The notes below the pieces were generated by a model. The model did no database searches. It was not told the origin of the DNA and saw only the letters and a list, made by a program, of their open reading frames with translations. Shown here one piece after another: positions 1 through 64,000 of a stretch of DNA of 64,000 nt. Every line of letters begins with the position of its first letter. Positions within the stretch are counted from its first letter, which is position 1. This DNA comes from Candidatus Binatia bacterium (GTDB taxonomy: Bacteria > Desulfobacterota > Binatia > UBA9968), in assembly GCA_046757725.1 (NCBI GenBank), contig JBHHYU010000005.1, positions 4,947-68,946 on the forward strand, read 5' to 3'. The translations under genes were made by a program, and so were the position numbers.

Positions 1-280
1 AAAAGGCACGAAAGACATAGGAGCTCCCATCTAGGAGATAAACACATGGATGTACATCCGTCATCGTAAGAGATCTCTCGTTATGAAAACCACACTAACA
101 AAGGTAATGATTTAAGTCCAGATAGGGTTTTGCAGAGATGGAAGACAAGGAAAGGGAAAAGCGTGAAAAAAACTATCCTGAGGAAAAGTTGGGACCGAGA
201 GACTGACAATGATTGAGAGGTGGGTTAGAAGAAGATTCTGCGGCAGCTAGGACTTAAGGTCACCCGCGTTTTGTTTCTCT

Positions 281-1696
281 TCAAACCTTTTTGCGAGAAA
301 CGTTATTGATCCTTGGACCGTAGAAGCTCTCCGCACATTCCATGAGCGTTTCCGATAGGGTAGGATGGGGATGCACCGATTCCGCAAGGTCTTTCGCGGT
401 TGCCCCCATTTCCATGGCAAGAACTCCTTCGCTGATAAGTTCGCCGGATCCGACACCAACAATCCCGACACCAAGAATCCGTTCGGTCTCCGGCTCAATG
501 ATTAGTTTAGTGAGCCCATCCGGCCTGTCCATACTCATTGCTTTTCCCGAGCCGGACCAGGGAAACTTCACGATTCTTATGGAAATGTTTTTCTCCCTAG
601 CCTCCCGCTCAGTTAGGCCACACCACGCCACCTCTGGATCAGTAAAAATCACCGCGGGAATAATGACACGATCAAAGGTGCTCGATTCCCCAGTGATCAC
701 CTCCACGGCAATCTTTGCTTCCTTTGTGGCCTTGTGAGCCAGGAGGGGGCCGCCATTGACATCGCCAATAGAATATATATTGGGATCGGAAGTTTGCTGC
801 TTCGCATTGCATTGGATAAAACCATTCTCGTCTTTCGTCACTCTCGTGTTCTCAAGCCCCATGTCGCTGTCGTTAGGAATACGCCCGACGGTAACCAATA
901 CCCAGTCATAAAGCTCCTCCTTTTTTTGATGCTGAACTTGCATGGTAACTTTGATCTGTTTTTTGCTCGTTGCCATCTTTAACACTTTCGTGCGCAAGCG
1001 TACTTCCTGAAAAGCCTTTTTCGTGTATCGTACTACAGGCCGAACCAGATCTGCATCCACTTCCGGCAATAGGCTATCCATGGTTTCAGCCAATATGACA
1101 TGGCTTCCAAGAGTAGCGTAAACGGTCCCCAATTCGAGGCCGATATATCCACCCCCTACGACGAAGAGATTTTTAGGAATCTCCTCCAGTTCGAGGGCCT
1201 CGGTGGACGTCATGATTCGTCGGTTTCCCAGATCGAACGCGGCCGGCATGGCGGGCTTCGTCCCCACGGCGATGATTGCCTTTTCATAGGCGATAAATTT
1301 TTGACCTTGCGGCGTTTCCACTCGCAGAAGACGGGAGTCCTCGAAATGACCCTTGCCGTGCAGTACGGTGATACCGTGTTTGTGGCCCAGCCCGATAAGG
1401 CCCTGGGCGAGCCTTTCGATAATGGATTCCTTCCACGCACGCAGTTTGTCAAGGCTAATCTTGGGTTTGCCGAAAACGATTCCCCTGGTACCGGACTCGG
1501 TAACCTCAGTAATGAGACGCGTGGCGTGGAGAAGCGCCTTGGACGGAATGCAGCCACGATTGAGGCAGACCCCGCCGAGGCGAGGCGACTGTTCCACCAG
1601 AATGACCTTCTTACCTCTGTCGGCGGCGTAAAAAGCAGCTGTATAACCACCCGGCCCCGCACCGACAACCACGAGATCTGTTTTAATGGTTTCCAT
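281..1696 (-). CDS. lpdA: Dihydrolipoyl dehydrogenase (E3 component of 2-oxoacid dehydrogenase complex)
   Basis: 471 aa. N-terminal FAD-binding GxGxxG (VVGAGPGGYTAA) and redox-active disulfide motif GGVCLNRGCIPSK. Lies downstream of the E1 and E2 genes on the same strand. Confidence 0.9.
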   Translation of the reverse strand: METIKTDLVVVGAGPGGYTAAFYAADRGKKVILVEQSPRLGGVCLNRGCIPSKALLHATRLITEVTESGTRGIVFGKPKISLDKLRAWKESIIERLAQGLIGLGHKHGITVLHGKGHFEDSRLLRVETPQGQKFIAYEKAIIAVGTKPAMPAAFDLGNRRIMTSTEALELEEIPKNLFVVGGGYIGLELGTVYATLGSHVILAETMDSLLPEVDADLVRPVVRYTKKAFQEVRLRTKVLKMATSKKQIKVTMQVQHQKKEELYDWVLVTVGRIPNDSDMGLENTRVTKDENGFIQCNAKQQTSDPNIYSIGDVNGGPLLAHKATKEAKIAVEVITGESSTFDRVIIPAVIFTDPEVAWCGLTEREAREKNISIRIVKFPWSGSGKAMSMDRPDGLTKLIIEPETERILGVGIVGVGSGELISEGVLAMEMGATAKDLAESVHPHPTLSETLMECAESFYGPRINNVSRKKV

Positions 1697-1717
1697 AGGC
1701 TTCAGCGTTGCAATACC

Positions 1718-2980
1718 TTAACCGGTAAGCTCTGCTTCATTGAAATGTTCTAAAGCGTAGACGATCTCGCGGATAAAGCGGACTGCATTGGCTCCATCGA
1801 TCACTCGATGGTCGTAGGAAAGGCTTAGAGGCAGCATCGTGCGTACCGCTGTCTGCTGATTTATACTCACAACCTTTGACATTCCCCGTCCCAAACCTAG
1901 CACGGCCACCTGAGGTTTATAAATAATCGGAGTAAAATAAGTGCTCCCTATGGTCCCCTGATTGGAAATGGTAAAAGAGCCTCCCAGGAGTTCCTCGAGA
2001 GACACTTTTCTCCGCCTCGTTTTCTCCGTCAACTCGGACAGTTCTTTAGAGAGTTTCAGCATGTCTTTTTTATCCACGTCCTTGATCACCGGAACAATGA
2101 GACCCGCCTCAGTATCCACAGCGATGCATACGTGATAATAGTCCTTGTAGACGATCTCCCCTGTAACGTCATCCAAACTTGAATTAAAAACCGGGTGCTT
2201 TTTAAGAGCCTGAATTACCGCCTTTAAGACAAAAGAGGTAAGAGTCAGGTGGACGCGCTTTTTCTTATACAACGGAGCTTGCCTCTTTCTCATTGCCAAA
2301 ACGGATGTGATATCCGCTTCATCAAATTGAGTTATATGAGGAATGGTGGCCCAGGATTCGACCATCCTCTTACCGACGGTCCGTCTTAGAGACGTTATCG
2401 GTTCCCTGCGGACCGGCCCCCACTTCGAAAAATCGATGCCTTCAGCCGTTGAAGGGGACTGGAGTTCCCTTGTCGGAACGATTCGCTGAGAGGCCAATTG
2501 CTGTAAATGCTCGATGTAAGACTTCAAGTCGCGAAGGACGATTCTTCCTCCCCGCTCACTCCCTTTGACTCTGGTCAAATCAATGCCCAATTCTCTTGCG
2601 GTTTTTCTTATGGAAGGAGAGGCCGGAGGTCCAAGTCCGCTGGGGGATTTAGTTTCCTGCTGCGGCACGGCACTTTCTTCACCATCTGTCGTTTCCTCAG
2701 TCGGATCGACTCTATCTTCCGGTTTCTCAGCGATATCGTCGTTTGTGTTTTTCGGCGCCACAGAAATCAGTGCTTGACCTACTGTGATGGCATCGCCCTC
2801 TTTAACGTATATCCGGGTCACTTTACCCGATAACGTCGAAGGAATGGGGGCGATCGCCTTTTCATTCTCCAGCTCCAGGATGGTCTGATCCACCGCAATT
2901 TCATCACCCTCACTCACGAGGATGTTAACTACCGTAGCGGAGTCAGCACCTTCACCCAGGCGCGGGAGTTTAATATCCAT
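1718..2980 (-). CDS. aceF: Dihydrolipoamide acetyltransferase (E2 component)
   Basis: 420 aa. N-terminal lipoyl domain (LPRLGEG...ELENEKA with the lipoyl-lysine context), Ala/Pro-rich linker, peripheral subunit-binding domain, and C-terminal catalytic domain with the DHRVIDGA motif. Confidence 0.85.
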   Translation of the reverse strand: MDIKLPRLGEGADSATVVNILVSEGDEIAVDQTILELENEKAIAPIPSTLSGKVTRIYVKEGDAITVGQALISVAPKNTNDDIAEKPEDRVDPTEETTDGEESAVPQQETKSPSGLGPPASPSIRKTARELGIDLTRVKGSERGGRIVLRDLKSYIEHLQQLASQRIVPTRELQSPSTAEGIDFSKWGPVRREPITSLRRTVGKRMVESWATIPHITQFDEADITSVLAMRKRQAPLYKKKRVHLTLTSFVLKAVIQALKKHPVFNSSLDDVTGEIVYKDYYHVCIAVDTEAGLIVPVIKDVDKKDMLKLSKELSELTEKTRRRKVSLEELLGGSFTISNQGTIGSTYFTPIIYKPQVAVLGLGRGMSKVVSINQQTAVRTMLPLSLSYDHRVIDGANAVRFIREIVYALEHFNEAELTG

Positions 2981-3013
2981 GACCTTAGGGCTTCAAATTT
3001 CTAAGCAGGGTGT

Positions 3014-5647
3014 CTAAATGGAAAAAGGATAGAGTTTTTCCGGATCGAACTTAAGGTCACTGATGGCCTTCTCCACCACCTGCGCCTCCAGACTGCCTCG
3101 CTCGGATAGCGCATAGAGAGTTGCAATAACAGTTGTTTCAGCGTCCACTTCGAAAAAACGTCGGAGACGATGCCGAGTATCGCTTCTGCCGAATCCATCG
3201 GTTCCAAGGGTGATAAGGCCACCTGGAACCCAGGGGGCGATCTGGTCCGGAACCAGCCTTACATAGTCCGATATGGCTACAAAAGGGCCCTTCTCATTCT
3301 CAAGGAGACCCTCCAAGTATGATTTCTTAGCCGGCGATGTCGGATGCAGCATGTTCCATCTTCTGGCCCGCAATGCGTCATTCCTCAACAATTTGTAACT
3401 TGTTGCGCTCCATACATCAGCAGAAACGTCATATTTTGCCGCCAATATGTCTTGGGCCTTCAGGGCTTCATTTAAAAGCGGACCGCTTCCTAATATATGG
3501 GTTTTGTAAGGTTTCTTTGCTTGGCCTTTCCGGAACTTATAAAGGCCTTTAAGAATTCCTTGCTCTACCCCTTCCGGCATCTCGGGCATCAGGTGATTCT
3601 CATTATAGAGTGTTAAATAGTAAAATACCTCTTCTCCCTTCTCATACATTCGCCGCATCCCGTCCTGGATGATTACAGCGATTTCATAGGCAAAGGCCGG
3701 ATCATAAGTGAATAGGGTAGGAATCATACTCGCGAGAATCTGACTGTGGCCGTCTTGGTGTTGTAACCCCTCACCGTTGAGGGTGCTTCGTCCGGCAGTA
3801 GCGCCCAACAGAAACCCCTTGGCTCTAGTATCACCAGCAGCCCACATGAGATCGCCGATTCTTTGAAAACTAAACATGGAGTAGAAGATATAGAACGGAA
3901 TTGTAGGAAATCCGTAGGTAACGTCGCTGCTGCCCGCGGCTATGAAAGAAGACATGGCACCAGCCTCGGTTATTCCCTCTTCGAGAATCTGACCGTCTTG
4001 GGCCTCCTGGTAGTACAGGAGAGTTCCACGGTCGACGGGATCGTAGAGTTGCCCCTTGGGTGAATAGATTCCAATTTCGCGAAAAAGACCATCCATACCG
4101 AAGGTCCTCGCCTCATCGGGAATAATGGGGACGATTCGTTTTCCGATCCGTTTGTCACGCAAGAGCTTACTCAGAATACGGACAAATGCCATCGTCGTGG
4201 ATATCGAAAGGTCCTTAGAAGCTCTAAGAAATTCTCCATAAAACTCAAGCGAAGGAACGGAAATAGGTCCGGTTTTATGCTTGCGCTGAGGCAGAAATCC
4301 GCCCAGATGTCTTCTGCGTTCCAGGAGGTATTTTGTTTCAGGACTGGACAGAGCCGGACGGTAAAAGGGTGCTTCCACCACCTCTTCATCTGATAAAGGA
4401 ACGCCGAACCGGGAACGAAATTCTCTTAACTCCTTTTCATTGAGGAGTTTCTGCTGGTGAGTGATATTTCTTCCTTCCCCTGCTTCGCCCAATCCATAAC
4501 CCTTTATGGTCTTGGCCAAGATGACCGTTGGGGAACCTTTGTGCTCTACACCGGCTCGGTAAGCCGCATAGATTTTCTGTGGATCGTGCCCTCCCCGAAG
4601 AAGTTTATGGATCTGGTTGTCGGTCAGATGATTGACCAGCCCCAAAAGTTCCGGATATTTGCCGAAGAAGTGTTTTCTTGTGTAGCTTCCTGGTTCCACG
4701 GAATATTTTTGATAATCTCCGTCCACCGCCTCTTCCATACGCTTGACCAAAAGTCCTTTGTCATCGGCTTTGAGAAGGGGATCCCAATCGGAACCCCATA
4801 TCAGTTTGATAACGTTCCAACCTGCGCCACGAAAAAGGGCTTCGAGCTCCTGTATGATTTTCCCATTTCCCCTGACTGGTCCATCCAAACGTTGCAGATT
4901 GCAGTTAACGACCCAGATTAGGTTGTCGAGATTTTCCCGTGATGCCAGTGTCAAGGCCCCCGAAGCCTCCGGTTCATCCATCTCACCATCGCCCACGAAA
5001 CACCATATTTTTGGTTCTTCTCCGGTCAGAAACCCCCGGCCTCGTAAGTACCTGCTGAAACGTGCCTGGTAAATCGACATGATCGGGGCAAGACCCATAC
5101 AAACACTAGGAAACTGCCAGAAATCCGGCATCAGAAAAGGATGTGGATAGGAGGGCAGCCCTCCGCCCTTAGCAAATTCTTGGCGGAAATTATGCAGATA
5201 TTTAGCATCTAACCTCCACTCCAGATACGCTCTGGCGTAGATGCCTGGAGAGGCATGCCCTTGAAAGAAAATGATGTCTGCGGGAGTGTTCCCGTCTCCG
5301 CCCCTAAAAAAATGATTGAACCCGACTTCGTAAAGGGTTGCACAAGACGCATAGGTAGAGATATGCCCACCGATTCCGTGGTGAATCCGGTTAGCCTTGA
5401 CTACCATAGCCATTGCGTTCCAGCGGACATAACTCTTGATACGCCTCTCAACCTGACGCTCCCCTGGATAGATAGGTTCTCTTTCAGGTGGAATCGTATT
5501 GATATAGGGAGTGGTAAGGGGGAGCGGTATATGCATCCCCGCCTCACGTAACTTTGAAATGAGCTTGTTTAAAAGGCCGGGGGCTTGCTCGGAAAGGGCA
5601 TCCTTATCCGTAAAAACAGCCGGTTGCGCCTTCTCTTCTAATTCCAC
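3014..5647 (-). CDS. aceE: Pyruvate dehydrogenase E1 component, homodimeric AceE type
   Basis: 877 aa, the length of homodimeric E1. Thiamine-diphosphate-enzyme-like sequence. Immediately upstream of the E2 and E3 genes on the same strand. Confidence 0.85.
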   Translation of the reverse strand: MELEEKAQPAVFTDKDALSEQAPGLLNKLISKLREAGMHIPLPLTTPYINTIPPEREPIYPGERQVERRIKSYVRWNAMAMVVKANRIHHGIGGHISTYASCATLYEVGFNHFFRGGDGNTPADIIFFQGHASPGIYARAYLEWRLDAKYLHNFRQEFAKGGGLPSYPHPFLMPDFWQFPSVCMGLAPIMSIYQARFSRYLRGRGFLTGEEPKIWCFVGDGEMDEPEASGALTLASRENLDNLIWVVNCNLQRLDGPVRGNGKIIQELEALFRGAGWNVIKLIWGSDWDPLLKADDKGLLVKRMEEAVDGDYQKYSVEPGSYTRKHFFGKYPELLGLVNHLTDNQIHKLLRGGHDPQKIYAAYRAGVEHKGSPTVILAKTIKGYGLGEAGEGRNITHQQKLLNEKELREFRSRFGVPLSDEEVVEAPFYRPALSSPETKYLLERRRHLGGFLPQRKHKTGPISVPSLEFYGEFLRASKDLSISTTMAFVRILSKLLRDKRIGKRIVPIIPDEARTFGMDGLFREIGIYSPKGQLYDPVDRGTLLYYQEAQDGQILEEGITEAGAMSSFIAAGSSDVTYGFPTIPFYIFYSMFSFQRIGDLMWAAGDTRAKGFLLGATAGRSTLNGEGLQHQDGHSQILASMIPTLFTYDPAFAYEIAVIIQDGMRRMYEKGEEVFYYLTLYNENHLMPEMPEGVEQGILKGLYKFRKGQAKKPYKTHILGSGPLLNEALKAQDILAAKYDVSADVWSATSYKLLRNDALRARRWNMLHPTSPAKKSYLEGLLENEKGPFVAISDYVRLVPDQIAPWVPGGLITLGTDGFGRSDTRHRLRRFFEVDAETTVIATLYALSERGSLEAQVVEKAISDLKFDPEKLYPFSI

Positions 5648-5739
5648 GTCTCTATCTCCTACCCAATTCGAGATTTAAAGTTGAAGGAATGTGGTTTAAC
5701 TCGTTTCCAGGAGTTTAGTATAATAGCTTCTGCGCCAAC

Positions 5740-6456
5740 ATGGAATACATTGATCTAACCCTGCCTAGGCCGGAGCAAAATCTAGCATGCGATGAGGCTC
5801 TAACTGATATGTGTGAAGCGGGATACGGCCGCGAGATTTTGAGATTTTGGGAGCCCCGTGAATACTTTGTGGTTGTAGGATATTCAAATAAAACGGCTTT
5901 GGAGGTTAACCTGCTATCCTGTAGGAAACGGCGTATTCCCATATTTAGGCGGCGTTCTGGAGGCGGGACCATATTGCAGGGTCCCGGATGCCTGAACTAT
6001 TCATTGGTTTTAAAAATCCAAGACTCGTCACCTATGAATAACATTTCAGGAACAACCGCCCACATTATGAAATGTCATAGGAAAGCTATACAAGAGATTA
6101 TAGGGTCTAAGGTTGAAATTCAAGGCGTCAGCGATCTCACCTTAGGGATGTTAAAATTTTCGGGAAATGCCCAATACCGGAAAAGACGAGTTTTATTGTT
6201 TCACGGTACTTTTCTGCTTCATTTCAACATTCCACTTATGGAAAAGATACTCCAACTACCCTCAAAACGACCCCTTTATCGTTTTGACCGCTGTCACGAA
6301 GAATTTCTCGTTAATTTGAATCTGCCCTCTCAGAAAGTTAAGGAGGGCCTTCGAAAGGCATGGCATGCTACCAAAGCCCTACAACACATTCCCCGCGAAA
6401 GAATAGATGGCACGGTAAAAATGTACTCCACCGAACAATGGAGAGTTAAAACCTAG
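5740..6456 (+). CDS. Lipoate-protein ligase / octanoyltransferase family protein (LplA/LipB/LipM-like)
   Basis: 238 aa. RRSGGGTILQGPG and KFSGNAQ motifs resemble the BPL/LplA/LipB catalytic core. Divergently transcribed from the pyruvate dehydrogenase operon, which fits a role lipoylating E2. Confidence 0.55.
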   Translation: MEYIDLTLPRPEQNLACDEALTDMCEAGYGREILRFWEPREYFVVVGYSNKTALEVNLLSCRKRRIPIFRRRSGGGTILQGPGCLNYSLVLKIQDSSPMNNISGTTAHIMKCHRKAIQEIIGSKVEIQGVSDLTLGMLKFSGNAQYRKRRVLLFHGTFLLHFNIPLMEKILQLPSKRPLYRFDRCHEEFLVNLNLPSQKVKEGLRKAWHATKALQHIPRERIDGTVKMYSTEQWRVKT

Positions 6457-6639
6457 CCGGAAGATTTTCCCGACTTTTCGGTTGGTGGAGGCGGTGCAAG
6501 AGCATGAAGAACTACTCTCTACCGTTTCCTTTTGGCTGAAATAGCCCGGTTCTACCAGATAGAAGTGGAAATTCCTTCCACTTATTAGCTTCCTACAGAA
6601 TCCAAAGAAAGAGCTATTTTGCGGCTGTCGGAAAAGGAA

Positions 6640-6669
6640 GCGGCGGCCCGGCGTGGACCGCCGCTTTTT
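6640..6669. terminator. Bidirectional intrinsic terminator: 7-bp GC stem (GCGGCGG/CCGCCGC), 11-nt loop, then a TTTTT run on the + strand and a T-rich stretch on the - strand
   Basis: Read directly from the sequence: gcggcgg cccggcgtgga ccgccgc ttttt. It sits between the 3' ends of the convergent lipoate ligase-like (+) and RTX (-) genes. Confidence 0.55.
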
Positions 6670-6697
6670 GAGGACTGTTTGAACGACTCACAGCAGA

Positions 6698-7426
6698 TCA
6701 GATTACAGTTTCGCAGCTGACATCGATCGTATTCGTGGGACCGCCACCCTGACAGACATCGGTTCCAGCGCCGCCGCTAATCGTGTCATCATCGAGGCCG
6801 CCTCCAATCGTGTCGGCTCCATCGCCCCCGTTAATGATGTCTTGTCCGCGACCGCCGCTAAGCACGTCGTCACCAGGCCCACCCCTGATCGTGTCGTCTC
6901 CAGTAGCTCCATGAATTGCGTCATCTTCGTCCCCGCCCCTAAGGTCATCGCCGCCTGGCCCGCCGTCTATCATGTCGTCACCTAGCCCACCCCTAATCGT
7001 GTCGGGACCTCTGTCGCCAGTGATTCTATCGTTACCTGATCCTCCTCTTATCGTGTCACCGTCGCTGCCACCGAAGATCCTATCGTTGCCTGCATTGCCG
7101 CTAATCGTGTCAGGGCCGTCGCCACCAAAGATTCTGTCGTTGCCTGATCCTCCCTGGATCTCGTCGGCTCCACTGTTCCCGAAGATTTCGTCCCGGCCGG
7201 AGCCGCCACAAATTATGTCGTCGCCACCACGCCCGATTATCGTATCATTACCACCAAAGCCATGGATCACGTCAGCTCCGCTTGTACCTATGAGAACGTC
7301 AGGACCAGGAGTCCCCGGGATGGTTACGGCTGCGCCTTGGCATAGCGGCTGCCCATATGCCGGGTAAGATGAAGCCATAAACAAGCCGATCACAATTGCT
7401 ACCAAAACCGTAAAATTTTTCATCGG
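6698..7426 (-). CDS. Secreted RTX-type (hemolysin-type) calcium-binding repeat protein
   Basis: The product has a Sec-type signal peptide (MKNFTVLVAIVIGLFMASSYPAYG) followed by about 20 tandem GGxGxDxUx nonapeptide repeats (GGSGNDRIFGGDGPDTISGNAGNDRIFGG...). The start was moved from the track's 7474 to the internal ATG at 7426, which is preceded by an AAGGAGG ribosome-binding site. Confidence 0.7.
   Translation of the reverse strand, partial: PMKNFTVLVAIVIGLFMASSYPAYGQPLCQGAAVTIPGTPGPDVLIGTSGADVIHGFGGNDTIIGRGGDDIICGGSGRDEIFGNSGADEIQGGSGNDRIFGGDGPDTISGNAGNDRIFGGSDGDTIRGGSGNDRITGDRGPDTIRGGLGDDMIDGGPGGDDLRGGDEDDAIHGATGDDTIRGGPGDDVLSGGRGQDIINGGDGADTIGGGLDDDTISGGAGTDVCQGGGPTNTIDVSCETVI
6740..7295. 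repeat. Intragenic tandem 27-bp (nonapeptide) repeat array encoding RTX calcium-binding repeats
   Basis: Recurring ...aatcgtgtc... / ...gatcgtgtc... units. The antisense frame gives a Pro/Ser-rich artefact ORF (6972..7367), which is typical of repetitive DNA. Confidence 0.6.
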
Positions 7427-7929
7427 CGATACCTCCTTTAAATTTAGTCCCTTCAACCCAGTCCATACTCTCATTTAAAAAACAGCACAGCCTTACGAAC
7501 TAACTCAAAGAGTGCCCAGCTCCAATCTGCCCTTTTACCCCTCCCAGAAACATCTCCGTCCCTCATCTTAAGTCTCAAATCATAGTAAAACCCAATCAAA
7601 GCTCGGGACGGCCGCTCCCTGTCGGAATCTACCAGGCTATATTCCGCGTCAGAATGCTTGACAGGGGAGAGCTACGATATCCTAACAAGAAAACTTTAGC
7701 GTTGGGAATTTAAGGGAAGTTAATGGAACTATTTGGCGTAGATGTGTAGGGAGTCTACCATAGGATTTTGGGTCCTGACGGAGGCGTGGGTCTCGGGGCA
7801 AGGGGACGAAGGGACTGGGGGTGTATATCCTAGGTATCTTTGCTTATATAACGTTGTTGACTAGCTTGAATTACTTCTAGATGTTTTTCTGAAACAGAAA
7901 CGACGGCCTGTTGTGGACCCTGTTTCTTA

Positions 7930-9978
7930 CTACTTGCTTTCGTCCGCAAGCCGCTTTTGTGCTTCCTCATTAGAGATGGATTCCAACTCAGCCAACATGC
8001 GAGCCAGCTCTTCGTCCCCGGCCTTCTTCGCCATGTTCTCCGTAATGATCAAAGCCATGCCTGCAACTGTGGGAGACTCGAAGAGGGATTTTATGGGCAA
8101 TTCTACTTTGAATGTTTTGATTACTCGCGAGATGACCTGGGTGGCGTTGAGGGAGTGACCTCCTAGATCGAAAAAATTGTCATAGATGCCCACTTGATCG
8201 AGACCCAAAACCTCGGCCCAGACACCCGCCACCGTCACCTCAACCGGAGTGTGGGGCGCTACGAAGGTCCCGTTCAGATTCGGTCTGCTTCGACCGAGGG
8301 TGGGCAACGCGCGGCGGTCCACCTTGCCGTTGGGAGTCAGCGGCATCCTTTTTAAATTAACGAAGGCGGTGGGTATCATGTAGTCGGGAAGTCTACCTTT
8401 TAGGTAACGGCGCAGCTCTTCGGTAGATGGACCAAAGCTGTTCCGCAAGACCAGATAGGCCACCAAGCATGGGTCACCCTGCCCGTCTTCCCGACTCGTA
8501 ACGATGGCCTCATTGATTCCAGGGATATCGAGCAGCGCCAACTCGATCTCTGCAACTTCGATGCGGAAACCTCTAACTTTTACTTGGAAGTCTCTTCGCC
8601 CGAGATGCTCAAGGCTGCCGTCCGGACGCATGCGGCCCAAGTCTCCTGTGAGATAAATTCGCTGGGCTTCACTGCCGGGGTCGCATGGAAATCTGGTCTG
8701 AGTTAAGTGGGGATTTTGCCAGTAGCCCGGCGAAAGATAGTCACTGCTCACCGCAATTTCACCCGCATGACCGACGCCGATCTCTTCCCGGCTCTCACCG
8801 AGCAACAGGATCTTCTTGTCTTGCACCGGGTATCCTGTCGGAACAACGGTTCCGGTGATCTGCGATTGCTTATCGAGGAAGTACTGACGGATCCATCCGG
8901 TCTCAGTGGATCCCATCCCTGTGTAAAGAATGCTAGTTGCCGAGAAATACTTCTTGTATAACTCTACGTCTTTTATGAGAACCCTCTCACCTCCAAATCG
9001 ACATAGGCGAAGCCTGGGAAACTTTTCTTTTCCAGTCAGGCCGGCAACGAAACTGCGGAAGACCGTGGGGACCGAAATGTAAAACGTGATCTCTTCGCGA
9101 ATAAGGAAGTCTGCCAAGTTCGCCAAACCCTCGTGTTTAATATCGAACGGATACACGGCTGCCCCGTTGAGTAAAGGGCCGAAAATACCTCTCACGGAAC
9201 CGTTGACGCTGTAAGAGTAGAATAGGGTCATCCGGTCGTCCGGACAGATGCGGAGAGTGTTCGTATACAGCATGACCTCATGAAGCACGTTGCGGTGGTT
9301 TTGGACAACGCCCTTTGGCTGTCCCGTTGAACCGGATGTGTACAGAATATACGCTAGCGGGTCCGACGATAGTGACAAGTCCAGATTCTTTGCGGACAAA
9401 CTCGTAGTGACTCGGTCAATGTTAATCAGTGAAACCGGACCCTGAACCAACCGTTTGGCCAAGGAAAGATTTTTGGTGTTGGTGACTATCAGCCCGGCCT
9501 GTGAATCTTTGAGAATGTAGGCGGTTCTTGAAAGGGGATACAAGGGATCCAGGGGCACGTACATTTTACGTGCTTTCAAAGCACCGAGAATTGCACCAAT
9601 CATTGGTGCGTTGTGTTCAAAAAGCAGAGCAACTTGCTTGTGTCGTTCGCCGCATTGGCCGACGATGGCTCGCGCCACGCGATTGGCAGCTTTATTCAGT
9701 TCATCGTATGTAAACTGGTGGGTCCCGGTCTTGACGGCAAGGCGATTAGGATACTTCCGCACCATTTGCTCGAAGCGGTCCGGGATCGATTGCTCGATCT
9801 CATCCCTCTTGAACTCAATAAACTTTCCTGTCGGGTGGAAACATTTGTCTCGGATAGCTTGCTGCTCCGGTGGAAGATCAGAAATTGCAGTGGAAATATT
9901 GGTCATATGCTGCTGGCGGATCTCATCGCATACACCTTCTAATACTGGGATAATATTAATCCAATCATGTTCTTCCAT
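7930..9978 (-). CDS. Stand-alone NRPS-type adenylation-thiolation (A-T/PCP) didomain protein
   Basis: 682 aa. Adenylation core motifs are present: A3 LAYILYTSGSTGQPKGV, A5-like GMGSTE, A7 YLTGDLGR, A8 GRRDFQVKVRGFRIEVAEIE, A10 PLTPNGKVDR. The carrier-protein motif is DNFFDLGGHSLNATQV. No condensation or thioesterase domain is present. Confidence 0.75.
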   Translation of the reverse strand: MEEHDWINIIPVLEGVCDEIRQQHMTNISTAISDLPPEQQAIRDKCFHPTGKFIEFKRDEIEQSIPDRFEQMVRKYPNRLAVKTGTHQFTYDELNKAANRVARAIVGQCGERHKQVALLFEHNAPMIGAILGALKARKMYVPLDPLYPLSRTAYILKDSQAGLIVTNTKNLSLAKRLVQGPVSLINIDRVTTSLSAKNLDLSLSSDPLAYILYTSGSTGQPKGVVQNHRNVLHEVMLYTNTLRICPDDRMTLFYSYSVNGSVRGIFGPLLNGAAVYPFDIKHEGLANLADFLIREEITFYISVPTVFRSFVAGLTGKEKFPRLRLCRFGGERVLIKDVELYKKYFSATSILYTGMGSTETGWIRQYFLDKQSQITGTVVPTGYPVQDKKILLLGESREEIGVGHAGEIAVSSDYLSPGYWQNPHLTQTRFPCDPGSEAQRIYLTGDLGRMRPDGSLEHLGRRDFQVKVRGFRIEVAEIELALLDIPGINEAIVTSREDGQGDPCLVAYLVLRNSFGPSTEELRRYLKGRLPDYMIPTAFVNLKRMPLTPNGKVDRRALPTLGRSRPNLNGTFVAPHTPVEVTVAGVWAEVLGLDQVGIYDNFFDLGGHSLNATQVISRVIKTFKVELPIKSLFESPTVAGMALIITENMAKKAGDEELARMLAELESISNEEAQKRLADESK

Positions 9979-10085
9979 TCCATTAATCTAGTCAAGCCTT
10001 AGGAGGCCCCATATTTTGGGACCGCTTGGGACACTTTGAACGGTCAGGAGGGGATTGCTAGGGATCTGGGTCACTCATGCTGGTT

Positions 10086-10655
10086 TCAGCACTTCCGGCA
10101 GACGAGATCTCCCTTTGGAAATGGCAAGAGTACACAGTCTACTCGGGTATCGCTTCGCGCACGGTTCAGGAGATCCGTCACCACGCGGGGCGAAGTCATG
10201 TTATCGATAACCAGCCATCCACCGGGCACGAGGTGCGGAACAATCTTCTCGTAGGTCTTGGCGTTGAGCTCCGGGGGCTCGATATCGGAGAAGCAAAACG
10301 CGATCTCCTCAAAACGGTCCGCGTAGTCGAGAGCGTTGCCGTGAACGACTTGGACCGAACCTTCCGCTCCGGCGCGGGAGATGTTCTTTCGAGCAAAGGC
10401 GACCTTATTTTCATCGAGATCGATCGTAGTGAGCGTAACCCCTTTCGCGCGGGCAGCCAGGGACAGCCACAGACTAGAGTATCCGCCGCTGGTTCCCAGC
10501 TCGAGGAATGCGCCGTGTGGGGCTGACATCGCCAGGAGCGAAAGGCAGCGCCCGAGGTCTATAGGAACCGAGCGAAGTGACCGATGATCCTGTGCCGTCT
10601 GTTCCTCTAGCGCTCGCATCACCTGGTGCATGTTAGCGGAAATGTCATGAAACAC
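10086..10655 (-). CDS. Class I SAM-dependent O-methyltransferase (family 3, caffeoyl-CoA/catechol OMT-like)
   Basis: 189 aa. SAM-binding motif LELGTSGGYSSLWL and acidic motif VIDNMT. The start overlaps the stop of the upstream 465-aa gene by 11 nt. Confidence 0.7.
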   Translation of the reverse strand: MFHDISANMHQVMRALEEQTAQDHRSLRSVPIDLGRCLSLLAMSAPHGAFLELGTSGGYSSLWLSLAARAKGVTLTTIDLDENKVAFARKNISRAGAEGSVQVVHGNALDYADRFEEIAFCFSDIEPPELNAKTYEKIVPHLVPGGWLVIDNMTSPRVVTDLLNRARSDTRVDCVLLPFPKGDLVCRKC

Positions 10656-12042
10656 TTGAGCCTCCCTCGAGCTTCTCGAACGGCACGCTGCGCCGATTGA
10701 TCTGATCTTCGATATCGTCCGGATATAGATTCTCGTTCAGCAAAACATAGTCGCCGTAAGTGCCGTGAACGGGACCAAGCAAGCGACGCTCCGCAAGTAG
10801 CCCAGGCCTTCTCTTTCCAAATTGTGGCAAGTTCGACCGATATTTTTGGTAGCACTCGTACCAATTGCGCATGAGCTGCACGTAAAAGTCCAATGGAACC
10901 GGAGGCTGCTCGGCCTCCTTGCACAGAGCCGTGGACGGCTCCCGCCGCCACTGTTGAGGACGCGGAAGAATCCCGCGTGACATCAGGTATTCGAAGCCGG
11001 CGCTCGTTGATTTGACCGCCTCTGCCACGGATTGATACCCGTGGGGCCGCGCCATTTCAACACCAGAGACGAAGCTCGGCTGCATGCCCCCCTTGCCGAA
11101 AACATCCTGCGCCTCGCACATCCATCGCACCCAGTTGTCCCAACCGATACGTTGAGCTTTTCCAGGATTGATCCATTCGAAGAGACGTTTATCCCACACC
11201 TCCATGTTGAGGTGTATACTGTCGACACCGGCGGCTTTGTACCATTCCATCTCTTCCCTCGGCCGCGCATTGACCTCGAATGTAATCTTTGGCTTCGCCG
11301 CGCTCTCCTTGATGGCGCGTATGTACTCCCCGTAGAATTCCGATTCGGTTTTCCCGTGCAGCGTCTTAGTGATGGTTCCGCCGCTAAGCAAGAAGCCGTG
11401 CGGACCTGCGTCAACCTTGCGGGCATCGCTCGCGACCGCCTCGACTACTTGCACGACATCTTTCACGGATTTTACTGGAGCGGTCAGAGTGAAGTCCCGC
11501 GACAACTTCATCTGACGAGCGTTCTGGTTAATGTCACAGAACTTACACTCCTCGTGAGCCCCCCAGTATTGGCAATTCCTAAAGATCGTAATGAATGTTC
11601 CGAATGCCACAATTTCATGATAAGGCGTGCCATCAGGCAAACACTTCGCATAATAGTCGGGTATTTTCGGGTATCGGATATCGGCCAGAACGCGCCCTTC
11701 CGCTGTCAGTACGAGTCGGCCATCGACCACATCGATGAGGTAAGGAGAATGAGGGGAAAGAGAAGTCTGAATCCCCACGGGACGTAGGGCGTATGGTCCA
11801 TTAAGTAGAACGAAGTGCTCGGGAACGCGCCGATGTTCTCCCCTCTTGAGGTCGGCCATCGGTACGAGATCATAAGAGAACAATCGGTATGACTTGACCA
11901 GCGCACCAGCTGTGGCTCGGAGCGCGGCGTCGCTAAACCAATGACCCAGGCTCAGGAGATGTTGTTTGAGAATAGTCTCCTTGGGAACCTCGGGGTATTT
12001 CTGGAAATAAGATTCCAGGACTTCGGCATTAGGTTCGTTCAT
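10645..12042 (-). CDS. Putative radical-SAM-like enzyme with non-canonical C-x8-C-x2-C cysteine triad
   Basis: 465 aa. Cysteine triad CQYWGAHEECKFC, then a glycine-rich FLLSGGT stretch and an HLNMEV segment consistent with a radical-SAM TIM-barrel core. It also has N-terminal (about 165 aa) and C-terminal (about 120 aa) regions of unknown function. It is not the canonical CxxxCxxC motif. Confidence 0.4.
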   Translation of the reverse strand: MNEPNAEVLESYFQKYPEVPKETILKQHLLSLGHWFSDAALRATAGALVKSYRLFSYDLVPMADLKRGEHRRVPEHFVLLNGPYALRPVGIQTSLSPHSPYLIDVVDGRLVLTAEGRVLADIRYPKIPDYYAKCLPDGTPYHEIVAFGTFITIFRNCQYWGAHEECKFCDINQNARQMKLSRDFTLTAPVKSVKDVVQVVEAVASDARKVDAGPHGFLLSGGTITKTLHGKTESEFYGEYIRAIKESAAKPKITFEVNARPREEMEWYKAAGVDSIHLNMEVWDKRLFEWINPGKAQRIGWDNWVRWMCEAQDVFGKGGMQPSFVSGVEMARPHGYQSVAEAVKSTSAGFEYLMSRGILPRPQQWRREPSTALCKEAEQPPVPLDFYVQLMRNWYECYQKYRSNLPQFGKRRPGLLAERRLLGPVHGTYGDYVLLNENLYPDDIEDQINRRSVPFEKLEGGSSVS

Positions 12043-12462
12043 CGTCGAGACGTTACCCAGTGCGTGGATCCTTAAAGCTGGTTTCGAAACTCGATTTCAT
12101 GTGTTTTCTAAGCTTGGTACTCGCCGGGATTTATACTGCGACTTTGCCTCACTCCCGAGCGCCCTTTAGGACATCATTCTACTCCTCCGGCAGGGATTTT
12201 GACTTTTTCACAAGAAATCGTGCTAAACGGCTAATAGGCTGACTATTTACACTTCTATAGTTTAACTGTCAATAACTTTTTCAAACCCTAAGACGTTTCG
12301 AAGGAATCCCGACGATTGAGGCGTGATTGATAAGGTGCTTTAAAAAGGCGAATAAAGAGTGGCCTTTATCGCTTCCCCAAGAGAATGCCACGGTATAAGG
12401 GTTAGCAAACACTCCAAGGCGCAATTGAACGGTGCATTAATCACGCCTTGTTTTCATGCGGC

Positions 12463-13644
12463 CTATTTCGAATGATGCGACTGCTCGTAATGCTGGCGCA
12501 GGAGGTCCTTACCGTAGTCGTTGCCATTTGGGGTGCGAACCACTAGGTGGATGTGATCCTTGTAAGGCTTCTGATATTGGGGGAATGCGATACCCCGCTC
12601 GTGGTCGAACTCAATGATAATCGTCGGACTATGGACGCGGTAGTAGAACACACTGTCTTCTTCCATCTCGCCCATCCAGGCAAAGTAAGTTTCCCGCAGA
12701 TGCCGCTTCACCTCCTCCATCTTGACTTGGGCATGAGCCGGTCGGATACGACCGACGTGGAGTTCAATCAGACGGAGCAAAAGGTCGTGTTGAGAACTTG
12801 AGAGACTTTCGTAGGGGATTCCCTCGTACCGGAGCTCAAAGTTGTCGCGAAAGGCCGTGGTGAATAGACCGCGCGGCAGATCGAGAGAGAGGACAGCCTT
12901 GTTACGTTGCTCCGCGGAAAGCGCACGGATAACCGTCAGTCCCTGCTCCTCTTCAGCTTTAAACACCCGCGTGCCGCCGTACTTGCCGCCCTGGGCAAAG
13001 ACCGGCTCCGACCCCAGAAAGGTTGGGGTCATGATAATCTGGTCTCCGAGGATAAAGGTGTTGATGTTGAGATGATGGCCGTCGATCTGCCAACCCCACG
13101 GCTCAGCGGCGGAGGGTTTCCCCATAATGCTGAGCCAGTAAAGGTCCTCACCGTACTCATCGTGCTTACCCGTCATCTCCATTACTGTTTCATTGAGACG
13201 CATGACATCCCGAGCGGTCTCAAATCCCTGAGTGCTCAAACATTCTCTCAGGAGCGCAAAAGCTCCGTCACGCTGGGCATCGTTCATCTCAAATAACGGC
13301 ATCCCGTGCCGCATCAGCAGCCGATGGATATTACTCCATTTGCGCCACTCATCGGTGTCAATCGGAAATAGGGCCTTGGCACGCTGCTCCGGGTTCAGAG
13401 TTCCCAGGAAGTTTTCAGCACCTTCTCTGATGGACTGCGTGGACACACCTGTTTTCTGGATAGGGAAGAGACCCGGAATCACCGTTCCATCGGTAGTAAT
13501 CCCTTTATAAGGTTGCGCCACCGCCTCTAGCGCGTGTTTGACGTAATCAGGAGGGCCACCGCCAACTTTCAATGCCCGCTTAGTCTGTGCCGGGGAGGCT
13601 TCTGCAAGGGATGCGTTACCCGAACCTGGATTACTGTCAACCAT
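12463..13644 (-). CDS. DUF3500 family protein
   Basis: 393 aa. The C-terminal region (YFAWMGE...YYRVHSPTIIIEFDHE...HIHLVVRTPNGNDYG) matches what I recall of the DUF3500 family signature. No signal peptide. Confidence 0.5.
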   Translation of the reverse strand: MVDSNPGSGNASLAEASPAQTKRALKVGGGPPDYVKHALEAVAQPYKGITTDGTVIPGLFPIQKTGVSTQSIREGAENFLGTLNPEQRAKALFPIDTDEWRKWSNIHRLLMRHGMPLFEMNDAQRDGAFALLRECLSTQGFETARDVMRLNETVMEMTGKHDEYGEDLYWLSIMGKPSAAEPWGWQIDGHHLNINTFILGDQIIMTPTFLGSEPVFAQGGKYGGTRVFKAEEEQGLTVIRALSAEQRNKAVLSLDLPRGLFTTAFRDNFELRYEGIPYESLSSSQHDLLLRLIELHVGRIRPAHAQVKMEEVKRHLRETYFAWMGEMEEDSVFYYRVHSPTIIIEFDHERGIAFPQYQKPYKDHIHLVVRTPNGNDYGKDLLRQHYEQSHHSK

Positions 13645-14074
13645 TGTAAAACTCCTCTTTCACGCCCCCACGATGCACGGAATTCTGTACGAAGGCATCA
13701 ATATCACAGGGAAATGGGTTGTCAAACATCCTGGGATGCAATTAAACGATGCCTGAATTGATCCCATAAACTGAACGGTCAATGCTCTCGGTTTTGTCGT
13801 ATTGTATACGACAAGTTGAGTAGAGAGGAGGCGAGGTGGAGGGGGAACTTTGCAAGAGCCGACCGCACAAGAAAATCACACCAGACTTTAACCGGCAGGT
13901 TGCATTGTCTTCGCGGCATACGATCAGCCATGCGTATTGACTTATACGCTCCTCTGCTGTAATGGAAAAACTCGTATTTTCTTCCCTTTTCCTGGTCCGC
14001 TTCTCTACATCGCTGTACCCGGATTCGGGTCACATACTCGCTCCCTGAAGGCCTAGCGCGACGAGCAATAAGGC

Positions 14075-14623
14075 GTGGATTTTAGACGAGCACTACCTGA
14101 GGATCTTACCGGCATTCTTCGCCTCCAATCCGCCAACCTCAGAGGTAGTCTGAATCTCAAAGATCAACAAGAAGGTTTCCTTTCCGCTGAATTCACCCGT
14201 CGGCATCTAGTAGAGATTGCGAGCGAGATTGCCCTCCTCGTGGCAAGCGACAAGGGCCAGGTGCTCGGCTACCTGTGTTCGTACAGTTGCGTGTACAGCA
14301 AACAGTTCCCTATACTTGCTACGATGATGCGCTCATTCGACCATATTCTCTATCGGGCGAAACCCTTGAGTTTCTACAAGGCATTCGTCTATGGACCCGT
14401 TTGCATTGATAAAACGCATCGGGGTCGCGGACTTCTCCGGGGGCTCTATGCAACTCTGTTAAAGGAAGTCGGCGGAAGATACGAAGTCGGAGTCGCCTTC
14501 GTGTCCAAAGACAATCCCCATTCACTGACTGTTCACGTAAATGGACTTGGAATGGCCATTGCCGGCGAGTTTGAATTCCGCCGCCGCAACTACGATATTC
14601 TAGCATTCAGTGTTGAGTCGTAA
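14075..14623 (+). CDS. GNAT-family N-acetyltransferase (GTG start)
   Basis: 182 aa. Acetyl-CoA-binding motif A-like segment VCIDKTHRGRGLLRGLYATLL. Confidence 0.45.
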   Translation: MDFRRALPEDLTGILRLQSANLRGSLNLKDQQEGFLSAEFTRRHLVEIASEIALLVASDKGQVLGYLCSYSCVYSKQFPILATMMRSFDHILYRAKPLSFYKAFVYGPVCIDKTHRGRGLLRGLYATLLKEVGGRYEVGVAFVSKDNPHSLTVHVNGLGMAIAGEFEFRRRNYDILAFSVES

Positions 14624-14951
14624 ACGCAGGTTCCAAGCGTTTGTTCATCTTTGAGTAGGGGCCAGGCTGAACTGCCTTCAGGCCAACCCTCCTGTCTGTG
14701 CCGGGTAGGCAAACAGGTGGCTATATCCGCCGTTTCCAGCTTCGTGCCTGTTTAAAAAGGCAACAGTGCGGGAGTTCGGCTCTGAGTGAGTCCGAGAAGG
14801 GGTGAGACTCGGATCGACGGTACTATCCGACTGCATCGCCGGCGAGATGGTTAGATTCTTACGAATCCAACGTATGCCTAAAACAGCACAAGTCGCGATG
14901 TCAAGTGAATTAGAGATAAGCGAGGTGACTAGTAGGAAAATTTTGAAATTT

Positions 14952-15029
14952 ATGGTGGCGGTGGGGGGACTCGAACCCTCGACATCGCGGATATGAGCCG
15001 CGTGCTCTAACCAACTGAGCTACACCGCC
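14952..15029 (-). tRNA. tRNA-Met (anticodon CAU), elongator type; could alternatively be the lysidine-modified tRNA-Ile2
   Basis: Reverse complement reads GGCGGTGTAGCTCAGTTGGTTAGAGCACGCGGCTCATATCCGCGATGTCGAGGGTTCGAGTCCCCCCACCGCCACCA. It has the D-arm GCTC/GAGC, anticodon loop CTCATAT, T-loop TTCGAGT, discriminator A and an encoded CCA. The 1:72 G-C pair and the lack of a GGG/CCC anticodon stem argue against an initiator tRNA. Confidence 0.85.
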
Positions 15030-15065
15030 ACAGCATTGCAACTGAAAGAGATTACCCGAGGAGAG

Positions 15066-15791
15066 TCAGGTTGCGGTGGCGCCAAGACATTGCCATTGAT
15101 CGCTCACTGATCTTCGCGTCACCTTTTTGTCCCCCCTCTTGATTTGGAACAGGACCTTCTCTTTCACCTCCAGGCAGCTAAGATTATTACCAAACACGAG
15201 GCCGGTATCCAAGCCGATTTTGTACGGTAGATGAAAAAGCACTTCTCTCTGCGGAGTATGCCCAAAAAGTACGGTATAGGGGAGTTTATGTTGGTTGTGA
15301 ATGAACTCGTCACGGATCCACAGCAGCTCTTCTTCTATCTGTTGGCTGAAAGGTTTCAAGGGATGAATTCCCGCATGGACACAGAGGAAAGGTTCCATCA
15401 GGTAATGGACCTTTAGCTCCTTTAGAAATTCGAGATGACTTTCCGGTATCGAGGAGAGGGCCTCTCGTGGAGAAGCGTTTATCGGGGAAAGTCCATAACT
15501 TGCCATGGTGGCGCTGCCACCGTTAAAAAGAAACATCTGACCGTATCGGCCGGGCAGACCAAGATAGGAAAGAAACATATCTTCGTGATTTCCTTTTAGA
15601 AAAATGATGTCCTGTTTTCCATTTTGGCGGCGCTCGATCAAATAGGAGATAACACCTTTGGAGTCTGGGCCTCGATCGACGTAATCACCTAGAAAAACTA
15701 GTCGATCCAACGGTTGGAGTGGAAGGGCTTCGATAAGGCGACATAACTCATCTAAGCAACCATGAATGTCTCCGATTACGTAGCATTTCAT
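15066..15791 (-). CDS. Metallophosphoesterase (PPP-family Ser/Thr phosphatase / ApaH-like)
   Basis: Motifs GDIHG, GDYVDRG and GNHE. The start was set to the internal Met (MKCYVIGDIHG). Confidence 0.7.
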   Translation of the reverse strand: MKCYVIGDIHGCLDELCRLIEALPLQPLDRLVFLGDYVDRGPDSKGVISYLIERRQNGKQDIIFLKGNHEDMFLSYLGLPGRYGQMFLFNGGSATMASYGLSPINASPREALSSIPESHLEFLKELKVHYLMEPFLCVHAGIHPLKPFSQQIEEELLWIRDEFIHNQHKLPYTVLFGHTPQREVLFHLPYKIGLDTGLVFGNNLSCLEVKEKVLFQIKRGDKKVTRRSVSDQWQCLGATAT

Positions 15792-15904
15792 AATTGAATG
15801 CTGTATATTAAAACAATACATTGTAGAGTTCAATGCAGGTTTGGTGTTGAGGGGTAATTTCCCGCTTCCTTTAGCCCAAGCAGAGCTGGTGTCGGAGTTG
15901 GCAT

Positions 15905-16306
15905 ATGAAGCCTCGTGATATCTATTCCAGTTATGTCCTAGTAGCTGGAGTTATGTTCCTGCTATTGGGGATTGGAAACTGGACGGTTGGTGCCATACTT
16001 ATAACAAAATACGAGGCATTGCTGCACAGGACATCCCCAACCGGCCTTGAGGATAATTATCGTAGCTTTCAAGAGTTAGACCATCAAAAGAACGAAGAAG
16101 TGCTCCGGCGGATCAACCAAGACCGAGAGAGGTATAATGCAGCGCGGGTCAAGGTCGATTTCTATTCCGTTGTTCTTAGCGGGGGTAGGCTTCTATTCTT
16201 GTTAGGTGCCCTATTAACCTTTTTTGGTCTGATGGGAGTGATTCGAAAGGACACCTTGATGAAGATGAAAAAGCTTGCAAGTAATTCTCTAACGGGGCAG
16301 TCGTGA
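15905..16306 (+). CDS. Hypothetical small membrane protein (2 predicted transmembrane helices)
   Basis: 133 aa. Two hydrophobic segments flank a charged coiled region. No recognisable family. Confidence 0.3.
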   Translation: MKPRDIYSSYVLVAGVMFLLLGIGNWTVGAILITKYEALLHRTSPTGLEDNYRSFQELDHQKNEEVLRRINQDRERYNAARVKVDFYSVVLSGGRLLFLLGALLTFFGLMGVIRKDTLMKMKKLASNSLTGQS

Positions 16307-16340
16307 CAAATGCTATCGAGCTCGTTAAAAGGTCGAGAGA

Positions 16341-17363
16341 TTATTTGGAAGGTTTGGACTTCTGGTATTTCCGATAGTCATAACCGGTTGCCATTGCCAG
16401 AAGAATATCCTCCATCCCCCCATCCTTTTCTCTTCGCAGGATGAGAAGGCGGTCGAAGAACTCTTTAAAGTCTTTGGGGGTCCTCCTATTCTCATCAATT
16501 TGCTGAAGATAAAAATCTTTGATGCGCGTAATGGTAAACCTCAATGCGGAAAAGCGGAGCTCATTGGGAAACGAATCCCATTCCGGAAGGGATAGCGCCC
16601 GCAGACCTTCATAGCCGGTGATGAGTGCTTCGAAACGGTCCACTATGTAACGGCCATCGAGGAAGCAAAGAGCATTGGCAGCGGTGGCAAGGTCACAAAT
16701 AAGTTTACCCCGGCAGGCAGCCTCAAAATCGAGGATACCTGTCACACGAGACCCCTTAAACTTCATGTTGTCAGAAAAGAAATCCCCGTGAACGATTCCT
16801 TTGGGAAGATTGTTATCTAGATAGTTTTCCAAATAAGAGACTTCGTCATCTAGGACCCTGACGATATTCTTCAAATGGGCCGGAAGTTGCTGCCTGACCT
16901 CCCGATACATATTGACAATTTTCGCAAAGCCAAATCGGTTATCAATCCCTTTCTTATATCCTCTTCCCAAAAGATGGAGGTTGGCGAGAGTGTGACCCAG
17001 GACCTCCAGATGGGACGAGGTCAGGGCCTTTACGGAGATCTCCACCCCTCCCACATAGCGGCTCAAGGAAAGATATTTGCCGTGAAATTCCTGGTAGTAT
17101 TTACCCTTTTTATTTTTAACCGGCTGGAGGCAGGGGAATCCTTGCCTCTTCAGATAGAGCAGGAGATCAAGTTCCTGTTTAACCTCCACTTCGCTCTTGA
17201 CTTCGTCGATTTTAATTAAAAACCGGCCACGTTTACTTTCCAGAAGGTAATGGGTATTAACGGATCCTGTTCGAATACCGGTTAGTGACAGGACACCGCC
17301 CAGTCCAAACTCCTCTACGATCCGTGAAGATTCCCTTTTGGTTAGTGGAGTGTAAACAGCCAT
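16341..17363 (-). CDS. thrB: Homoserine kinase type II (protein-kinase-fold ThrB) / aminoglycoside phosphotransferase family
   Basis: 340 aa. The N-terminus MAVYTPLTKRE...FGLG and the catalytic segment HGDFFSDNMKF...GILDFEAAC closely resemble Pseudomonas-type ThrB (MSVFTPLER...; HADLFRDNVLF...GLIDFYNAC). Confidence 0.7.
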   Translation of the reverse strand: MAVYTPLTKRESSRIVEEFGLGGVLSLTGIRTGSVNTHYLLESKRGRFLIKIDEVKSEVEVKQELDLLLYLKRQGFPCLQPVKNKKGKYYQEFHGKYLSLSRYVGGVEISVKALTSSHLEVLGHTLANLHLLGRGYKKGIDNRFGFAKIVNMYREVRQQLPAHLKNIVRVLDDEVSYLENYLDNNLPKGIVHGDFFSDNMKFKGSRVTGILDFEAACRGKLICDLATAANALCFLDGRYIVDRFEALITGYEGLRALSLPEWDSFPNELRFSALRFTITRIKDFYLQQIDENRRTPKDFKEFFDRLLILRREKDGGMEDILLAMATGYDYRKYQKSKPSK

Positions 17364-17533
17364 TTGGTGCCTCGTGGTCTTTTTCGGGGAAACGTTCCCC
17401 GACCCGACCTCACACGAATTTTCAAAAGCTGAGGATAAAAGAAAACAGCCAAGAAGTCAATATAAAAGCGTTTTTCTGGGTATAATTCCTAGATAGATCT
17501 AAAGGACAACATTAAAAATATACTGTAACTATC

Positions 17534-17983
17534 TTATATAGCACTTTTAATTTCCCTTTTTAATTCATTTAAGTTGTTTACTTGTCGAACCCCAGGTATT
17601 TCACCCCACGCCCTGATTCCCACAACAGGTTTGGCAAGCTTGAGCGCAATTGATATCTCTGACCGGGTTCCATGAGAGCCCGGAAAGGCAACTATTAAAT
17701 CTCCCGAAGCAGCGACTAAAATGTTTCTCGCATGCCCGAGTCCGGTAGGAATGATTATATCAATGAAGGGGTTGGCTGAGTTTTTGTTGTAATCAGGTAG
17801 AATCCCTACGGTAGTCCCGCCTTTTTCTTTTGCGCCACGTGCGGCTGCTTCCATAATACCACCCAATCCGCCGCAGATTAAAACCGCACCTGTTGCCGCG
17901 ATAGTTTTACCGACCTCTACTGCCAGAGCCAGAAATCGCGGATCTCGATCGGAACTGCCTATCACGGCTATTTGCAATTGCAT
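17534..17983 (-). CDS. TIGR00725/LOG (SLOG) family Rossmann-fold nucleotide-binding protein
   Basis: 149 aa. IAVIGSS...ICGGLGGIMEAAARGA motif. Confidence 0.6.
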   Translation of the reverse strand: MQLQIAVIGSSDRDPRFLALAVEVGKTIAATGAVLICGGLGGIMEAAARGAKEKGGTTVGILPDYNKNSANPFIDIIIPTGLGHARNILVAASGDLIVAFPGSHGTRSEISIALKLAKPVVGIRAWGEIPGVRQVNNLNELKREIKSAI

Positions 17984-18022
17984 CCTTTTTTATTCCTTTT
18001 CATGCCGCCGAATATTTTTCGC

Positions 18023-18050
18023 TTGACAACGGTACTGAGCTTTATCTAAT
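18023..18050 (+). promoter_or_regulatory. Sigma70-type promoter for the cold-shock gene: -35 TTGACA, 16-nt spacer, -10 TCTAAT; followed by a ~160-nt 5' UTR
   Basis: TTGACA at 18023-18028 and TCTAAT at 18045-18050. Long 5' UTRs are typical of csp genes. Confidence 0.45.
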
Positions 18051-18210
18051 CTCAGTCGTTATCGAGCAAGGCCGCTATTCCAGCGGTACGCCATAAGGGC
18101 GGGTGTTCTATGGGTTACGTAGTAGTGTTCATGTGACACATTTTTACTGTCACGGGTTCTAAGCTCACCCGCTTTCAATTTGTCCGGGTGGGTAGGGAGG
18201 TACTGATATC

Positions 18211-18411
18211 ATGGCAACTGGAAGAGTCAAGTGGTTCAATAATTCCAAAGGATATGGCTTTATTGAAGAAGAAGGGGGTGGGGATGTCTTCGTTCATTAT
18301 ACGGCAATTCAAGGCGATGGATTCAAAAGCCTGAATGAGGGGGATAACGTCCAATTTGAAGTTTCGCAAGGGGAAAAAGGCCCACAAGCCATTAATGTGG
18401 TCAAGGTCTGA
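18211..18411 (+). CDS. cspA: Cold-shock protein (CspA family)
   Basis: 66 aa. [15 protein letters not shown] (RNP1) and VFVHY (RNP2) motifs. Confidence 0.9.
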
Positions 18412-18627
18412 TTTTCTATTGCCGTGAAGAATCCCATTGTGGATTCGTAGAAGCTGTTTTCCCGTCAGGACGATTCAGTCAGAATTTTTCAATTTCTCCT
18501 GTGAGGGTGATGTGTCAACGGGGAAGGTCAGACGAGTGTACCCTTTTGTCAAGCGAAAGGATACTGCATCCTGCAGGGTGGGGAAACCAGAAAACGTTGG
18601 TTGATTTTTTAGCCTGATGGTGCCTAT

Positions 18628-19146
18628 GTGATTATTATGCAATCGCAGAACCAAAAGGCTAGTCTCGAGCATAGTGAGGAAGGGCTTCTGGCAGAAACAG
18701 TGGTCTTAACTCGCGTGGAGAAAGCTATTGGATGGGCAAGAAAATACTCGATTTTTCCCTATCCTTTTGCTACGGCCTGCTGTGCAATGGAATATATGTC
18801 CCTGTCAATGTCTCCCTATGATATTGACCGGTTCGGAGCCCTCTTACCTCGCTTTAGTCCCCGACAAGCTGATCTGCTCATGGTTATAGGGACGGTCAAC
18901 CATAAGCTGGCGCCTGTACTCAAGCGGGTCCACGAGCAGATGACCGAGCCAAAATGGGTCATGGCCTTTGGTGCCTGTGCTGCAAGCGGAGGATTCTACG
19001 ACAACTATGCCACGGTGCAGGGGATCGACCGCATTATACCGGTGGACGTCTATGTTCCCGGTTGCCCACCCAGACCCGAAGCAGTGCTAGATGGGCTCAT
19101 GGAGCTGCAAGGTTCAATCGCCCGTCAGAGAAAAAACCTGTCCTAA
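18628..19146 (+). CDS. NuoB-family (NADH:quinone oxidoreductase 20 kDa subunit-like) [4Fe-4S] protein, stand-alone
   Basis: 172 aa. All four N2-cluster cysteine ligands are present (ACCAMEY, GACAASGG, VPGCPPRPE). No other nuo genes are nearby. Confidence 0.7.
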   Translation: MIIMQSQNQKASLEHSEEGLLAETVVLTRVEKAIGWARKYSIFPYPFATACCAMEYMSLSMSPYDIDRFGALLPRFSPRQADLLMVIGTVNHKLAPVLKRVHEQMTEPKWVMAFGACAASGGFYDNYATVQGIDRIIPVDVYVPGCPPRPEAVLDGLMELQGSIARQRKNLS

Positions 19147-19265
19147 ATTTTTCGCTTTTGGACTTGACTTTTCTAGTTTTTGGTCATAGATATACAAATA
19201 AGTAACTATTCCAATTGGTATTATCGTTAGTAAACGTTTGTGAGACGTTAATGGAGATATCTAAA

Positions 19266-21530
19266 ATGGCTGAATATCAAACCTGGAAAGAAAAACTGGC
19301 GGGCCACCTTTCCCCAGACCTCGCCCATGAGATTGATATCTTTGAGACCCAGATTGAACTACGAAAGCAGGGGAAACTTGATGAAAGGGTCTTTGCCGAG
19401 ACTCGGTTGCGCCGCGGCGTCTACGGACAGCGCTACGACAACGGACAGCGGCACGACGGGAAGCGTGTACAGAAACTTAAATTGCCCTCTGGAGAGCGAA
19501 CAAAGGGGCCTGAAACCGTCTGGGATGCCCCAGGCATGATGCGGATCAAAGTCCCCTTTGGAGGGCTAAATCCGGAACAGATGGATACTCTGGCGGATCT
19601 GTCGGAGGAGTATTCTGATGGCGTTGCCCATGTTACAACCCGTCAGGATATTCAGTACCACTACGTCCACGTCGAGGATACGCCGTCACTAATGCGCCGT
19701 CTTGCCGAAGTCGGGATCACTACCAGAGAGGCCTGCGGTAACGTGGTCCGCAATGTAACGGCATGTCCCATTGCCGGGGTCTGCAAGGGTGAGGTTTTTG
19801 ATGTGACACCCTATGCTAAGGCCTGCTCAAATTTCTTATTGGGGCATCCGGATACCCAAGATTTCGGGCGCAAGTTTAAAATCGCTTTTTCGGGTTGCAA
19901 GGATGAGGCATGTGGGCTTGCGAACATGCATGATGCCGGTGCCATTGCGAGGACGAGGGTTATAGACGGTAAAGAGCGGCGCGGTTTTGAATTCTATGTT
20001 GGTGGCGGCCTGGGCGCTGTACCGCGCAAGGCTAAACTTTTTGATGAATTCCTGCCGGCTGAAGAGCTGTTACCGACCTTGCAGGCCATAGCGAGGATTT
20101 TCGCTCGTCTAGGGGAAAAACGCAATCGAGCACGCGCGCGTCTCAAATTCTTGGTCGGTCATCTGGGGATTGAAGAATTTCGGAGGATCGTAGGGGAAGA
20201 ACGCCAAAAGCTCGATGTCGACCCTCGATGGACTGACTTTCTTTCCGGTGTTGATGAAGTTACCGAGGAACCTCTAAAAAAAGGAGTAGCTTTAAACGGT
20301 ACAGCACATCCCAAAGGATTTGATGCGTGGGTCGGCACCAACGTTTATCATCAGAAACAGACCGATTATGTCGTGGCAACCGTCACTTTGCCATTGGGAG
20401 ATATCACGGCTATCCAATTGCGGGGACTTGCGGACGTCGCTCGGCGGTTTGTCAAGGATGCCGTACGGACAACGGTAGAACAAAACATGGTCCTACGATG
20501 GGTTAGTGAAGCCGATCTCCCTGAACTGTATCGCGCCCTTGAAAAACTAGATCTTGGGGAAGCCAACGCCGGGACTATTGTGGATGTCACAGCCTGCCCG
20601 GGCACGGATACCTGTAAATTGGGCATAGCATCATCTCGGGGACTCGCCAGAGAGCTTCGTCTCCGGCTGGCTGAAAAAAGCCTACAGTTGAACCAGGCGG
20701 TAAAGAATTTACGGATTAAGGTCAGCGGATGTTTCAACTCGTGCGGGCATCACCACCTCGCTGATATCGGCTTTTACGGCATCAGTAGAAATTTTAATGG
20801 ATATGCCGTGCCTCACTTCCAGGTGATGTTGGGTGGAATGTGGCGAGATAATGCCGGCGCCTATGGACTCGCTTCGGGAGCGGTCCCGTCCAAGCGAATA
20901 CCTGATGTGGTCCTTAGGGTCACGGAACGCTACATTCGGGATCGTCTGAAGGGTGAGAATTTTAAGGAATTCATCGATAGGATCGGTAAGAGGCGGGTCA
21001 AGGACATGCTGGAGGATCTTGCCAAGATCCCTTCTCACGAAGTAGACGATTCCTTTTACAGTGATTGGGGGGATCCGCGCGAATTTACGCTCACGGATAT
21101 GGGCACAGGAGAGTGCGCAGGGGAGGTGGTTTCTCAAGCACAGTTTACCCTGGCCGCGAGCGAACGTGAACTTTTCGAATCGCAGATACAACTGGACAGT
21201 GGGAATTGCAAGAACGCTATTCGGACAGCTTATACCTCGATGTTACATGCCGCTCAAGGGCTTATTAAGGTGCAAGTCAATGATGTTTCGGATGATGAAG
21301 AGGCGATCCTAGCTGAATTTCGCGAACGGTTCTGCAATACAAAACTCTTTTATGACAGATTCGCCGGCAGCAAATTTGCGGATTTTATTTTCAAGGCAAA
21401 AGACGTGCGAAAGAGTAACGGCGACGACGGCTGGGAATTGGCCCGTCAACGTATTGAGGAGGCACAGCTATTCATTGACGCAGCACATAACTGCTATAGC
21501 CGGCTCCAAAGTGGAGTTGCTCAACAATGA
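19266..21530 (+). CDS. sir: Ferredoxin-dependent sulfite reductase (siroheme/[4Fe-4S], assimilatory) with C-terminal extension
   Basis: Nitrite/sulfite reductase ferredoxin-like half domains. Siroheme-[4Fe-4S] cysteine motifs CPGTDTC and SGCFNSCGHHHL. The start was set at MAEYQ, which is preceded by a GGAG ribosome-binding site. The last ~160 residues are an extra domain. Confidence 0.8.
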   Translation: MAEYQTWKEKLAGHLSPDLAHEIDIFETQIELRKQGKLDERVFAETRLRRGVYGQRYDNGQRHDGKRVQKLKLPSGERTKGPETVWDAPGMMRIKVPFGGLNPEQMDTLADLSEEYSDGVAHVTTRQDIQYHYVHVEDTPSLMRRLAEVGITTREACGNVVRNVTACPIAGVCKGEVFDVTPYAKACSNFLLGHPDTQDFGRKFKIAFSGCKDEACGLANMHDAGAIARTRVIDGKERRGFEFYVGGGLGAVPRKAKLFDEFLPAEELLPTLQAIARIFARLGEKRNRARARLKFLVGHLGIEEFRRIVGEERQKLDVDPRWTDFLSGVDEVTEEPLKKGVALNGTAHPKGFDAWVGTNVYHQKQTDYVVATVTLPLGDITAIQLRGLADVARRFVKDAVRTTVEQNMVLRWVSEADLPELYRALEKLDLGEANAGTIVDVTACPGTDTCKLGIASSRGLARELRLRLAEKSLQLNQAVKNLRIKVSGCFNSCGHHHLADIGFYGISRNFNGYAVPHFQVMLGGMWRDNAGAYGLASGAVPSKRIPDVVLRVTERYIRDRLKGENFKEFIDRIGKRRVKDMLEDLAKIPSHEVDDSFYSDWGDPREFTLTDMGTGECAGEVVSQAQFTLAASERELFESQIQLDSGNCKNAIRTAYTSMLHAAQGLIKVQVNDVSDDEEAILAEFRERFCNTKLFYDRFAGSKFADFIFKAKDVRKSNGDDGWELARQRIEEAQLFIDAAHNCYSRLQSGVAQQ

Positions 21531-21544
21531 TGATACGGTGACAG

Positions 21545-22135
21545 ATGGATCTACAGAAAATTAATATTAAACTCCCCGTCAAGGGAGGCGGCGAGCTGCC
21601 TCTGAAAGCGTTCATCCCCATTTTCAATGCATGGATACAGGCTTCGGACGGCTATTACTATGACCTGGCCGATTACAGTCACATGCCAACGGGCCCCGGG
21701 CTGGTTTTGGTCGCCGATGAGGCAAATTTCAGCCTTGATCAAACCGATAAACAACTAGGGCTTCTGTACAACAGGAAGAGACCTATGAAAGGATCGAACG
21801 GCGAGAAGCTTCTTTCCGCCTTCAGGTCGGCGCTCCAAAACTGCCGTAGACTGGAGGACGAACCAGCTCTCGGCGGGAGGTTTAAATTTTGGAGTAATGA
21901 GGCACTCGTGTTTATAAACGATAGACTCCGCGCACCGAACACTGAAGACACGTTTCGTACCGTTAAACCGGAACTCGAGAAATTGGGACAAATCCTATAT
22001 GGGGGGGCGGAGTTCGCTGTGCAGAAAGAGAATGATCTAAAGAGACGGTTCGGCGTCCGGCTGAAGACCGCAGCTTTTTTTGAGGCCGGAACACTGCTGG
22101 AAAATATCGAATCGGCCGGTGGTAGTGTTCAATAG
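21545..22135 (+). CDS. Hypothetical protein, possibly conserved, in the sulfur-assimilation operon
   Basis: 196 aa, with no recognisable motifs. It is wedged between the sulfite reductase homologue and the APS/PAPS reductase gene. Confidence 0.4.
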   Translation: MDLQKINIKLPVKGGGELPLKAFIPIFNAWIQASDGYYYDLADYSHMPTGPGLVLVADEANFSLDQTDKQLGLLYNRKRPMKGSNGEKLLSAFRSALQNCRRLEDEPALGGRFKFWSNEALVFINDRLRAPNTEDTFRTVKPELEKLGQILYGGAEFAVQKENDLKRRFGVRLKTAAFFEAGTLLENIESAGGSVQ

Positions 22136-22228
22136 GCTGGTCAAGTGAGGTATTTTTTTTAGATAAAAAGTAATTTAACCGATAAAGATTCTTAATTAAA
22201 GTATAAAATAACCTGAGGAGGATTTAGG

Positions 22229-22966
22229 ATGACATTTGCCGCGAAAATCGATGGCTGGGAAGCCGGCGCTGGTGAGTTGGAACGTTTAACGGCTCAAGAG
22301 CTTCTGCAATGGGGTTTAGCAACCTTCCAACCGAGAATCGCTTTTGCTTGTTCGTTCCAGGCGGAAGAGTCTGTGGTGATGGATATGATGTACCGCCTAA
22401 ACGGTTCGGACTTCCGTGTGTTTACATTAGACACCGGGCGGCTGCCTCAGGAGACCTATGACTGCATGGACTCGATTCGGGAACGTTACGGTATCGACAT
22501 CGAGGTGTTATTCCCGGATGCTACCCGAGTCGAAGATATGACGCGACGCCACGGGCTTAACCCCTTTTACAAGACTGTTGAGTTGCGCAAAATGTGCTGC
22601 CGTATCCGAAAGGTGGAGCCCCTGAATCGCGCGTTGAAAGACTTGGACGCTTGGATCACCGGTCTCCGCCGCCGGCAGGCGGTTACTCGGACGGACCTCC
22701 GGAAGGTGGATAGTGATAGGGACCACGGAGGTATTGTCAAGCTCAATCCACTAGCTGATTGGACCGAAAAGCAGGTCTGGGATTACATTAACGAGAATCA
22801 GGTTCCTTATAATAAGCTCCATGACCATGGATTTCCCAGCATTGGCTGTGCTCCTTGTACTCGGGCCGTCAAGCCGGGTGAGGATATCCGGGCGGGAAGA
22901 TGGTGGTGGGAAAGCCCCGAGTTGAAGGAATGCGGGCTACATGTGGTTGCTAAGACAAAGGAGTGA
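22229..22966 (+). CDS. cysH: Adenylyl-sulfate (APS)/PAPS reductase, thioredoxin-dependent, Fe-S containing type
   Basis: 245 aa. PAPS-reductase fold with a CC pair (MCCRIRK), a CAPC motif (SIGCAPCT) and C-terminal KECGLH. Confidence 0.8.
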   Translation: MTFAAKIDGWEAGAGELERLTAQELLQWGLATFQPRIAFACSFQAEESVVMDMMYRLNGSDFRVFTLDTGRLPQETYDCMDSIRERYGIDIEVLFPDATRVEDMTRRHGLNPFYKTVELRKMCCRIRKVEPLNRALKDLDAWITGLRRRQAVTRTDLRKVDSDRDHGGIVKLNPLADWTEKQVWDYINENQVPYNKLHDHGFPSIGCAPCTRAVKPGEDIRAGRWWWESPELKECGLHVVAKTKE

Positions 22967-23156
22967 AGAATGACGATAGTGGACTGATAGCTCCTCACGG
23001 CGGACAGTTGCTTTCAGCCCAGGACGGAACGTTTTTGCCTGAGGAACACTCTTTTTAATCGCTACGGGTTAATTTCCCGCAGCTTGCTGCGGGGTAATTC
23101 ATGGGAGAGCCGATAGGACCTTGACCATATGGTTGTATAAGTTTTAAAGTGAATAC

Positions 23157-23459
23157 ATGAGCGAGCAGAACGAAAATCAAGTACCTCCGGAGGAAATAGA
23201 TCTCTTCCATCACGGAGTGATCACTAAACTCTTTCCAAGCAACGATATGGGACTGATTCGGACAGAAGGAGGCCGGGAGGTTCCGTTCTCATTCCAGTTA
23301 GTGGTTCTTTTGGGAAAGGACACAAAACCCAATGAGCTTAAGGAAGGGGAAAAAGTCGGTTATGACCTTGGGTGGACCTCTCATGGCCTTAGGGTAATAA
23401 AGATTAAAACCTACCCGGATTCGCTATCCGGCGAACCGCCTTCTGGTTTAAAACGGTAG
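23157..23459 (+). CDS. Hypothetical protein
   Basis: 100-aa ORF preceded by an extended palindrome. No recognisable motifs. Confidence 0.3.
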   Translation: MSEQNENQVPPEEIDLFHHGVITKLFPSNDMGLIRTEGGREVPFSFQLVVLLGKDTKPNELKEGEKVGYDLGWTSHGLRVIKIKTYPDSLSGEPPSGLKR

Positions 23460-24287
23460 GGAACTTAACGCTAGAATTCGTCTTCCGAGCATCTCCCCCA
23501 CGAAAACCCCGAGAAGGGAAATGTAGAATAGCCCCGTGGCCGCCATTGTGTGGGGTATCTTCAAAGTTTGCCATATTAAATAAGCTAGGACCAGCGCTCC
23601 ACCCTGGGCAACCGACAGGCGGATCAGGAGAAGCGTAAAATGATCATTCCAGATCGTTTGCAGGCCCATGACCGTCCTTGGATTCCCAAAAAGATAGAGG
23701 AGCAACGGCAGAAACAGAAAGAAAATACTCTGGATAATCAGTGCAATAACAAAAAACTTAAAAACCCTGATAAACGGCTCAATACTTTGGCCAGTGTCGA
23801 TGAGATACCAGTGGCCGATCAGCATGCCGACCGTCACGCTCCCTAAAAGGAGCGCAGACAGTAAAAAGCTGACAGGATAAAGAAAGGTTTCTACAGACCA
23901 GAATGGTGCCTGGTAAAAACTATGGGAACTCAGGGAAAGACCGGCCACCCCCACCAATAGAGAGATAGAAAATATTCGAGCCCTGAGCAGGATATATTCT
24001 CCCCAGAGAGAATAAAGGTAAAGACCAAAACATAGAACATAAAACAGATAGATAACGATTTCGAGTCTGATGCCGAGACTGATGCCACTAAGGTTAGATT
24101 CGCGATAGAGCTCTGCTTTCCCCAACAGTCCCAAAAGGCTCAGTACGAAAAGGACTCCTACGGTTGATTTGTAAAATCCGCGTTCCAGCTTATGGAACGG
24201 AGTGGCTGCAATAACGAACAACCCTCCCAGGGAAATCTGATAGAAGAGGAGCAAAAAACTACTTGGAAATCCATGCATGGTGATCAA
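23448..24287 (-). CDS. Polytopic integral membrane protein of unknown function
   Basis: 279 aa, about 8 hydrophobic helices. Lies in an apparent operon with the UbiE-like methyltransferase and polyprenyl synthase genes. Confidence 0.4.
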   Translation of the reverse strand: MITMHGFPSSFLLLFYQISLGGLFVIAATPFHKLERGFYKSTVGVLFVLSLLGLLGKAELYRESNLSGISLGIRLEIVIYLFYVLCFGLYLYSLWGEYILLRARIFSISLLVGVAGLSLSSHSFYQAPFWSVETFLYPVSFLLSALLLGSVTVGMLIGHWYLIDTGQSIEPFIRVFKFFVIALIIQSIFFLFLPLLLYLFGNPRTVMGLQTIWNDHFTLLLIRLSVAQGGALVLAYLIWQTLKIPHTMAATGLFYISLLGVFVGEMLGRRILALSSLPF

Positions 24288-25063
24288 GCCTGCTTTGCCT
24301 GCAAGAGCGGCTTTTCACCCACATGGAGGCAGATGGCCCCCCGGAGAAATTTGCGGACTTTTACGCGATCGAGACCCGCTTGCCGGATGAGTCCGGCAAT
24401 CGTTTCCGGAGGATCAAACCTTCGAACCGAATCCGAAAGGTACTGGTAGGCCTTACGGTCATAAGCCAAGCCTGCACCGATCCAGGGAACCATACGGTAA
24501 AAGTAGAGTGAATAGAGTACGGAAAAAGGAAAACCCTTGGGCGGGAACATGTCAAGAGTGACGACTCGTCCCCCAGGCTTCAGAAGACGATAGGCCTGGT
24601 GGAAGAAGAGATTAAGATTGGTGATGTTCCGCAAGACAAAAGCACTCATAATCGCATCGAAAGTTTCGTCTTTAAACGGGGGCACGAGCGCGCTTCCTTG
24701 GAGGTATACGATGCTATGCCCATGGGGGCTTCGATCTCTTTTTGCCCGTGCGAGTCGGAGCATCTCCGGAGAAAAATCCAGCCCGACCATTAGCGCGTTT
24801 TCACTTATTTCCCGGGCAGCCATGAGAGCAAGATCGCCCGTACCTGTCCCGAGGTCTAAAAAAAAACGCTCGTTACTCTTAAGGGCCAGTACCCCCAGAA
24901 GTTTTTTTCTCCAGAAGGTATCTAAATGAAAACTAATTACGCGATTAAGCAAATCATAGCGCCGAGCGATACGGTCAAATAGTTCTTGAACTAAACGTTC
25001 GCGCTGATCCTGGGGCAAAACCATAACGGCTAGCTGCCGGGTCTGAGCGGCAAGACGGAACAA
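24284..25063 (-). CDS. ubiE: Demethylmenaquinone/ubiquinone methyltransferase (UbiE/MenG family)
   Basis: 259 aa. Class I methyltransferase motif LDLGTGTGDLAL. Adjacent to a polyprenyl diphosphate synthase gene. Confidence 0.65.
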   Translation of the reverse strand: MFRLAAQTRQLAVMVLPQDQRERLVQELFDRIARRYDLLNRVISFHLDTFWRKKLLGVLALKSNERFFLDLGTGTGDLALMAAREISENALMVGLDFSPEMLRLARAKRDRSPHGHSIVYLQGSALVPPFKDETFDAIMSAFVLRNITNLNLFFHQAYRLLKPGGRVVTLDMFPPKGFPFSVLYSLYFYRMVPWIGAGLAYDRKAYQYLSDSVRRFDPPETIAGLIRQAGLDRVKVRKFLRGAICLHVGEKPLLQAKQA

Positions 25064-25093
25064 TAACGCATGAAAGAGAGTTTCCTAATGCCG

Positions 25094-26137
25094 TTAAAAA
25101 GTTCTTTGGGCAATTAGCTGTACCAAGGTGTTAAGACCGTCTGAATAGAATGATGGCGGAAGCTTTCGGATCGCCTGATACGCCAGGTCCGCATAGGTTT
25201 TAGAAAACGTTCTGGCCTGACGGATCGCTGGCCCCTGGACCATAGCCTCGATGGCCTCCCGAATGTGTTCGTTCGTAGGATGGTCGCATTCGAAGGCTTC
25301 TGAGACCGCTCTATCGCCTTCGTTTAAAGCTAATATGATGGGGAGAGAGGGGTTGCCGTCTCGGAGATCCATTCCGGTGGGTTTACCCAAAAGTTCTTTG
25401 TGACCGATCACGTCTAATACGTCATCGATCACCTGAAAAGCGATTCCCAAGTTTAAACCTAACTGTGCCATCTCGTCGACTACGGATGGACTGGCGCCGG
25501 CCAGATAGGCTCCCACCCTGGCGCCGGTTTGAAATAGAGAGGCAGTTTTTCGCCTGACAATCTCGAGATAATCTTGAACCGTCACCTTCCTATTTCGGCT
25601 GAAGGAACCTTGCAGGATTTCTCCTTCCGTCAAATGGGCGCAGGCTTCAGCCGTCCACTGAACCACCGTATCGTCAAACTTGCCTGCAAATTCGAAGGCC
25701 TTAATGAAAAGAAAATCTCCAGTTACTAAGGTAGCCTTTAAACCAAACTTCTTGTAGGCGGAGTCCTTGCCACGCCGGATCTCAGCACCGTCGATAATGT
25801 CATCGTGGAGCAACGTTGCGGTATGGATAAGCTCGATAGCCGTAGCGATATCAACGATCTCCTCTACCCTTTCTCCTCCAAAGAGTTTGAAGGCGAGCAA
25901 GGTAAGCATGGGGCGGACTCTCTTTCCGCCGCCAAAGATGAGATGCGAAGAGATATTCGTCAGGGCGGGCTCAGCCGAACGGACAGAGCACTTTAGATTT
26001 TGTTCTACTAATTCCAACTCTCCGGCGACACAAACAAAGGGGTCAGCGGCACCGGCAAGGGCCGGCATCTTATTGATCGTGTGTGCCAAGAAAGGTGGAA
26101 TTGAAGTTTTGCTTTTCTGGATCAGAATGAACTCCAT
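25094..26137 (-). CDS. Polyprenyl diphosphate synthase (hepta/octaprenyl-PP synthase family)
   Basis: First DDxxD motif (LLHDDIIDGAEIRRG) and second (VIDDVLDVIG). Confidence 0.75.
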   Translation of the reverse strand: MEFILIQKSKTSIPPFLAHTINKMPALAGAADPFVCVAGELELVEQNLKCSVRSAEPALTNISSHLIFGGGKRVRPMLTLLAFKLFGGERVEEIVDIATAIELIHTATLLHDDIIDGAEIRRGKDSAYKKFGLKATLVTGDFLFIKAFEFAGKFDDTVVQWTAEACAHLTEGEILQGSFSRNRKVTVQDYLEIVRRKTASLFQTGARVGAYLAGASPSVVDEMAQLGLNLGIAFQVIDDVLDVIGHKELLGKPTGMDLRDGNPSLPIILALNEGDRAVSEAFECDHPTNEHIREAIEAMVQGPAIRQARTFSKTYADLAYQAIRKLPPSFYSDGLNTLVQLIAQRTF

Positions 26138-26253
26138 TAATGCTCGAGGGTTATCGGCAAAATGGCATAGATCCGGCTATAGTTCAAGCCGAATCTCAGT
26201 TGAAGCCGGCCGCCGGCTTGTGGTAGTAACAGCGGTGGAGGGGTGCCTGGCGC

Positions 26254-26961
26254 GTGGAAGCCCGCTGGGGCGACTTGAAGGAGACACAGAGTATTTTGAG
26301 CTCAACACGGCACATTCCTATTTTTCCGTTGCCCAACGTCGTCCTTTTTCCCAAGGTTCATCTTCCTTTACATATTTTCGAGCCGCGCTACCGGCAGATG
26401 GTTAAAGATGCAATGATCGCTCAAGGGATGATCGGAATGGCGTTGTTGCGGGGAAACTGGACGAAGACCTATCATGAAAATCCGGAGATTTATTCCGTGG
26501 GGTGCATGGGAGAGATTGTTAAAGCTACACCTTTTCCTGACGGTCGATATAATATTGTTCTTTTCGGGGTGCAGGAGTTCATGATTCAGGAACATATTCT
26601 TGATGACACGCCTTATCGCCAGGCCAGGGTGGTGCTCCGAGAGGAGCCGGCGGCGTCGGAAAAGATCCTTCCAGGTTCGCTAAAAAAAGAAATCCTAGTT
26701 CTCCTGGGACGGGCGTTAGAAGAAAAAGAATCAGGTTTAATAAAGATTTTAGCAGACCCTTCTCTAGAGGGAACAACATGGTTAAACCTCTGTTGTTTTT
26801 CTCTCAATCTTCCAACTCTGGAAAAACAAAGTCTTCTCGAGGCCAAATCCCTAGAGGAGCGGGCGAACTATCTCCTGAATGTGCTTCATTTCAGAGTCGC
26901 CGAAAGGGTGACCCCTTTCCAAGGCCTTCTGGAGCCCAAAGGAGGAAAAACTCCCCATTAG
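26254..26961 (+). CDS. Lon protease N-terminal substrate-binding domain protein
   Basis: IPIFPLPNVVLFPKVHLPLHIFEPRYRQM is typical of the LON N-terminal domain. No ATPase or protease domain. Confidence 0.65.
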   Translation: MEARWGDLKETQSILSSTRHIPIFPLPNVVLFPKVHLPLHIFEPRYRQMVKDAMIAQGMIGMALLRGNWTKTYHENPEIYSVGCMGEIVKATPFPDGRYNIVLFGVQEFMIQEHILDDTPYRQARVVLREEPAASEKILPGSLKKEILVLLGRALEEKESGLIKILADPSLEGTTWLNLCCFSLNLPTLEKQSLLEAKSLEERANYLLNVLHFRVAERVTPFQGLLEPKGGKTPH

Positions 26962-27546
26962 GTATCCAGGGGAGCCCTGCCTGACCTCTCTTTCGCTGTG
27001 TAGAGAGTTCCACCTCTATACAGCAATGCCGCATTCCTACCGGATTTTAGTGAATATCGAGCTCTTTTCCTCCCCTCTCCATTAAAAAGTATGGTGCTCC
27101 TGTTAGACACAGGGGGCCCGCTCCTCAGTGGGAGCCGATAGACCTGTACTCCTCTGCCCATAAGCACTTAACCTGTGAGATTCATTTCCCTCAAGTCTCT
27201 TTAGAGTCGGCCGTCTCCCTCTCTTCGGAGCAGTCCCCCTGCGCCGTGCACCCATGCGTACGGTTCCGAGGGAGGAAACCTGGAGGTTTGAGGCACAGGG
27301 ACGTGGGGGTTGGAGGCAGGCCCAGGCCGTTGGAGAGCTCAGCCGAAGGGGACGGGAGGGTAGCCGTCGAGGCACAGCCTTATTGACTCAGGCCGGAAGG
27401 TTTTCTCCTGAGGAACCACACTTCTTACGGTAGAGCTCTTTTTCCCTTGACAACTAGGGGCTTACGTTAATATAAAAATCAACTTAGGCAGCAGGATTTA
27501 CCCATCTCATAAGTTTGGCAAAGGCAAATTCTAAGGAGGGCGGATT

Positions 27547-28248
27547 ATGGAACTCTATCTATTCATATTGCGGTGGATTCATTTTCTAGCTGGCATTACC
27601 TGGATTGGGATTTTGTACTATTTCAATTTTATCCAAACGCCGTTTTTTGGAGAAACTGAAGCACCGGTGAGGAGCGCCGCGGTCCAAAAACTCGTGCCCC
27701 GGGCTCTCTGGTGGTTCCGATGGGGCGCGATGTTTACTCTCATAGCAGGGCTACTCATTTATCTTCAGAAAGTCCATGACCAGGGCGGGGCGGATTTTTA
27801 TACGTCTTCCTATGGGCTGGCGATCACAACCGGGGGTCTTATGGGAGTTCTCATGTGGGCCAATGTATGGATGGTGATCTGGCCGAAGCAACAGGTCGTG
27901 ATCGCATCGGCCACCCAAGTAGCGCAGGGAGGGCAAGCTATTCCCGAGGCTGCCCCGTATGGTAAGAGGGCATCTCTAGCCTCCCGGACCAACACTCTTT
28001 TCTCCATTCCGATGCTTTTTTACATGGGTGCTGCGAGCCACTATAACCTAGTCGGGGCCGGCGCGACGGCAGGGTCCTCCGCCCTGATGCTTATTCTGGC
28101 AGCCGTGATCATAGTAGCAGTGGAGATCAATTGCCTCATCGGCACGGAGGGCGCAACAAAAAAGCCCTTGGGCTCCGTCTCCGGGACCATTTGGGCCGGG
28201 TTTATTCTTGCAGCCGTTCTCTATTTACTCTTCTATCTAATTTTCTGA
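27547..28248 (+). CDS. Integral membrane protein, HemJ/CopD-like helix motif (H-x3-G-x3-W-x-G-x-L-Y)
   Basis: 233 aa. First helix IHFLAGITWIGILYY resembles the HemJ/UPF0093 signature. The assignment is tentative. Confidence 0.3.
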   Translation: MELYLFILRWIHFLAGITWIGILYYFNFIQTPFFGETEAPVRSAAVQKLVPRALWWFRWGAMFTLIAGLLIYLQKVHDQGGADFYTSSYGLAITTGGLMGVLMWANVWMVIWPKQQVVIASATQVAQGGQAIPEAAPYGKRASLASRTNTLFSIPMLFYMGAASHYNLVGAGATAGSSALMLILAAVIIVAVEINCLIGTEGATKKPLGSVSGTIWAGFILAAVLYLLFYLIF

Positions 28249-28255
28249 GATCTTT

Positions 28256-28600
28256 TCAGGGAGATGAATTGAGAAAAGCTGCAAGGTCAGGGATCGTAGA
28301 CTTCAGATACGGCTTGGCACGCATCAGCGAGCTTTTTCGTTTGGGGGAGTAGCCCGTAGGATAACCGGCCCGGAGAACCCTTGCCTCAATCAGAGTCTTT
28401 GAAGACCCTTTGATGGCGGGACCGGTCACTCCAGGCCTGGAGGGGTTTGTGTTGTGACACGTAGTGCAGTTTGCCAGGTAGACGCGTCTACCGCGGGCGG
28501 CATCCGGTGCCCGTGCCTTATCTGTCTGTGTCGTGGAATTTTTGGAGCACGCACTGAGAAAAATTACAAGGTACAATACAACTGGCCAACGTAAATGCAT
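28256..28600 (-). CDS. c-type cytochrome (class I), probable lipoprotein
   Basis: 114 aa. Signal peptide with a lipobox (LSAC), a single CTTCH heme-binding motif, and a distal Met region. Confidence 0.65.
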   Translation of the reverse strand: MHLRWPVVLYLVIFLSACSKNSTTQTDKARAPDAARGRRVYLANCTTCHNTNPSRPGVTGPAIKGSSKTLIEARVLRAGYPTGYSPKRKSSLMRAKPYLKSTIPDLAAFLNSSP

Positions 28601-28836
28601 ATGAGTTAGTAATTTAAAGGGTACTTAACTACAACGGGTTGAAAGTCTGCAATCTTCAACAGCGCCTAATCCTACCTCAGCTGATCTTTTTCTCTCCCTT
28701 AAAGATTTTGATCCGTCGCTAGCCCGTGTGTAGCACATTGGGAAACTACGGTTCTCCGTTGCCGTGGATTATTGGGGAATGGCACGCAATCGTTAGAGAA
28801 ATTTCAGCAGCTATGATAAATAAAATGTATTAAAAA

Positions 28837-28924
28837 TGGTGCGAAAGGGGGGAATCGAACCCCCACGGGTGTTAGCCCACAGGATCCTGAATCCTGCGCG
28901 TCTACCAAGTTCCGCCACTTTCGC
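28837..28924 (-). tRNA. tRNA-Leu (anticodon CAG)
   Basis: Reverse complement reads GCGAAAGTGGCGGAACTTGGTAGACGCGCAGGATTCAGGATCCTGTGGGCTAACACCCGTGGGGGTTCGATTCCCCCCTTTCGCACCA. It has a long variable arm, anticodon loop TTCAGGA and T-loop TTCGATT. Confidence 0.85.
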
Positions 28925-28989
28925 ATCGAATGTAAAATGTTTCTAATGATATTATCTTACTTGAGCTTCTCACTATGTCAAGATAAGGA

Positions 28990-29547
28990 GTGAGCATCAT
29001 CGATAGAGCCATGGGGAAAATACTTCTTATTGAACCGCAAAAGATCCTTCGACAGGCTATAACTCTCTCGCTTCATCCAGAACACGAGGTTGAAGCCGGA
29101 GACAACTTTGTGTCGGCCCGCTCGCGAGCCCTTGAGGGTTATGACCTTCTTATTGTCGACGGAGCCGCACTAAGGGAAAACGATCAATTGACTGCGGAAT
29201 TCTCCCGTGCCATTAGAAAGTGTAAAACACCGACCCTGTGGTTGGAGGACAAAGAGACTTCGCATTTGCCTACGGGTGGAAAACTGATTGTCATGAAAAA
29301 ACCCATTGATCGGGAGGTATTCCAATCAGCCTTGGGTAGACTCATTTCTTCCCAACGGGTTTCCCGGAAAACATCGCGATCTTCGGCAAAAGGGGGCACT
29401 AAGGGCGAGAAGCCCGAGGTGGTGCATAAGAAAAAAACGGAGGGAGCTTCACCTCAGGAGGCTTTTCAGTTTATTGATCTGGTGGATGTTGTGCAAGAAC
29501 AGCCCGTATCCAGCGAAAAAAAAACACCACCCAAAAAGTCGAAGTAA
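28990..29547 (+). CDS. Atypical receiver (REC)-like domain protein with Lys-rich C-terminal tail
   Basis: 185 aa. Has KILLIEP (Glu-Pro where a canonical receiver has the DD acidic pair), LLIVDG (putative phospho-Asp) and a conserved Lys (VMKKP). The C-terminal tail is low-complexity and basic. Confidence 0.4.
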   Translation: MSIIDRAMGKILLIEPQKILRQAITLSLHPEHEVEAGDNFVSARSRALEGYDLLIVDGAALRENDQLTAEFSRAIRKCKTPTLWLEDKETSHLPTGGKLIVMKKPIDREVFQSALGRLISSQRVSRKTSRSSAKGGTKGEKPEVVHKKKTEGASPQEAFQFIDLVDVVQEQPVSSEKKTPPKKSK

Positions 29548-29553
29548 CGTGAT

Positions 29554-32332
29554 GACCGGGCAATTGGAAAAAACATATTCGCATAAGGAGATCGAGAAGA
29601 AATGGTATACCTACTGGTCTGATCTGGGTTGCTTTCGCCCCTCCGATTCAAACACAACCCATTTTTCTATGGTTATCCCACCTCCCAATGTCACCGGGTC
29701 GCTGCATATGGGACATGCCCTCAATAATACCCTCCAGGACATCTTGTGCCGTTACAAAAGGATGGATGGTTGTAGTGTCCTCTGGGTGCCGGGAACCGAC
29801 CACGCGGGCATTGCGACTCAGAATGTAGTAGAGCGGCAGCTTGGAAAGGAGGGACTCACGCGGGTCCAACTGGGACGGGAGCGGTTCATTGAACGCGTCT
29901 GGGCTTGGCGGCAAAATACGGGGTCCACTATTCTGCAACAACTCAGGGCTCTTGGGGTTTCTTGCGATTGGAGTCGTGAGCGCTTCACCATGGACGAAAC
30001 GCTGTGCCTGGCTGTCCGGGAAGCCTTTGTCCGTCTTTGGGAAGATAGACTCCTATATCGGGCGGAGCGCTTGATCAATTGGTGTCCCCGCTGTAAGACG
30101 GCGTTAGCCGATATTGAAGTGCTTCACGAAGAGAAAGACGGTCACCTCTGGTATATCCGCTATCCCTTAGTAGATATACCGTCTAAAAGTCTGGTAGTTG
30201 CAACGACCCGGCCTGAAACGATGCTCGGTGATACCGCCGTAGCAGTTAATCCAAAGGACCAGCGTTATCTTGGCTTCGTTGGCAGGAAGATTCGTCTTCC
30301 CATCGTTGGGCGGGAGATCCCCGTGATATCGGATCCCTTTGTAGACGAGGGCTTCGGCACGGGTGCGCTAAAAATTACGCCAGGGCATGATTTTAATGAC
30401 TTCGAAATTGGGGAACGGCATGGTCTCGATAAGATCAATATTTTTAACGATGCGGCACAGATTGACATGTCGTCGTTGCTGAATGAGCTGGGTGAAGAAC
30501 CCGCTTGGCTCAAGCCTTTCCGTTTCAGAGACCGGTATGACGCTCGGCGACTTGTGGAGGAAGAGCTGAGAGAGACAGGGTTCCTCGCCAAAGTCGAGGA
30601 CTATCGCCATACTCTGGGCCGGTGTTATCGTTGCCATACGGTGATCGAGCCCTACCTAACCCCTCAGTGGTTCGTCAGAATAAAACCCTTGGCCGAACCG
30701 GCGATCCGTTCGGTACGCGAGGGAAAGATCAGGATCATTCCCGAGGGATGGGCCAACTCTTACTTTGCATGGATGGAGAATATTAAGGATTGGTGTGTTT
30801 CACGCCAGATATGGTGGGGTCATCAAATACCGGCGTGGTATTGCAAGACCTGTGATGCGGATCATATTCTTCAGACCCGCCCTGGAGAGTTCGTCATGAC
30901 TCGGGAGGCCAGCCCCATCGTGCAACGAGGAGCCCCAACGCAGTGCGCAAAATGTGGGGGAGATTCTTTTATTCACGATCCTGACGTGCTCGACACATGG
31001 TTTTCTTCCGCCCTGTGGCCGTTTTCAACTCTGGGTTGGCCGGAGAAGACTAAAGACCTAAAAGCCTTCTATCCCACCTCGGTGCTCGTGACAGGGTTTG
31101 ACATCCTCTTTTTCTGGGTTGCACGGATGATAATGATGGGACTTAAGTTCATGAAAGATATTCCGTTCCGAGATGTCTATATCCATGCCCTGGTGCGGGA
31201 TCAAGAGGGGCAGAAGATGTCCAAGTCCAAGGGCAATGTCATTGATCCGCTTGAGGTCATCAACCGGTACGGGACCGATGCCTTTCGCTTCACCTTAGCC
31301 TCACTTGCGGCGATGGGGCGGGATGTGAAACTCGCACAAGAGCGCATTGCAGGGTACCAGAATTTTGTGAACAAACTCTGGAACGCCGCCCGCTTTGTCA
31401 TCATGAACATCAGCGAAGAGTTGCAAAGCAGAAAGCAATCGACGTCTGATGAAGTACTCGTGTTGCAGGAAGAAAACCTCAATATGGCGGATCGGTGGAT
31501 CCTGTCCTGCCTGGCCGGTACTATTGAGAAGACCAGAATGGCGATCGAGTCCTACCGTTTCAACGAGTTCGCCCAGCATCTCTACCAGTTCACCTGGCAT
31601 GAGTTCTGTGACTGGTACATAGAAATGAGCAAACTCTCTCTCAATGGAACCCTAGGTGACGACCCGGTGAAGACCCAGCGGGTCCTGCGTGGGGTCTTGG
31701 AGAAGATTCTTCTGATGCTCCATCCAGTGATTCCGTTCGTGACGGAGGAGATATGGCAGGTCCTAACTAAAACCAATAGGAGTATTATGCTGCAAACCTA
31801 TCCCCACGCCGTTTCTTATTGGAGGCAGCCGGGGGTAGAGAAAACCATGGGTTTCTTCATCGAGGTGGCCCGAGCCGTAAGGAACCTGCGCGCGGAAATA
31901 AACTGTCCCCCTTCCAAAGAGGTACAGGTGGTTTTCTTCGGGTTAGAAAAGGATCTTGCCCTGCTTCGATCCCTTGAACCGTACCTTCGTGCACTTGCCC
32001 GGGTGCATTCCCTGGAATACCTTGCCTCTGGTGCAAGGCCAAGGGGGGCTACTACCGCGGTGGTGGGGGCCACTGAGATCTACCTTCCTCTGAGCGGCTT
32101 GGTGAATTTACAAGAAGAAGCGGAGCGGCTTATGACACGGATCGGGAAAGTAGAGGCAGAGTTGGCTCGGGGACAGAAGAAACTCGCTAATAAACAGTTT
32201 GTTGCTAAGGCTAAAGAAGAGGTCATCCAGAGGGAGAAAGGCAAAACGGAAGAGTGTGAGGCTAAGCTCCGGACGCTCAACCGCAGCCTGGAAAGGATCC
32301 AGGAAATTCGGCAAACCGGAGAGGAGTCATAG
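29554..32332 (+). CDS. valS: Valine--tRNA ligase
   Basis: Class I HIGH motif (PPPNVTGSLHMGHA), KMSKS motif (KMSKSKGN) and a C-terminal coiled coil. The start was set at MTGQLEK. The track ORF from 29306 is an in-frame upstream extension. Confidence 0.9.
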
Positions 32333-32334
32333 CG

Positions 32335-33195
32335 ATGGATGTTCCAATCACACCACAGATTCGTCAGCTGCTCAGGAGTTCTCTGGAAGAGGACATTGGC
32401 GCAGGGGACATCACAACACTTTGCACGATTACTCCCGACTCCCAAGGAACAGGTTTTTTTCGAGCCAAACGCGATGGTGTCCTAGCGGGAGTATTTCTGT
32501 TAAGCGAGATCTTTAAACTTCTGGATAGCGACGCCAAGGTTAATTGCCTCTGTCGCGACGGGGAACTGACGGAACGAGGAACGGTTGTAGCTGAAGTAAA
32601 CGGTCCAGTAAGGGCGCTGCTTATGGGGGAGAGGACAGCCCTTAACTTTCTCCAGCGTCTCTCGGGAACGGCCACTTTAACCCGCGAATATGTCGACGCT
32701 GTCAAAGAGTTTCCCTGCAAGATTATCGATACTCGGAAAACCACTCCCGGTTTTCGTACTCTGGAAAAATACGCAGTGCGGATGGGGGGTGGTATGAACC
32801 ACAGGCTTGGTCTTTTTGACGCGGGTTTAGTCAAGGACAACCACATTGCTGCCTCCGGATCCATAGCAGCAGCCGTCGACAGCATACGGCGCCAAGCCCC
32901 TTTTATGGCTAGGATCGAGGTGGAATGCTCAGAATTAAAACAGGTGCAAGAAGCCCTCGAGTCCGGCGCCGATGTAGTTATGCTGGACAATATGGGAACT
33001 GAGATGATGACTGAGGCCGTACGCCTCGTCAATAAAAGGATATGGGTTGAGGCATCAGGAGGCATTACCCTGGCACGGTTACGTGAGGTGGCTGCCACAG
33101 GGGTAGATTTTATTTCCGTGGGTGCCCTGACACACTCTGCGCCGGCAGTGGATTTTAACATGAAAATAAGCCTACCGGACCTACAAGGTGGATAG
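32335..33195 (+). CDS. nadC: Nicotinate-nucleotide diphosphorylase (quinolinate phosphoribosyltransferase)
   Basis: 286 aa. QPRTase N- and C-terminal domains (LAGV..., VMLDNM). Confidence 0.85.
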   Translation: MDVPITPQIRQLLRSSLEEDIGAGDITTLCTITPDSQGTGFFRAKRDGVLAGVFLLSEIFKLLDSDAKVNCLCRDGELTERGTVVAEVNGPVRALLMGERTALNFLQRLSGTATLTREYVDAVKEFPCKIIDTRKTTPGFRTLEKYAVRMGGGMNHRLGLFDAGLVKDNHIAASGSIAAAVDSIRRQAPFMARIEVECSELKQVQEALESGADVVMLDNMGTEMMTEAVRLVNKRIWVEASGGITLARLREVAATGVDFISVGALTHSAPAVDFNMKISLPDLQGG

Positions 33196-34030
33196 AGGTT
33201 TCAAGACAAAAAGAGATGAAACCATAGGACCGTTCGGCGCCCCTCTCGAACCCGATAAGATTCAGAAGGGCTTACTGACGGCGCGGCTCGGAAACAGGAT
33301 CCATTATCTTCTACAGACTGATTCCACAAACGCCTATGCCCGTAAACTGGCCCAAGAAGGTGCAGTCGAAGGAGAGGTCGTCATTGCCGAAGCGCAGGTT
33401 GCAGGCAAGGGCCGTATGGGACGGAGTTGGGTTTCGCCCCCCGGAGTCAACCTTTATCTTTCTGTCATACTGCGCCCTCGACTTTCTCCAGTCCATGCCC
33501 CTCAACTCACTCTAATGGCCGCAGTGGCCCTGGCAGAAACGGTATGGTCATTCATTTCCTTTCCCCCGGAAATCAAGTGGCCTAACGATATCCTTGTTGG
33601 AGGAAAAAAATTGGCCGGGATCTTGGCGGAATCTTCCTGCGAAACCCACAAGATACTTTTTGTTGTAGTAGGAATCGGGGTCAACCTGAACTATCTACCG
33701 GAACGGATGCCAGCAGCAATTAAGCAAAGTGCTACCTCCATTATGGCTCTGATGCAGATGCCCGTAGATCGTATCGCATTCACCCGCCGCTTGATTCAAG
33801 ACCTCGACCAGTGCTATGGGGATCTTGAGGCAAAAGGCTTTGCTTCAGTCGCCCCTCGTTGGGAGAGCTTCTGCCGGCTTAAAGGGCAAAAGGTCAGGGT
33901 GACAATGATCGATCGGTCTATAATTGGAAAAGCCATGGGGATTGACGATGACGGGGCTCTGATCTTGAAAGACGAGGGTGGAGCCCGACATAAGATACTG
34001 GTAGGGGACGTAATCCCCATTGATAGATAA
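33188..34030 (+). CDS. birA: Biotin--[acetyl-CoA-carboxylase] ligase
   Basis: GKGRMGRSWVSPPG motif (biotin/ATP-binding GRGRxGRxW) and a C-terminal SH3-like domain. Confidence 0.8.
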   Translation: MDRGFKTKRDETIGPFGAPLEPDKIQKGLLTARLGNRIHYLLQTDSTNAYARKLAQEGAVEGEVVIAEAQVAGKGRMGRSWVSPPGVNLYLSVILRPRLSPVHAPQLTLMAAVALAETVWSFISFPPEIKWPNDILVGGKKLAGILAESSCETHKILFVVVGIGVNLNYLPERMPAAIKQSATSIMALMQMPVDRIAFTRRLIQDLDQCYGDLEAKGFASVAPRWESFCRLKGQKVRVTMIDRSIIGKAMGIDDDGALILKDEGGARHKILVGDVIPIDR

Positions 34031-34042
34031 CGGTCCATAGCT

Positions 34043-34885
34043 ATGCTACTGGCCATCGATATCGGCAATACCAATATCGTCTTAGGAGTCTACAAGGGAG
34101 CGAACCTTGTCGCTCATTGGAGACTCCTGACACAGGCCGAGCGAACCGCCGATGAATATGGCATCTTGATACTCCAGCTTGCCTCTTCTCAGGGAATCAG
34201 CCCGAATCAGATATCCGCCATCTGTGTTTCCTGCGTGGTTCCCCCCATGCAGGGTGTAGCCGAAGAACTTGGTGTAAGGTTTTTCGGCCTCCATCCTTTT
34301 TTGCTGGGGCCGGGTGTTAAGACAGGCATGCCGGTCCTCTACGATAGCCCCAAGGACGTAGGAACCGACCGGATTGTTAACAGCGTGGCCGCCTATGAGA
34401 AGTGCCATGACTCCTGCATCGTCGTGGATTTTGGAACGGCCACCACCTTTGATGTCGTCTCTAAGAAAGGAGAATACCTGGGGGGTTCTATTGCCCCGGG
34501 CTTGCTTATTTCGGTAGAGGCCCTCTTCCAGAGAGCATCCAAACTTCCCCGGGTAGAGATCGTTAAGCCCAAAGAGGTTGTTGGGAAAAACACGGTCCAT
34601 TCCATTCAGGCAGGGATTTTTTACGGTTATGTAGCCCTCGTTGATGGGATTGTCGAGCGAATCCGGCAGGAAAACCGGGTACGAGCTCGGGTGATTGCTA
34701 CCGGGGGGTTGGCTCCGCTCATCGCATCTGACTCCCGCACCATTGATGAAGTAGATAAGTTGCTCACCCTGGAAGGGCTGCGCATCATTTATGAAAGAAA
34801 CATGGTTCGAGGTTCAAAAAAGAGGGCGGAAAATAAATCAAGGGGGGGCAGATATGGCAAGGGCAGATTTAGAAAAACTGCGTAA
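34043..34885 (+). CDS. coaX: Type III pantothenate kinase
   Basis: [18 protein letters not shown]-terminus. ASKHA fold. The birA-coaX adjacency is widespread. Confidence 0.85.
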
Positions 34886-36947
34886 TGTGGGAATTCTTGG
34901 CCATGGGGGTGTAGGAAAGTCCTCACTAGGAGAGGCCATGCTGTTCAGCGGAGGGGCGACTCAGCGCATGGGTCATACTGAAGACGGGACTTCCGTTTTT
35001 GATTTTGAACCTGAGGAGATCAGGCGGAACGTTTCAATTTCTACGGCGTTTCACTCCCTGCTATGGAAAAAGACGATGATCAACCTCGTCGACACTCCGG
35101 GCTACCCTCCATTTCTAGGAGAGGCCATTCATGCGATGCGTGCCTTTGGTGGGGCTATCTTTCTGATCAATCCCTCCAGCGGGCTTAAGGTCGAAGCCGA
35201 AAGATTATGGGCCCGTGCTGACAATGCCCATATCAGCCGGCTTATATTTATCGGCAAAATGGAACGCGAGAAATCCGAGCAAAAACAAGCAACCGATGCG
35301 ATTCTAAGTCATCTCGGGGCAAAGGGAGTCTATCTGCAACTTCCGATTGGGGCAGAGGACGCATTCAGGGGCGTGGTCGACCTTCTTCTGATGAAGGCCG
35401 TTATCTTTGAAGGCAATAGTGGAAAGTTCACTCAATCGGAGATACCGGAGGATCTCAAAAAAAGCGCCGAGGACATGCGGGTGCAACTGATGGAAAGCGT
35501 AGCTGAGACAAATGACGTCTTGCTGGAAAAATATCTTGATGGCCAGGAGCTCTCCTTGGAAGAAATCAAGCAAACCCTTCGGGAAGGATGCCTAAGCGGA
35601 AAATTATTTCCGATTCTTTATGGTTCGGCGAGTCGACAGGTTGGGATCCCTCAGCTTATGGATGCCATCATCGATTATCTTCCCTCACCACTCGATAGAG
35701 GCAAGGTTCAAGGAAAAAATCCCGTTACCGGGGATTTGGAGCAACGAGCCGTTGACCCGGGTGGTCCATTTGCAGCCTTTGTTTTTAAAACCATTGTAGA
35801 TCCGTTTGCCGGGAAGTTGTCGATCATGCGGGTCTTTTCCGGAAAGATAAGCACAGAAATGGGCGTGTACAATTCAAATAAACAGGCCAAAGAGAAGGTC
35901 GGTCACCTATTTAGATTGGAAGGAAAAAAACAAGAAAACGTTCAGGAGGCAGTGGCCGGAGAAATTGTGGCAGCAGGGAAACTCAAGATAGCGAGTACAG
36001 GAGATACGCTCTGCGACGAGAAAGCACCGATCCAATTTGACGGGTTAGTCCAGTTTCCTCCGCTCATTGCCTTTGCTCTGGAGCCAAAGACCAAGGCAGA
36101 CGAGGAAAAAGCACCGTTGGGCCTGCATCGAATGATGGAGGAAGATCTCAACATGGAAATGCATCGGGATCCACAGACCAGAGAGTTTATCCTTTCCGGT
36201 ATGGGCCAGCTCCACATTGAGGTGATCGTCGAAAAACTCAGGCGTAAGTATGGGGCGGAGGTAAAGCTTCAAGCCCCGAAGGTGCCTTACAAGGAAACCA
36301 TCAAGGGAAAAGTCAGCGCTCAAGGCAAATACAAACGACAGTCTGGGGGAAGAGGGCAATACGGAGATACCTGGATCAAGATTGAGCCGCTGCCCCGCGG
36401 AAAGGGGTTTGAATTTGTGAGTGAAATTGTCGGTGGGGCTATCCCGCGAAACTATATTCCTGCAGTAGAAAAAGGCGTGAAGGAAGCTTTGGCAGCCGGA
36501 TACCTTGCGGGATACACCATGGTGGACATCCGTGTGACGCTTTACGATGGCTCCTACCATGAGGTGGATTCTTCGGATATGGCGTTTAAAATCGCTGGTT
36601 CGATGGGATTTAAGAATGCCGTGGAGAAGGCCAAGCCAATAATTCTAGAACCCATTATGTCCATGGAAGTATCTGTGCCGGACGATTCCATGGGCGATGT
36701 GATCGGAGACCTGAACAGCAGGAGAGGGCGAGTCCTGGGAGTCGAAACCAAGGGCCACACCCAATCCATTAAAGCTCGCGTTCCAATGGCAGAGGTGCTG
36801 AAATATGCTCAGGATCTACATGCGATGACCAGTGGTCGAGGAGGGTTCCAGATGGAGTTTTTTGGATATGAAGAACTCCCCCCTCACCTCACCGAGAAGG
36901 TCATCAAAGAAGCCAGAGACCCGGCGAGGGAGCAACATAAAGCTTAA
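34854..36947 (+). CDS. Elongation factor G-like protein with degenerate GTPase motifs
   Basis: EF-G domain architecture throughout (DTPGY G3, domains II-V). G1 is GHGGVGKSS rather than AHIDAGKTT, and G4 is GKME rather than NKMD. Confidence 0.7.
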
Positions 36948-36962
36948 ATTTGGTCCGAGGGA

Positions 36963-37166
36963 ATGGAAAAGAGTTTTGATCAACTCCAGGCCAGTCTTTT
37001 ATATTGCAAACAGTGCAGACGGGCGATGCCTGTTCGCCAACGGCTTCTTTTAGTTTTACCTGATGGGGAACTGCATGATTATCTATGCCAGGGGTGTGGG
37101 CATTCGCTCGGCTCTAAGACGGAACGTACAATGAGATCGCCTGCCTCTCAGAAGATAACACTTTAG
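36963..37166 (+). CDS. Small zinc-ribbon protein (two CxxC pairs)
   Basis: 67 aa. CKQC...CQGC. Confidence 0.3.
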   Translation: MEKSFDQLQASLLYCKQCRRAMPVRQRLLLVLPDGELHDYLCQGCGHSLGSKTERTMRSPASQKITL

Positions 37167-37183
37167 TTGAAGTCCAGGGTGGG

Positions 37184-38215
37184 GTGACAATGGTAACCAT
37201 CGATGCGGATGCGCATGTCCTAGAGAACGAGCGTACTTGGGATTACATGGACCCATCGGAACATAAATTCAGGCCCGTGATTGTTTCTGAACGGGACCCG
37301 CAGCCGCCGGGTACAGAATATTGGCTGGTTGACGGGAAATTTCAACCAAAGGTAAAGAACGTCGGACAAGAAACCCCGAAGGCATCACGGGAGATGGCCG
37401 ACATATCCAGCCGCTTAAGGCATATGGATGAGCTGGAAATCGATATACAGGTGCTCTATCCATCCCTTTTTCTGAGGCCTCTCACCAGGCGCCCCGAGGT
37501 GGAGCTGGCATTATGCAAAAGCTATAATCGTTGGTTGGCGGATATCTGGAGACAGGAGAAAAAACGCCTGCGATGGGTGACGGTGCTGCCGCTCTTGACT
37601 ATTGATAAGGCACTCGATGAAGCACGGTTCGCAAAGAAAAACGGGGCCTGTGGAATTTTCCTACGCGGATTAGAAGGAGAGAGACGCCTAAACGACCCCT
37701 ATTTCTTTCCTGTTTACGAGGAGGCCCGCAGACTGGATATGCCTGTGTGCGTCCATTCTGCGACGGGAAGCTTTACCCTGTTTGAGTTCTTTACCCAGGA
37801 GTGCGGCTTTTCGAAATTCAAACTGGCAGGAGTCGGTGCTTTTCATTCGTTCATCTATGATGGTATTCCAGATAAGTTTCCAGGCCTCAGATTTGCATTT
37901 ATCGAGTTTAGCGCTCAATGGTTGCCCTATGCCATCCACGACCTGGCTAAACGATTTCAGCGGCGAGGACAATCCCTTCAGAAGGAGCTTTTACGGGAAA
38001 AAAGGATTTATGTGGCGTGCCAGACAGACGACGACATGCCGAATGTCGTTAAATATTCCGGCGAAAACAACCTCGTGATCGGTTCCGATTACGGCCATTC
38101 AGATACGGCCAGCGAGATTGAAGCCTTGCGGAAATTAAAGCGGCAGGGCGGTCTTAACCCTGATACGATTGGCAAGATACTGGATGACAACCCGCGAACC
38201 CTCTATGGTCTTTGA
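37184..38215 (+). CDS. Amidohydrolase-2 family metal-dependent hydrolase (TIM barrel)
   Basis: 343 aa. N-terminal IDADAHV metal-binding His pair and C-terminal GSDYGHSD. Confidence 0.6.
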   Translation: MTMVTIDADAHVLENERTWDYMDPSEHKFRPVIVSERDPQPPGTEYWLVDGKFQPKVKNVGQETPKASREMADISSRLRHMDELEIDIQVLYPSLFLRPLTRRPEVELALCKSYNRWLADIWRQEKKRLRWVTVLPLLTIDKALDEARFAKKNGACGIFLRGLEGERRLNDPYFFPVYEEARRLDMPVCVHSATGSFTLFEFFTQECGFSKFKLAGVGAFHSFIYDGIPDKFPGLRFAFIEFSAQWLPYAIHDLAKRFQRRGQSLQKELLREKRIYVACQTDDDMPNVVKYSGENNLVIGSDYGHSDTASEIEALRKLKRQGGLNPDTIGKILDDNPRTLYGL

Positions 38216-38382
38216 GTCGTGCTGATTGACTGTTTTTTTAAGCGGGGGGCTTCTTTTTCAGGCTAAAAGGAGATGAAGGTTTTGAAGGTGGCAAGCGTCG
38301 GGATGACGTAACAGCGCCTGAGGAATGATTCCGCCAGGTTCCCAAGTTCGATGGGAGGATTTCCCTCCTGAGAGGAGGATCA

Positions 38383-38874
38383 ATGCTTGGCGCAACACCA
38401 TACGCTCAAACGCTACGAGCTATCGGCCAATCCCTGGCGAATTGGCAGTTCCAGGATTTTGAGCTCAAGACTATTAACCGCGATTTTCTGGTGCGCGGAG
38501 AAGGCAGGGCACCTCCACAACGGCGAAGTATCCTTCGAACGATCTTCCTAAGAGCACAGCACTCAAAGCCCACCTTCTTCGAGTTCCGTTATACCCCCGA
38601 GGATATAGAGCAGCTGGAAATAGAGGGACAGTCAAAGCGGCGAGACCCGCAGGGGATGCCCGACTTTTCTAAGTTACCGCAGATTTTGCGTACCCTTGGT
38701 GCTTACATGGACATGAGAGGTATCCGGCTGCACGGAATCCACAGACAAGGGGTGAGGTTGACTCTCCAATACAAAAAACCGGGGGATCAACTGGAAGTCG
38801 AAGATCATACCATCCCATCCTTTTACAAACTCTTCACCCATTTAGTTAAACAGAGAAAAGGGCGCTACCCTTGA
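38383..38874 (+). CDS. Hypothetical protein
   Basis: 163-aa ORF in an intergenic position with reasonable coding appearance. No recognisable motifs. Confidence 0.3.
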   Translation: MLGATPYAQTLRAIGQSLANWQFQDFELKTINRDFLVRGEGRAPPQRRSILRTIFLRAQHSKPTFFEFRYTPEDIEQLEIEGQSKRRDPQGMPDFSKLPQILRTLGAYMDMRGIRLHGIHRQGVRLTLQYKKPGDQLEVEDHTIPSFYKLFTHLVKQRKGRYP

Positions 38875-38966
38875 GGCAGGGTTTTTGCACAACCGTGCTG
38901 CCGGCCAAGGATCAAACAGCGGAATTCGAGCTGGTTCATCATCTGCCTCACACGTTTTAATTTCTT

Positions 38967-39824
38967 ATGAATAACCATCGACCGGCAATTATTGTACACG
39001 GGGGAGCAGGGTCTGTCTCGGAGGCAGCGCTCCCCATTCGACTTGAAGGATGCAAGCAGGCCGCACTTGTCGGCTGGGAACAGCTTGCCAAAGGCGCCTC
39101 AGCGCTCGATGCCGTAGAGAGATCACTTGTGGTTTTGGAAGATAACCCAACCTTCAACGCCGGTACCGGTTCCACGCTTAATAGCCTGGGACAAGTGGAA
39201 ATGGATGCTGCTATTATGGATGGCCGGAGCCTTTCTGGAGGGGCGGTGGCTGCAGTCAGGGGAATTAAAAATCCCATTAAACTGGCACGTAAGGTATTGG
39301 AAGATGGCCGTCATGTTCTCTTGGCGGGCGACGGGGCGCTCCTCTTTGCGCAACAATCGGGCATTCCCCAATGTTCTCCCGAGTCGCTCATCGTTAGGGA
39401 CCGGCGGAGAGAGAGGCGGGATAAACACGGTACGGTCGGCTGTGTCGCACTGGATCGGGCAGGTGGAATCGTGGCAGGAACTTCAACCGGGGGGATTTTC
39501 AATAAGCTGCCCGGGAGAGTGGGCGATTCAGCAGCCCTGGGCTGCGGCATCTATGCTGACGAAGTTGCGGGTGTCTCCTGCACGGGTATGGGGGAGGGCA
39601 TTATTCGCACCGTCATGGCCAAAACAGCCCTAGATATGGTACGCAGTAAATCTCATCCACTAACGGCGGCGAAGCGGGCCATCACCTTACTCGAGAAAAA
39701 GACAGGCAGTCGAGCCGGCGTGATCATCATTGATCATCGCGGAAGATTCGGATATGCGCGGAACACGGAACGGATGCCGATGTGCCTGATCGCGGATGCA
39801 GCTCATATCACCACGCAGAGCTAA
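38967..39824 (+). CDS. Isoaspartyl peptidase / L-asparaginase (Ntn-hydrolase, asparaginase_2 family)
   Basis: Autoproteolytic site (HGTVGCVALD, Thr nucleophile) and a GTSTGG motif. Confidence 0.75.
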   Translation: MNNHRPAIIVHGGAGSVSEAALPIRLEGCKQAALVGWEQLAKGASALDAVERSLVVLEDNPTFNAGTGSTLNSLGQVEMDAAIMDGRSLSGGAVAAVRGIKNPIKLARKVLEDGRHVLLAGDGALLFAQQSGIPQCSPESLIVRDRRRERRDKHGTVGCVALDRAGGIVAGTSTGGIFNKLPGRVGDSAALGCGIYADEVAGVSCTGMGEGIIRTVMAKTALDMVRSKSHPLTAAKRAITLLEKKTGSRAGVIIIDHRGRFGYARNTERMPMCLIADAAHITTQS

Positions 39825-39839
39825 GTCCAAGACTTTGCT

Positions 39840-41510
39840 TCATTGACGGGTGATAACAATGTCGACATTGTGAGACCCTATCTTCACTGGATTATCTTTG
39901 GCTTCCCCCCGTAGATTTCCCGGTTCCTTAGTCATTGCGTTGCCGTCTTTATCCAGCAGCGCCGACACGCGTACTTTGGCGGGAAAGGACTGGCCCGGCA
40001 TGATGATGTCTTTTGAACTCAGGGAATAAACAGATGGAAAGACTGGCTGGTTGATTTTCTTTACGGCCAGAGGAGGGCCTCCTGCGGAATCGGACGAACG
40101 TGCGATGATAAAGAGAACGCCCCGACCTAGCATGTTTGGCTTGAGCTTAGGATCCAGAGACACGGTTCCCCGTATACCGGCTGTGGGCAGCGGAACCTGA
40201 GCAGGTTGTGAGCCCGTTTTTTTACCGGCAACTAGTTTGTTTAGTTCTGCAATCGTATTCTGTATTTCCTCTTTTTGTGCCCCGGCTGGGAGCAGGTTTA
40301 CAAGTCTGTTCAATGCCTCACGGGCCCCCACGTAGTCTTTTTTTGCATGATAAAGAACTAGGCCTTTTCCTAAAAGGGCAAGCGGATAATTAGGGGTGGT
40401 CAGGAGGGCCCGATTGAACGCCAAGAGAGCACCATCGGAATGTCCGGCTTGAGTCAGAATCAATCCCATGTACGTATGCGCCTCAGGTTGATTTGGATCT
40501 ATCTCGAGGGCACGCTTGAAGGTCGTAATGGCTGCCCGGAGGTCATGTCGCTCAAATGCAGCTCGACCCTGAGAAAGGAGATTCGGAAGATCTTTCGATG
40601 CGACTCCTCCCGTTCCTGGCTTGCCCCTGAGCCCTCCTGCGTCAGTACCCGTGAGAAAGTCGCCGGTGACGGAATCCTGTTGGGATAACCGGGGCCGGAG
40701 GGATCTGGTTAAAAGCACACCAATAGTGACCCCGAAAACCAAAAGAAATATGCCTCCCGCGGCAAGCCTCCAGCCCCTTTGGGAGACCTTCCCCTTTTCC
40801 AAAGTCTGCTTCGTTGCCTGACCCTGCTTGCTTTCGGTTGTCGCAGTCCGTGCGATAGGGTGAGGAGAGGCAGACAAATCGATCTCTCTTAGGACCATCG
40901 CGGCCTGAGCTTCAAGGCTTTGCCGCGACTCTCTGTAGTCCGCCTCAGAAAGTTTTCCCGTCTGGTAGTCGAACTCGAGTTCCCTGAGATTCGCGTAGAG
41001 CCTATTCCGTTCCAGCTGGAGAGGTGGGGGGAGGCTTTGCGCCTGTAAATCTGAACTAATATTCTCTTTCTCTGCCGCTTCGCGGCGTACGCGGTCAATA
41101 AGAGCTGGGTCCACGGTTTTTGGTTGGTGCTTATCTGTTTTACGTACCGAGCGTCTTAAAAGCAAAACTGCAATGAGAAATCCGACAGCTAAGGCGAAAA
41201 AGGGCAGTACCCACACCAACAGATTGAAACCCCTTCTTGGCGGGGCAAGGAGGACCCAGTCTCCGTATTTTGAGACAAAATAGGCTTTCACCTGGTCCGG
41301 TTCCTTACCTTCTTTGAGCTGTTTACGAATCACCGCTCGCATCTCCTGGGCCAACTCGGAGGGCGAGTCGGCAACGGAGAGGTTTTGACATACCGGACAC
41401 CGCAGGACAGCGCCTATTTGCTGCGCCTGCTCTTCCAGATCCGGCGGCTGTGCCAGGAGAGCCGGTGAAGGGGTCAATAGCAGAATTAGAACCAGTAGGG
41501 TGCGCCACAT
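39840..41510 (-). CDS. ccmH: Cytochrome c-type biogenesis protein CcmH fused to a TPR-containing CcmI-like domain
   Basis: N-terminal LRCPVCQNLS CcmH motif and a transmembrane segment, followed by a TPR-rich periplasmic domain. Confidence 0.7.
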   Translation of the reverse strand: MWRTLLVLILLLTPSPALLAQPPDLEEQAQQIGAVLRCPVCQNLSVADSPSELAQEMRAVIRKQLKEGKEPDQVKAYFVSKYGDWVLLAPPRRGFNLLVWVLPFFALAVGFLIAVLLLRRSVRKTDKHQPKTVDPALIDRVRREAAEKENISSDLQAQSLPPPLQLERNRLYANLRELEFDYQTGKLSEADYRESRQSLEAQAAMVLREIDLSASPHPIARTATTESKQGQATKQTLEKGKVSQRGWRLAAGGIFLLVFGVTIGVLLTRSLRPRLSQQDSVTGDFLTGTDAGGLRGKPGTGGVASKDLPNLLSQGRAAFERHDLRAAITTFKRALEIDPNQPEAHTYMGLILTQAGHSDGALLAFNRALLTTPNYPLALLGKGLVLYHAKKDYVGAREALNRLVNLLPAGAQKEEIQNTIAELNKLVAGKKTGSQPAQVPLPTAGIRGTVSLDPKLKPNMLGRGVLFIIARSSDSAGGPPLAVKKINQPVFPSVYSLSSKDIIMPGQSFPAKVRVSALLDKDGNAMTKEPGNLRGEAKDNPVKIGSHNVDIVITRQ

Positions 41511-41516
41511 AACAGG

Positions 41517-42083
41517 TTACCGGATGGACTGATACTCTCCTTTTCCTTCCTGTGCACTCACCACCCTGTTTTGAGCTTCATTCACTTTGGCGGTTAAAAG
41601 GGATGTTTCAATCGACCCCGCATGTTTGTACGTGATTCGCCCTTCAGGGTCGATAAAAAAGCTTTCCGGGATTCCCCAGACGCCATAATCAATCGCGATC
41701 TTTCCCGAGGCATCCCGGCCATTCGGATAAGTGATATTAAATTCGCGAATAAAAGCTCGGCCATTCTTTTCTGTGTCCTGGATTTCGATCCCCAGAAAGA
41801 CGATATCTTCATCCTTAAGTTTCTGCCATGCCGTTTCGAGATCTCTTGCCTCGGCCCTGCACGGGGGGCACCAGGAAGACCAAAAATTAAGAAAGACTAC
41901 CTTCCCTCGCAAATCCTCGAGACGCAGTTTCTTACCGTCGAAAAGTGCCAGAGTAAAAGGCGCAGCCTGTCGTCCAATCAATGGGGATGGAATGTATCGG
42001 GGGTCACGATTAAAGCCATAGGCGAGTATCCCAATAAGGGGAAGAATGATGCCTAAGGTAACGATCAGGCGCCGCCAAGGCAT
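41517..42083 (-). CDS. ccmG: Thiol:disulfide interchange protein CcmG/DsbE
   Basis: Thioredoxin fold with a WCPPC active site (WSSWCPPCRAE) and an N-terminal membrane anchor. Confidence 0.8.
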   Translation of the reverse strand: MPWRRLIVTLGIILPLIGILAYGFNRDPRYIPSPLIGRQAAPFTLALFDGKKLRLEDLRGKVVFLNFWSSWCPPCRAEARDLETAWQKLKDEDIVFLGIEIQDTEKNGRAFIREFNITYPNGRDASGKIAIDYGVWGIPESFFIDPEGRITYKHAGSIETSLLTAKVNEAQNRVVSAQEGKGEYQSIR

Positions 42084-42084
42084 C

Positions 42085-44046
42085 TCAACCCTCCCTCCGC
42101 ACCATTTGCCGGGCAGGCCAGATAGAAACGATAGTGCCGAAAACTATAACGATCCCGCCGATCCACATCCAGGCTAAAAGCGGTCGCACAAGAACCTTCA
42201 ACGTGGCTTGGTTCTGCTCAAGTTCGCTAAAACCTGAAAGGATAACGTAGAGGTCATGGCTGAAACTACTGCGGTGAACCGCCCGCCCGACCGGAGATTG
42301 CCGGTTGGGGAAAAACTTCAGGGCAGGGGAAAGGACTCCCAATTCATGCCCACTGTTGAAGACGCGAAAAACCCCTTCCACACGGAAGTGGGTGGCGCGC
42401 TGGGATCCCTTCAACCCTTCAAATTCGAGCCGATAGGGTTTTATTGAAATGCTATCTCCCCGTTGGAGCGTAGCTTCACGCTCTACACTATAACTCATGG
42501 ATCCGGTAATACCCATGATGATCAAGACCACGCCAAGGTGGACGACCAGGCCACCGTACCGGCGCTGGTTGCGTCGAACCAACGTTCTCAGCGCTGAAAA
42601 AACGCCCTCTCCAGCAAGTCTGTGCCGGGTTCGAACGGCGAGCGCCGTATCGAATAGAATCGTAAAGATCACAAAGGCCGAAAGCGTGAAACCAAGAAGT
42701 GGGAAGAAATCCCTCACCGACATCGCAATAAGGACCATAGCCGTAAACAGGGAAGCGGTCGCAGGCCACAGGAAATTTCGCCTGAGGTTGTCCCAGGAGG
42801 CCTTTCTCCAGGCAATCATGGGGCCGACACCCATAAGAAAGACCAAAAGAAGAAAAAGAGGGGCAACCACGGAGTTAAAATAGGGGGCTCCTACGCTTAC
42901 CTGAGAACCAGTCACCGCTTCGGAGATCAGAGGAAAGATAGTCCCCAAGAAGATCGTAAAAAGAGCGGAAACCAAAACAACATTGTTGAGGAGAAACGTC
43001 GATTCGCGGCTGACCATCGAATCTAATTCCGGCTGACCTTTGAGTTTATCTGCCCGAAATGCCAGCAGGCCAAAAGAGCCGAGAAGAACAAAACCAAGAA
43101 ATGAAAGAAATATCACCCCGACGGGTCCGGAGGAAAAAGCATGGATCGAGGAAAGGACACCGGAACGAGTGAGAAAGGTGCCGAAAATCGTCAGGCTAAA
43201 GGCGATGATGATCAAAGAAAGGTTCCAGACCTTAAGCATACGTCGCCGCTCTTGGACTTGAATGGAGTGAAGAAAGGCGGTGGCCGGGAGCCAAGGCATG
43301 AAGGCTGCATTTTCAACGGGGTCCCAGGCCCAGTATCCACCCCACCCCAGGACATGGTACGACCACCACGCCCCCACCAGGTTGCCCATCGTCAAAAAAA
43401 ACCAGGCGATAATCGTCCAGCGGCGGGTTGTAACGATCCACGCCTCGTCCAGTTTCCCCTTGATGAGGGCGGCCATGGCGAAGGCGTAGGGAACCGTCAG
43501 GGCAACGAAGCCGGTATAGAGCAGTGGTGGATGAGTTAGCATGTTCGCGTCTTCTAAAAGTGGATTGAGCCCCTGACCGTCAGCAGGGACGGGAAAAACA
43601 CTCTCAAAAGGATTCGATGCAAATGCGATCACAGAAAGGAAAAAAGCGGAAACGATGGAGAAGATCATCAAGACCCACGGCATCGTTTCCGTGTGCCGGT
43701 CCTTATAAATCCACGCCAGCAGGGCAGAGAAGATAATAAGGATCCACTCCCATAGAAGCACCGAACCCTCAAGAGCTCCCCATAGGCCGGTTACACGGTA
43801 GTAGACGGGGGTGGATCGGGTCGTATTAAAAACCACGTACTTTATGGAAAAGTCCGTGGTCACAAGGGCATAAATCAAGCAGGCGGCGGCGGTAGTGACC
43901 AGCGCAAATTGACCGAGGATAGCAGCTCGGGTGCCGACAAGAAATCCGTGCTTTCCAGTACGAGCTCCCAGTATTGGGGAAAGAATCCCCCACACGGCTA
44001 AGAAGATTGCCACGACGATGCTGGCATGGCCAACTGTTGCGGTCAT
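42085..44046 (-). CDS. ccmF: Cytochrome c-type biogenesis protein CcmF (heme lyase)
   Basis: 653-aa polytopic membrane protein with a WGGYWAWDPVEN WWD domain. Confidence 0.85.
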   Translation of the reverse strand: MTATVGHASIVVAIFLAVWGILSPILGARTGKHGFLVGTRAAILGQFALVTTAAACLIYALVTTDFSIKYVVFNTTRSTPVYYRVTGLWGALEGSVLLWEWILIIFSALLAWIYKDRHTETMPWVLMIFSIVSAFFLSVIAFASNPFESVFPVPADGQGLNPLLEDANMLTHPPLLYTGFVALTVPYAFAMAALIKGKLDEAWIVTTRRWTIIAWFFLTMGNLVGAWWSYHVLGWGGYWAWDPVENAAFMPWLPATAFLHSIQVQERRRMLKVWNLSLIIIAFSLTIFGTFLTRSGVLSSIHAFSSGPVGVIFLSFLGFVLLGSFGLLAFRADKLKGQPELDSMVSRESTFLLNNVVLVSALFTIFLGTIFPLISEAVTGSQVSVGAPYFNSVVAPLFLLLVFLMGVGPMIAWRKASWDNLRRNFLWPATASLFTAMVLIAMSVRDFFPLLGFTLSAFVIFTILFDTALAVRTRHRLAGEGVFSALRTLVRRNQRRYGGLVVHLGVVLIIMGITGSMSYSVEREATLQRGDSISIKPYRLEFEGLKGSQRATHFRVEGVFRVFNSGHELGVLSPALKFFPNRQSPVGRAVHRSSFSHDLYVILSGFSELEQNQATLKVLVRPLLAWMWIGGIVIVFGTIVSIWPARQMVRREG

Positions 44047-44051
44047 CCTTT

Positions 44052-44486
44052 TTACGGCTCCTTACCGGGGACAAAGCTCCTTGCCTCAGCATGTTTCCCT
44101 TTTTTGGGAGGACTGTACTCTTCTGAATGCTTGGCCATAATCGTTGTAGCAAGAAAAATCCCGTTTTTACTGATGCGACCCTCAACCACAGCCCCTTTTC
44201 CCTCGGAAAATAGATCGGGCGGGACACCATGAAAGTATACAGGGATCGATGCTTTTCCATCCGTGATTTGAAAGCGATAGGTGAGATTTTTGAGATCCTT
44301 CTCCAAGGACCCTGGCACAACCATTCCTCCCAGGCGTAAAAACTGATCCCCGGATACTTTCTCTTGCCCTTTCAACTCTGAGGGAGTGCGGAAATAGACA
44401 ATAGCCTGACGCATCCCCCCGTAGATTAAATAAGACAGCGCTGCAACGATGATAACCCCTCCGATAATGAATCTTCTCTTTCTCAT
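44052..44486 (-). CDS. ccmE: Cytochrome c-type biogenesis heme chaperone CcmE
   Basis: 144 aa. N-terminal anchor, OB fold and LRLGGMVVPGS motif. Confidence 0.8.
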   Translation of the reverse strand: MRKRRFIIGGVIIVAALSYLIYGGMRQAIVYFRTPSELKGQEKVSGDQFLRLGGMVVPGSLEKDLKNLTYRFQITDGKASIPVYFHGVPPDLFSEGKGAVVEGRISKNGIFLATTIMAKHSEEYSPPKKGKHAEARSFVPGKEP

Positions 44487-44603
44487 TGTGACCTTCGAGA
44501 TGTTTGGACCGCTTCCTTGTGATCAAATAAATAAACTATCATCGCTGAACACTCGTTTCTACTACCTTTTAGGTTCGCACCGGGCCCCATGCCGCAAGTG
44601 CGG

Positions 44604-44738
44604 TCATTCCGACGGACGACTGCGAAAAAGCTCTTCTTCCGCCTTCCTAAGGCGGCGTTTGAGCATGAAAAGATAGAGTAGAAGTGCACACCAAACAATC
44701 CCGTAGGCCAGGAAAACAAACCCCCAAGCTTCCATTAT
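44604..44738 (-). CDS. ccmD: Heme exporter protein CcmD (small single-transmembrane protein)
   Basis: The 44-aa product MEAWGFVFLAYGIVWCALLLYLFMLKRRLRKAEEELF... has its ATG overlapping the ccmC stop. It is the internal-start portion of track ORF 44604..44885. Confidence 0.45.
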   Translation of the reverse strand: MMEAWGFVFLAYGIVWCALLLYLFMLKRRLRKAEEELFRSRPSE

Positions 44739-45442
44739 GTTCCTCCTTGAAGCCTTACTCTTTTGACCTCTTGTTCCGTTTCTGCGATTCGGAATCGCAG
44801 GGAGAGAAGATAAAAATAAAGTAGAATAAATGCGATAAAATTTAGCAACAGGGCAATGAGCATGGATGGATCGATGTTCTCCCATGGCGCTTTATCGGGT
44901 CGAAGGATAGACGGTGGTTGATGCAGTGTACGCCACCAGTAAACCGACATATGAATCAAGGGAATATCCAAAAAGCCAATGATGCCTAGGACGGCGCCAC
45001 CTACAGCGCTACGGTTTTCCTCTTCAATGAGCGAGCGCAGTATCAAATAGGCGACAAAGATCAAGAAAAGGATGGCCGTCAATGTCAGACGCGCGTCCCA
45101 GGTCCACCAGACTCCCCAAGTGGGTTTACCCCATATGGATCCTTCAATAATGGTAAGACCCGTGAAAAGAACGCCAATCTCCGCAGCTGAATACGCAAGG
45201 ATATCGTCGCGTTTCTCCCTCTTCCATAAAAAAAGGCAACTTCCCACAAAAACTATAAAAAAAGAAAGATAGGCTGTGAGGATCGTAGGGATATGCAGAT
45301 ACATAATTCGTTGGACTTCCCCCTGGTAGGCATCGGGAGGAGCCTGGATCAGCCCGAAATAGAGACCCAAAAGAATAAAAAAAAGCGCCAATGCCCCGAG
45401 AACTGTTCGCCCTCTGCTTTTTCTGCGCACCATCTCTTTCAT
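44735..45442 (-). CDS. ccmC: Heme exporter protein CcmC
   Basis: WGxxWxWD tryptophan-rich motif (WGKPTWGVWWTWDARL). Confidence 0.8.
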   Translation of the reverse strand: MKEMVRRKSRGRTVLGALALFFILLGLYFGLIQAPPDAYQGEVQRIMYLHIPTILTAYLSFFIVFVGSCLFLWKREKRDDILAYSAAEIGVLFTGLTIIEGSIWGKPTWGVWWTWDARLTLTAILFLIFVAYLILRSLIEEENRSAVGGAVLGIIGFLDIPLIHMSVYWWRTLHQPPSILRPDKAPWENIDPSMLIALLLNFIAFILLYFYLLSLRFRIAETEQEVKRVRLQGGT

Positions 45443-45444
45443 AT

Positions 45445-46122
45445 TTACTCCTCAATTACCCATTCAAAGATCAGAAACCCTGCCGTTGAAAATATAACAT
45501 CAAATACGAACAGAAGGCGCAACCACGGGGAGGCATCCTCGAAACTTCCCGTCTGAAGGATAAGCTCCATCCCCCGAATGGTTGCCAGTATGACTGGAAT
45601 CATCAACGGGAAAAGAATCAGGGGGAGCAGAAGTTCCCTTGCCCGCGCTTTAACCGTAACTCCCGAGAACAGCGTGCCTAAAACGCAAAAGCCGATAGTC
45701 CCAAGCAGAGCGACAAAAAAAAGAGAAGGCAACTGACTCCAGAGATCGAGATTGAACAGCACAAAGAATAGAGGAAAAACAATGACCTCAACCAACAGCA
45801 TCATGAGCAAATTGAAAAATATCTTAGCCAGATAGAGCGCTGCCCGGTCCATGGGACACAAGAGAAGAGCTTCCAGACATCGGTTTTCTTTCTCCGGCTG
45901 AAAGAGTTGTGTTAATCCGAGGGTGCCTGTAAAAATAAAGGCAAGCCATAGTAACCCTGGAGCCATTTTCGCTGCTCTCGTAGGCGGGATGTCAAAGGCA
46001 AATTGAAAGACGAAAAGAAGCAGGATGCCGAAAAAAAACATTGCTATAAGACTCTCCCTGCGGCGTATTTCCAAGAGAAAGTCCTTCCATAATAACCAGA
46101 TGCTCTGCGTCAGAAGTTCCAT
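45445..46122 (-). CDS. ccmB: Heme exporter permease CcmB
   Basis: Six-transmembrane ABC permease positioned between ccmA and ccmC. The start was set to the internal Met overlapping the ccmA stop. Confidence 0.7.
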   Translation of the reverse strand: MELLTQSIWLLWKDFLLEIRRRESLIAMFFFGILLLFVFQFAFDIPPTRAAKMAPGLLWLAFIFTGTLGLTQLFQPEKENRCLEALLLCPMDRAALYLAKIFFNLLMMLLVEVIVFPLFFVLFNLDLWSQLPSLFFVALLGTIGFCVLGTLFSGVTVKARARELLLPLILFPLMIPVILATIRGMELILQTGSFEDASPWLRLLFVFDVIFSTAGFLIFEWVIEE

Positions 46123-46826
46123 TTTTCCCCCCGGGGAAGAAACCCCCCAAATACGCGGTGTAGACTCTCCCACGGCTCCCGGCGGGGCTCATCGAAAATG
46201 ATCCTGCCTTTATTCAAGACAACTGCCCTGGAACAGAAGGTAGCGATGCGCGGGACGTGATGTGTCGCGATGACCACGATGCCTCCATGGATGCACAGCC
46301 TTTCGAGATAAGATTCCAAGAGATCCACACCGTTGCCATCGAGTACGCCATAGGGTTCATCCAACAGGAGAAGCCGTGGCTCCAGAAGCTGCCACTTGGC
46401 AATGGCGAGACGGCATTTCATACCGCTGGAGAGGGATGCTACATACTCATTCGAGCAGCCCAGGAGACCAACGGTATCGAGGGAATGCTCGATATCGTGT
46501 AGATCTTTTCCGGTACCATAAAGCGCATTGAAAAGACGGAGATTCTCCTTGAGAGTCAGATTCTCATAAAAATGTTCACCGGGGGATAGGAGGCCGACGG
46601 CAGAGCGAAGGCGAGAAGAACCAAGGCGGATTTTCTGTCCGTCCAGTTCGATCTGTCCGCTAGTTGGATAGAGAAGGGCCGAAAGGAGCCTAAGGAAAGT
46701 AGTTTTCCCGGCTCCGTTTGGGCCGAGCAAGGCGATGCGTTCACCCGACTGGAACTCAACATTGACGTCCTTTAACGCCCATAAGAACCCGTAGGCCTTG
46801 GATAGCTGACGAACGATCACCCGCAA
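46110..46826 (-). CDS. ccmA: Heme exporter ATP-binding protein CcmA
   Basis: Walker A GPNGAGKTT, signature LSSGMKCRL and Walker B LLLLDEP. Confidence 0.75.
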   Translation of the reverse strand: MRVIVRQLSKAYGFLWALKDVNVEFQSGERIALLGPNGAGKTTFLRLLSALLYPTSGQIELDGQKIRLGSSRLRSAVGLLSPGEHFYENLTLKENLRLFNALYGTGKDLHDIEHSLDTVGLLGCSNEYVASLSSGMKCRLAIAKWQLLEPRLLLLDEPYGVLDGNGVDLLESYLERLCIHGGIVVIATHHVPRIATFCSRAVVLNKGRIIFDEPRREPWESLHRVFGGFLPRGEKWNF

Positions 46827-47211
46827 GAGACGCTTCCTAAATTTGGCAACGGAAGTTTTAAAAACATCAAAAGAACAGTTTCACGAATATATTCCTGGGG
46901 GAAACGGGATTCAAGGCATGAAAAATCCTCAAGAAGAAGTTGGCAGAAGCCGTCCGTTTTATCCATTGAAGGTTTTCCCTAGGGCTTGATAGATACATGA
47001 GGTGTTTCTTTCAGGTCGCAATAGGTTCCTGAAAGAAATCACCACCCAATAGTTTACCCTATTTTACCCCGTTAGTAACATCAGTGTTCTCTCTTTGAGC
47101 GCAAGAACCTTAAAGCTTCCAGGGAGCGAAAAAGGTTGACAATTCCGAATGGAGTTGCCTATGTATGATTGAGAGGAAGTGACTACAATGGATCACGGAA
47201 AGGGAATCACA

Positions 47212-47882
47212 TGGAAATGATCACGACAGTTACCGGTGCCTGGAATGCCTTTGCTACCAAGATAGGCGCTTTTTTCCCTCATCTATTCGCGGCACTTGCC
47301 ATTCTGATCATAGGTTGGATTGCCTGTAATATCGTGAAGAGACTCATTGTCCGTATTCTCAGGGTCTGCCAGTTCGACTCTTTGGCGGCAAAATCGGGAA
47401 TCAGTAATGTACTCGAGCGAGGCGGGGTTCAACAGAGCTCTTCAGAGATACTCGCCCTTTTGATTTTCTGGTTTTTATTTCTGATCGTACTTGTAGCCAC
47501 GTTGGATACCTTGGGTCTGCCCGGCGTGACCGATACCTTGAACACGATCTATCTCTATATCCCAAAACTTGTCGCCGCTATCGTTATACTTATTCTGGGG
47601 CTTTACTTCGCCAATTTTCTTGAAACTGTGACTCGGACCTCCTGTGCGAACGCGGGCCTACAACAGGCAGACGCCATTGGTCACGTAACCTATTACGCTA
47701 CGGTAATCTTCGTTATTGCAGCCATATTACAGATTCTTCAAATAGCCGCAGAAATTGTTATGTGGGCTTTCGTGTCTATGTTCGGAGCGGTCTGCTTAGC
47801 CCTAGCCATAGCCTTCGGTCTAGGCGGAAGAGAGGTGGCTCACCGCTACCTTGAAAAGTGGCTGGAAGAAAAAAATAAATAA
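47212..47882 (+). CDS. Membrane protein with duplicated conserved transmembrane-helix repeats (mechanosensitive-channel-associated TM helix family)
   Basis: Two homologous hydrophobic repeats (AALAILIIGWIACNIVKRLIVRIL / AAIVILILGLYFANFLETVTR). The start was set at MEMITT. Confidence 0.4.
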
Positions 47883-48286
47883 ACTGGAGGTTCGAAAAAA
47901 GGGGAGGGCCCAAGTCTATCCCGACTGGCTAAACTCCTTTCTACCGGCTCTCCATTGAAAAGAGTGGTTCCTCAGGAGAAATCCATCCGGCGTGAGTCAA
48001 TAAGCAATAGGTTAGTGCCTTGACGGCCGTTCTCCCGTCCCCTTTGGGTGATCTCTCCAATGGCCTGTGCCTAACTGGAGCACCGCAATTTCTACGGTAG
48101 AGTCCTTTCTACCTTGACTATTTTTCCTAAATCAGTTAACTATTACATATATAAGGTGTTTTTGCTTCTTATTTTCCAGATAGCCTAGGGGTTACCGCAG
48201 AAGATAATATAGCCCTTGGGCTATTTTTAGTGGTAGGGGGGCGGTTCGCGTAGTTAGTAAGACTCAACTAAAAGGAGTAGGGAAAA

Positions 48287-49231
48287 GTGGCACGAAAAAA
48301 GATCGCGTTAATCGGAGCTGGGAGTATCGGGGGCACAATGGCTCATCTCTGTGCCTTAAAGAAGCTTGGCGACGTGGTTATCTATGATGTCATTGAAGGC
48401 CTCCCGGAAGGTAAAGCCCTCGACCTTCTTCAATCCGCCCCTGTCGAAGGTTTCGATGCGAAAATCACTGGGACGACTCGGTACGAAGATCTTCAAGGTG
48501 CTGATGTTTGTATTGTGACCGCGGGGATTGCGCGTAAACCAGGGATGAGCCGGGATGACTTGTTAGGGACCAATGCAAAGATCATGGCTCAGGTTGCAGA
48601 AGGGATCAAGACCTATGCTCCGGAGGCTTTTGTGATCGTGATCACTAACCCGCTAGATGCGATGGTGACCCTAGCCAAACGAGTCACGGGCTTTCCAAAG
48701 AACCGTGTCGTTGGACAATCCGGTATCCTCGATTCATCTCGCTACCAAACCTTCATTGCTCAAGAACTTCACATCTCTGTGGCCAGTGTCTCGGCGCTGG
48801 TTTTGGGAGGTCATGGAGACGACATGGTCCCGATTCGAAACAGTTGCTTGATCTCAGGTATCCCGGTGGAGAAATTCTTATCCAACGAACGGCTCGATGC
48901 CATCGAGAAAAGGGTGAGAAATGCCGGTGGTGAGATTGTGTCTCTGCTCAAAACTGGGTCTGCTTTTTATTCACCGGCATCGGCTGCGATCCGAATGGTG
49001 GAGGCCTACCTCCTGGATAAGAAAGAAGTGCTCCCCTGTGCGGCCTATCTCGAGGGTGAGTATGGAGTCAACGGTTATTATTTTGGAGTCCCGGTGTTAA
49101 TCGGCGCAGGAGGCGTGGAAAAGATCATCGAAATAGGACTCAGCCCCGCCGACAAAAAAGCGTTTGAGAAATCGTTGGCCCATGTCAAGGATCTGGTCCA
49201 GGCCATGGACAGAGTGGTTGCCGGCCACTAA
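48287..49231 (+). CDS. mdh: Malate dehydrogenase (LDH-like MDH family)
   Basis: [13 protein letters not shown] Rossmann motif and catalytic GGHGD. Confidence 0.85.
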
Positions 49232-49334
49232 GCATCGTCTCCTAAAATTGCAGGAAGCCAGGGATAAGTACGGAGAGCAGGCCTCGAAGTTATCTATCTG
49301 GCTTTTCCAATTTTCTTAAAATATTACGCTGCAG

Positions 49335-50504
49335 ATGAATATTCACGAATATCAGGCAAAAGCGATTTTGGAACGCTTCGGGATCCCCGTTCCCAAAGGA
49401 AATGTTGCTGCGACCCCTCAAGAAGCCAGAATGATAGCCCTAGAACTAGCAGTGCCATGTGTGGTCAAGGCTCAAATTCATGCCGGGGGGCGGGGAAAGG
49501 CCGGTGGAGTGAAGTTGGCAGGGAACCCACAGGAAGCTGAGCAAAGGGCCTCAGAGATACTGGGGAAAAAACTGATCACTCATCAGACTAGCTCCGAGGG
49601 CCGGCAGGTCCGGCGTCTTCTTGTTGAAGAAGGTCTTCATATTAAGCGTGAACTCTATTTGGGCATGGCCATAGACCGCTCTGCTTCGCGGGTGTCCCTT
49701 ATTGTTTCCGCGGAAGGGGGCGTCGAGATCGAGGAGGTGGCCCAGAGAAGTCCGGAGGCCATTTTAAAAGAGCTCATCGATCCGGCCGTTGGTCTTCTAC
49801 CGTTCCAATGCCGGAGACTCGCTTATGCGCTGGGCATTCCCAACGAACACGTGGGAAAACTAAGCTCCATCATGCAGGCTCTGTATGCAGCCTTTAACGC
49901 ATGCGATTGCTCACTGGCCGAGATTAATCCGCTCGTACTCACGGAAGAGGGTCAGATCCTAGCCCTAGACGCAAAAATGAACGTTGATAACAATGGGCTT
50001 TTTCGGCAACCGGAGATAACCGCTTTACGCGACCTGGATGAAGAGGACCCCCGGGAGATCGAAGCAGGTAGATCTGGTCTCTCTTACATTTCTTTGGATG
50101 GAAATATCGGCTGTATGGTTAACGGTGCGGGTCTCGCAATGGGGACCATGGATATTATCAAATTGTGCGGTGGTGAACCCGCCAATTTTCTTGATGTTGG
50201 GGGCGGGGCCAACCAGGAAAAAGTGGCCAAAGCCTTTAAGATCCTCCTTTCGGACCGTAGAGTCCAAGGCGTGCTGATCAATATCTTCGGTGGCATCATG
50301 AGGTGTGATGTGATCGCTCAAGGCGTGGTAGCGGCTGCGCGTGAGGTCAAGATCAGGATTCCGTTGGTGGTTCGACTCCAAGGCACCAATGTTGAGCTGG
50401 GAAGAAAGATTCTTTCCGAATCCGGCGTATCGATCATCCCGGCTGAGACCATGGGTGAGGCGGCAGAAAAAATCGTAAGCGCGGTAACAGAAGGAAAATC
50501 GTAG
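49335..50504 (+). CDS. sucC: Succinate--CoA ligase beta subunit
   Basis: [13 protein letters not shown]-terminus, ATP-grasp fold, 389 aa. Confidence 0.9.
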
Positions 50505-50530
50505 CAAAGTTAGACGGACTGCGAGCTCGG

Positions 50531-51406
50531 ATGGGTATATTAGTTGATAATACAACGCGAGTCCTAACCCAAGGAATTACCGGTACCACCGGTCAATTTC
50601 ATACCCGCGCGTGCAAAGAATATGGGACCCAGATGGTCGCCGGGGTCACGCCGGCAAAGGGTGGAAGGATTTTTGAAGGGATTCCAATCTATGACACTGT
50701 AGCCAAAGCCGTTGCTGCAACAGAAATTAATGCGAGCGTCATCTACGTTCCCCCTCCGTTTGCAGCCGATGCGATCATGGAGGCTGCCGACGCGGGGATA
50801 GAACTCATTATTTGTATTACGGAAGGGGTTCCGGTGAGGGACATGGTCCGTACCAAGAGATACCTGGAGGGAAAAACGTCCATACTGCTGGGCCCTAATT
50901 GTCCTGGCGTTATTACTCCTGGAGCGTGTAAAATCGGTATTATGCCCGGCCATATTCATCGGGTTGGCCAAGTCGGAGTGGTATCCCGCAGCGGGACATT
51001 GACCTATGAAGCGGTGGATCAACTGACGCGCTTAGGTTTGGGACAGTCTACCTGCGTTGGCATCGGGGGAGATCCGGTTCATGGGATGGATTTCGTAGAT
51101 GCGCTGAAACTTTTCAACGAGGACCCCCGCACGAGTGCAGTGGTCATGATAGGTGAAATCGGGGGTAATGCCGAAGAGGAGGCGGCGGTGTGGATAAAAA
51201 GCAATATGAATAAACCGGTGGTAGGTTTTATCGTCGGACAAACCGCGCCTCCCGGCAAACGTATGGGCCACGCCGGTGCAATTATTTCCGGCGGTAAAGG
51301 GACAGCGCGGGAAAAGATCGCGGCTCTAAAAGGGGCCCAAGTCCGCATCGCGCCATCACCAGCTCTCATAGGTCAGGCGATGAAGGAGGCGCTATCGAAA
51401 AAATAA
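50531..51406 (+). CDS. sucD: Succinate--CoA ligase alpha subunit
   Basis: CoA-binding fold. The phosphohistidine region is [14 protein letters not shown]. Confidence 0.9.
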
Positions 51407-51452
51407 CCTCGCAGGGACAGGGAAAAGAAACAGAGAAGAGAGACGGGTATTT

Positions 51453-51878
51453 ATGATTGAAAGAACACTATCCATTGTCAAACCGGATGCGGTAAGCAAG
51501 AGACTTATCGGCAAAATTTTAGGCCGCTTTGAAACCGTCGGCTTGAAGATCGTAGCTGCCAAGCTTACACGCCTGACTGTGGAACAGGCGCGAGCCTTCT
51601 ACGCTGTTCACAAAGAGCGTCCTTTCTATGGCAGCCTAACAGAGTACATGTCCTCTGGACCGATCATGGTCTCAGTTTTGGAAGGAGAAAGTGCGATTCT
51701 GAAAAACCGCGAAACCATGGGAGCCACTGACCCGGCCAAGGCGGTTCCTGGAACCATCCGCTATGATTGGGGGAGCGATGTAGAAAAAAACGCCGTTCAT
51801 GGTTCCGACGGGCCAGAAACCGCAGCATGGGAAATCTCTTTCTTCTTTAAGGGAGAGGAGATCTGCGGATCCATGTAA
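51453..51878 (+). CDS. ndk: Nucleoside-diphosphate kinase
   Basis: [12 protein letters not shown] and NAVHGSD (active-site His) motifs. Confidence 0.9.
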
Positions 51879-51914
51879 AGGATCTACGAATTAGGACCGG
51901 CCGTTGGAGGCTCG

Positions 51915-52985
51915 ATGGGGAAACCAAATATCAAAGACATCGAATCGGGCGAGTTAAACACATGGCTGACACAGCGTAAGGAACCTCTCTATCGGGCGGA
52001 TCAGATCCGAAGATGGATTTTTCAAAAAGGGGCGGTCGCGTTCAGTGAAATGACCAACCTATCACGCGGGCTGCAGGGCGCATTGGAAGAGGCGTTCTCG
52101 ATTAGTAGAATTGAAACTCTTCACCGTCGTTTGTCTGCAGATGGAACGGTCAAATTCCTCTTCGGTCTGGATGGCGATCCCGGTATCGAAAGCGTTCTAA
52201 TCCCGGAGACTAAACGGCTGACGCTGTGTCTATCCACCCAGGCGGGCTGCGGTTTCGGTTGTAGTTTTTGCGCTACGGGCAGGTTGGGCTTGAGGAGAAA
52301 CCTTCGGGCGAGCGAAATCCTCGATCAAATTTTGGAGGCAAAAAAAACAGTTGTCCCGGAAGGGAGAATAACCCATGCCGTTCTGATGGGGATGGGGGAA
52401 CCGCTGGCTAACTACGAACAAACGATAAAAGCATTGCGGATCATGACTGATGCGAGAGACGGGATGGGATTTTCACCGCGGCGGGTCACGGTTTCCACAG
52501 TAGGGCTGGTGCCTCAGATGAAAAGGCTCATGGAAGAAACCCACGTCAACCTTGCTGTTTCGCTGCACGCCACTACGGATGCATTACGCTCCCAACTCAT
52601 GCCTATAAACCGTAAATACCCTTTGAGAGAGCTCCTCAGTTGTTGTCGATCCCTTCCACTTGCAAGGCGGCGACGCGTCACTTTTGAATATGTGCTGCTC
52701 CGGGGAATCAATCACGCAGCGGAAGATTCCCGTCGCCTCGGCAAACTCTTAAACGGGATCCGCTGTAAAATCAATTTGATTCCCTTCAACCCTCATTCCG
52801 GCAGTCCTTACCGAAGGCCAACCAACGAAGAGATCGTAAGATTCCAGAATTCCTTAGGAGACCTCGGGCTTCAGGTCAATGTCCGGGAGTCAAGAGGAGA
52901 CGACATCCATGCCGCCTGTGGACAGCTGCAGGGAGAGTATTCCGTGGCCTCTAAAAATTTGATTCGAGTCGCAGGAGCGTGCTAA
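51915..52985 (+). CDS. rlmN: 23S rRNA/tRNA (adenine-C2)-methyltransferase RlmN (radical SAM)
   Basis: CGFGCSFCATG radical-SAM motif plus the conserved C-terminal Cys. Confidence 0.85.
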   Translation: MGKPNIKDIESGELNTWLTQRKEPLYRADQIRRWIFQKGAVAFSEMTNLSRGLQGALEEAFSISRIETLHRRLSADGTVKFLFGLDGDPGIESVLIPETKRLTLCLSTQAGCGFGCSFCATGRLGLRRNLRASEILDQILEAKKTVVPEGRITHAVLMGMGEPLANYEQTIKALRIMTDARDGMGFSPRRVTVSTVGLVPQMKRLMEETHVNLAVSLHATTDALRSQLMPINRKYPLRELLSCCRSLPLARRRRVTFEYVLLRGINHAAEDSRRLGKLLNGIRCKINLIPFNPHSGSPYRRPTNEEIVRFQNSLGDLGLQVNVRESRGDDIHAACGQLQGEYSVASKNLIRVAGAC

Positions 52986-52988
52986 AAA

Positions 52989-53855
52989 ATGCCGTCGGGA
53001 AAAGGGGTGGTCGGGGTTATAGGAGGAAGCGGTCTGTATCAAATCGCGGGACTGAAAAGAGTTCGCGAAATTCGCCTCAATACTCCATTTGGAAGGCCAT
53101 CGGCTGCCTACGTCAGGGGAACCCTAGATGGAACGGAACTGGTTTTTCTTCCGCGGCATGGAAAGGGACATCGCTGGCTCCCCACCGAGTTGAATTTTCG
53201 TGCTAATATCTTCGGTATGAAAAAGTTAGGGGTAGAACGCATTATTTCGGTCAGCGCCGTCGGAAGCCTTCGCAAAGGGATTGCTCCCGGCCACGTGGTC
53301 GTGCCGGACCAATTTATTGATCGAACGACACAACGGCACAGCACCTTTTTTGGCAATGGTATCGTAGCCCATGTCAGTTTGGCTGATCCTCTGTGCTTGG
53401 TGTTGTCGAAGGCTTTAATTCGCGGAGGCGAGGACGTGGGTGCAAAAATCCACACCGGCGGAACTTATCTCTGCATGGAGGGCCCTCAATTCTCCACCCG
53501 GGCCGAATCCAATCTCTATCGCAGCTGGGGAGCAGATGTGATCGGTATGACGAACTTGCAGGAGGCCAAATTGGCTCGGGAAGCAGAAATTTGTTTTGCC
53601 ACCTTAGCCCTGGCCACGGATTATGATTGCTGGAATCAGAAGGCAAGTGACGTAAAGATCGCTGAAGTGCTGGCCATCCTTAAGGCAAACGTTTTAAGGG
53701 CGCAGCAAATCATCCGTAAGGCTCTGGGCCATCTTCCCCCCGCACGTTCTTGCGACTGCACCATCGCGCTAAAGGATGCCATCGTTACCGACAAACGCAT
53801 GATTCCGAAAACGATCTGCAAGCACCTGAACCTGATCATAGGAAAATATCTATGA
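52989..53855 (+). CDS. mtnP: S-methyl-5'-thioadenosine phosphorylase (PNP/MTAP family)
   Basis: VIGGSGLY N-terminus and PNP/UDP phosphorylase fold. Confidence 0.75.
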   Translation: MPSGKGVVGVIGGSGLYQIAGLKRVREIRLNTPFGRPSAAYVRGTLDGTELVFLPRHGKGHRWLPTELNFRANIFGMKKLGVERIISVSAVGSLRKGIAPGHVVVPDQFIDRTTQRHSTFFGNGIVAHVSLADPLCLVLSKALIRGGEDVGAKIHTGGTYLCMEGPQFSTRAESNLYRSWGADVIGMTNLQEAKLAREAEICFATLALATDYDCWNQKASDVKIAEVLAILKANVLRAQQIIRKALGHLPPARSCDCTIALKDAIVTDKRMIPKTICKHLNLIIGKYL

Positions 53856-53880
53856 GAAATCCAAACGAGTCGGAGGGATC

Positions 53881-54792
53881 ATGGCTATGAGTATTTTGGT
53901 TGTCGGTACCGTAGCGTTCGATTCCATTGAGACGCCGCACGGATCTGCCGAGCGTGTGCTGGGAGGATCGGCGTCCTATTTTGCTGTAGCCGCAAGTTTT
54001 TTCGCACCAGTCGGTATTGTAGGGGTGATCGGCAACGATTTTCCAGAACACTACCTGAGGCTCTTGTCTCGACATCGTATAGATCTCGAAGGCCTCAGGA
54101 AAGACAGCGGAGATACCTTTCACTGGCGCGGCCGCTACCATGAAGATCTGAACGTGCGGGATACCCTTGAGCTGCATCTCAATGTTCTTTCGGGTTTTGT
54201 CCCGCAACTACCTGACCGTTACAGGGACGCAGAATATGTCTTTCTCGGTAATATCGACCCAGCTGTCCAAGTAAAAGTTCTCGACCAACTCAGAAAAGTC
54301 AGGCTGGTAGCCTGTGATACCATGGACCATTGGATTCACGAGAGCAACCGCGAACTGCGGAAGGTGTTGCAACGTACGGAAATCCTGGTGATTAATGACT
54401 CCGAGGCTCAATTGTTGAGCGGAGAACACAATATTGTACGAGCAGCCCGGTCCATTTTGAAAATGGGTCCCAAGGTCGTCCTGATCAAAAGGGGTGAATA
54501 CGGCGTCCTGAAGTTCTCGGAATCCTCGGTATTCGCCGCACCTGCCTATCCCCTGGAAGAGGTTTTTGATCCTACCGGTGCCGGGGATTCCTTCGCGGGA
54601 GGCTTTCTAGGTCACCTGGCTCGCTCCGGTGATCACAGCCAGAGAGGGCTTCGACAGGCCATTGTATGCGGCAGTGTGGTCGCCTCTTTCACGGTGGAGG
54701 ATTTTGGCCTGAATCGCTTGACCAAGCTCACCGCCGAACAGATTGAGGAAAGGTATCAGCGCTTTATCGAGCTGACGGACTTTCATACCTGA
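53881..54792 (+). CDS. PfkB-family carbohydrate/nucleoside kinase
   Basis: Ribokinase-like fold with the C-terminal DPTGAGDSFAGGF anion-hole motif. Confidence 0.6.
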   Translation: MAMSILVVGTVAFDSIETPHGSAERVLGGSASYFAVAASFFAPVGIVGVIGNDFPEHYLRLLSRHRIDLEGLRKDSGDTFHWRGRYHEDLNVRDTLELHLNVLSGFVPQLPDRYRDAEYVFLGNIDPAVQVKVLDQLRKVRLVACDTMDHWIHESNRELRKVLQRTEILVINDSEAQLLSGEHNIVRAARSILKMGPKVVLIKRGEYGVLKFSESSVFAAPAYPLEEVFDPTGAGDSFAGGFLGHLARSGDHSQRGLRQAIVCGSVVASFTVEDFGLNRLTKLTAEQIEERYQRFIELTDFHT

Positions 54793-54796
54793 AGCC

Positions 54797-55750
54797 ATGG
54801 ACTTATCTGTTGTTGTACCGGTCTACAACGAAGCAGAGTGCCTGGAGCCGCTTATCCGAGAGGCAGGCACGGTGCTGAACTCCCTGGGCCAGGATTATGA
54901 GCTTATCTTCGTGGATGATGGCAGCACCGATGCGACTTACTCCATCCTCTCCCGGTTCCAGGCAAAAGAACCGCGAATTAAGGTGCTGCAGTTGAGGCGG
55001 AATTTTGGTCAGACACCGGCATTTGCTGCAGGGTTTGACTATGCCCGAGGTGACATCATCATACCGATGGACGGGGATGGACAGAACGACCCGAAGGATA
55101 TTCCTTTGCTGCTCGATAAAATTGCAGCAGGGTTTGATCTGGTGAGCGGATGGCGTTCCCCCCGACAAGATCCCTTTTGGAGCCGCAGGCTTCCCTCCGT
55201 GATGGCCAACCGCCTCATCTCCTGGCTGACCAGGGTAAAACTTCATGACTACGGTTGCACCCTAAAAGCCATCCGATGCAACGTCGCCAAGGAGATTAAA
55301 CTCTACGGCGAGATGCATCGTTTTATCCCGGCGATCGCCTATGAGCGAGGTGCACGAATTGCTGAGATCAAAGTGCATCACCGGCCCCGTAAATCGGGGC
55401 AATCTAAGTACGGGATCAGTCGAACCTTTCGCGTCGTTCTTGACCTGTTGACGGTAAAGTTTCTGCTTAACTATGCCACACGCCCTTTACACATCTTTGG
55501 TCTTCTGGGCCTCCTGAGTGGCGGAGCCGGTTTCGTTATCGGCGTTTATCTCACCACTCAGAAGCTGCTTTACGGATCAGACATTGGAGGTCGCCCTCTA
55601 CTTTTGCTGGCCGTCCTTTTAATCTTCATCGGTTTTCAGTTTATCACAATGGGACTACTCGGTGAGATGCTGGCACGAACCTACCACGAATCGCAAAACA
55701 AACCGATCTATTCTGTGAAAAACATCCTTGATGAAAGGGAACCTAAATGA
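54797..55750 (+). CDS. Family 2 glycosyltransferase (polyprenyl-phosphate sugar transferase; ArnC/DPM1-like) with C-terminal transmembrane helices
   Basis: LSVVVPVYNE, DDGSTD and DGDGQND motifs. Two C-terminal transmembrane segments. Confidence 0.7.
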   Translation: MDLSVVVPVYNEAECLEPLIREAGTVLNSLGQDYELIFVDDGSTDATYSILSRFQAKEPRIKVLQLRRNFGQTPAFAAGFDYARGDIIIPMDGDGQNDPKDIPLLLDKIAAGFDLVSGWRSPRQDPFWSRRLPSVMANRLISWLTRVKLHDYGCTLKAIRCNVAKEIKLYGEMHRFIPAIAYERGARIAEIKVHHRPRKSGQSKYGISRTFRVVLDLLTVKFLLNYATRPLHIFGLLGLLSGGAGFVIGVYLTTQKLLYGSDIGGRPLLLLAVLLIFIGFQFITMGLLGEMLARTYHESQNKPIYSVKNILDEREPK

Positions 55751-57051
55751 ACATCGCTATGATCGGAACCGGCTATGTAGGGCTGGTGACGGGGACTTGC
55801 TTTGCAGAAACGGGCAACGATGTGACCTGTGTAGATATCGACCAGACAAAAATCCTGGCTCTTAAGGCAGGAAAACTCCCTATCTACGAGCCCGGGTTGT
55901 TAGAGCTGGTCCGACGCAATACGGAGGAGGGGCGCCTTACCTTCACTATGGATTTGGGTATAGCGGTGGAGGATTCGAGCCTCGTATTTATTGCTGTTGG
56001 GACTCCCCCGCTCCTGGACGGCAAGGCCGATATCAAACAGGTCCTGCAAACCGCCAGAGGCATAGCCCGGGCTATGAATGGTTATAAAGTTATTGTGACG
56101 AAAAGTACCGTACCGGTAGGCACGGCGGAAAAAATCGGAGGGGTCGTTTCAAAAAACACGCACCATCCGTTCGCTGTGCTGTCCAATCCGGAGTTTTTGA
56201 AGGAAGGGGCGGCGGTTGAAGATTTCATGAAACCGGATCGCGTGATTCTAGGTGGTGACGACCCTCATGCCATCAAAGCCTTAAAGGAACTCTATGAACC
56301 ATTCCTGCGAACCGGAAATCCGCTTCTCACCATGGATGTGCGCAGCGCAGAAATGAGCAAGTACGCCGCCAACGCTATGCTTGCGACCAAGATATCTTTT
56401 ATTAATGAAGTCTCCAACCTGTGCGAAACGGTTCGAGCCGATGTTCGTGAAGTTCGCCGCGCCATCGCTCTGGATCGTCGCATCGGCCCCCATTTTATCT
56501 TTCCCGGCATAGGTTACGGAGGATCCTGTTTCCCTAAGGACGTTCGGGCGATGATTGCGATGGAGGAGCAGGATTCCGGTATGAGGCTGCTCCGAGCGGT
56601 CGAACAGGTAAACGAAATTCAAAAGGCAGCTTTGGTGAAAAAAGTTATCCGCCATTTCGGTCCGAATCTATCCGGCCTCACCTTTGCCCTCTGGGGCCTT
56701 GCTTTCAAGCCGCGCACGGACGATATGAGAGAGGCCCCCGCGATCACGGTGATAGAATCCCTCCTTCAATCCGGCGCCTGTATTCAAGCCTATGACCCGG
56801 AGGCAATGGAAGAGGCCAGGAAAATCTTCGGGAACCGGATTTCTTACGCCGGGCGTAACTACGAAGCGCTAGACGGAGCCTCAGCACTCTTGGTCTTAAC
56901 CGAATGGAACGAATTTCGTCGACCAAATTTTGAGCGTGTCAAAGGACTGCTTAAAGATCCTGTTATTTTTGACGGTCGCAATATTTATGAACCCCTGGAA
57001 CTAACTAAAATGGGCTTCACGTATTACTCCATGGGAAGAAACAATGGCTAG
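55747..57051 (+). CDS. ugd: UDP-glucose 6-dehydrogenase
   Basis: [14 protein letters not shown] Rossmann N-terminus and catalytic Cys region GGSCFPKD. Confidence 0.85.
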
Positions 57052-57982
57052 GGTTCTGATAACAGGCGGGGCGGGTTTTATCGGCTCGCATCTTTGTGAG
57101 AGTTTCCTCAGGCGTGGGGACCAGGTCATCTGTATGGATAACTTTTCGACCGGTAGCCCGGAAAACACGGCTCGTTTCTCATCCCATCCCCGATTCGCCT
57201 TTGTCCAACAGGATGTAAGTCGTTTTATCGAGGTGGGCGGCCCGCTAGATATGATTTTGCATTTTGCCTCTCCGGCGAGCCCCGTGGATTACCTGGAACT
57301 TCCCATCCCGACCCTAAAGGTCGGCTCCCTTGGCACGCATAATGCCCTGGGCCTGGCCAAGGCCAAGAAGGCCCTCTTTCTCCTCGCATCCACCTCAGAG
57401 GTCTATGGGGACCCGTTGGTTCGACCTCAGAGGGAGGACTACTGGGGGAACGTGAACCCGGTTGGGCCTCGTGGCGTCTATGACGAAGCAAAGCGTTTTG
57501 CGGAGGCACTGACGATGGCCTATCATCGATATCACAGCCTGAACACTCGAATTGTTCGTATCTTTAATACCTATGGTCCCCGTATGAGAATAGCGGACGG
57601 CCGGGTGGTGCCGAGCTTTATCAGTCAAGCCTTAAGGAAAGAGCCTCTCACCGTTTATGGCAAGGGAAGTCAGACTCGCAGTTTTCTCTACGTTGACGAT
57701 CTTATCCAAGGTTTGGTGAAACTTATCGAATCAGATCATCACCTTCCTGTTAATTTAGGAAACCCACATGAGATGACCGTTTTAGATTTTGCTAAAAAAA
57801 TTTTGGGACTGACCGGATCGAAAAGCCCTATCGCTTTCCGCCCTCTGCCACAGGACGACCCCCAGGTACGTCAGCCTGATATCGCTAAGGCGAGAGAACT
57901 CCTAGGTTGGGAGCCGAAAGTCCAGCTCGAACATGGCCTGAATCAAACCATCGAATATTTTCGAGAACGGTTGGAAGGTTAA
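57044..57982 (+). CDS. UDP-glucuronate decarboxylase (UDP-xylose synthase / ArnA-decarboxylase-like SDR)
   Basis: [14 protein letters not shown] and the YxxxK region (YDEAKRFAE). Directly downstream of ugd. Confidence 0.65.
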
Positions 57983-57987
57983 TCCGC

Positions 57988-58914
57988 ATGAGGATAGTCG
58001 TTACCGGTGGAGCAGGATTTATCGCATCGCATATTGTAGATGCGTATGTCGCAAAAGGTCATGAGGTTTTTGTCATCGATGATTTGTCCAGCGGATCGCG
58101 GAAAAACGTGAACAGACGAGCAATGTTTTATCACATGGACATCTGCGACCCGGCGGTTTCAAAACTGTTGTCTGACATCTCCCCAGATGTCCTCAACCAC
58201 CATGCGGCCCAAATGGACTTACGCCGTTCGGTTGCGGATCCTCTGTTCGATGCTCGAATCAACATACTTGGTTTTCTTAACCTGCTGGAAAACTGCAAGC
58301 GTACAGGAATCAAAAAGGTCATCTATGCTTCATCGGGCGGGGTTGTCTATGGGGAGCAGGGGATCTTTCCTGCCGCAGAGAATCATCCCAGGTCACCGTT
58401 GAGCCCTTATGGGGTAAGCAAACTGACCGGGGAACAATACCTAGTCTACTATCACAAAAACTTCGGCCTTTCCTACAGCGGGCTACGCTACGCGAACATC
58501 TATGGGCCTAGACAGTCCAGCATCGGTGAGGCTGGGGTTATCGCTATATTTATCGGCCGGCTTCTGGCCGGAAAGGCACCGCTCATCAACGGTGATGGTA
58601 AGCAAACTCGAGACTACGTCTTTGTGGAGGATGTCGTAGCAGCCAACGTGCTGGCACTGGATTCCCACTACGTTGGATACCTGAATATAGGCACTGGGCA
58701 GGAGACAGATGTCCTGACGCTCTTTAATTTCCTCCGGGATAAAATTGGGAGCAAGGTCGAGGCGATCCATGGTCCGGCCAAGGCCGGAGAACAGAGGCGG
58801 AGTTCTCTAGATGCGTCCTTGGCTGCCAAGGTGCTGGGATGGATCCCTCAAACCCGGCTGGAAAGTGGACTGGAGAAAACCATCGCCTACTATCGTGAGG
58901 CGCTTCGCCCATGA
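57988..58914 (+). CDS. NAD-dependent sugar-nucleotide epimerase/dehydratase (GalE-like SDR)
   Basis: [18 protein letters not shown]-terminus and YGVSKLTGE catalytic motif. The start was set at the internal ATG. Confidence 0.7.
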
Positions 58915-60707
58915 GGCCTCAGCAGGTTAGAAACTTTTCCATCATTGCGCACATCGACCACGGTAAATCGACCTTGGCAGACCGTCTGCTGGAATTCACA
59001 GGCGCAGTGAGCGAACGAGAACGGGCGAATCAGTTCCTCGACAGCATGGACCTCGAGAGAGAGCGGGGTATTACCATTAAGGCCAGCCCGGTTCGTCTAT
59101 GCTATCGGTCAAGGAACGGAACAGAGTATCTCTTGAATCTTATCGACACACCGGGACATGTGGATTTTACTTATGAGGTTTCTAGAAGTCTAGCGGCATG
59201 CGAGGGGGCCCTCTTGGTTGTGGATGCAGCCCAGGGGGTTGAAGCCCAGACGGTAGCCAATGTTTACATGGCCCTGGATCACGGGTTAACAATTGTTCCG
59301 GTTATCAATAAGATCGACCTTCCTAGCGCGGACCCTGAGCGTGTCAGGAATGAGATCGAGGATATCATCGGTCTGGACGCCACTGAGGCTATTTTGGCCA
59401 GTGCCAAAGAGGGCAAAGGAACCGAGGCGATCCTCGAGGCGGTTGTGAATCATTTTCCGGCGCCGCAAGGGAATCCGGCCGATGCGTTACGTGCTTTGAT
59501 ATTCGACAGTTGGTTTGACCCTTACCATGGAGCTGTTGTGATGATACGCCTATTTGACGGGGTTGTCCGGAAGGGAATGCGCATCCGCTTGATGTCGAGC
59601 AACAAGGTCTTTGAGGTTACCCGGCTGGGCATCTTTTCTCCCGGGCCCGTAGAAATCACTGAGATGCAAGCGGGCGACGTTGGTTTCCTAATGGCTGGGA
59701 TTAAAGAAATACGAGAGGCCCGTATTGGGGATACCATCACTACTGCTGAAACTACACCGGCGATACAACCGCTATCAGGATTTAAGGCAATGAAGCCAAT
59801 GGTTTTTAGCGGCCTTTACACGGCTGATTCCGCACAGTACCCGGCCTTAAGAGACGCACTGGAGAAGCTGAGCCTTAATGATCCTGCGTTCACCTTTGAA
59901 CCGGAAAGCTCCCAGGCCCTGGGTTTTGGATTTCGTTGTGGCTTCCTTGGTTTATTGCATCTGGATATCGTCCGGGAGAGATTGGAACGGGAATTTGGCC
60001 TGAGCCTGATTACCACCGCGCCGACAGTTATCTACCGGATCATCAAACACCGGGGTGGAGCCGTCCTTATTGACAATCCCGTAAAACTTCCCGCATCCTC
60101 CGACATTAAAAAGATCGAAGAGCCGGTGATCCTTGCAACCATTCATCTCCCGCAGGAATTTCTCGGAGGCGTATTAACACTATGTGAAGAAAAAAGGGGC
60201 ATCCAAAAGGAGATTCGCTATCTCGGACCCAAGAGGGTCATGCTGCTCTATGAACTGCCACTCAGCGAAATCGTTGTGGATTTTTATGATCGATTGAAAT
60301 CGGTCAGTCGCGGTTATGCCTCCATGGATTACGAAGTGGCGGATCGCCGATCTTCAGATCTGGTAAAATTAGATGTCCGTATCAACGGAGATGTCGTGGA
60401 TGCCATGTCCATGATCATTCATCGGGAGAGGGCTTACCAACGGGGCCGGGATCTTGTCCAACGCATGCGCGCACTCATTCCCCGGCAACTTTTTGAAGTG
60501 GTCATTCAAGCTGCAGTGGGTAGCCGTATCATTGCGCGGGAGAGTGTCAAACCAATCAGGAAAAACGTCACGGCAAAATGTTACGGTGGTGATATCACTC
60601 GGAAACGTAAGCTCCTGGAAAAACAGAAAGAGGGAAAAAAGAGAATGAAGCAAGTGGGAAGGGTGGAGATACCCCAGGAGGCCTTTCTAGCTGCCCTCAA
60701 AGTGTAA
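58911..60707 (+). CDS. lepA: Elongation factor 4 (LepA)
   Basis: [16 protein letters not shown] and NKID GTPase motifs plus the LepA C-terminal domain. Confidence 0.9.
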
Positions 60708-60734
60708 GACTCTAAGAGAGGATAGTACGAGATC

Positions 60735-61355
60735 ATGGAAGTGAACCGAAAACAGAAATCAACCGTTCGTGAGTATGTCGAAGTGATCGGCATGGCTCTC
60801 TTTCTGGCCCTTTTTATCCGGACCTTCATTGTGCAGGCGTTCAAGATTCCTTCCGGCTCCATGATCCCGACTCTCCAGATTGGAGACCATATTTTGGTGA
60901 ACAAGATGCAATACGGAATTCGTATTCCGTTCTGGGGTGAGTATATATGGGAATACAAGAAACCCAAGCGGGGCGACGTTGTGGTTTTTATTTTCCCGAA
61001 GGACCATTCTAAAGATTTCATTAAGCGGGTGATCGGCGTCGGTGGCGATCTTGTGGAAGTCCGCAATGGAAAGGTCTATATCAACAACGTTGTGATTAAT
61101 GATCCGCATGCCTATTTTGAAACTGCTGAGTCGCCGGCCAACGGATACCAAATGAATGGGGATTACGGCCCGAAGCGGGTGCCAAAAGACCACATATTTG
61201 TCATGGGGGATAATCGGAACAAAAGCTATGACAGCCGTTACTGGGGCTACGTTGACCTTCAAGCTGTTAAGGGTAAGGCCTTCATCGTCTACTGGTCTTG
61301 GGATTGGCAGGACCATTGGGCCCGCTGGGGACGCATCGGCCATGTGATTCATTGA
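60735..61355 (+). CDS. lepB: Signal peptidase I
   Basis: GSMIPTL (catalytic Ser), KRVIG (Lys) and GDNRNKSYDSRYWG motifs. Confidence 0.85.
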   Translation: MEVNRKQKSTVREYVEVIGMALFLALFIRTFIVQAFKIPSGSMIPTLQIGDHILVNKMQYGIRIPFWGEYIWEYKKPKRGDVVVFIFPKDHSKDFIKRVIGVGGDLVEVRNGKVYINNVVINDPHAYFETAESPANGYQMNGDYGPKRVPKDHIFVMGDNRNKSYDSRYWGYVDLQAVKGKAFIVYWSWDWQDHWARWGRIGHVIH

Positions 61356-61369
61356 TCTAGTTTTAAAAT

Positions 61370-62437
61370 ATGCGTTACCGTGATGTAGGAGTTTTGTTCT
61401 GTGACCGTGAGCGGGCGACTCCCGGTTTCACCCTAATCGTTCCACTTTCTGAGAAAGCTGCCTATCTTATCGGTCTTCGTGGAGAAGTGCTTCATAAGTG
61501 GGCTTTCCCGCTCACACCGGGAAACTATGCTTATCTGCTTCGAAATGGCAACCTTCTTTGGGCCGGTCGTACTTCAGATGGCCCTCCTTTACGAAGTGGT
61601 AAAGGGGGACTACTTCGTGAAGTTGATTGGCAAGGAAGGGTCGTGTGGGAGTACCGCGATCCGGTCCAGCACCACGATTTCCGAAGACTGGCAAACGGCA
61701 ATACCATCTACCTTGGATGGGATACCATGCCACCTCAGATCTCGCTGCAGGTAAAAGGAGGGCGCCCGGGCACGGAAAGGGAAGGGGTGATCTATAGCGA
61801 TTATATACGAGAGATTACGCCTCAAGGCGAGACGGCATGGGAATGGCATGCCTTCTCAGACATGGAGGTGGAGCGCTACGAATTGTGTCCTTCCTGCAGG
61901 CGGGATGAATTCGCCCACGCTAATGCGTGCACGCCCCTGGATGATGGAAGTGTTCTGATAAGTTTTCGAAAGTTGAATCTCATTGCGACTATCGATCGAA
62001 AGAGCCGCCGGTTCCGTTGGGAGATGCGGGACGACTCCTGGGGTCACCAGCACGACTGCACGCTGCTTCCAAACGGGAATATTCTACTATTCGCTAATGG
62101 TATCCATACGGCAACAAACCCCCATTCTCGGGTGATCGAGGTCGATCCCCATACCGGGCAAAAACAATGGGAATATCAAGGTTCCCCCCTCTGGACATTC
62201 TTCAGCGCGTCCCTTAGCGGGGCGCAGCGGTTTCCGAACGGGAACACTCTGATCTGTGAAGGGCAAATGGGACGGGTTTTTGAGGTGACAGCTGGTGGAG
62301 AGATCGTTTGGGAGTATATATGTCCGTTCTTTGCGCCCTATCAAGGGGCTGGGCCGGCCAATAGTCTTTTTCGTGCTTACCGGTATGGTCCGGATTCTCC
62401 AGAGATCGGCGGGCGTCTAGCCAGTCCCGTCGGGTGA
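61370..62437 (+). CDS. Arylsulfotransferase-like beta-propeller protein (Arylsulfotran_2-like)
   Basis: Repeated NGN/WEY blades and an HHD motif reminiscent of ASST. No signal peptide. Confidence 0.45.
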   Translation: MRYRDVGVLFCDRERATPGFTLIVPLSEKAAYLIGLRGEVLHKWAFPLTPGNYAYLLRNGNLLWAGRTSDGPPLRSGKGGLLREVDWQGRVVWEYRDPVQHHDFRRLANGNTIYLGWDTMPPQISLQVKGGRPGTEREGVIYSDYIREITPQGETAWEWHAFSDMEVERYELCPSCRRDEFAHANACTPLDDGSVLISFRKLNLIATIDRKSRRFRWEMRDDSWGHQHDCTLLPNGNILLFANGIHTATNPHSRVIEVDPHTGQKQWEYQGSPLWTFFSASLSGAQRFPNGNTLICEGQMGRVFEVTAGGEIVWEYICPFFAPYQGAGPANSLFRAYRYGPDSPEIGGRLASPVG

Positions 62438-62504
62438 TAATGTAACGAAGAACCATCGAAGCAACCAGGCGATTTCGGACAGAATTCGCCGGAAGGACGT
62501 ATAC

Positions 62505-63296
62505 ATGGAAATTTGTTTTCTTGGTACCGGTAGTCCATTTCCCGACCCTGAACGGGGTAGTTCGGCTATTCTGGTGGATGTGGGCTCAGCAAGAATTCTC
62601 TTGGATTGCGGACGTGGCTGCGTCCAGCAGATGGCGCGTGTCGGAGTCCCTCCGGCGACCATTACGCATTGTTTTTTGACCCATGCTCATTATGATCACG
62701 TGGCCGACTATGCCTTGCTTGTGCTGACCTCCTGGCGATTTGGGCGGAGCCACAAGCTCCAGGTGTACGGTCCCCCAGGTACACAAGCCATGTCGGATGC
62801 CCTATTTAACGAAGCTTACAAGATAGATATTGCCGCGCGTACGGCCTTACGGAAGAAAGGAGCGCAGGGTGATATCGCCATCCATGTCACGGAAATGCGG
62901 AACGGAGATACAGTAAAGGGTGAGGGGTGGAGTCTGCGAACCGCTGAAGTCGTGCATTGGCCCATACCGATATCCTTGGGATTCCTTTTGGAAGGCGACG
63001 GCAAGCGGATTTTTTTTACCGGGGATACCGCCCCTTGCGACGCGGTGAGAGAACTCGCCTTAGGGGTGGATCTCCTTATCCATGAAGCTATGTATTTTCC
63101 ACCGGAATCGGATCATTATCGAAGTCACAGCCATCCAGTATCTGTCGGAGAGATCGCTCATCAGGCCGAGGTAAAGCAGCTGGTGCTGACACACCTACAG
63201 CCGGGGATAAAAGAGCAAAGGCTCCTCAATGATGCCGGTGCGTCCTTTAAGCGCACGATCACGATAGCAACCGATCAGCTCCGTCTTGTGGTGTAG
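62505..63296 (+). CDS. MBL-fold metallo-hydrolase
   Basis: THAHYDH metal-binding motif, 263 aa. Confidence 0.7.
   Translation: MEICFLGTGSPFPDPERGSSAILVDVGSARILLDCGRGCVQQMARVGVPPATITHCFLTHAHYDHVADYALLVLTSWRFGRSHKLQVYGPPGTQAMSDALFNEAYKIDIAARTALRKKGAQGDIAIHVTEMRNGDTVKGEGWSLRTAEVVHWPIPISLGFLLEGDGKRIFFTGDTAPCDAVRELALGVDLLIHEAMYFPPESDHYRSHSHPVSVGEIAHQAEVKQLVLTHLQPGIKEQRLLNDAGASFKRTITIATDQLRLVV

Positions 63297-64000
<704 letters not shown>

What the first reader, a model, noticed from the sequence alone, without database searches (positions are those of the whole stretch)
6698..13644. Candidate novel small-molecule biosynthetic cluster: stand-alone A-T didomain, catechol-type OMT, atypical radical-SAM-like enzyme, DUF3500 protein and secreted RTX protein
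Five co-directional minus-strand genes form an accessory-looking unit between core genes (the pyruvate dehydrogenase/lipoate ligase genes on one side, a GNAT gene and a tRNA on the other). They are a DUF3500 protein, a 465-aa radical-SAM-like protein translationally coupled (11-nt overlap) to a family-3 O-methyltransferase, an NRPS adenylation-PCP didomain with no condensation or thioesterase partner, and an RTX calcium-binding secreted protein. A carrier-tethered acid activated by a stand-alone A-T, then modified by a radical enzyme and an O-methyltransferase, is the logic of several aryl/catechol or unusual amino-acid pathways. This particular combination with DUF3500 is not a described system as far as I can tell.
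Basis: partly seen in the sequence, partly recalled or inferred. Interest (0 to 1): 0.8.

Follow-up and report, generated by a model that had tools for sequence, protein, structure and literature searches.

The report
Conserved radical-SAM/methyltransferase pair, unrelated neighbours
The five genes are real and their domains were read correctly, but comparison with about 120 related genomes shows they are not one biosynthetic cluster; only the radical-SAM enzyme and the methyltransferase that overlaps it form a conserved unit, and its function is still unknown.

Summary
Observation confirmed. Five minus-strand ORFs sit at the stated coordinates, with the predicted domains and the 11-nt overlap.

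Interpretation mostly not supported. In 122 related loci (mostly Candidatus Binatia MAGs and metagenome contigs, about 0.93 Mb of flanks):
- the OMT follows the radical-SAM gene in 100/100 testable loci, and the 11-nt overlap is kept in 103/106;
- DUF3500 and the RTX gene are never nearby;
- an A-T of the window's type is nearby in only two loci (L014, L028).

The closest homologues of DUF3500 (91%) and of the A-T (77%) sit in other contexts. DNA homology to relatives is confined to window 10080-12073.

The usual Binatia partner is an FbpA/AfuA-like solute-binding protein, absent from this window. In Nitrospiria, Gallionellaceae and a Gammaproteobacterium the pair sits with a LigXa-like Rieske oxygenase (not seen on the truncated Gammaproteobacterial contig), an IPMDH-like dehydrogenase and an isochorismatase-ALDH fusion. 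No curated family or paper I found describes that set.

The radical-SAM protein has a Cx8CxxC motif and no characterised relative. The A-T is an orphan from a large Binatia family lacking Asp235. A window-specific rSAM-OMT-A-T link stays possible (about 0.25). Interest moderate.

The parts
10645..12042 (-). Variant radical-SAM enzyme, 465 aa. Relatives start 6 codons further upstream; at 12058-12060 the window has CTG where they have ATG.
11536..11574 (-). Cluster-binding motif C157-x8-C166-x2-C169 (CQYWGAHEECKFC). These are the only invariant cysteines.
   Evidence: Invariant columns of the 42-sequence alignment A1. Coordinates.
10645..10655 (-). 11-nt overlap between the rSAM stop codon and the OMT GTG start, with a GGAGG Shine-Dalgarno 5 nt upstream. 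This indicates translational coupling.
   Evidence: Sequence. The 11-nt overlap is found in 103 of 106 loci.
10086..10655 (-). Short (189 aa) family-3, cation-dependent-type O-methyltransferase. D124, D151, N152 and K181 are conserved. The usual catalytic Lys position (127) is Pro.
   Evidence: PF01596 56.8 bits. Best solved relative is DesAOMT, 8C9V, E 3e-14. Residue conservation across 35 aligned sequences, 34 partner OMTs plus a DesAOMT fragment.
7930..9978 (-). Orphan NRPS-type A-T didomain, 682 aa. Core motifs are intact: A3 at 9310-9357, A10 Lys within 8314-8334, carrier Ser609 in GGHSL at 8149-8163. Predicted pocket code is N-G-R-I-R-G-G-W-I-K, with no Asp235. A5 reads GMGSTE rather than YGPTE.
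   Evidence: The protein is 100% identical to P0121, 'AMP-binding protein [Candidatus Binatia bacterium]'.
12463..13644 (-). DUF3500 protein, 393 aa. Separated from the rSAM gene by 420 nt and not a conserved neighbour of it.
   Evidence: PF12006 332.9 bits. Present in 0 of 122 loci. Contexts of its closest homologues.
6698..7474 (-). Small RTX / beta-roll calcium-binding repeat protein. Likely start is Met18 (7423), followed by a Sec-type signal-peptide-like segment (7352-7423). Not a conserved neighbour.
   Evidence: PF00353 157 bits. 27-nt periodic repeats. Present in 0 of 122 loci. Coordinates; the signal peptide was judged by eye.
10080..12073 (.). Limits of nucleotide homology between the window and every related locus. 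Even the 94%-identical L001 loses homology outside this span.
   Evidence: blastn.

Best explanation
The region is a mosaic, not one pathway.

The only conserved functional unit is a two-gene, translationally coupled module:
- a variant radical-SAM enzyme with a single [4Fe-4S] site on Cys157/166/169 (Cx8CxxC) and no auxiliary cluster;
- a short family-3 (Mg2+-type) O-methyltransferase.

Inferred mechanism:
1. The radical-SAM protein reductively cleaves SAM.
2. It uses the 5'-deoxyadenosyl radical to rearrange, cleave or add to a small-molecule substrate. It does not insert sulfur or act as a B12-dependent methylase.
3. The coupled methyltransferase then methylates a metal-chelated hydroxyl of the product.

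I lean towards a hydroxylated aromatic or enediol-type acid as substrate. The direction of the pathway (salvage or catabolism of an imported solute versus synthesis of a conserved metabolite) is unresolved.

DUF3500, the RTX protein and, most probably, the A-T didomain are independent genes that happen to lie beside the module in this genome. All four non-RTX genes have raised GC3 and may be intra-phylum acquisitions near the tRNA-Met gene.

Shown: gene order statistics, coupling, fold, motifs.
Inferred: chemistry, substrate class, independence of the A-T.
For: Conservation of the pair:
- OMT directly downstream in 100/100 loci; 11-nt overlap in 103/106.
- Homologous OMTs (36-41% identity) accompany rSAM homologues (54-60% identity) in Nitrospiria, Gallionellaceae, a Gammaproteobacterium and GCA_029260765.
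- DNA homology is bounded to 10080-12073.

Other neighbours:
- DUF3500 and RTX occur in 0/122 loci. Non-canonical A-T genes occur only in L014 (6 kb away) and L028.
- The closest DUF3500 and A-T homologues sit in unrelated contexts.
- The usual partner is an SBP_bac_1 protein, in 67/80 loci. It is FbpA/AfuA/P5PA-like.

Enzyme properties:
- The fold is a radical-SAM barrel nearest HydG, HydE, PylB, LipA, BioB, ThiH, MqnE and NosL.
- Only three cysteines are invariant.
- The OMT keeps D124, D151, N152, K181 and the E-x-G-T-S-x-G-Y-S SAM loop in all 34 partner OMTs with a residue at those columns.
- Its nearest solved relative, DesAOMT, methylates catechols in vitro.

Aromatic theme in the neighbourhood:
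- LigXa-type Rieske oxygenase right after the OMT in 8/72 Binatia loci and in four of the five contexts outside Binatia, the exception being the Gammaproteobacterium L078, whose contig ends beside the Iso_dh gene.
- Amidohydro_2 directly upstream in the clades that lack the OMT.
- FAD_binding_3 hydroxylase nearby in some loci.

GC3 z-scores: +2.6 (OMT), +1.6 (rSAM), +1.9 (DUF3500), +1.1 (A-T).
Against: - No family member has been characterised, so the chemistry is entirely inferred.
- The 107-nt same-strand gap between OMT and A-T has no terminator-like site on the coding strand, so co-transcription with the A-T is possible.
- An A-T of the same Asp235-less type follows the pair in L028. Two A-T-TE proteins flank it in Gallionellaceae. 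This is more than I would expect if A-T genes were rare in these genomes.
- The Binatia OMTs have Pro where canonical enzymes have the catalytic Lys, so catechol O-methylation is not assured.
- The SBP partner belongs to a class that binds Fe3+ or phosphorylated metabolites, which fits the aromatic-substrate guess poorly.
Confidence: 0.6

Rival explanations
1. First reader's model. All five genes form one small-molecule biosynthetic cluster. The A-T tethers an acid, the radical-SAM enzyme and OMT modify it, DUF3500 adds a further step, and the RTX protein is an associated secreted factor.
For: The genes are co-directional and adjacent. GC3 is raised in four of the five. DUF3500 has been linked genetically to polyhydroxybenzene ring cleavage in fungi, which shares an aromatic theme with a catechol-type OMT.
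Against: DUF3500 and RTX appear in none of 122 related loci. The 91%-identical DUF3500 homologue has other neighbours. Gaps of 420 nt and 455 nt separate DUF3500 and RTX from the core. The RTX protein has its own Sec-type leader. No C, TE or PPTase gene was found among the scanned window genes.
Confidence: 0.04
2. Lineage-specific three-gene pathway. In this genome, and independently in L028 and Gallionellaceae, an Asp235-less A-T was recruited to the rSAM-OMT module. It activates a non-amino acid (its pocket holds two Arg), loads it on its own carrier domain, and rSAM and OMT act before or after loading. Release would need an unlinked partner.
For: The gap is 107 nt, on the same strand, with no terminator-like site. 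L028 has rSAM-OMT, then about 550 nt, then an A-T on the same strand. L014 has an A-T 6 kb away. Gallionellaceae L075 has two A-T-TE genes next to OMT-rSAM, one with pocket N-A-N-H-R-G-G-D-L-K, which resembles the window's N-G-R-I-R-G-G-W-I-K. The C-terminal tail after the carrier domain could be a docking helix (by eye).
Against: Only 2 of about 72 Binatia loci with enough downstream sequence show this, plus the window. The three Binatia A-Ts are not each other's closest relatives (49-54% identity, against 55-77% to A-Ts elsewhere) and have different pocket codes. True orthologues of the window A-T (P0127, P0129) are not next to the pair. The family is very abundant in Binatia, often in real NRPS clusters, so chance adjacency is plausible. 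The L028 copy is frameshifted.
Confidence: 0.25
3. The rSAM-OMT pair is a housekeeping cofactor or quinone-type biosynthetic step, not a step in catabolism or salvage of an imported compound.
For: Protein conservation is very high (73-95%) across more than 100 species-level Binatia genomes and metagenome contigs. There is one copy per locus. Outside Binatia it sits in a fixed gene set with an IPMDH-like dehydrogenase, an isochorismatase-ALDH fusion and, where the contig extends far enough, a Rieske oxygenase. MqnE, a menaquinone-pathway radical-SAM enzyme, is among the closest folds and ties for the highest identity, 17%.
Against: The commonest neighbour is a periplasmic solute-binding protein (67/80 loci), which suggests an imported substrate. 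The neighbourhood is otherwise highly variable. No known cofactor pathway matches this gene set in NCBIfam or in the paper search.
Confidence: 0.2

Closest known systems
Radical-SAM enzymes acting on small molecules: HydG, HydE, PylB, BioB, LipA, ThiH, NosL, MqnE
   Different: Identity is only 10-17%. The motif is Cx8CxxC, not CX3CX2C. There is no auxiliary-cluster cysteine set, so BioB/LipA-type sulfur insertion is excluded. An extra beta-rich N-terminal domain (roughly residues 76-123) is not matched. No PDB relative is found by sequence.
NCBIfam NF045502 'variant_rSAM', TIGR04043 MSMEG_0568-type radical SAM, and the RadicalSAM.org CX8CX2C megaclusters 4-6-x
   Same: The window protein passes the NF045502 cut-off (176 against 125 bits) and carries a CX8CX2C motif like those catalogued in PMC9477430.
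   Different: These are sequence catalogues with no assigned chemistry. The TIGR04043 score (59 bits) is far below its cut-off of 304, so this is not the MSMEG_0568 (Nit1C-cluster) enzyme.
DesAOMT (PDB 8C9V), the short Mg2+-dependent catechol O-methyltransferase of Desulfuromonas acetoxidans
   Same: It is the best solved relative (E 3e-14) and aligns end to end. It is the same short form, without the N-terminal helix. The metal ligands D...DN and the C-terminal Lys align. It methylates many catechols in vitro.
   Different: The window OMT has Pro at the position of DesAOMT's Arg, which is Lys in canonical enzymes. Its substrate is unknown. According to the paper, the DesAOMT subgroup has an R-N-K triad.
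Stand-alone NRPS A-T didomains such as CytC1/C2-type or aryl-acid-loading systems
   Same: The adenylation core motifs, the A10 Lys and the GGHSL carrier serine are all present. LgrA, TycA and similar A-T regions are the best PDB matches.
   Different: Asp235, the alpha-amino ligand, is missing (Asn here). A5 reads GSTE, not GPTE. It falls 0.6 bits short of the TIGR01733 cut-off. No C, TE, R or tailoring partner that acts on carrier-bound substrates is nearby. It belongs to a large Binatia family with highly diverse pockets.
Fungal DUF3500 of the 1,2,3,5-tetrahydroxybenzene (gallate) pathway
   Same: Same Pfam family, PF12006. Deletion in Aspergillus accumulates tetrahydroxybenzene, so a ring-cleavage role is proposed.
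   Different: No FAH-like gene or monooxygenase lies beside it here. The bacterial function is untested. It is not linked to the rSAM-OMT module in relatives.

Membership tests
Radical SAM superfamily | Three-cysteine motif for the SAM-binding [4Fe-4S] cluster (canonical CX3CX2C) | tested here: inconclusive
   Three invariant Cys are present but spaced Cx8CxxC. This variant spacing is catalogued within the superfamily. Cluster binding itself is untested.
Radical SAM superfamily | Partial or full (beta/alpha) barrel fold of the core domain | tested here: met
Radical SAM superfamily | Curated sequence model above its threshold | tested here: met
   NF045502 scores 176.2 against a cut-off of 125. 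Pfam PF04055 alone fails: 26.7 against 29.5.
MSMEG_0568-type radical SAM (TIGR04043) | Score above the equivalog cut-off | tested here: not met
   59.4 bits against 303.7.
Class I cation-dependent O-methyltransferase (PF01596) | Family model above threshold, and SAM-binding loop | tested here: met
   56.8 bits against 22. The ELGTSGGYS loop is invariant.
Class I cation-dependent O-methyltransferase (PF01596) | Metal-binding Asp...Asp-Asn | tested here: met
   D124, D151 and N152 align with the DesAOMT and canonical positions. They are conserved in all 34 partner OMTs that have a residue at those columns.
Class I cation-dependent O-methyltransferase (PF01596) | Catalytic Lys of the K-N-D triad | tested here: not met
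   Position 127 is Pro in 29 of 35 aligned sequences, all of the Binatia type. It is Lys in the Nitrospiria, Gallionellaceae, L077 and L078 partners and Arg in DesAOMT.
NRPS adenylation-carrier didomain | AMP-binding, AMP-binding_C and PP-binding domains, carrier serine, A10 lysine | tested here: met
   GGHSL with Ser609; PNGKVDR with Lys552.
NRPS amino-acid adenylation domain (TIGR01733) | Model cut-off, and Asp235 that binds the alpha-amino group | tested here: not met
   316.8 bits against 317.4. Position 235 is Asn by my motif-based mapping. None of the 120 closest homologues has Asp there. The mapping was not anchored on a GrsA alignment.
DltA / primary-metabolism acyl ligases | Equivalog cut-offs | tested here: not met
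   DltA 218-228 bits against 476-560; MenE 146 against 330; benzoate-CoA ligase 141 against 375.
Biosynthetic gene cluster (conserved co-localised set) | The same genes recur together in other genomes | tested here: not met
   Only rSAM and OMT recur (100/100). DUF3500 0/122, RTX 0/122, window-type A-T in 2/122.
Biosynthetic gene cluster (NRPS type) | Condensation, release (TE/R) and PPTase functions available nearby | tested here: not met
   None was found among the 38 window ORFs scanned against Pfam. About 18 ORFs of 90 aa or more, mostly at 50.5-63.3 kb, were not scanned. antiSMASH and MIBiG could not be run.
RTX type-I-secreted proteins | Nonapeptide Ca-binding repeats | tested here: met
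   PF00353, 157 bits, 7 stretches.
RTX type-I-secreted proteins | C-terminal secretion signal, no N-terminal leader, linked T1SS genes | tested here: inconclusive
   An N-terminal hydrophobic, Sec-like leader follows Met18 (by eye). No T1SS gene was seen among the scanned neighbours. No signal-peptide predictor was available.
DUF3500 (PF12006) | Family model above threshold | tested here: met
   332.9 bits against 27.2, covering the full length.

The most novel reading that the evidence does not exclude
The variant (Cx8CxxC) radical-SAM enzyme and its obligate methyltransferase partner catalyse a radical transformation not yet described.

Outside Binatia this would be part of an undescribed pathway of four to five genes: a LigXa-like Rieske oxygenase, an IPMDH-like dehydrogenase, an isochorismatase-ALDH fusion, the rSAM and the OMT. 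That pathway would make or remodel a methoxylated small acid.

Asp235-less A-T(-TE) proteins would be recruited repeatedly (window, L028, Gallionellaceae) to activate that acid. On this reading the window would hold a trimmed, carrier-linked version of the pathway.
Probability: 0.3. Interest if true: 0.65.

Novelty: new variant of a known kind. Interest (0 to 1): 0.4.

Why it matters
- It removes a false lead. This is not a five-gene natural-product cluster and should not be given priority as one.
- It points to a sharply defined two-gene module. The pair is translationally coupled in more than 100 genomes of an uncultured, soil-abundant phylum and has deep relatives in Nitrospiria and iron-oxidising Gallionellaceae. 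No member has a known reaction.
- Radical-SAM families with non-canonical cluster motifs have repeatedly yielded new chemistry. A fixed partner methyltransferase and a frequent solute-binding protein give concrete handles for finding the substrate, for example SBP ligand screening and a search for +14 Da products.
- The large Binatia family of stand-alone A-T proteins without the amino-group-binding Asp is a separate lead for unusual carrier-protein chemistry.

Tried and rejected
- PDB sequence search with the rSAM protein found nothing at E <= 1.
- NCBIfam scan of the Gallionellaceae and Nitrospiria partner proteins gave only generic ALDH, LeuB-like and Rieske hits, no named system.
- Full-text searches returned nothing relevant: radical SAM + isochorismatase + Rieske + OMT + ALDH, and Binatia + radical SAM.
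- Rfam scan of 6400-15200 found only the tRNA, so there is no riboswitch in the 420-nt or 455-nt gaps.
- The promoter and terminator consensus scan was no better than shuffled sequence and did not define operon borders.
- Small ORFs in the intergenic gaps gave no conserved candidate precursor peptide, because homology to relatives stops at the cassette edges. I therefore dropped a RiPP reading.
- Look-up of the window's own contig through P0121 found nothing on record.
- The 38-40% identity Gaiellaceae/Thermoleophilia rSAM group was not analysed further. My crude ORF calling is unreliable at their GC content.
- A 9-nt direct repeat (GAAACCAGC) at both cassette edges was considered as a recombination scar. 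It is too short to separate from chance.
- One NCBIfam call failed because I gave wrong coordinates.
Full report

Yes. ORF listing and translation give five minus-strand genes exactly where stated:
- RTX, 6698-7474
- A-T didomain, 7930-9978
- O-methyltransferase, 10086-10655 (GTG start)
- radical-SAM-like protein, 10645-12042
- DUF3500, 12463-13644

Pfam and NCBIfam confirm each domain call:
- PF00353: 157 bits.
- PF00501, PF13193 and PF00550: 199.7, 42.5 and 51.3 bits.
- PF01596 and PF13578: 56.8 and 51.7 bits.
- PF04055: only 26.7 bits, below its 29.5 gathering score. The NCBIfam 'variant_rSAM' model NF045502 scores 176 bits against a cut-off of 125.
- PF12006: 332.9 bits.

The 11-nt overlap is real and is preceded by GGAGG. 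The flanks are the PDH E1/E2/E3 genes and LplA on one side, and a weak GNAT-like ORF and tRNA-Met on the other.

The gaps are uneven:
- 420 nt between DUF3500 and the rSAM gene;
- 107 nt between the OMT and the A-T;
- 455 nt between the A-T and the RTX gene.

The A-T protein is 100% identical to an NCBI protein from a Candidatus Binatia MAG, on an 87.7-kb contig.

**2. Is the set conserved?**

A genome scan with the rSAM protein gave 68 loci, almost all Binatia or 'Deltaproteobacteria' MAGs. A metagenome scan added 80 more. I searched all of them by tblastn with the window's proteins. For the 122 loci whose rSAM is at least 66% identical, the counts are:
- OMT immediately downstream: 100 of 100 loci with enough sequence.
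- DUF3500: 0 loci.
- RTX: 0 loci.
- An A-T of the window's type: L014 (6 kb away) and L028 only. Two further loci carry ordinary Asp235-containing NRPS genes.

The 11-nt overlap is kept in 103 of 106 loci. About 0.93 Mb of flanking DNA was surveyed.

Nucleotide homology between the window and every relative stops at 10080 and 12073. This holds even for L001, which is 94% identical inside that span.

The reverse test agrees.
- The DUF3500 homologues that are 91% and 81% identical sit beside MFS, ABC_sub_bind, DHDPS and NMT1 genes.
- The A-T orthologues that share the window's predicted pocket (P0127 at 77% identity, P0129 at 61%) sit beside a GT28 glycosyltransferase and further A/T genes, or beside a DUF2332 gene among housekeeping genes.

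The rSAM-OMT pair passes it emphatically.

**3. What normally accompanies the pair?**

In Binatia the commonest neighbour is a periplasmic SBP_bac_1 protein directly upstream. It is on the same strand in 52 loci and divergent in 15, out of 80 testable loci. Its best solved relatives are a PLP-binding protein and Fe3+-binding proteins of the FbpA type. The window has no such gene anywhere in its 64 kb; DUF3500 occupies that position instead.

A LigXa-type Rieske oxygenase follows the OMT in 8 of 72 loci.

Outside Binatia, rSAM homologues of 54-60% identity keep a homologous OMT of 36-41% identity. They lie in a recurring set with:
- a Rieske/LigXa_C oxygenase, present in Nitrospiria, Gallionellaceae and GCA_029260765 but not seen in the Gammaproteobacterial locus L078, whose contig ends just past the Iso_dh gene;
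- an Iso_dh (LeuB-like) dehydrogenase;
- an isochorismatase-aldehyde dehydrogenase fusion.

The full set occurs in Nitrospiria, Gallionellaceae and GCA_029260765, and the set without a visible Rieske gene occurs in the Gammaproteobacterium.

A Chloroflexota relative and a 53%-identity Binatia clade lack the OMT. They have an Amidohydro_2 gene directly upstream instead.

NCBIfam gives no name to this set, and I found no paper on it.

**4. The radical-SAM protein.**

- Across 42 homologues the only invariant cysteines are C157, C166 and C169, spaced Cx8CxxC. One cluster is therefore expected, with no auxiliary cluster.
- AlphaFold2 with this alignment gives a confident model (pLDDT 91.7).
- Sequence search of the PDB finds nothing.
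- CX8CX2C groups are listed, without function, in the RadicalSAM.org survey (PMC9477430).
- A profile search of 1.84 billion cluster representatives finds only 174 at E <= 1e-30. All sequences at or above 50% identity collapse into one representative. This is a small family.
- In the window, the ATG start used by relatives has become CTG (12058-12060). The ORF begins six codons later.

**5. The methyltransferase.**

- Its best solved relative is DesAOMT (8C9V). This is a short Mg2+-dependent enzyme that methylates many catechols in vitro and lacks the usual K-N-D triad.
- D124, D151, N152, K181 and the SAM loop are conserved in all partner OMTs.
- The canonical catalytic Lys position is Lys in the partners outside Binatia but Pro in the Binatia clade.
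- 'Catechol-type' is therefore a reasonable inference but an untested one.

**6. The A-T didomain.**

- It is an NRPS-type A domain by PDB and NCBIfam comparison, not DltA, MenE or a CoA ligase.
- The core motifs and the carrier serine are intact.
- By motif-based mapping, the pocket reads N-G-R-I-R-G-G-W-I-K. I did not anchor this mapping on a GrsA alignment, so the positions are approximate.
- Asp235 is absent here and in all 120 closest homologues, whose pockets are very diverse.
- Members of this family often sit in true NRPS clusters with C, TE and MbtH genes. None of those was found among the 38 window ORFs I scanned; these were otherwise core genes such as sulfate assimilation, UbiE, ValRS, EF-G, Ccm, MDH, succinyl-CoA ligase and LepA. 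About 18 ORFs, mostly beyond 50.5 kb, were not scanned.
- The A-T is thus an orphan.

Points that keep a link to the pair alive:
- L028 also has an A-T about 550 nt downstream of the OMT on the same strand. That copy is frameshifted and has a different pocket.
- The Gallionellaceae locus has two A-T-TE genes next to OMT-rSAM, one with a similar pocket.
- No terminator-like site lies in the 107-nt gap.

Points against:
- The three Binatia A-Ts next to the pair are less similar to each other (49-54% identity) than to A-Ts elsewhere (55-77%).
- The family is abundant, so chance adjacency is plausible.

**7. DUF3500 and RTX.**

- DUF3500 is itself strongly conserved in Binatia, at 70-92% identity over hundreds of homologues.
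- That shares an aromatic theme with the OMT, the Rieske oxygenase and the Amidohydro_2 genes. There is no positional link in relatives.
- The RTX protein has a Sec-like leader after Met18 (by eye) and no linked secretion genes. I regard it as unrelated.

**8. Composition.**

GC3 is raised in OMT (z +2.6), DUF3500 (+1.9), rSAM (+1.6) and A-T (+1.1) relative to the window's genes. Relatives come from genomes with higher GC. It suggests separate intra-phylum acquisitions near the tRNA-Met gene. It does not show that the genes work together.

**9. Verdict.**

- The interpretation as a five-gene biosynthetic cluster is not supported.
- What is really there is a conserved, translationally coupled pair (variant radical-SAM plus O-methyltransferase) of unknown chemistry. 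Here it has lost its usual solute-binding partner and sits beside three unrelated or, at most, opportunistically linked genes.
- My confidence in the mosaic reading is about 0.6. A window-specific rSAM-OMT-A-T pathway gets about 0.25, and the full five-gene model about 0.04.
- The pair, and the wider gene set it belongs to outside Binatia, are uncharacterised and worth biochemical work. That justifies a moderate interest score, not the 0.8 first proposed.

Noticed in passing
L072-L074 (Nitrospiria), L075/L076 (Gallionellaceae), L077 (GCA_029260765), L078 (Gammaproteobacteria): A recurring gene set with no curated name: Iso_dh (LeuB-like, 372-391 aa), an isochorismatase-ALDH fusion (668-694 aa), the variant rSAM, Methyltransf_3 (196 aa) and a Rieske/LigXa_C oxygenase. 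The Rieske gene is not seen in L078, whose contig ends just past Iso_dh. In L075 the set is joined by two A-T-TE proteins and an asparagine-synthase-like amidotransferase.
   Followed up: partly
window 12058-12060: The ATG start codon used by relatives of the rSAM gene (MGN..., 471 aa) is CTG in the window. The ORF begins at the next ATG (12042), giving 465 aa.
   Followed up: yes
window 12077-12085 and 10079-10087: The 9-mer GAAACCAGC (minus strand) lies at both edges of the rSAM-OMT cassette, exactly where homology to relatives ends. The downstream copy is ancestral and is seen in L001, L013, L017 and L022. The upstream copy is specific to the window. It may be a recombination scar or chance.
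   Followed up: partly
P0122-P0240 (homologues of window 7930-9978): This is a large family of roughly 660-aa stand-alone A-T proteins. The named members are from Binatia. None of the 120 closest members has Asp at the alpha-amino-binding position. The pockets are very diverse and often rich in Arg, His and Lys.
   Followed up: partly
window 10273-10278 (OMT residues 126-127) compared with L072, L075, L077, L078: The catalytic Lys of the D-A-D-K motif is kept in OMT partners outside Binatia. It is replaced by Pro in 29 of the 35 aligned sequences, all of the Binatia type.
   Followed up: yes
window 37184-38215: This Amidohydro_2 gene is 41% identical to the Amidohydro_2 that lies directly upstream of the rSAM homologue in a Chloroflexota MAG (L069). 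In the window it is 25 kb from the pair.
   Followed up: no
L028 12497-14489: The A-T gene downstream of rSAM-OMT is split by a frameshift into ORFs of 208 aa and 503 aa. This is either an assembly error or a pseudogene.
   Followed up: no
window 7352-7423: The RTX-repeat protein appears to carry an N-terminal Sec-type leader after Met18. That is unusual for type-I-secreted RTX proteins. No predictor was run.
   Followed up: no
window 17534-17983 and 5740-6456: The SLOG/LDcluster4 gene (GC3 z -3.2) and the LplA gene (z -2.4) have markedly low GC3 compared with the rest of the window.
   Followed up: no
L001 (JAZGDX010000151.1): This 3.8-kb contig is binned as 'Bacteroidota' but carries an rSAM-OMT cassette 94% identical in DNA to the window's. 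It is probably a mis-binned Binatia contig.
   Followed up: no

Follow-up and report, generated by a model that had tools for sequence, protein, structure and literature searches.

The adenylation-thiolation (A-T) gene described here, of the non-ribosomal peptide synthetase (NRPS) type, is an orphan that probably acts as a starter (loading) module; its substrate would be a carboxylic acid with no free alpha-amine, possibly an anionic one. Its adenylation (A) domain is of the amino-acid type and belongs to an uncharacterised clade. As judged from the aligned sequences, this clade has lost both residues that contact the alpha-amine, Asp235 (GrsA numbering) and the Pro of the A5 motif GPTE, and its predicted specificity pockets are unusually rich in Arg, His and Lys. 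The original prediction was that the gene encodes an aryl-acid A domain of the DhbE/EntE type, matched by an adjacent O-methyltransferase. The sequence itself already largely refutes this reading. Throughout, the window means the whole 64-kb stretch of DNA that was analysed.

Architecture of the A-T protein

The coordinates of the gene, its domains and its key codons are collected in Table 1. In agreement with the didomain architecture originally predicted, Pfam assigned AMP-binding to residues 69-420 (199.7 bits), AMP-binding_C to residues 477-552 and PP-binding to residues 583-642, and the score against TIGR01733 (amino-acid adenylation domain) was 316.8 bits, which is marginally below the cut-off of 317.4. 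The protein begins about 60 amino acids ahead of motif A1 and an upstream condensation (C) domain is absent. The A-domain motifs LAYILYTSGSTGQPKGV, YLTGDLG, GRRDFQVKVRGFRIEVAEIE, LPDYMIP and NGKVDRR were found in the translation, and the family alignment shows no variation at G606, G607 and S609 of the carrier domain. The AF2 model had a mean pLDDT of 82 and was matched by Foldseek to GrsA-PheA (1AMU) with a TM-score of 0.90 (normalised to the target). Based on these features the didomain appears catalytically intact.

The C-terminal tail has the consensus ELxRMLAELESLSDEEAQRLLA in the A-T family, a helix is predicted at residues 655-679 in the AF2 model, and the tblastn matches of clade members extend to about residue 680 of the query. 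Possibly this tail serves as a docking element.

Table 1. Features of the A-T gene and of the two neighbouring genes (positions in the window).
Feature	Position	Strand	Description and basis
A-T didomain ORF	7930..9978	-	Complete, 682 aa, stand-alone NRPS-type (ORF list, translation, Pfam)
C-terminal helical tail '...EELARMLAELESISNEEAQKRLA...'	7933..8046	-	Residues 645-682, kept throughout the clade
Thiolation (carrier) domain	8053..8232	-	Residues 583-642, Pfam PP-binding
Ser609 codon, phosphopantetheine-attachment site in FFDLGGHSL	8152-8154	-	Family alignment
Adenylation domain	8323..9774	-	Residues 69-552; A1-A3 and A6-A10 intact, A4 and A5 variant (Pfam, motifs)
Lys552 codon, equivalent of catalytic Lys517	8323..8325	-	Alignment; invariant in 120/120 homologues
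Ser357 codon, equivalent of A5 GPTE Pro (GrsA P325, LgrA P483)	8908..8910	-	Alignment
Arg327 codon, code position 299, predicted cationic pocket residue	8998..9000	-	Alignment
Arg263 codon, code position 239, predicted cationic pocket residue	9190..9192	-	Alignment
Asn259 codon AAC, equivalent of GrsA Asp235, first code residue	9202..9204	-	Profile, multiple and pairwise alignments
Family-3-like methyltransferase	10086..10655	-	189 aa; Pfam PF01596 Methyltransf_3, 56.8 bits (cut-off 22)
Variant radical SAM protein	10645..12042	-	465 aa, C157-x8-C166-x2-C169; NCBIfam NF045502, 176 bits (cut-off 125)

Substitutions at position 235 and in the A5 motif

The claim that Asn stands in the place of Asp235 was borne out, as the profile, multiple and pairwise alignments agree on it and the profile alignment put no Asp at this position. 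In the MAFFT alignment of the A-T protein with GrsA, Asn259 falls on Asp235 in a region free of gaps ('MTLFYSYSVNGSVRGIF' vs 'IGQFASISFDASVWEMF'; the GrsA reference sequence was checked and equals PDB 1AMU chain A over residues 3-556), and in the phmmer alignment to LgrA the query sequence SYSVNGSV lies over SFSFDGSA. The more general point of the original prediction, that the canonical contact to the alpha-ammonium group is missing, holds as well, with Asp235 replaced by Asn259. Both hallmarks of amino-acid A domains are missing, i.e. Asp235 (FDxS) and the Pro of the A5 motif NxYGPTE, the latter being replaced by Ser357 in 'ILYTGMGSTETG' / YTGMGSTETG. Amino-acid A domains conserve this Pro, for which the keto-acid enzyme StsA has Met, and A domains for hydroxy, keto and aryl acids are known to have other residues in place of Asp235 (PMC11253843).

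The 10-residue code of the A-T protein reads N-G-R-I-R-G-G-W-I-K, where the residues at positions 330/331 vary with the alignment used (the large one gives GW, anchoring on the A5 motif gives WI), and it was set against a few known codes only. GrsA-PheA (1AMU) and the LgrA initiation module (5ES5, 6MFZ) are 33-34% identical to the query and were the top matches in every sequence and fold search. They have in common with it the fold, motifs A1-A3 and A6-A10, Lys517 and a fused peptidyl carrier domain (PCP) with the sequence GGHS. Unlike these proteins, the query has Asn259 for Asp235, Ser357 for the GPTE Pro and a pocket with two Arg and one Trp, and it contains neither an F nor a C domain.

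The keto- and hydroxy-acid A domains of StsA/CesA, CrpD-M2 and enniatin synthetase A1 resemble the query in that Asp235 is replaced, and in StsA the GPTE Pro is changed to Met where the query has Ser357. McyG is a loading A-PCP module that also lacks Asp235 (PMC11253843, PMC13643306). However, the keto- and hydroxy-acid A domains and McyG have small or hydrophobic residues (I, V, G or A) at position 235 and hydrophobic pockets, whereas the query has a polar residue at this position and a cationic pocket. Furthermore, keto-acid modules carry a KR domain (PMC11253843, PMC13643306), which is absent from the query. Assignment to the alpha-keto-acid (StsA/CesA) type was rejected: the Pro is replaced (Ser357), yet the residue at position 235, Asn, is polar and the protein contains no KR domain.

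A lead as to the cationic pocket is given by module 1 of ACV synthetase (L-alpha-aminoadipate), which has the code EPRNIVEFVK, so that it lacks Asp at position 235 and has Arg at position 239. This Arg presumably binds a carboxylate of the substrate and so offers a precedent for the recognition of an anionic group by Arg239. The comparison is used as a lead only; ACV synthetase is a multimodular fungal/actinobacterial enzyme, unlike the stand-alone A-T gene.

A clade of A domains without Asp235

The 120 closest homologues share 54-77% identity with the query (the set also takes in the window's own protein and one match of 47% identity). Asp was found at position 235 in none of these 120 proteins, the residues present being S, N, A, G, I, V and F. 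In a census of related loci, the A domains at least 45% identical to the query and without an upstream C domain were non-Asp in 36/36 cases, and those with a C domain upstream had Asp235 in 112/117 cases. Given that Asp is absent from all of the 120 closest homologues, together with the non-Asp census of the loci, Asn259 is no chance substitution. Asn itself is not the selected feature, since position 235 drifts between S, N, A, G, V and I inside the clade. In a neighbour-joining tree with EntE as outgroup the A domain of the query was placed within a clade of 45 terminals, none of which has Asp235, and this clade is nested among 119 Asp235 domains.

The same pattern was observed for the GPTE Pro: 107 of the 120 homologues have S, T or A in its place and only one keeps it, and it was found in 109/140 Asp235 domains vs 6/61 non-Asp domains. 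With regard to pocket charge, R, H or K occupies position 239 in 74 and position 299 in 60 of the 120 homologues, and the mean number of R, K and H residues per eight variable code positions in this set is 2.2. For the domains of the loci the corresponding means are 1.6 for non-Asp and 0.45 for Asp235 domains (Mann-Whitney test, p = 2.5e-12, shared ancestry ignored). A literature search found no paper on this A-T clade or on Binatia NRPS.

Genomic context of the A-T gene and its relatives

The A-T gene is an orphan within the 64-kb window. When two C domains and the A-T protein were used as tblastn queries, neither a C domain nor a second A-T gene was found in the window, and the genes around it belong to primary metabolism (PDH E1/E2/E3, LplA, sulfite and PAPS reductases and similar). 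No MbtH-like or PPTase genes were detected in the window by a crude motif search, which is a weak negative.

The other members of the clade are stand-alone A-T genes, often arranged in tandem or located directly upstream of C-A-T modules. In one locus (L085) a relative that is 70% identical and has nearly the same code (NGRHRGG..) forms the first module of a single A-T-C-A-T ORF of 1718 aa. In a second locus (L091) two complete, overlapping A-T genes, possibly translationally coupled, are followed directly by a C-A-T gene, and in front of them lies the 3' end of a third A-T gene. A third locus (L093) contains a tandem series of four more A-T genes, one of which is split, followed by the matched A-T gene and a C-A-T module. 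When the neighbouring ORFs of the clade were clustered all against all, the only recurrent protein apart from the C-A-T modules was an NMT1-like periplasmic binding protein, found beside another non-Asp A-T subtype, and none of the partners was shared with the window.

Taken with the changes in the pocket, this context suggests the following scheme. The A domain would adenylate a carboxylic acid whose alpha-amine is absent or blocked, for example a hydroxy acid, a keto acid or an N-blocked acid, among others; this substrate may also bear a further anionic group. The acid would then be loaded as a thioester onto the protein's own carrier domain at Ser609. The starter unit would finally be passed to a trans-acting partner, a role that in the relatives may be filled by the C-A-T module.

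More tentatively, and with considerable doubt, the clade might represent a monophyletic group of NRPS starter modules, so far undescribed and occurring in Binatia-like bacteria and in soil metagenomes, that loads anionic or poly-oxygenated non-amino acids, substrates that NRPS A domains are not yet known to take, and is organised in tandem batteries, with the orphans serving trans partners. Substrates of this kind would be expected because both amine contacts are lost and the pockets are rich in Arg, His and Lys. That two to five A-T genes with different codes stand in tandem before a single C-A-T module suggests combinatorial or alternative loading of starters. Prediction and engineering of non-ribosomal products rely chiefly on the specificity of A domains, and bioactivity is set to a large extent by the starter unit. 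A sizeable clade without both amine contacts and with cationic pockets would thus mark a blind spot of present specificity predictors, and would also point to undescribed starter acids in an uncultured phylum (Binatia).

The neighbouring radical SAM-methyltransferase pair

The neighbouring gene was correctly predicted to encode a family-3 methyltransferase, as seen from its Pfam score (Table 1) and from its best PDB match, 8c9v ('family 3 O-methyltransferase', E = 3e-14). This gene overlaps by 11 bases with the gene for a variant radical SAM protein, in which the three cysteines are invariant and whose homologues are 74-95% identical across Binatia-like MAGs. The order radical SAM gene followed by methyltransferase gene is kept in 45/46 genome loci, but an A-T gene is adjacent in only 4 of these 46, and the two closest loci (radical SAM proteins 94% and 89% identical; L006 and L007) have no A-T gene downstream. 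Conversely, neither the methyltransferase nor the radical SAM gene was present in any of the 80 metagenome loci of A-T relatives. We therefore judge that the methyltransferase belongs to the radical SAM gene and not to the A-T gene, and comparative genomics shows that the A-T gene and the methyltransferase are parts of different conserved units. No consistent partners of the pair were found in its loci; the proteins that turned up there were limited to an amidohydrolase, a Rieske protein and solute-binding proteins typical of the lineage.

The methyltransferase motifs SD124IEPPE and ID151N152 align with DADK and DN of MxSafC (5LHM), and D124 and D151-N152 are presumably metal ligands, as we assume from COMT/CCoAOMT. 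Where catechol O-methyltransferases have their catalytic Lys, the alignment shows a Pro (D-I-E-P in the window protein, i.e. SDIEPPE and not DADK). The motif SD[IL][EQ]PPE was found in 36 Binatia-type orthologues, and distant orthologues retain DA[DE]K. The argument that the A-T gene is matched by its O-methyltransferase neighbour is consequently not supported, given the pairing with the radical SAM gene, the absence from 80/80 loci of A-T relatives and the replacement of the catalytic Lys by Pro.

It is unlikely, though it retains some small chance, that the A-T protein nevertheless works together with the upstream pair, the carrier-tethered acid being modified by both enzymes as in type II NRPS tailoring. 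The methyltransferase and A-T genes are co-directional, and the gap of 107 bp between them contains neither a terminator-like site nor a promoter consensus on the minus strand. This is compatible with such coupling, but the overall counts in the promoter and terminator scan were at shuffle level, so that it does not decide whether the genes form an operon. The order radical SAM-methyltransferase-A-T is repeated in locus L033 amid different flanking genes, and in two Planctomycetota loci (L046 and L048) an A-T-TE gene lies directly upstream of the pair. However, the A-T gene of L033 differs in its code (SQKFQGR..) and is either split or frameshifted, and the A domains of the Planctomycetota loci share no more than 32-33% identity, are of a different kind and lack Lys517. 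Given that A-T genes are frequent in Binatia-like loci, about one chance adjacency is expected per approximately 40 loci (a rough estimate), which together with the low number of adjacent A-T genes, the lack of an A-T gene in the nearest loci and the 0/80 count in the relatives argues against coupling.

Alternative substrates

That the protein still activates an alpha-amino acid, with the amine held by backbone carbonyls and Asn259 instead of Asp, is rather improbable. The domain is of the amino-acid type in overall sequence and fold, and McyG activates L-Phe despite having Val at position 235 (PMC11253843), so that loss of Asp235 is no strict bar to an amino-acid substrate. Because of Arg263 and Arg327 such a substrate would have to be acidic. 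On the other hand, two independent hallmarks of amine contact are gone together throughout the clade, their loss is perfectly associated with the lack of an upstream C domain (i.e. with a starter position), and a compensating acidic residue is absent from both the code and the A4 motif.

There is very little likelihood that the gene encodes an activator of aryl acids (2,3-DHB or catechol type) like DhbE and EntE, with the adjacent family-3 O-methyltransferase methylating a catechol substrate or product. DhbE (1MD9/1MDB), EntE (3RG2) and BasE have in common with the query the Asn at position 235 and the lack of an alpha-amine contact; the neighbouring protein does fall in Pfam Methyltransf_3 with a D...DN motif resembling metal ligands, and its gene has the orientation and the terminator-free spacing described above. 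However, these aryl-acid enzymes are of a different lineage, and they are normally free-standing A domains with a separate ArCP, in contrast to the fused PCP of the query. What defines A domains of the DHB type is the combination of N235, Y236, S240 and cis-Pro241 with the A5 sequence QQVFGMAEGL, which is strictly conserved (PMC11253843). Among these hallmarks the query has only the Asn, while Tyr236, Ser240/cis-Pro241 and QQVFGMAEGL are all missing; its A4 region, VNGSVRGIF, has Gly260 at position 236, where aryl-acid A domains have an aromatic residue (Tyr or Phe), and continues as SVRGIF, without the SSPG of HNYxxSSPG. The code matches that of DhbE/EntE (NYSAQGVVNK) at 3/10 positions, namely N235, G301 and the universal K517. 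The literature code was used for this comparison instead of the MAFFT alignment, in which the A4 region of EntE (sequence checked against 3RG2) was shifted by two residues (AMP for NYS); the alignment of the query with GrsA is gap-free in A4.

The overall similarities gave the same result. BLASTP scores were 280 bits (33% identity) for GrsA and 81 bits (24% identity) for EntE, there were no aryl-acid enzymes among the best 60 PDB sequence matches or the best 50 Foldseek matches, every one of the latter being an amino-acid-type NRPS A domain, and the tree places the gene inside the amino-acid-type A domains. Motifs, similarity, fold and tree position thus all speak against membership of the aryl-acid class, which was rejected, and with it the claim of a DhbE/EntE-type enzyme. 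The variation of the Asn within the clade, the tie of the methyltransferase to the radical SAM gene (45/46 loci, against 0/80 for the A-T relatives) and the Pro aligned with its catalytic Lys further count against this substrate. One code residue (Asn235) and the annotation of a neighbour (family-3 OMT) were in this case insufficient for calling a catechol-acid pathway.

Finally, the location of the orphan amid housekeeping genes and the split state of the comparable gene in L033 might suggest that the gene is what remains of a lost NRPS cluster, in decay and with no current function, but this is scarcely credible: the ORF of 682 codons is uninterrupted and retains every catalytic motif as well as Lys552 and Ser609, the AF2 model is confident, and further orphan copies in the clade (e.g. 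L004 and L089) are intact as well.

The A-T gene encodes an intact didomain with Asn at position 235

The A-T gene encodes a stand-alone NRPS adenylation-thiolation didomain, in which Pfam recognized an AMP-binding domain at residues 69-420 (199.7 bits), AMP-binding_C at 477-552 and PP-binding at 583-642. The amino-acid adenylation model TIGR01733 of NCBIfam scored 316.8 bits at a cut-off of 317.4, and the remaining top NCBIfam models were NRPS modules. The core motifs were intact in the translation (A3, LAYILYTSGSTGQPKGV; A7, YLTGDLG; A8, GRRDFQVKVRGFRIEVAEIE; A9, LPDYMIP; A10, NGKVDRR; carrier site, FFDLGGHSL), and an identical protein is contained in a Candidatus Binatia MAG deposit. The AlphaFold2 model (42 homologues used) had a mean pLDDT of 82; since model confidence is low for residues 1-32, translation may in fact start at Met25.

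The original prediction that Asn replaces the conserved Asp235 was borne out: phmmer against the PDB set SYSVNGSV opposite SFSFDGSA of LgrA, and in MAFFT alignments Asn259 fell on Asp235 of GrsA in an ungapped region. The GrsA reference sequence was identical to 1AMU chain A (residues 3-556) and 1AMU numbering therefore applies. The pocket code, N259-G260-R263-I301-R327-G329-G354-W362-I363-K552 (NGRIRGGWIK), is cationic; the reading of code positions 330/331 depends on the alignment, GW in the large one and WI with anchoring on the ungapped A5 motif, the latter being preferred.

The didomain belongs to a clade lacking both amine-contact hallmarks

Almost all of the best 120 homologues were A-T didomains with a length of about 660 aa and 54-77% identity, and almost all came from metagenomes or Binatia MAGs; also among the 120 were P0001, which is the window's protein itself, and one match of 1051 aa at 47%. 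None of the 120 had Asp at position 235, where Ser (40) and Asn (36) were commonest, followed by A 15, G 13, I 5, V 5 and F 2. A census was taken of every A domain in 80 metagenome loci fetched around A-T relatives. Among domains with 45% or higher identity to the query, all 36 with no C domain upstream lacked Asp235 and all 5 with a C domain upstream had it; below 45% identity, Asp235 was present in 112 of the 117 domains with a C domain upstream and absent from 5. A neighbour-joining tree (173 A domains, EntE as outgroup) puts the window domain into a 45-terminal clade without Asp235 that is nested within 119 Asp235 domains.

The clade has also lost a second hallmark, the Pro of the A5 motif GPTE (P325 in GrsA, P483 in LgrA), which is conserved in amino-acid A domains and is Met in the keto-acid enzyme StsA (PMC11253843). 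Its equivalent in the query is Ser357, and 68 of the 120 homologues have Ser as well, the others being T 20, A 19, I 8, G 3, C 1 and P 1; for the A domains of the loci, Pro was kept in 109/140 Asp235 domains but in only 6/61 non-Asp domains. The pockets of the clade were unusually cationic, with R, H or K at position 239 in 74, H or R at 278 in 60, R, K or H at 299 in 60 and R at 322 in 50 of the 120 homologues. The mean number of R/K/H per eight variable positions was 2.2 in the homologues, 1.6 in the non-Asp domains of the loci and 0.45 in the Asp235 domains (Mann-Whitney for the latter two, p = 2.5e-12, uncorrected for phylogeny).

Clade members are encoded by genes of their own and share a conserved N-terminal stretch (KCFHPTG..), in which Cys46, His48, Pro49 and Gly51 are nearly invariant, and a C-terminal helical tail; both may be docking elements. 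Since A domains that lack Asp235 are well known, the A-T gene itself is not new in kind. No paper describing the non-Asp A-T clade was found and, judged against the literature, the clade may be new for its loss of two hallmarks, its cationic pockets and its tandem arrays.

A-T genes of the clade occur in tandem and at starter positions

Two to five separate clade genes were frequently found in tandem, as in the loci L091, L093, L005 and L003, where start and stop codons often overlap, the A-T genes follow one another without an intervening C domain and the specificity code differs from gene to gene. In each of L091 and L093, one C-A-T module directly follows the array, and the same tandem pattern was seen in L005 and L003; the overlapping genes of L091 are possibly translationally coupled. 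The closest informative relative (locus L085, 70% identity, code NGRHRGG..) is the first module of a single 1718-aa A-T-C-A-T ORF, a position that speaks for a starter or loading function.

In the window the A-T gene is an orphan: tblastn with two C domains and the A-T protein found no further A-T or C domain in the 64 kb. Other orphans are the copy in locus L004, which has the same code and adjoins a DUF2332 gene, and that in L089/L101. The neighbours in the window encode PDH E1/E2/E3, lipoate ligase, an RTX-repeat protein, DUF3500, GNAT, phosphoesterase, kinase, and sulfite and PAPS reductases. The RTX gene, on the same strand as the A-T gene, is 455 bp downstream of it, with a weak terminator-like site at 7591-7607.

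Features of the window and of related loci (L numbers, fetched genome or metagenome loci)
Feature	Position	Strand	Remarks
PDH/2-oxoacid dehydrogenase set (pyruvate)	E3 281-1696, E2 1718-2980, E1 3014-5647	-	whole region with lipoate-protein ligase, 281-6456
Lipoate-protein ligase	5740-6456	+	divergent, after dehydrogenase set
RTX protein, 258 aa	6698-7474	-	seven RTX calcium-binding nonapeptide repeat matches; hydrophobic N-terminal segment
A-T gene	7930..9978	-	one ORF with exactly these limits, 682 aa
C-terminal helical tail	7933-8046		residues 645-682; ELxRMLAELESLSDEEAQRLLA; conserved across clade
Asn259 codon AAC	9202-9204	-	alignment to GrsA
N-terminal stretch	9792-9870		residues 37-62; AIRxKCFHPTGxFxEFKxEEIEQSIP; conserved across clade
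MT, family-3-like methyltransferase, 189 aa	10086..10655	-	Pfam PF01596, 56.8 bits; best PDB match 8c9v, E 3e-14
rSAM, variant radical SAM	10645..12042	-	NCBIfam NF045502, 176 bits; invariant C-x8-C-x2-C
DUF3500 protein	12463-13644	-	333 bits; upstream of rSAM gene
Sulfite/nitrite reductase (771 aa) and PAPS reductase	19215-22966	+	sulfate assimilation
A-T gene downstream of rSAM-MT	L033:12497-14489		long-read MAG; split into two overlapping ORFs
A-T-TE genes directly upstream of rSAM-MT	L046:4377-9983; L048:177-2804		Planctomycetota
A-T array	L091:4-8345		3' end of one A-T gene, two complete overlapping A-T genes, then C-A-T gene
A-T array	L093:2428-10755		four further A-T genes (one split) upstream of matched one, then C-A-T module

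Proposed substrate and role

The proposed substrate for adenylation is a carboxylic acid that lacks a free alpha-amine, and Arg263 and Arg327 suggest that it would carry an extra anionic or strongly hydrogen-bonding group. Once thioesterified on Ser609, the acid would pass to a condensation partner in trans, perhaps via the conserved C-terminal tail. Judged from its A-T didomain sequence, the protein would work like an NRPS loading module. It differs from amino-acid A domains in having neither amine-contact feature; an (acidic) amino acid held without Asp is a less likely substrate, for which McyG with L-Phe provides a precedent (PMC11253843). The keto-acid type does not fit, given that position 235 is polar and that a KR domain is absent.

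The methyltransferase is paired with the radical SAM gene

Of 79 genome loci fetched around rSAM relatives, 46 (window included) were analysed for neighbours, and MT followed directly in all 45 that reach past the rSAM end; the two genes overlap by 11 bases in the window. The pair spans Binatia-like MAGs, Nitrospirae, Planctomycetota and Gammaproteobacteria (loci L006-L050), with identities to the window of 74-95% (rSAM) and 55-89% (MT) in Binatia-like MAGs and 54-60% (rSAM) in other phyla. No other conserved genes were found around the pair in the 46 loci, and the DUF3500 gene is not conserved beside rSAM elsewhere. The closest rSAM-MT loci (L006, rSAM 94% identical by tblastn; L007, 89%) had no A-T gene downstream, and rSAM or MT was present in 0/80 A-T loci. 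This evidence ties MT to rSAM and not to the A-T gene.

In the alignment, Binatia MT orthologues have a Pro where catechol O-methyltransferases have their catalytic Lys (D-I-E-P versus D-A-D-K); residues 123-129 read SD[IL][EQ]PPE in Binatia-type orthologues (L006-L045), whereas DA[DE]K is preserved in distant orthologues. The Binatia-type proteins still have the D...DN positions, the counterparts of the metal ligands. The match of the window rSAM to the LipS2 model for lipoyl synthase was faint and sub-threshold (E 0.003).

A coupled pathway of the A-T gene and the rSAM-MT pair is retained as a minor alternative since the genes are co-directional (107-bp gap, no terminator-like site), the order rSAM-MT-A-T is repeated in L033, and an A-T-TE gene lies directly upstream of rSAM-MT in two Planctomycetota loci. 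However, the L033 A-T gene differs in its code and is split in two, the cause being a frameshift or an error in assembly, and the Planctomycetota A domains are of a different kind (32-33% identical, without Lys517). A code matching that of L033 (SQKFQGR..) is present in the orphan A-T genes of L094, L095 and L097. The L046 protein has an extra N-terminal region of ~1050 aa without Pfam matches, and the A domains of L046 and L048 have Gly for Asp235, Thr/Ser for the catalytic Lys517 and TRD for TGD in A7.

The aryl-acid type is not supported

The missing amine contact is real, and to that extent the interpretation in the original prediction is supported. Comparison of motifs, sequences and structures does not support the aryl-acid substrate, nor does the pairing of MT and rSAM support the supposed match to a catechol-type O-methyltransferase. 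DHB-type A domains combine N235 with Y236, S240, cis-Pro241 and a strictly conserved A5 motif QQVFGMAEGL (PMC11253843). Of these the query has the Asn alone, with Gly at position 236 followed by SVRGIF and YTGMGSTETG as A5, and it lacks three of four sequence characteristics of aryl-acid A domains. In BLASTP comparisons (EntE sequence checked against 3RG2) the query shared 24% identity (81 bits) with EntE and 33% (280 bits) with GrsA, and GrsA shared 22% (100 bits) with EntE, indicating that the query is as distant from EntE as GrsA is. The best 60 PDB sequence matches and best 50 Foldseek matches were all amino-acid-type NRPS A domains, LgrA being top, and DhbE, EntE and BasE were absent from them; the target-normalised Foldseek TM-score of 1AMU to the query model was 0.90. 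EntE was shifted two residues by MAFFT in the A4 region and the literature code NYSAQGVVNK was therefore used for DhbE/EntE, with which the query code has N235, G301 and K517 in common.

Follow-up and report, generated by a model that had tools for sequence, protein, structure and literature searches.

A variant radical SAM protein with a lengthened cysteine loop and a translationally coupled O-methyltransferase gene in a Candidatus Binatia bacterium

In a 64,000-nucleotide stretch of DNA from a Candidatus Binatia bacterium (the window, analysed here as a whole), a minus-strand gene at 10645..12042 encodes a 465-aa protein in which three cysteines are spaced as C-x8-C-x2-C, and not as CX3CX2C, the canonical spacing of radical SAM enzymes. 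The locus thus raises the question of whether the protein is a genuine radical SAM enzyme with a modified cluster-binding loop or a protein that uses its cysteines in another way. The original prediction, which described it as radical-SAM-like, left both options open: an unusual member of the superfamily or a new fold. Homology searches at E<=1e-3 returned 393 homologues, the best of which is 86% identical, and close homologues in GenBank MAGs carry the name 'radical SAM protein'.

Profile searches place the protein in a curated family. Against the NCBI model NF045502 ('variant_rSAM', product name 'radical SAM protein') it scores 176.2 bits (E 9e-52), for a cut-off of 125, with a match spanning profile positions 7-357 of 357 and protein residues 25-400, that is, the N-terminal domain together with the core. 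All of the diverse relatives tested (10/10) pass the same model. The homologues therefore belong to a radical SAM family and not to a known non-radical one; the protein is a member of this domain-level family, from which nothing structural sets it apart. The search against PF04055 that had been suggested as a check gave a mixed outcome: a match is present at residues 165-293 (E 7.1e-6), but its 26.7 bits fall short of the gathering threshold of 29.5, and at that threshold PF04055 misses this protein. Precomputed PF04055 matches are available for many homologues that are 75-86% identical.

The family is large. Its profile matches at least 1,182 representatives of clusters formed at 50% identity, members occur across 456 species genomes, and there are several paralogues per Binatia genome. 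Clusters with the CX8CX2C motif are catalogued in RadicalSAM.org Megacluster-4, the biotin/thiazole synthase group (PMC9477430). They share with the present family the spacing, including a minor x9 variant, and an affinity to BioB and ThiH, which suggests that the two groupings are the same. The C-x8-C-x2-C spacing is thus the mark of a sizeable family that had been catalogued before, not an isolated peculiarity, and the rarity that had been expected of it does not hold: the motif itself is nothing new, given these clusters and an NCBI model named for the variant.

A second NCBI profile, TIGR04043 (MSMEG_0568 family), also matches (59.4 bits, E 3e-16), over residues 80-324, a stretch that extends into the N-terminal beta region. 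Membership in it was rejected, since this score lies far under the cut-off of 303.7 and the neighbourhood is wrong. TIGR04043 is taken here to be the radical SAM protein of the Nit1C nitrilase/cyanide-assimilation cluster. A Nit1C-type neighbourhood comprises nitrilase, GNAT, AIR-synthase-like and flavoprotein genes, and none of these was found among the recurrent neighbour families of 85 loci or within the window.

The cluster-binding loop CQYWGAHEECKFC (11536..11574, minus strand, from the translated codons) reads C157-x8-C166-x2-C169, with F168 preceding the third cysteine. The predicted motif is therefore present, and its three cysteines are invariant both in a narrow family alignment of 22 sequences (A1, 22/22) and in a broad alignment of 62 relatives reaching down to 21% identity (A3, 62/62). 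Because A3 contains only 11 invariant columns, three of them being these cysteines, their conservation goes beyond chance. The protein has seven cysteines in total; the other four (C134, C309, C374 and C397) are variable, each being a cysteine in at most 7/22 sequences of A1 and at most 5/62 of A3. While the spacing departs from CX3CX2C, its CX2C portion is canonical, and so is the aromatic residue that precedes the third cysteine, residue 168 being always F or Y. The x8 spacing occurs in 114/114 close full-length homologues and in 66/77 distant full-length representatives. Among relatives the first gap may also be x6, x7, x9, x14 or x15, with the CxxC held constant, which is the behaviour expected of a loop insertion. 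Similar deviations have been described for HmdB (CX5CX2C) and for QueE (CX14CX2C), where a single loop is extended around an otherwise canonical cluster site (PMC4389238). In QueE and HmdB/HcgA, as here, the CxxC is kept and the first gap is longer than usual, but they form unrelated subfamilies with other cores (beta6/alpha3 in QueE) and other substrates.

The closest solved sequence relative is biotin synthase. When the A3 profile was compared with PDB sequences, BioB was recovered as 8vdw_A (E 1.3e-7), 8vcw_A (2.5e-5) and 1r30_A (6.7e-3), with eeCkFC aligned on E(N/D)CK(F/Y)C and anlEvwd on HNLDT; neither the single protein nor the narrow A1 profile gave a radical SAM match in that search. 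An hhalign comparison with E. coli BioB (probability 87%, E 4e-6) pairs C166 and C169 with C57 and C60. Since EEC-K-F-C aligns onto the BioB motif, C166 and C169 take the places of cysteines two and three of the canonical triad; the first cysteine lies 5 residues further upstream, on a longer loop. Beyond the E-x-C-K-F/Y-C segment, beta-2, beta-3 and the acidic motif of beta-4 also align. The two proteins differ in that BioB has CX3CX2C and auxiliary-cluster ligands and does not have the 150-aa N-terminal domain, whereas only three conserved cysteines are found here.

The structure predicted by AF2 (pLDDT 84.8, pTM 0.87) contains the partial TIM barrel that the original prediction had proposed to look for. 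Six beta-alpha units, with strands at 150-152, 216-220, 252-257, 275-280, 320-326 and 361-364, form a (beta/alpha)6 radical SAM core (residues ~150-400; 10843..11595, minus strand), followed by a helical C-terminal region (400-465). The cysteine loop lies between beta-1 and alpha-1 (171-181) and is modelled with a moderate pLDDT of about 77. Foldseek returned 61 PDB matches at E<=1e-3; each of the 50 that were listed is a radical SAM enzyme, among them MiaB, HydE, ThiH, LipA, BioB, PylB, HydG, NosL, HemN and viperin. TM-scores to solved radical SAM enzymes are low (0.36-0.39 of query length) because the core alone aligns. Among the top core matches (E 1e-6 to 1e-4) are HydE, PylB, ThiH, HydG and NosL, radical SAM enzymes that act on small molecules or amino acids and belong to the same megacluster. 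They differ from the present protein in their low identity to it (12-15%), in their canonical motifs, in not having the N-terminal domain and, for some of them, in their C-terminal auxiliary clusters. Taken with the NF045502 score and the invariant cysteines, the predicted barrel and its matches bear out the radical-SAM-like identity, and no support was obtained for the option of a new fold. Within the superfamily, the protein belongs with the biotin-synthase/HydE/ThiH-like enzymes.

Two further landmarks in the original prediction, LSGG and HLNMEV, were likewise located. The first belongs to SGGTI at the end of beta-2 (11371..11385, minus strand), identified from the translation and its conservation; G222 is invariant and G221 nearly so. 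It occupies the position of the 'GGE'-type motif that contacts the SAM amino group, a role that is putative here. The second is part of NMEVWD on beta-4 (11191..11208, minus strand), where E281 is Glu in 60/62 sequences of A3 and W283 and D284 are highly conserved. A third segment, G327-V-E329 on beta-5 (11056..11064, minus strand), has an invariant Gly and Glu; its placement on strand 320-326 suggests the position of a GxIxGxxE-type motif. K295 is also invariant. All three elements are on the right strands, and the first two align to BioB (the beta-2 segment and 'HNLDT', respectively), with G327-V-E329 falling outside the aligned stretch.

The core is preceded by a family-specific N-terminal domain (residues 1-150; 11593..12042, minus strand), which is also covered by the NF045502 match. 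The extension had been anticipated, but with a length of 165 aa; up to beta-1 it comprises ~150 residues. In AF2 models of the domain, three helices precede a beta region of seven strands; an invariant KSYRLFSYD stretch (residues 50-58) also lies in it. When this domain alone was compared with the PDB by Foldseek, nothing significant was found (best E 0.86, TM < 0.2). This modelled domain of ~150 aa, with no structural match in the PDB, is one of the new elements described here.

The explanation that best accounts for these observations, and that is considered fairly probable, is that the protein is a genuine radical SAM enzyme with an extended beta-1/alpha-1 cysteine loop, a [4Fe-4S] cluster held by three cysteines and a place in an O-methyltransferase-coupled small-molecule pathway. 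In the proposed mechanism, the ligand loop between beta-1 and alpha-1 would be lengthened by 5 residues, so that the first ligand, C157, is shifted upstream, and C166 and C169 act as the canonical second and third ligands, with F168 as the usual aromatic residue. The three cysteines would hold the [4Fe-4S] cluster, and SAM would chelate the fourth iron. Reduction would then lead to SAM cleavage and formation of the 5'-deoxyadenosyl radical, which would abstract a hydrogen atom from a small-molecule substrate. The open face of the (beta/alpha)6 barrel may bind this substrate on one side, with the N-terminal domain perhaps closing over it as a lid. The substrate or the product is probably passed on to the Mg-dependent O-methyltransferase whose gene is translationally coupled to that of the radical SAM protein.

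This partner gene (10086..10655, minus strand) encodes a family-3 (cation-dependent) O-methyltransferase of 189 aa, matched by PF01596 (2.4e-15) and PF13578 (1.9e-13), with 8c9v, 7cvu, 8c9s and 5lhm as its best PDB sequence matches. Its GTG start overlaps the end of the radical SAM gene, stop codon included, by 11 nt, and a GGAGG Shine-Dalgarno sequence (10661..10665, minus strand) is located 5 nt upstream of the GTG, within the radical SAM coding region. The O-methyltransferase gene lies on the same strand and abuts or overlaps the radical SAM gene in 39/45 orthologous loci. Of the six others, four are cut by contig ends, and in two the O-methyltransferase gene was detected by tblastn. Translational coupling of the two genes in all orthologues with enough sequence is a new observation, and within NF045502 this coupling sets the subfamily apart. 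An O-methyltransferase gene is also found beside the radical SAM gene in distant relatives from other phyla.

Such a strict arrangement may also be read as a sign of a two-component enzyme, in which the methyltransferase-fold partner would process an adduct of SAM and substrate and not perform simple O-methylation of a hydroxyl group. An analogue is known in CC-1065 biosynthesis, where the HemN-like C10P and the methyltransferase-like C10Q form a cyclopropanase. The overlap with its internal Shine-Dalgarno sequence, its conservation even in distant relatives of other phyla and the short length of the partner (189 aa, compared with 203-248 aa in typical family-3 O-methyltransferases) are in line with this reading. 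However, the partner has kept both the D...DN metal motif and a SAM-binding core like that of ordinary catechol-type O-methyltransferases; the radical SAM protein, for its part, is BioB-like rather than HemN-like, and nothing points to a second SAM site. In addition, at loci L008, L010 and L047 the methyltransferase gene is upstream or separated by a Rieske gene, and paralogues occur without any methyltransferase. A two-component enzyme is consequently regarded as unlikely.

Slightly less likely still is a cluster used for something other than generating the 5'-deoxyadenosyl radical, where the altered loop would support a Lewis-acid Fe-S hydro-lyase or a Dph2-like SAM cleavage. The non-canonical spacing, the sub-threshold Pfam score and the large sequence distance from solved radical SAM enzymes leave room for such chemistry. 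Furthermore, the A3 profile weakly matches amidohydrolase TIM barrels (E about 0.01), and paralogues, instead of a methyltransferase, pair with PrpD-like enzymes, adjoining PrpD-type dehydratases and genes of organic-acid transport and catabolism. Against this, the elements CxΦC and GG, an acidic residue on beta-4 and GxE on beta-5 are all retained at radical-SAM positions, and all significant fold matches, among those listed, are 5'-dA-generating enzymes. Enzymes with an expanded first gap, namely QueE and HmdB/HcgA, are moreover counted as radical SAM enzymes (PMC4389238; PMC10100467).

A sulfur-inserting enzyme, in the manner of biotin synthase and lipoyl synthase as the closest relatives of solved structure, would fit with BioB as the best PDB sequence match and with LipA and MiaB among the top Foldseek matches, to which a weak NCBIfam match to LipS2 (E 0.003) adds little. 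This reading is very improbable. With three conserved cysteines only, there are no ligands for a sacrificial auxiliary [2Fe-2S] or [4Fe-4S] cluster; after residue 169 no conserved cysteine was found, nor any SPASM/twitch-type C-terminal Cys-rich auxiliary-cluster domain, which makes both sulfur insertion and SPASM-type chemistry unlikely. The genes for a lipoylated pyruvate dehydrogenase complex (281-5647) and a lipoate-protein ligase (5740-6456) are separated from the radical SAM gene by at least 4 kb that contain unrelated genes, and are present in none of the related loci. That the triad forms a structural metal site (e.g., Zn), or that the protein is a catalytically dead relic, can hardly be reconciled with several paralogues per genome and with strong purifying selection on the cysteines and putative SAM-binding residues across the family.

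For the radical SAM enzyme favoured here, the genomic neighbourhood offers some indication of the pathway. In the window, an NRPS-like adenylation-thiolation (A-T) gene of 682 aa with AMP-binding, AMP-binding_C and PP-binding domains (7930..9978, minus strand) lies downstream in the same orientation, 107 nt away, and the upstream gene encodes a DUF3500 protein. In motif A4 the A-T protein has Asn in place of Asp235. A role of the radical SAM protein in an NRPS pathway together with this A-T protein was considered and rejected because the A-T gene is missing from most orthologous loci; the A-T protein is possibly a pathway partner, at most an accessory one. Related A-T(-TE) genes do occur near relatives (loci L008, L025, L039, L052 and L054). 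Another new observation is that the distant relatives add genes for Rieske (LigXa_C) oxygenases, isochorismatase-aldehyde dehydrogenase fusions, LeuB-like dehydrogenases and A-T(-TE) proteins without Asp235. Their further neighbours include Amidohydro_2, PrpD and TctC genes. Neither a Rieske nor an isochorismatase gene is present near the radical SAM gene in this window.

It is tentatively suggested that the substrate of the pathway is a carboxylic acid, which may be aromatic; this substrate class leans on neighbours that vary between subfamilies. An equally speculative extension is that the methyltransferase-coupled branch of NF045502 carries out an undescribed radical reaction on a small organic or aromatic acid, with an N-terminal fold absent from the PDB and a shared pathway. 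If so, this pathway would consist of the radical SAM protein, the cation-dependent O-methyltransferase, the Rieske oxygenase, the isochorismatase-aldehyde dehydrogenase, the LeuB-like dehydrogenase and an A-T(-TE) loader refusing amino acids. It would be widespread in Binatia, Nitrospirota, Planctomycetota and Proteobacteria and would make or degrade a metabolite.

A literature search on NF045502/variant_rSAM, TIGR04043/MSMEG_0568, the CX8 motif and Binatia radical SAM proteins yielded no functional study, and neither biochemical data nor a solved structure was found for any NF045502-family member. The value of the family is thus practical: it is large, no characterised member was found, and its N-terminal domain has no PDB match. 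Attempts to assign a reaction can start from the conserved partner genes.

Several minor features of the window were also noted. The plus-strand open reading frame at 11032..11787 was rejected as a shadow of the minus-strand radical SAM gene, which is conserved. Promoter and terminator scans gave signals at background level only. A peak in AT skew at 42-46 kb is explained by the minus-strand membrane-protein genes ccmF, ccmC and ccmB and is nothing unusual.

The predicted radical SAM protein (rSAM) is encoded by an open reading frame at 10645..12042 (-), with a 465-aa product. Translation of codons 11536..11574 (-) yields the cysteine motif CQYWGAHEECKFC, that is, C157-x8-C166-x2-C169, and confirms the spacing given in the original prediction, whose LSGG and HLNMEV landmarks are likewise present. 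That prediction depended on the cysteines being conserved among homologues. Among the seven cysteines of the protein, only C157, C166 and C169 are invariant, both in the narrow family alignment A1 (22 homologues, 52-86% identity) and in the broad alignment A3 (62 relatives, down to 21%); the remaining four are mostly replaced by other residues in both. The three supply 3 of just 11 invariant columns in A3, and the pattern is therefore not due to chance. The x8 spacing occurs in 114/114 close full-length homologues and in 66 of 77 distant full-length cluster representatives, the others showing x9 (three), x7 (two), x6, x14 and x15 (one each) or no match (three). Phe or Tyr always precedes the third Cys in the family alignment.

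Family profiles, fold modelling, structural searches and alignment to biotin synthase (BioB) support the radical SAM interpretation. With 176 bits, the protein clearly exceeds the cut-off (125) of the NCBIfam model NF045502 'variant_rSAM', whose profile covers residues 25-400 and thus includes both the N-terminal region and the core. In the proposed Pfam comparison, PF04055 matches residues 165-293 with an E-value of 7e-6, at a score (26.7 bits) just below the gathering score of 29.5. The relationship to TIGR04043, the MSMEG_0568 family, is no more than distant (59 bits against 303.7). The A1-based AlphaFold2 model has good confidence (pLDDT 84.8, pTM 0.87). As anticipated for this fold, it contains six beta-alpha units from residue 150 onward, and the Cys loop is placed between beta-1 (150-152) and alpha-1 (171-181). 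A Foldseek search of the model against the PDB returned 61 matches at E<=1e-3, and those listed are radical SAM enzymes throughout, including MiaB, HydE, ThiH, LipA, BioB, PylB, HydG, NosL, HemN and viperin. Searching PDB sequences with the single rSAM sequence and with the A1 profile found nothing. The A3 profile recovered the biotin synthases 8vdw_A (E 1.3e-7), 8vcw_A (2.5e-5) and 1r30_A (6.7e-3), and hhalign of A3 against E. coli BioB (sequence 100% identical to 1r30) gave a probability of 87% and an E-value of 4e-6.

In both the A3 profile search and hhalign, the family N-x-E-V-W-D aligns on H-N-L-D-T of BioB. Residues at the predicted SAM-motif positions are conserved in the family. Because the family E-E-C-K-F-C aligns on BioB E-D/N-C-K-Y/F-C, C166 and C169 are assigned by alignment as the canonical second and third ligands. 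The earlier alternative of a new fold in which the three cysteines are used differently is not supported. In BioB, the first Cys stands four residues before the C166 equivalent, whereas the rSAM family has Ala or Pro there and its first ligand lies five residues further upstream. The C-x8-C-x2-C motif is best read as a loop expansion that involves no new use of cysteines. QueE, with CX14CX2C, is a solved precedent for a canonical site in which one loop is extended; the HmdB motif is CX5CX2C (PMC4389238).

The rarity originally attributed to the motif is not upheld. Of 1.84 billion cluster representatives searched with the family profile, at least 1,182 match at E<=1e-3, 169 of them at E<=1e-30; all 10 diverse representatives compared with NF045502 pass it. 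RadicalSAM.org lists CX8CX2C in Megaclusters 4-6-1, -3, -5 and -6 and CX9CX2C in 4-6-4, all within Megacluster-4, the biotin/thiazole-synthase group (PMC9477430). This placement agrees with the BioB/ThiH affinity of rSAM, and the two groupings are presumably the same. Close homologues are already annotated as 'radical SAM protein', and rSAM is an ordinary member of a catalogued family. A literature search for a characterised member of the variant_rSAM family found none. The value of the system lies not in the motif, but in the chemistry of an uncharacterised family, an N-terminal domain without a PDB match and conserved partner genes.

When one genome per species was scanned, rSAM relatives turned up in 456 stretches; most of these come from Candidatus Binatia or 'Deltaproteobacteria' MAGs, where 2-3 paralogues per genome are common. 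The nearest relative of the window is L012 (JAZGDX010000151.1, a 3.8-kb contig; 95% identity for rSAM, 90% for the methyltransferase). Its bin label, 'Bacteroidota', is probably a binning error, because every other close relative is from a Binatia or 'Deltaproteobacteria' MAG.

The N-terminal domain (residues 1-150) is included in the NF045502 profile and is modelled with three helices first and seven beta strands after them. A separate model of the domain (pLDDT 78) gave nothing significant in a Foldseek search of the PDB (best E 0.86, TM <0.2). The invariant KSYRLFSYD stretch (residues 50-59, 11866-11895 (-)) ranks with the best conserved segments of its subfamily and has low confidence in both AlphaFold models (pLDDT 51-54); it may form a mobile substrate or lid loop. 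The domain as a whole is a putative substrate-binding or lid domain.

The next gene downstream, 10086..10655 (-), encodes a family-3 O-methyltransferase of 189 aa (PF01596, PF13578). Translation begins at a GTG that overlaps the rSAM stop by 11 nt, with a GGAGG ahead of it within the rSAM gene. Among 45 non-redundant loci with rSAM orthologues of 74% identity or more, the methyltransferase lies on the same strand and abuts or overlaps rSAM in 39; four of the other six run into contig ends, and in two the gene is recovered by tblastn. Such coupling could also describe a C10P/C10Q-like two-component system, in which rSAM would act with a methyltransferase-fold partner. This reading is unlikely; the methyltransferase keeps the D...DN motif, and the solved proteins nearest to it are cation-dependent O-methyltransferases of bacteria (8c9v, 7cvu, 8c9s, 5lhm). 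A Rieske oxygenase follows the methyltransferase in 5/45 loci, and most loci have an SBP_bac_1/11 solute-binding protein within 140 bp upstream. In the window, that place is taken by a DUF3500 gene (333 bits; 12463-13644 (-), 421 bp upstream of rSAM, same strand).

After the methyltransferase comes a stand-alone NRPS-like adenylation-thiolation (A-T) didomain protein (7930..9978 (-)). In amino-acid-activating A domains, Asp235 binds the alpha-amino group, and under the Stachelhaus code its loss points to a carboxylic acid without one. Because Asn replaces Asp235 in the A4 motif (YSVNGS), the sequence suggests a loader of a non-amino-acid substrate (an aryl, keto or hydroxy acid, for example). 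The A domains beside related rSAM genes (L008 x2, L025, L039, L052, L054) carry N, A, S or G at this position, whereas FD is retained in the unlinked A domains of L033 and L045.

Relatives of 53-60% identity in Nitrospirota, Planctomycetota, Gammaproteobacteria and Gallionellaceae lie in a larger cluster (L004 5983-12556; L008 7344-14019; L010 6126-14361; also L047, L052, L053). Besides rSAM and the methyltransferase, this conserved cluster has a Rieske (LigXa_C) oxygenase, a fusion of isochorismatase and aldehyde dehydrogenase (~670-694 aa) and a LeuB-like dehydrogenase. In some loci there is also an A-T protein with an added TE (A-T-TE), an Asn-synthase-like gene or a HemN-like rSAM gene. 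No NCBIfam model specifically names any larger-cluster protein. A third group consists of paralogues without the methyltransferase, 53-56% identical, with several per Binatia genome. An MmgE/PrpD-family gene lies near them in 14 loci (L059, L061, L063-L067, L070, L073, L075, L076, L079, L082, L083), mostly within ~400 bp downstream, amid TctC, NMT1, Amidohydro_2, CoA-transferase III and thiolase-like genes. Taken together, the neighbour genes suggest small organic or aromatic acid metabolism.

The protein probably functions as a radical SAM enzyme whose cluster loop is extended. C157, C166 and C169 would hold a [4Fe-4S] cluster with SAM chelating its fourth iron, and a 5'-deoxyadenosyl radical would form and abstract hydrogen from a small-molecule acid, a substrate class that is proposed tentatively. 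The partner methyltransferase would O-methylate before or after the radical step. Non-radical use of the cluster is improbable beside the fold and family evidence. BioB-like sulfur insertion, which the BioB affinity might recall, is contradicted by the absence of auxiliary-cluster ligands (only the three cysteines are invariant in A1 and A3) and is very improbable; a dead or structural site, set beside those same cysteines, is equally so.

The gene at 6698-7474 (-), which shares the strand of the A-T gene and lies downstream of it, encodes a 258-aa protein consisting mostly of RTX calcium-binding nonapeptide repeats (PF00353, 6 stretches). The region 281-6456 is ordinary housekeeping context, with a pyruvate dehydrogenase complex on the (-) strand (E1 3014-5647, E2 1718-2980, E3 281-1696) and a divergent lipoate-protein ligase (5740-6456). 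An AT-skew peak at 39840-46826 reaches 0.28 at 42-44 kb, and no tandem repeats were found. It coincides with (-) cytochrome c maturation genes (CcmH, CcmF, CcmC-like, CcmB) and is explained by membrane-protein codon composition.

Follow-up and report, generated by a model that had tools for sequence, protein, structure and literature searches.

An EFG II-type paralogue of elongation factor G with an atypical G4 motif in a conserved gene cluster of Binatia

Judged from its sequence, the open reading frame at 34854-36947 of the window (the whole 64-kb stretch of Candidatus Binatia DNA analysed here) is a genuine and conserved paralogue of elongation factor G (EF-G), presumably a second copy beside a canonical one, and probably belongs to the described but poorly understood EFG II (EF-G2) family. 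Most of its apparent anomaly beside canonical EF-G is the published signature of that family (Margus 2011, PMC3150367; Atkinson 2015, PMC4342817), and the main feature beyond that signature is its G4 motif, GKME. The gene stands in the following cluster.

29306..32332, forward strand: valS (valyl-tRNA synthetase), the TTG at 29306 probably lying upstream of the true start
32335..33195, forward strand: nadC (quinolinate phosphoribosyltransferase)
33188..34030, forward strand: birA-type biotin protein ligase
34043..34885, forward strand: coaX (type III pantothenate kinase), overlapping the start of the EF-G paralogue by 32 nt
34854..36947, forward strand: EFG II-type EF-G paralogue, 697 aa plus stop, an uninterrupted ORF
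36963..37166, forward strand: conserved 67-aa CxxC...CxxC zinc-ribbon ORF, 15 nt after the paralogue stop
37184..38215, forward strand: Amidohydrolase_2 gene, a conserved downstream neighbour, 17 nt after the zinc-ribbon ORF

A Shine-Dalgarno-like run (GGGGGGG) precedes the ATG at 34854, and the N-terminus MIEIDKLRNVG agrees with those of the orthologues. The EF-G-like architecture throughout that was claimed in the preliminary description is found in the 697-aa product, where Pfam recognises the five-domain arrangement of EF-G (GTP_EFTU at residues 8-278 with G', EF-G_D2, EFG_III, EFG_IV and EFG_C) and the alignment to Thermus thermophilus EF-G runs end to end at 646 bits. The AlphaFold2 model has a pLDDT of 91.5 and a TM of 0.94 to ribosome-bound EF-G (7N2V). 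Deletions of the EFG II type are absent, and domain V has its full C-terminal helix. Canonical EF-G (EFG I, TIGR00484; T. thermophilus 1EFG/1DAR) aligns without gaps at 44-46% identity and shares the five-domain fold, G' and the domain IV tip loops, which are identical in the two proteins, but it carries AHIDAGKT, RGITI, DTPGH and NKMD, all four of which differ in the paralogue, and is encoded in the str operon. The motifs and loops of the paralogue are located as follows.

34899..34925, forward strand: G1 / P-loop GHGGVGKSS, Walker A intact, with Gly first and Gly19 replacing the P-loop Asp
35022..35045, forward strand: G2 / switch I RRNVSIST, with the Mg-coordinating Thr changed to Ser61
35091..35114, forward strand: G3 / switch II DTPGY, DxPG kept, with the catalytic His changed to Tyr84 (nt 35103-35105)
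35253..35264, forward strand: G4 GKME in place of NKxD, with the Asn and the guanine-specifying Asp both absent
35622..35645, forward strand: G5 GSASRQVG, Ser-Ala kept
36333..36368, forward strand: domain IV tip loop 1, canonical and essentially invariant, with G, G, R, G and Q at 99-100%
36540..36602, forward strand: domain IV tip loop 2, canonical and essentially invariant

Canonical translational GTPases use the P-loop Asp and the switch II His for ribosome-activated hydrolysis. In the paralogue, GHGGVGKS fits the Walker A pattern GxxxxGK[ST], with Gly21 and Lys22 100% conserved across orthologues, and G1 reads G[HQ]GGxGKTS across the 120 Binatia orthologues; the consensus given for EFG II is GhxxxGKT (PMC3150367), and Gly at the monovalent-cation site, the position of the P-loop Asp, is described for the family (PMC4342817). 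Switch I shows no insertion in the alignment with T. thermophilus EF-G, and the position of Ser61 is occupied by Ser in 115 of the 120 orthologues; the published relaxation of G2 in EFG II is from RGITI to xxxSx, with RxxT/SI in a delta-proteobacterial subgroup (PMC3150367). Tyr84 is Tyr in 118 of the 120, the residue after DxPG among 139 non-canonical cluster representatives is most often Tyr (64) or Phe (31) and is His in 4, and the solved EFG II proteins also have Tyr after G3 (1WDT, DAPGY; 9K0Z, DTPGY). By itself Tyr84 is no proof that hydrolysis is lost, because T. thermophilus EF-G-2, with its DAPGY, reportedly retains ribosome-dependent GTPase activity.

The G4 motif departs from the published description, in which NKxD is stated to be conserved in EFG II (Margus 2011, PMC3150367). 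Among the 139 EFG II-like representatives the G4 Asp is kept in 126 (91%) and is Glu in 8, and the 120 orthologues carry SKME (39), AKMD (24), SKMD (18), GKME (10), NKMD (10) and others. NKxD is retained in basal Binatia orthologues and gives way in derived ones to A/SKMD and then S/GKME; within the clade the Asn position has changed at least 14 times and the D/E position at least 6 times, and the third residue of G5 covaries with D/E at G4. On this comparison GKME is atypical even for EFG II, the guanine-recognition motif apparently having decayed further than the family norm, and the change reads as a lineage-specific decay inside EFG II that would give no ground for exclusion from it. Two unrelated GTPase families, YchF/OLA1 (NxxE) and the first G domain of EngA/Der (EngA GD1, NKxE), offer precedents for a Glu where G4 otherwise has Asp. 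In YchF, NxxE goes with a preference for ATP (PMC8779481), whereas in EngA GD1 NKxES is a normal, guanine-nucleotide-binding G4 (PMC10448771), and the exchange of Asp for Glu alone therefore predicts no outcome.

The letters quoted in the preliminary description (GHGGVGKSS for G1, DTPG for G3, GKME for G4) are all present in this gene, and the loss of both Asn and Asp from G4, with GKME in place of NKMD, is real. The reading of a degenerate P-loop does not stand, as Walker A is intact, follows the EFG II signature and has Gly21 and Lys22 in every orthologue; that of lost GTP binding is not supported, as strict conservation holds for the elements that bind phosphate and Mg and only base recognition appears to be relaxed. 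The changes to Tyr84 for the catalytic His and Ser61 for the G2 Thr had been passed over.

Profile scores, signature counts and trees all bear on the family placement. The paralogue scores best on NCBIfam model NF009381, of the PRK12740 group, at 906 bits, above TIGR00484 (730 bits, cut-off 659.4), as does T. thermophilus EF-G-2 (best on NF009381 at 810 bits), while canonical EF-Gs score best on TIGR00484 (1149 and 1017 bits); on NF009377, a narrower equivalog model for EF-G2, the paralogue falls short at 585 bits against 890. The EFG II signature is shared by 139 of the 148 nearest cluster representatives, and the other 9 are canonical, with invariant AHxDxGKT, RGITI, DTPGH and NKxD. Neighbour-joining of 160 sequences over their full length separates 7 canonical EF-Gs from all others at 100% bootstrap and puts the paralogue on the side of 1WDT; the phylogeny consists of distance trees of this kind, built without spdEFG, Tet or RF3 outgroups. 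By region, bootstrap for the canonical split is 100% with the G domain, 50% with domains II-V and 9% with domains III-V. Common descent with the characterised EFG II proteins is likely from these sequences, and only likely because the split between canonical and non-canonical proteins rests mainly on the G domain. Raw similarity favours canonical T. thermophilus EF-G (646 bits, 44%) over 1WDT (453 bits, 35%). Overall, the five domains, G1, G2, the loss of the G3 His, the best model NF009381 and the location outside the str operon are those of EFG II, and the NKxD of G4 is missing. Identities as RF3, BipA or LepA were rejected on scores and motifs, and spdEFG1 or spdEFG2 on the absence of the KDG insertion in switch I and on scores of 390 bits for mtEF-G1 and 318 bits for mtEF-G2 against 646 bits for EF-G.

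Conservation among orthologues, proposed earlier as a check on the motifs, has been examined, and motifs of the same type are present in all 120 Binatia orthologues, whose identity is 70-77%. Strictly conserved across them are GxGGxGKTS and Ser61, with D80, P82 and G83 at 100% and K22 at 99-100%, and both domain IV tip loops, identical to those of canonical EF-G, are conserved at about 100%. The dN/dS ratio is about 0.09, with 0.05-0.13 across all domains, values that are rough only, as dS is saturated at about 1.5-1.8.

Upstream of the paralogue lie valS, nadC, birA and coaX in the order previously described, with gaps of +2, -8, +12 and -32 nt in order from valS/nadC to coaX/paralogue. The Pfam domain of valS begins at residue 99 of the frame as drawn, and its orthologue matches span about 930-950 aa. 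The further claim that the paralogue is the last gene of the operon is contradicted by the conserved 67-aa ORF 15 nt downstream and the amidohydrolase gene that follows. The arrangement valS-nadC-birA-coaX-EFGII recurs in about 20 loci of Binatia, and relatives with 55-57% identity have it too; one related locus (L033) holds a fragmented copy of the EF-G paralogue. By tblastn, the zinc-ribbon ORF has counterparts with 68-82% identity in the corresponding place of 14 Binatia loci, and its family of 364 members also adjoins EFG II in loci L036 and L038. Its AlphaFold2 model is a four-strand ribbon (pLDDT 75); the ORF falls in no Pfam family, and its structural matches are not significant, the best (E = 0.1) being to generic zinc ribbons. 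The ORF is not always linked to EF-G, and in Nitrospirota it stands after Lon and an AIRS-domain (PF00586) gene.

Operon membership is read solely from spacing and synteny, since the promoter and terminator scan of 28200-37400 is uninformative, with counts no better than in shuffled sequence. On these grounds the paralogue probably shares a transcript with valS-nadC-birA-coaX and the zinc-ribbon ORF, and at the least forms a tight cluster with them; this clustering suggests housekeeping-level rather than purely stress-induced expression. An Rfam and tRNA scan of the window returned two tRNAs only, and neither a leader nor a riboswitch turned up close to the cluster. That the gene is an EF-G paralogue and not canonical fusA, as first proposed, agrees with its EFG II-like motif set and with a locus outside the str operon, among valS, nadC, birA and coaX; the canonical representatives P0212 and P0152 lie in rpoC-rpsL-rpsG-fusA-tuf. 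Each of the 33 genome loci compared contains one EF-G homologue, and within the 64-kb window there is no other EF-G, LepA being the sole second translational GTPase. A literature search on Binatia and EF-G found nothing relevant.

Three studied members of the family provide the closest functional comparisons. T. thermophilus EF-G-2 (1WDT / 2DY1), the founding member of EFG II, shares with the paralogue its best model NF009381, its side of the canonical split, a GHxGxGKT G1 with Gly for the P-loop Asp, a DxPGY G3 and replacement of the G4 Asn (TKLD), but keeps the G4 Asp, is 665 aa long with deletions and is 35% identical; ribosome-dependent GTPase and translocation activity have been reported for it. 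Mycobacterium smegmatis EF-G2 (9K0Z / 9K10), a non-essential paralogue beside canonical EF-G1, has a similar G..G.GKT P-loop, Ser in G2 and DTPGY, and differs in a G4 of TKLD that keeps the Asp, in a C-terminal helix that is shorter and in domain IV loops that are displaced. It has no GTPase, translocation or recycling activity, has a role in stress and traps post-translocation ribosomes. Bacteroides thetaiotaomicron EF-G2 (7UVP / 8DMF), an EFG II-family paralogue whose mechanism is the one favoured for the Binatia protein, translocates slowly and with no hydrolysis of GTP, as PMC12775393 reports from Han 2023. It belongs to a different model, NF058620, on which the Binatia protein scores only 500 against a cut-off of 1000, and starvation induces it through a promoter of its own (PMC6989115), whereas the Binatia gene sits in a housekeeping cluster.

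On balance, and with modest confidence, the paralogue is probably an EFG II member that binds the ribosome as an accessory translocase or regulator and dispenses with classical GTPase activation. In this mechanism it would occupy the ribosomal factor site with a nucleotide triphosphate bound and domain IV extended to the decoding centre, and would promote or stabilise tRNA-mRNA translocation with little or no coupled hydrolysis of GTP, and turnover would therefore be slow. A canonical EF-G encoded elsewhere would work alongside it, and the relaxed G4 would mean weakened or broadened recognition of the base, with nucleotide binding not lost. Slow translocation has been described as possible for EFG II (PMC4342817), and in EF-G H92A multi-turnover translocation persists, release being very slow (PMC12775393). 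The preliminary description had suggested a possible regulator rather than a translocase; the regulatory part has a precedent in M. smegmatis EF-G2 and is possible, but the canonical domain IV loops and the two EFG II proteins that translocate speak against setting translocation aside, and the proposal is not favoured in that form.

A stress or hibernation factor like M. smegmatis EF-G2, which would hold post-translocation ribosomes without translocation or recycling and so slow protein synthesis, is an unlikely alternative. The G-domain signature is the same as in 9K0Z (G..G.GKT, Ser in G2, DTPGY), and the further decay of G4 suits a protein whose cycling on GTP has ceased. Against this, the tip loops of domain IV are invariant and identical to those of canonical EF-G, the protein is full length with a complete C-terminal helix, unlike M. 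smegmatis EF-G2, and the gene lies in a housekeeping cluster and not in a recognisable stress locus.

By analogy with spdEFG2 and mitochondrial EF-G2, the paralogue could instead be specialised for ribosome recycling with RRF, a role that is doubtful here. A search with the G domain alone places mitochondrial RRF2 second and third among the solved relatives (93 and 91 bits), and the complete C-terminal helix of domain V would suit such a role, but the full-length scores for mtEF-G2 (318 bits) and mtEF-G1 (390 bits) are far below that for EF-G, mtEF-G2 retains AHIDAGKT, DTPGH and NKxD, and the EFG II proteins tested so far have no recycling activity. There is a slim chance of a more radical departure, in which Binatia would lack canonical EF-G and a paralogue without the His and without NKxD would serve as main translocase without classical GTP hydrolysis, perhaps with relaxed nucleotide specificity; or, in a weaker form, canonical EF-G would be present and the S/GKME subclade would have switched or broadened to, e.g., ATP or any NTP, as in YchF with NxxE.

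Slimmer still is the prospect that the gene encodes the only or main translocase of the organism, either as a drifted canonical fusA or as a replacement of the canonical copy. It passes the TIGR00484 cut-off (730 > 659), is highly similar to canonical EF-G and has a housekeeping operon location; however, all canonical EF-Gs examined keep AHxDAGKT, RGITI, DTPGH and NKxD and lie in the str operon, a sole EF-G was always EFG I in 305 genomes (Margus 2011, PMC3150367), and the repeated changes at G4 within the clade are unlike an essential main translocase. For a ribosomal protection protein like Tet(M) or Tet(O), which the preliminary description had entertained as a protection-type factor, there is the membership of the paralogue in the EF-G superfamily and its locus outside the str operon, but this identity is barely credible given 300 bits on tet_protect (NF012153) against a cut-off of 775, 170-200 bits on specific Tet models against 1100-1425, the AHVDAGKT, DTPGH and NKID of Tet(M), and a locus with conserved, vertical synteny and no mobile context. 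A pseudogene or error-laden fusA, for which the fragmented copy at L033 is the one favourable sign, is in practice ruled out by the intact ORF, the 120 orthologues, a dN/dS (about 0.09) far below 1 and the confident structure prediction.

EFG II is among the most widespread translational GTPase paralogues and has no agreed function, and its three studied members diverge: one hydrolyses GTP and translocates, another translocates slowly with no hydrolysis, and the third traps ribosomes. The Binatia paralogue does not overturn current understanding, most of its apparent anomaly having already been published as family signature. Its clade is a natural series of stepwise G4 decay, from NKxD to A/SKMD and then S/GKME, along which the phosphate-binding loop and the decoding-centre loops are invariant, and it therefore offers a convenient test set for the nucleotide recognition needs of EFG II. 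Public records label the orthologues plain 'elongation factor G', because the TIGR00484 cut-off is passed, and automated annotation can therefore mistake genes of this kind for fusA.

Judged from the sequence and its relatives, the gene at 34854-36947 (+) is a real, well-conserved EF-G paralogue rather than an artefact. Its uninterrupted ORF encodes 697 aa with the full EF-G architecture in Pfam (GTP_EFTU at 8-278, including G', then EF-G_D2, EFG_III, EFG_IV and EFG_C), and T. thermophilus EF-G aligns with it end to end (646 bits) with single-residue indels only. An AlphaFold2 model built from a 71-sequence alignment (pLDDT 91.5, pTM 0.83) gives its best global superposition on 7N2V, a ribosome-bound EF-G captured as a translocation intermediate (TM 0.94, rmsd 1.9 Å), with a TM of 0.76 to 1WDT, the T. 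thermophilus EF-G-2. In fold and domain arrangement, the model matches an EF-G that engages the ribosome. The G motifs quoted in the preliminary description are all present in the protein:

34899-34925 (+), G1, GHGGVGKSS
from 35091 (+), G3, DTPG
35253-35264 (+), G4, GKME

The same description had called the P-loop degenerate, a reading that does not hold because GHGGVGKS fits the Walker A pattern GxxxxGK[ST]. It had overlooked two other substitutions, Ser61 in place of the G2 Thr and Tyr84 directly after DTPG, the position of the catalytic His in all classical translational GTPases. LepA from the window (58911-60707) serves as an internal control: its motifs, [19 protein letters not shown] and NKID, are fully canonical, so the unusual motifs belong to the EF-G paralogue alone rather than to the genome as a whole. 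The lepA gene (EF4, TIGR01393 962 bits) precedes lepB (signal peptidase I), the pair spanning 58911-61355 (+).

Most of the apparent anomalies of the gene are the published signature of EFG II, the EF-G2 family. This signature comprises G1 GhxxxGKT and G2 xxxSx, with RxxT/SI at G2 in a delta-proteobacterial subgroup described as "near the root" and "less diverged" (Margus et al. 2011, PMC3150367), and Gly at the P-loop monovalent-cation site (Atkinson 2015, PMC4342817). Each of these features is found in the window protein, which shares its G-domain signature with 1WDT (GHAGSGKTT, DAPGY, TKLD) and with 9K0Z, the M. smegmatis EF-G2 (GPSGGGKTT, DTPGY, TKLD). Curated models separate the two groups, the window protein and 1WDT scoring best on the EFG II model NF009381 and canonical EF-Gs on TIGR00484; the 1WDT sequence was compared residue by residue with the PDB chain before scoring.

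Scores (bits) on the EFG II model NF009381 and the canonical EF-G model TIGR00484
Window protein: NF009381 906; TIGR00484 730
T. thermophilus EF-G-2 (1WDT): NF009381 810; TIGR00484 490
Dictyoglomus EF-G (canonical): NF009381 870; TIGR00484 1149
Gluconobacter EF-G (canonical): NF009381 783; TIGR00484 1017

The window protein also exceeds the TIGR00484 equivalog cut-off (730 against 659), so annotation pipelines can mistake the paralogue for fusA, and it misses that of the narrower EF-G2 equivalog NF009377 (585 against 890). An exhaustive phmmer search of 1.84 billion cluster representatives returned 148 alignable top hits, 139 non-canonical and nine fully canonical; both canonical representatives that were looked up lie in an rpoC-rpsL-rpsG-fusA-tuf operon. 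Among the 139, the P-loop Asp is Gly in 98, G2 has Ser in 105, and the catalytic His is retained in only four (Tyr in 64, Phe in 31, Asp in 11), with the G4 Asn kept in 114 and the G4 Asp in 126 (Glu in eight). A neighbour-joining tree of 160 sequences splits off the canonical group with 100% bootstrap and places the window protein on the 1WDT side. This split rests on the G domain, where its bootstrap is 100%; the value falls to 50% when domains II-V are used and to 9% with domains III-V. In raw similarity, the window protein is 44% identical to canonical EF-G versus 35% to 1WDT. On the basis of the model scores, the matching motif signature and the position in the tree, the protein is filed under EFG II, and a shared ancestry with the characterised members is likely, not proven.

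A search of ~5.8 billion proteins yielded 120 orthologues among the matches listed, at 70-77% identity. The named ones come from Candidatus Binatia/Binatota or "Deltaproteobacteria" MAGs, and all of these (P0003-P0118) are annotated plainly as "elongation factor G". Across the set, G1 reads G[HQ]GGxGKTS in essentially all members, G2 has Ser in 115 and G3 is DTPGY in 118; the other two have DTPGH, which places His at the catalytic position beside an EFG II-type G1, and represent one change on the tree. Purifying selection on the paralogue is clear from the alignments, with pairwise dN/dS over 18 genomic loci of ~0.05 in domains III and IV and ~0.12 in the G domain, rough values given saturated dS. 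At one locus (L033:8001-10078, "uncultured delta proteobacterium MFD00962.bin.2.109") the EFG II copy is spread over five tblastn segments whose identity varies widely (27-72%), and valS, nadC and birA beside it are fragmented as well; assembly indel errors are probably responsible, rather than a true pseudogene.

The G4 guanine-recognition motif follows a different course. NKxD has been reported as conserved in EFG II (Margus et al. 2011, PMC3150367), and its stepwise, lineage-specific loss is new here. The orthologues carry SKME (39), AKMD (24), SKMD (18), GKME (10), NKMD (10), NKVD (6) and others. When the 120 are placed on a neighbour-joining tree, NKVD or NKMD occurs in the basal members, AKMD marks one subclade and SKMD another, and the Asp-to-Glu change arose inside the SKMD group to give SKME or GKME. 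By parsimony, the Asn position changed no fewer than 14 times, and Asp and Glu were exchanged at least six times. The state of G4 is tracked by the third residue of G5: sequences with Asp have Thr there (54), and those with Glu have Met, Leu or Phe (33). This pattern is a hint that the base pocket was remodelled in concert, but phylogeny confounds it; the covarying positions are:

35262-35264 (+), residue 137
35631-35633 (+), residue 260

Conservation of 99-100% is seen at G21, K22, D80, P82, G83, the switch I EPEE stretch and both domain IV tip loops (GGRGQYG and [11 protein letters not shown]). Set against the changing G4, these sites show, at the level of sequence, that selection maintains nucleotide phosphate/Mg binding and reach into the decoding centre and is relaxed only on guanine recognition. 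The outcome of the G4 Glu is not predictable from the residue alone, since YchF/OLA1 has NxxE and prefers ATP (PMC8779481), and EngA, a ribosome-assembly GTPase, normally has NKxES as the G4 of its first G domain (GD1) (PMC10448771).

The protein thus combines an EF-G body, an intact phosphate/Mg site and invariant decoding-centre loops with decayed base recognition, lacks both the P-loop Asp and the switch II His, and is encoded outside the str operon. By analogy with family precedents, it is somewhat more probably than not an accessory, slow translocase, which would occupy the factor site of the ribosome while bound to an NTP, promote or stabilise translocation with hydrolysis coupled to it weakly if at all, consequently turn over slowly, and act beside a canonical EF-G. 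Slow translocation is possible for EFG II (PMC4342817). The B. thetaiotaomicron EF-G2 is induced by starvation (PMC6989115) and, as cited in PMC12775393, translocates without GTP hydrolysis (Han 2023); in EF-G H92A translocation persists, release taking tens of seconds. Against a hydrolysis-free reading, T. thermophilus EF-G-2 has Tyr at the His position and a reported ribosome-dependent GTPase activity. A second precedent against it is the M. smegmatis EF-G2, which has no translocation or recycling activity and, under stress, acts as a trap for post-translocation ribosomes; a similar trapping role for the window protein is unlikely, and other readings are far less probable again. An accessory translocase would leave the main function to a canonical fusA (or spdEFG1/2 pair), presumed to lie elsewhere in the genome because a sole EF-G was always EFG I across 305 genomes (Margus et al. 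2011, PMC3150367) and repeated G4 changes would be intolerable in an essential main translocase.

The paralogue belongs to a conserved housekeeping cluster, also new here. The genes valS, nadC, birA and coaX lie 5' of it as first described, with gaps of +2, -8, +12 and -32 nt; it is not the last gene of the cluster, as had been proposed, since a 67-aa ORF begins 15 nt past its stop and an amidohydrolase gene follows. The flanking features are:

14953-15029 (-), tRNA-Met(CAT), farther from the cluster
27547-28248 (+), membrane-protein-like gene with a Urate_ox_N domain, the upstream flank in most Binatia loci
28837-28924 (-), tRNA-Leu(CAG), just 5' of the valS cluster and antisense to it
36963-37166 (+), 67-aa CxxC...CxxC zinc-ribbon ORF
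37184-38215 (+), Amidohydrolase_2 gene, starting 17 nt past the zinc-ribbon ORF, the downstream flank in most Binatia loci

This order, from the Urate_ox_N-like gene through valS-nadC-birA-coaX-EFGII and the zinc-ribbon ORF to the amidohydrolase, recurs in ~20 Binatia loci. The valS-to-EFGII core is also present in relatives at 55-57% identity (loci L019, L020 and L032) and absent around the EFG II-like genes (40-47% identity) of other phyla. The 32-nt overlap of the coaX frame with the paralogue start (34854-34885) is specific to this genome, as orthologous loci keep a gap of ~30-280 nt, and stems from a short C-terminal extension of coaX. For valS, the longest ORF (1008 aa) opens with a TTG at 29306 (+); given a Pfam domain start at residue 99 and orthologue matches of ~930-950 aa, the true start is probably 60-80 codons 3' of the TTG. 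Promoter and terminator scans of the cluster region performed no better than on shuffled sequence, and an Rfam scan gave no match near the cluster and just the two tRNAs across the 64 kb.

The conserved small zinc-ribbon neighbour of EFG II is likewise new here. Its ORF is below the 80-aa threshold of the initial ORF call. It is found at this position in 14 Binatia loci (68-82% identity) and lies 3' of EFG II in two more long contigs (L036 and L038); in a Nitrospirota locus (L034) it is located elsewhere and not after EFG II, so the link is lineage-specific. The ORF has no Pfam family and no significant match in a structure search. Its family numbers 364 proteins, called "cytoplasmic protein" or "hypothetical" where named, and its predicted structure is a four-strand zinc ribbon.
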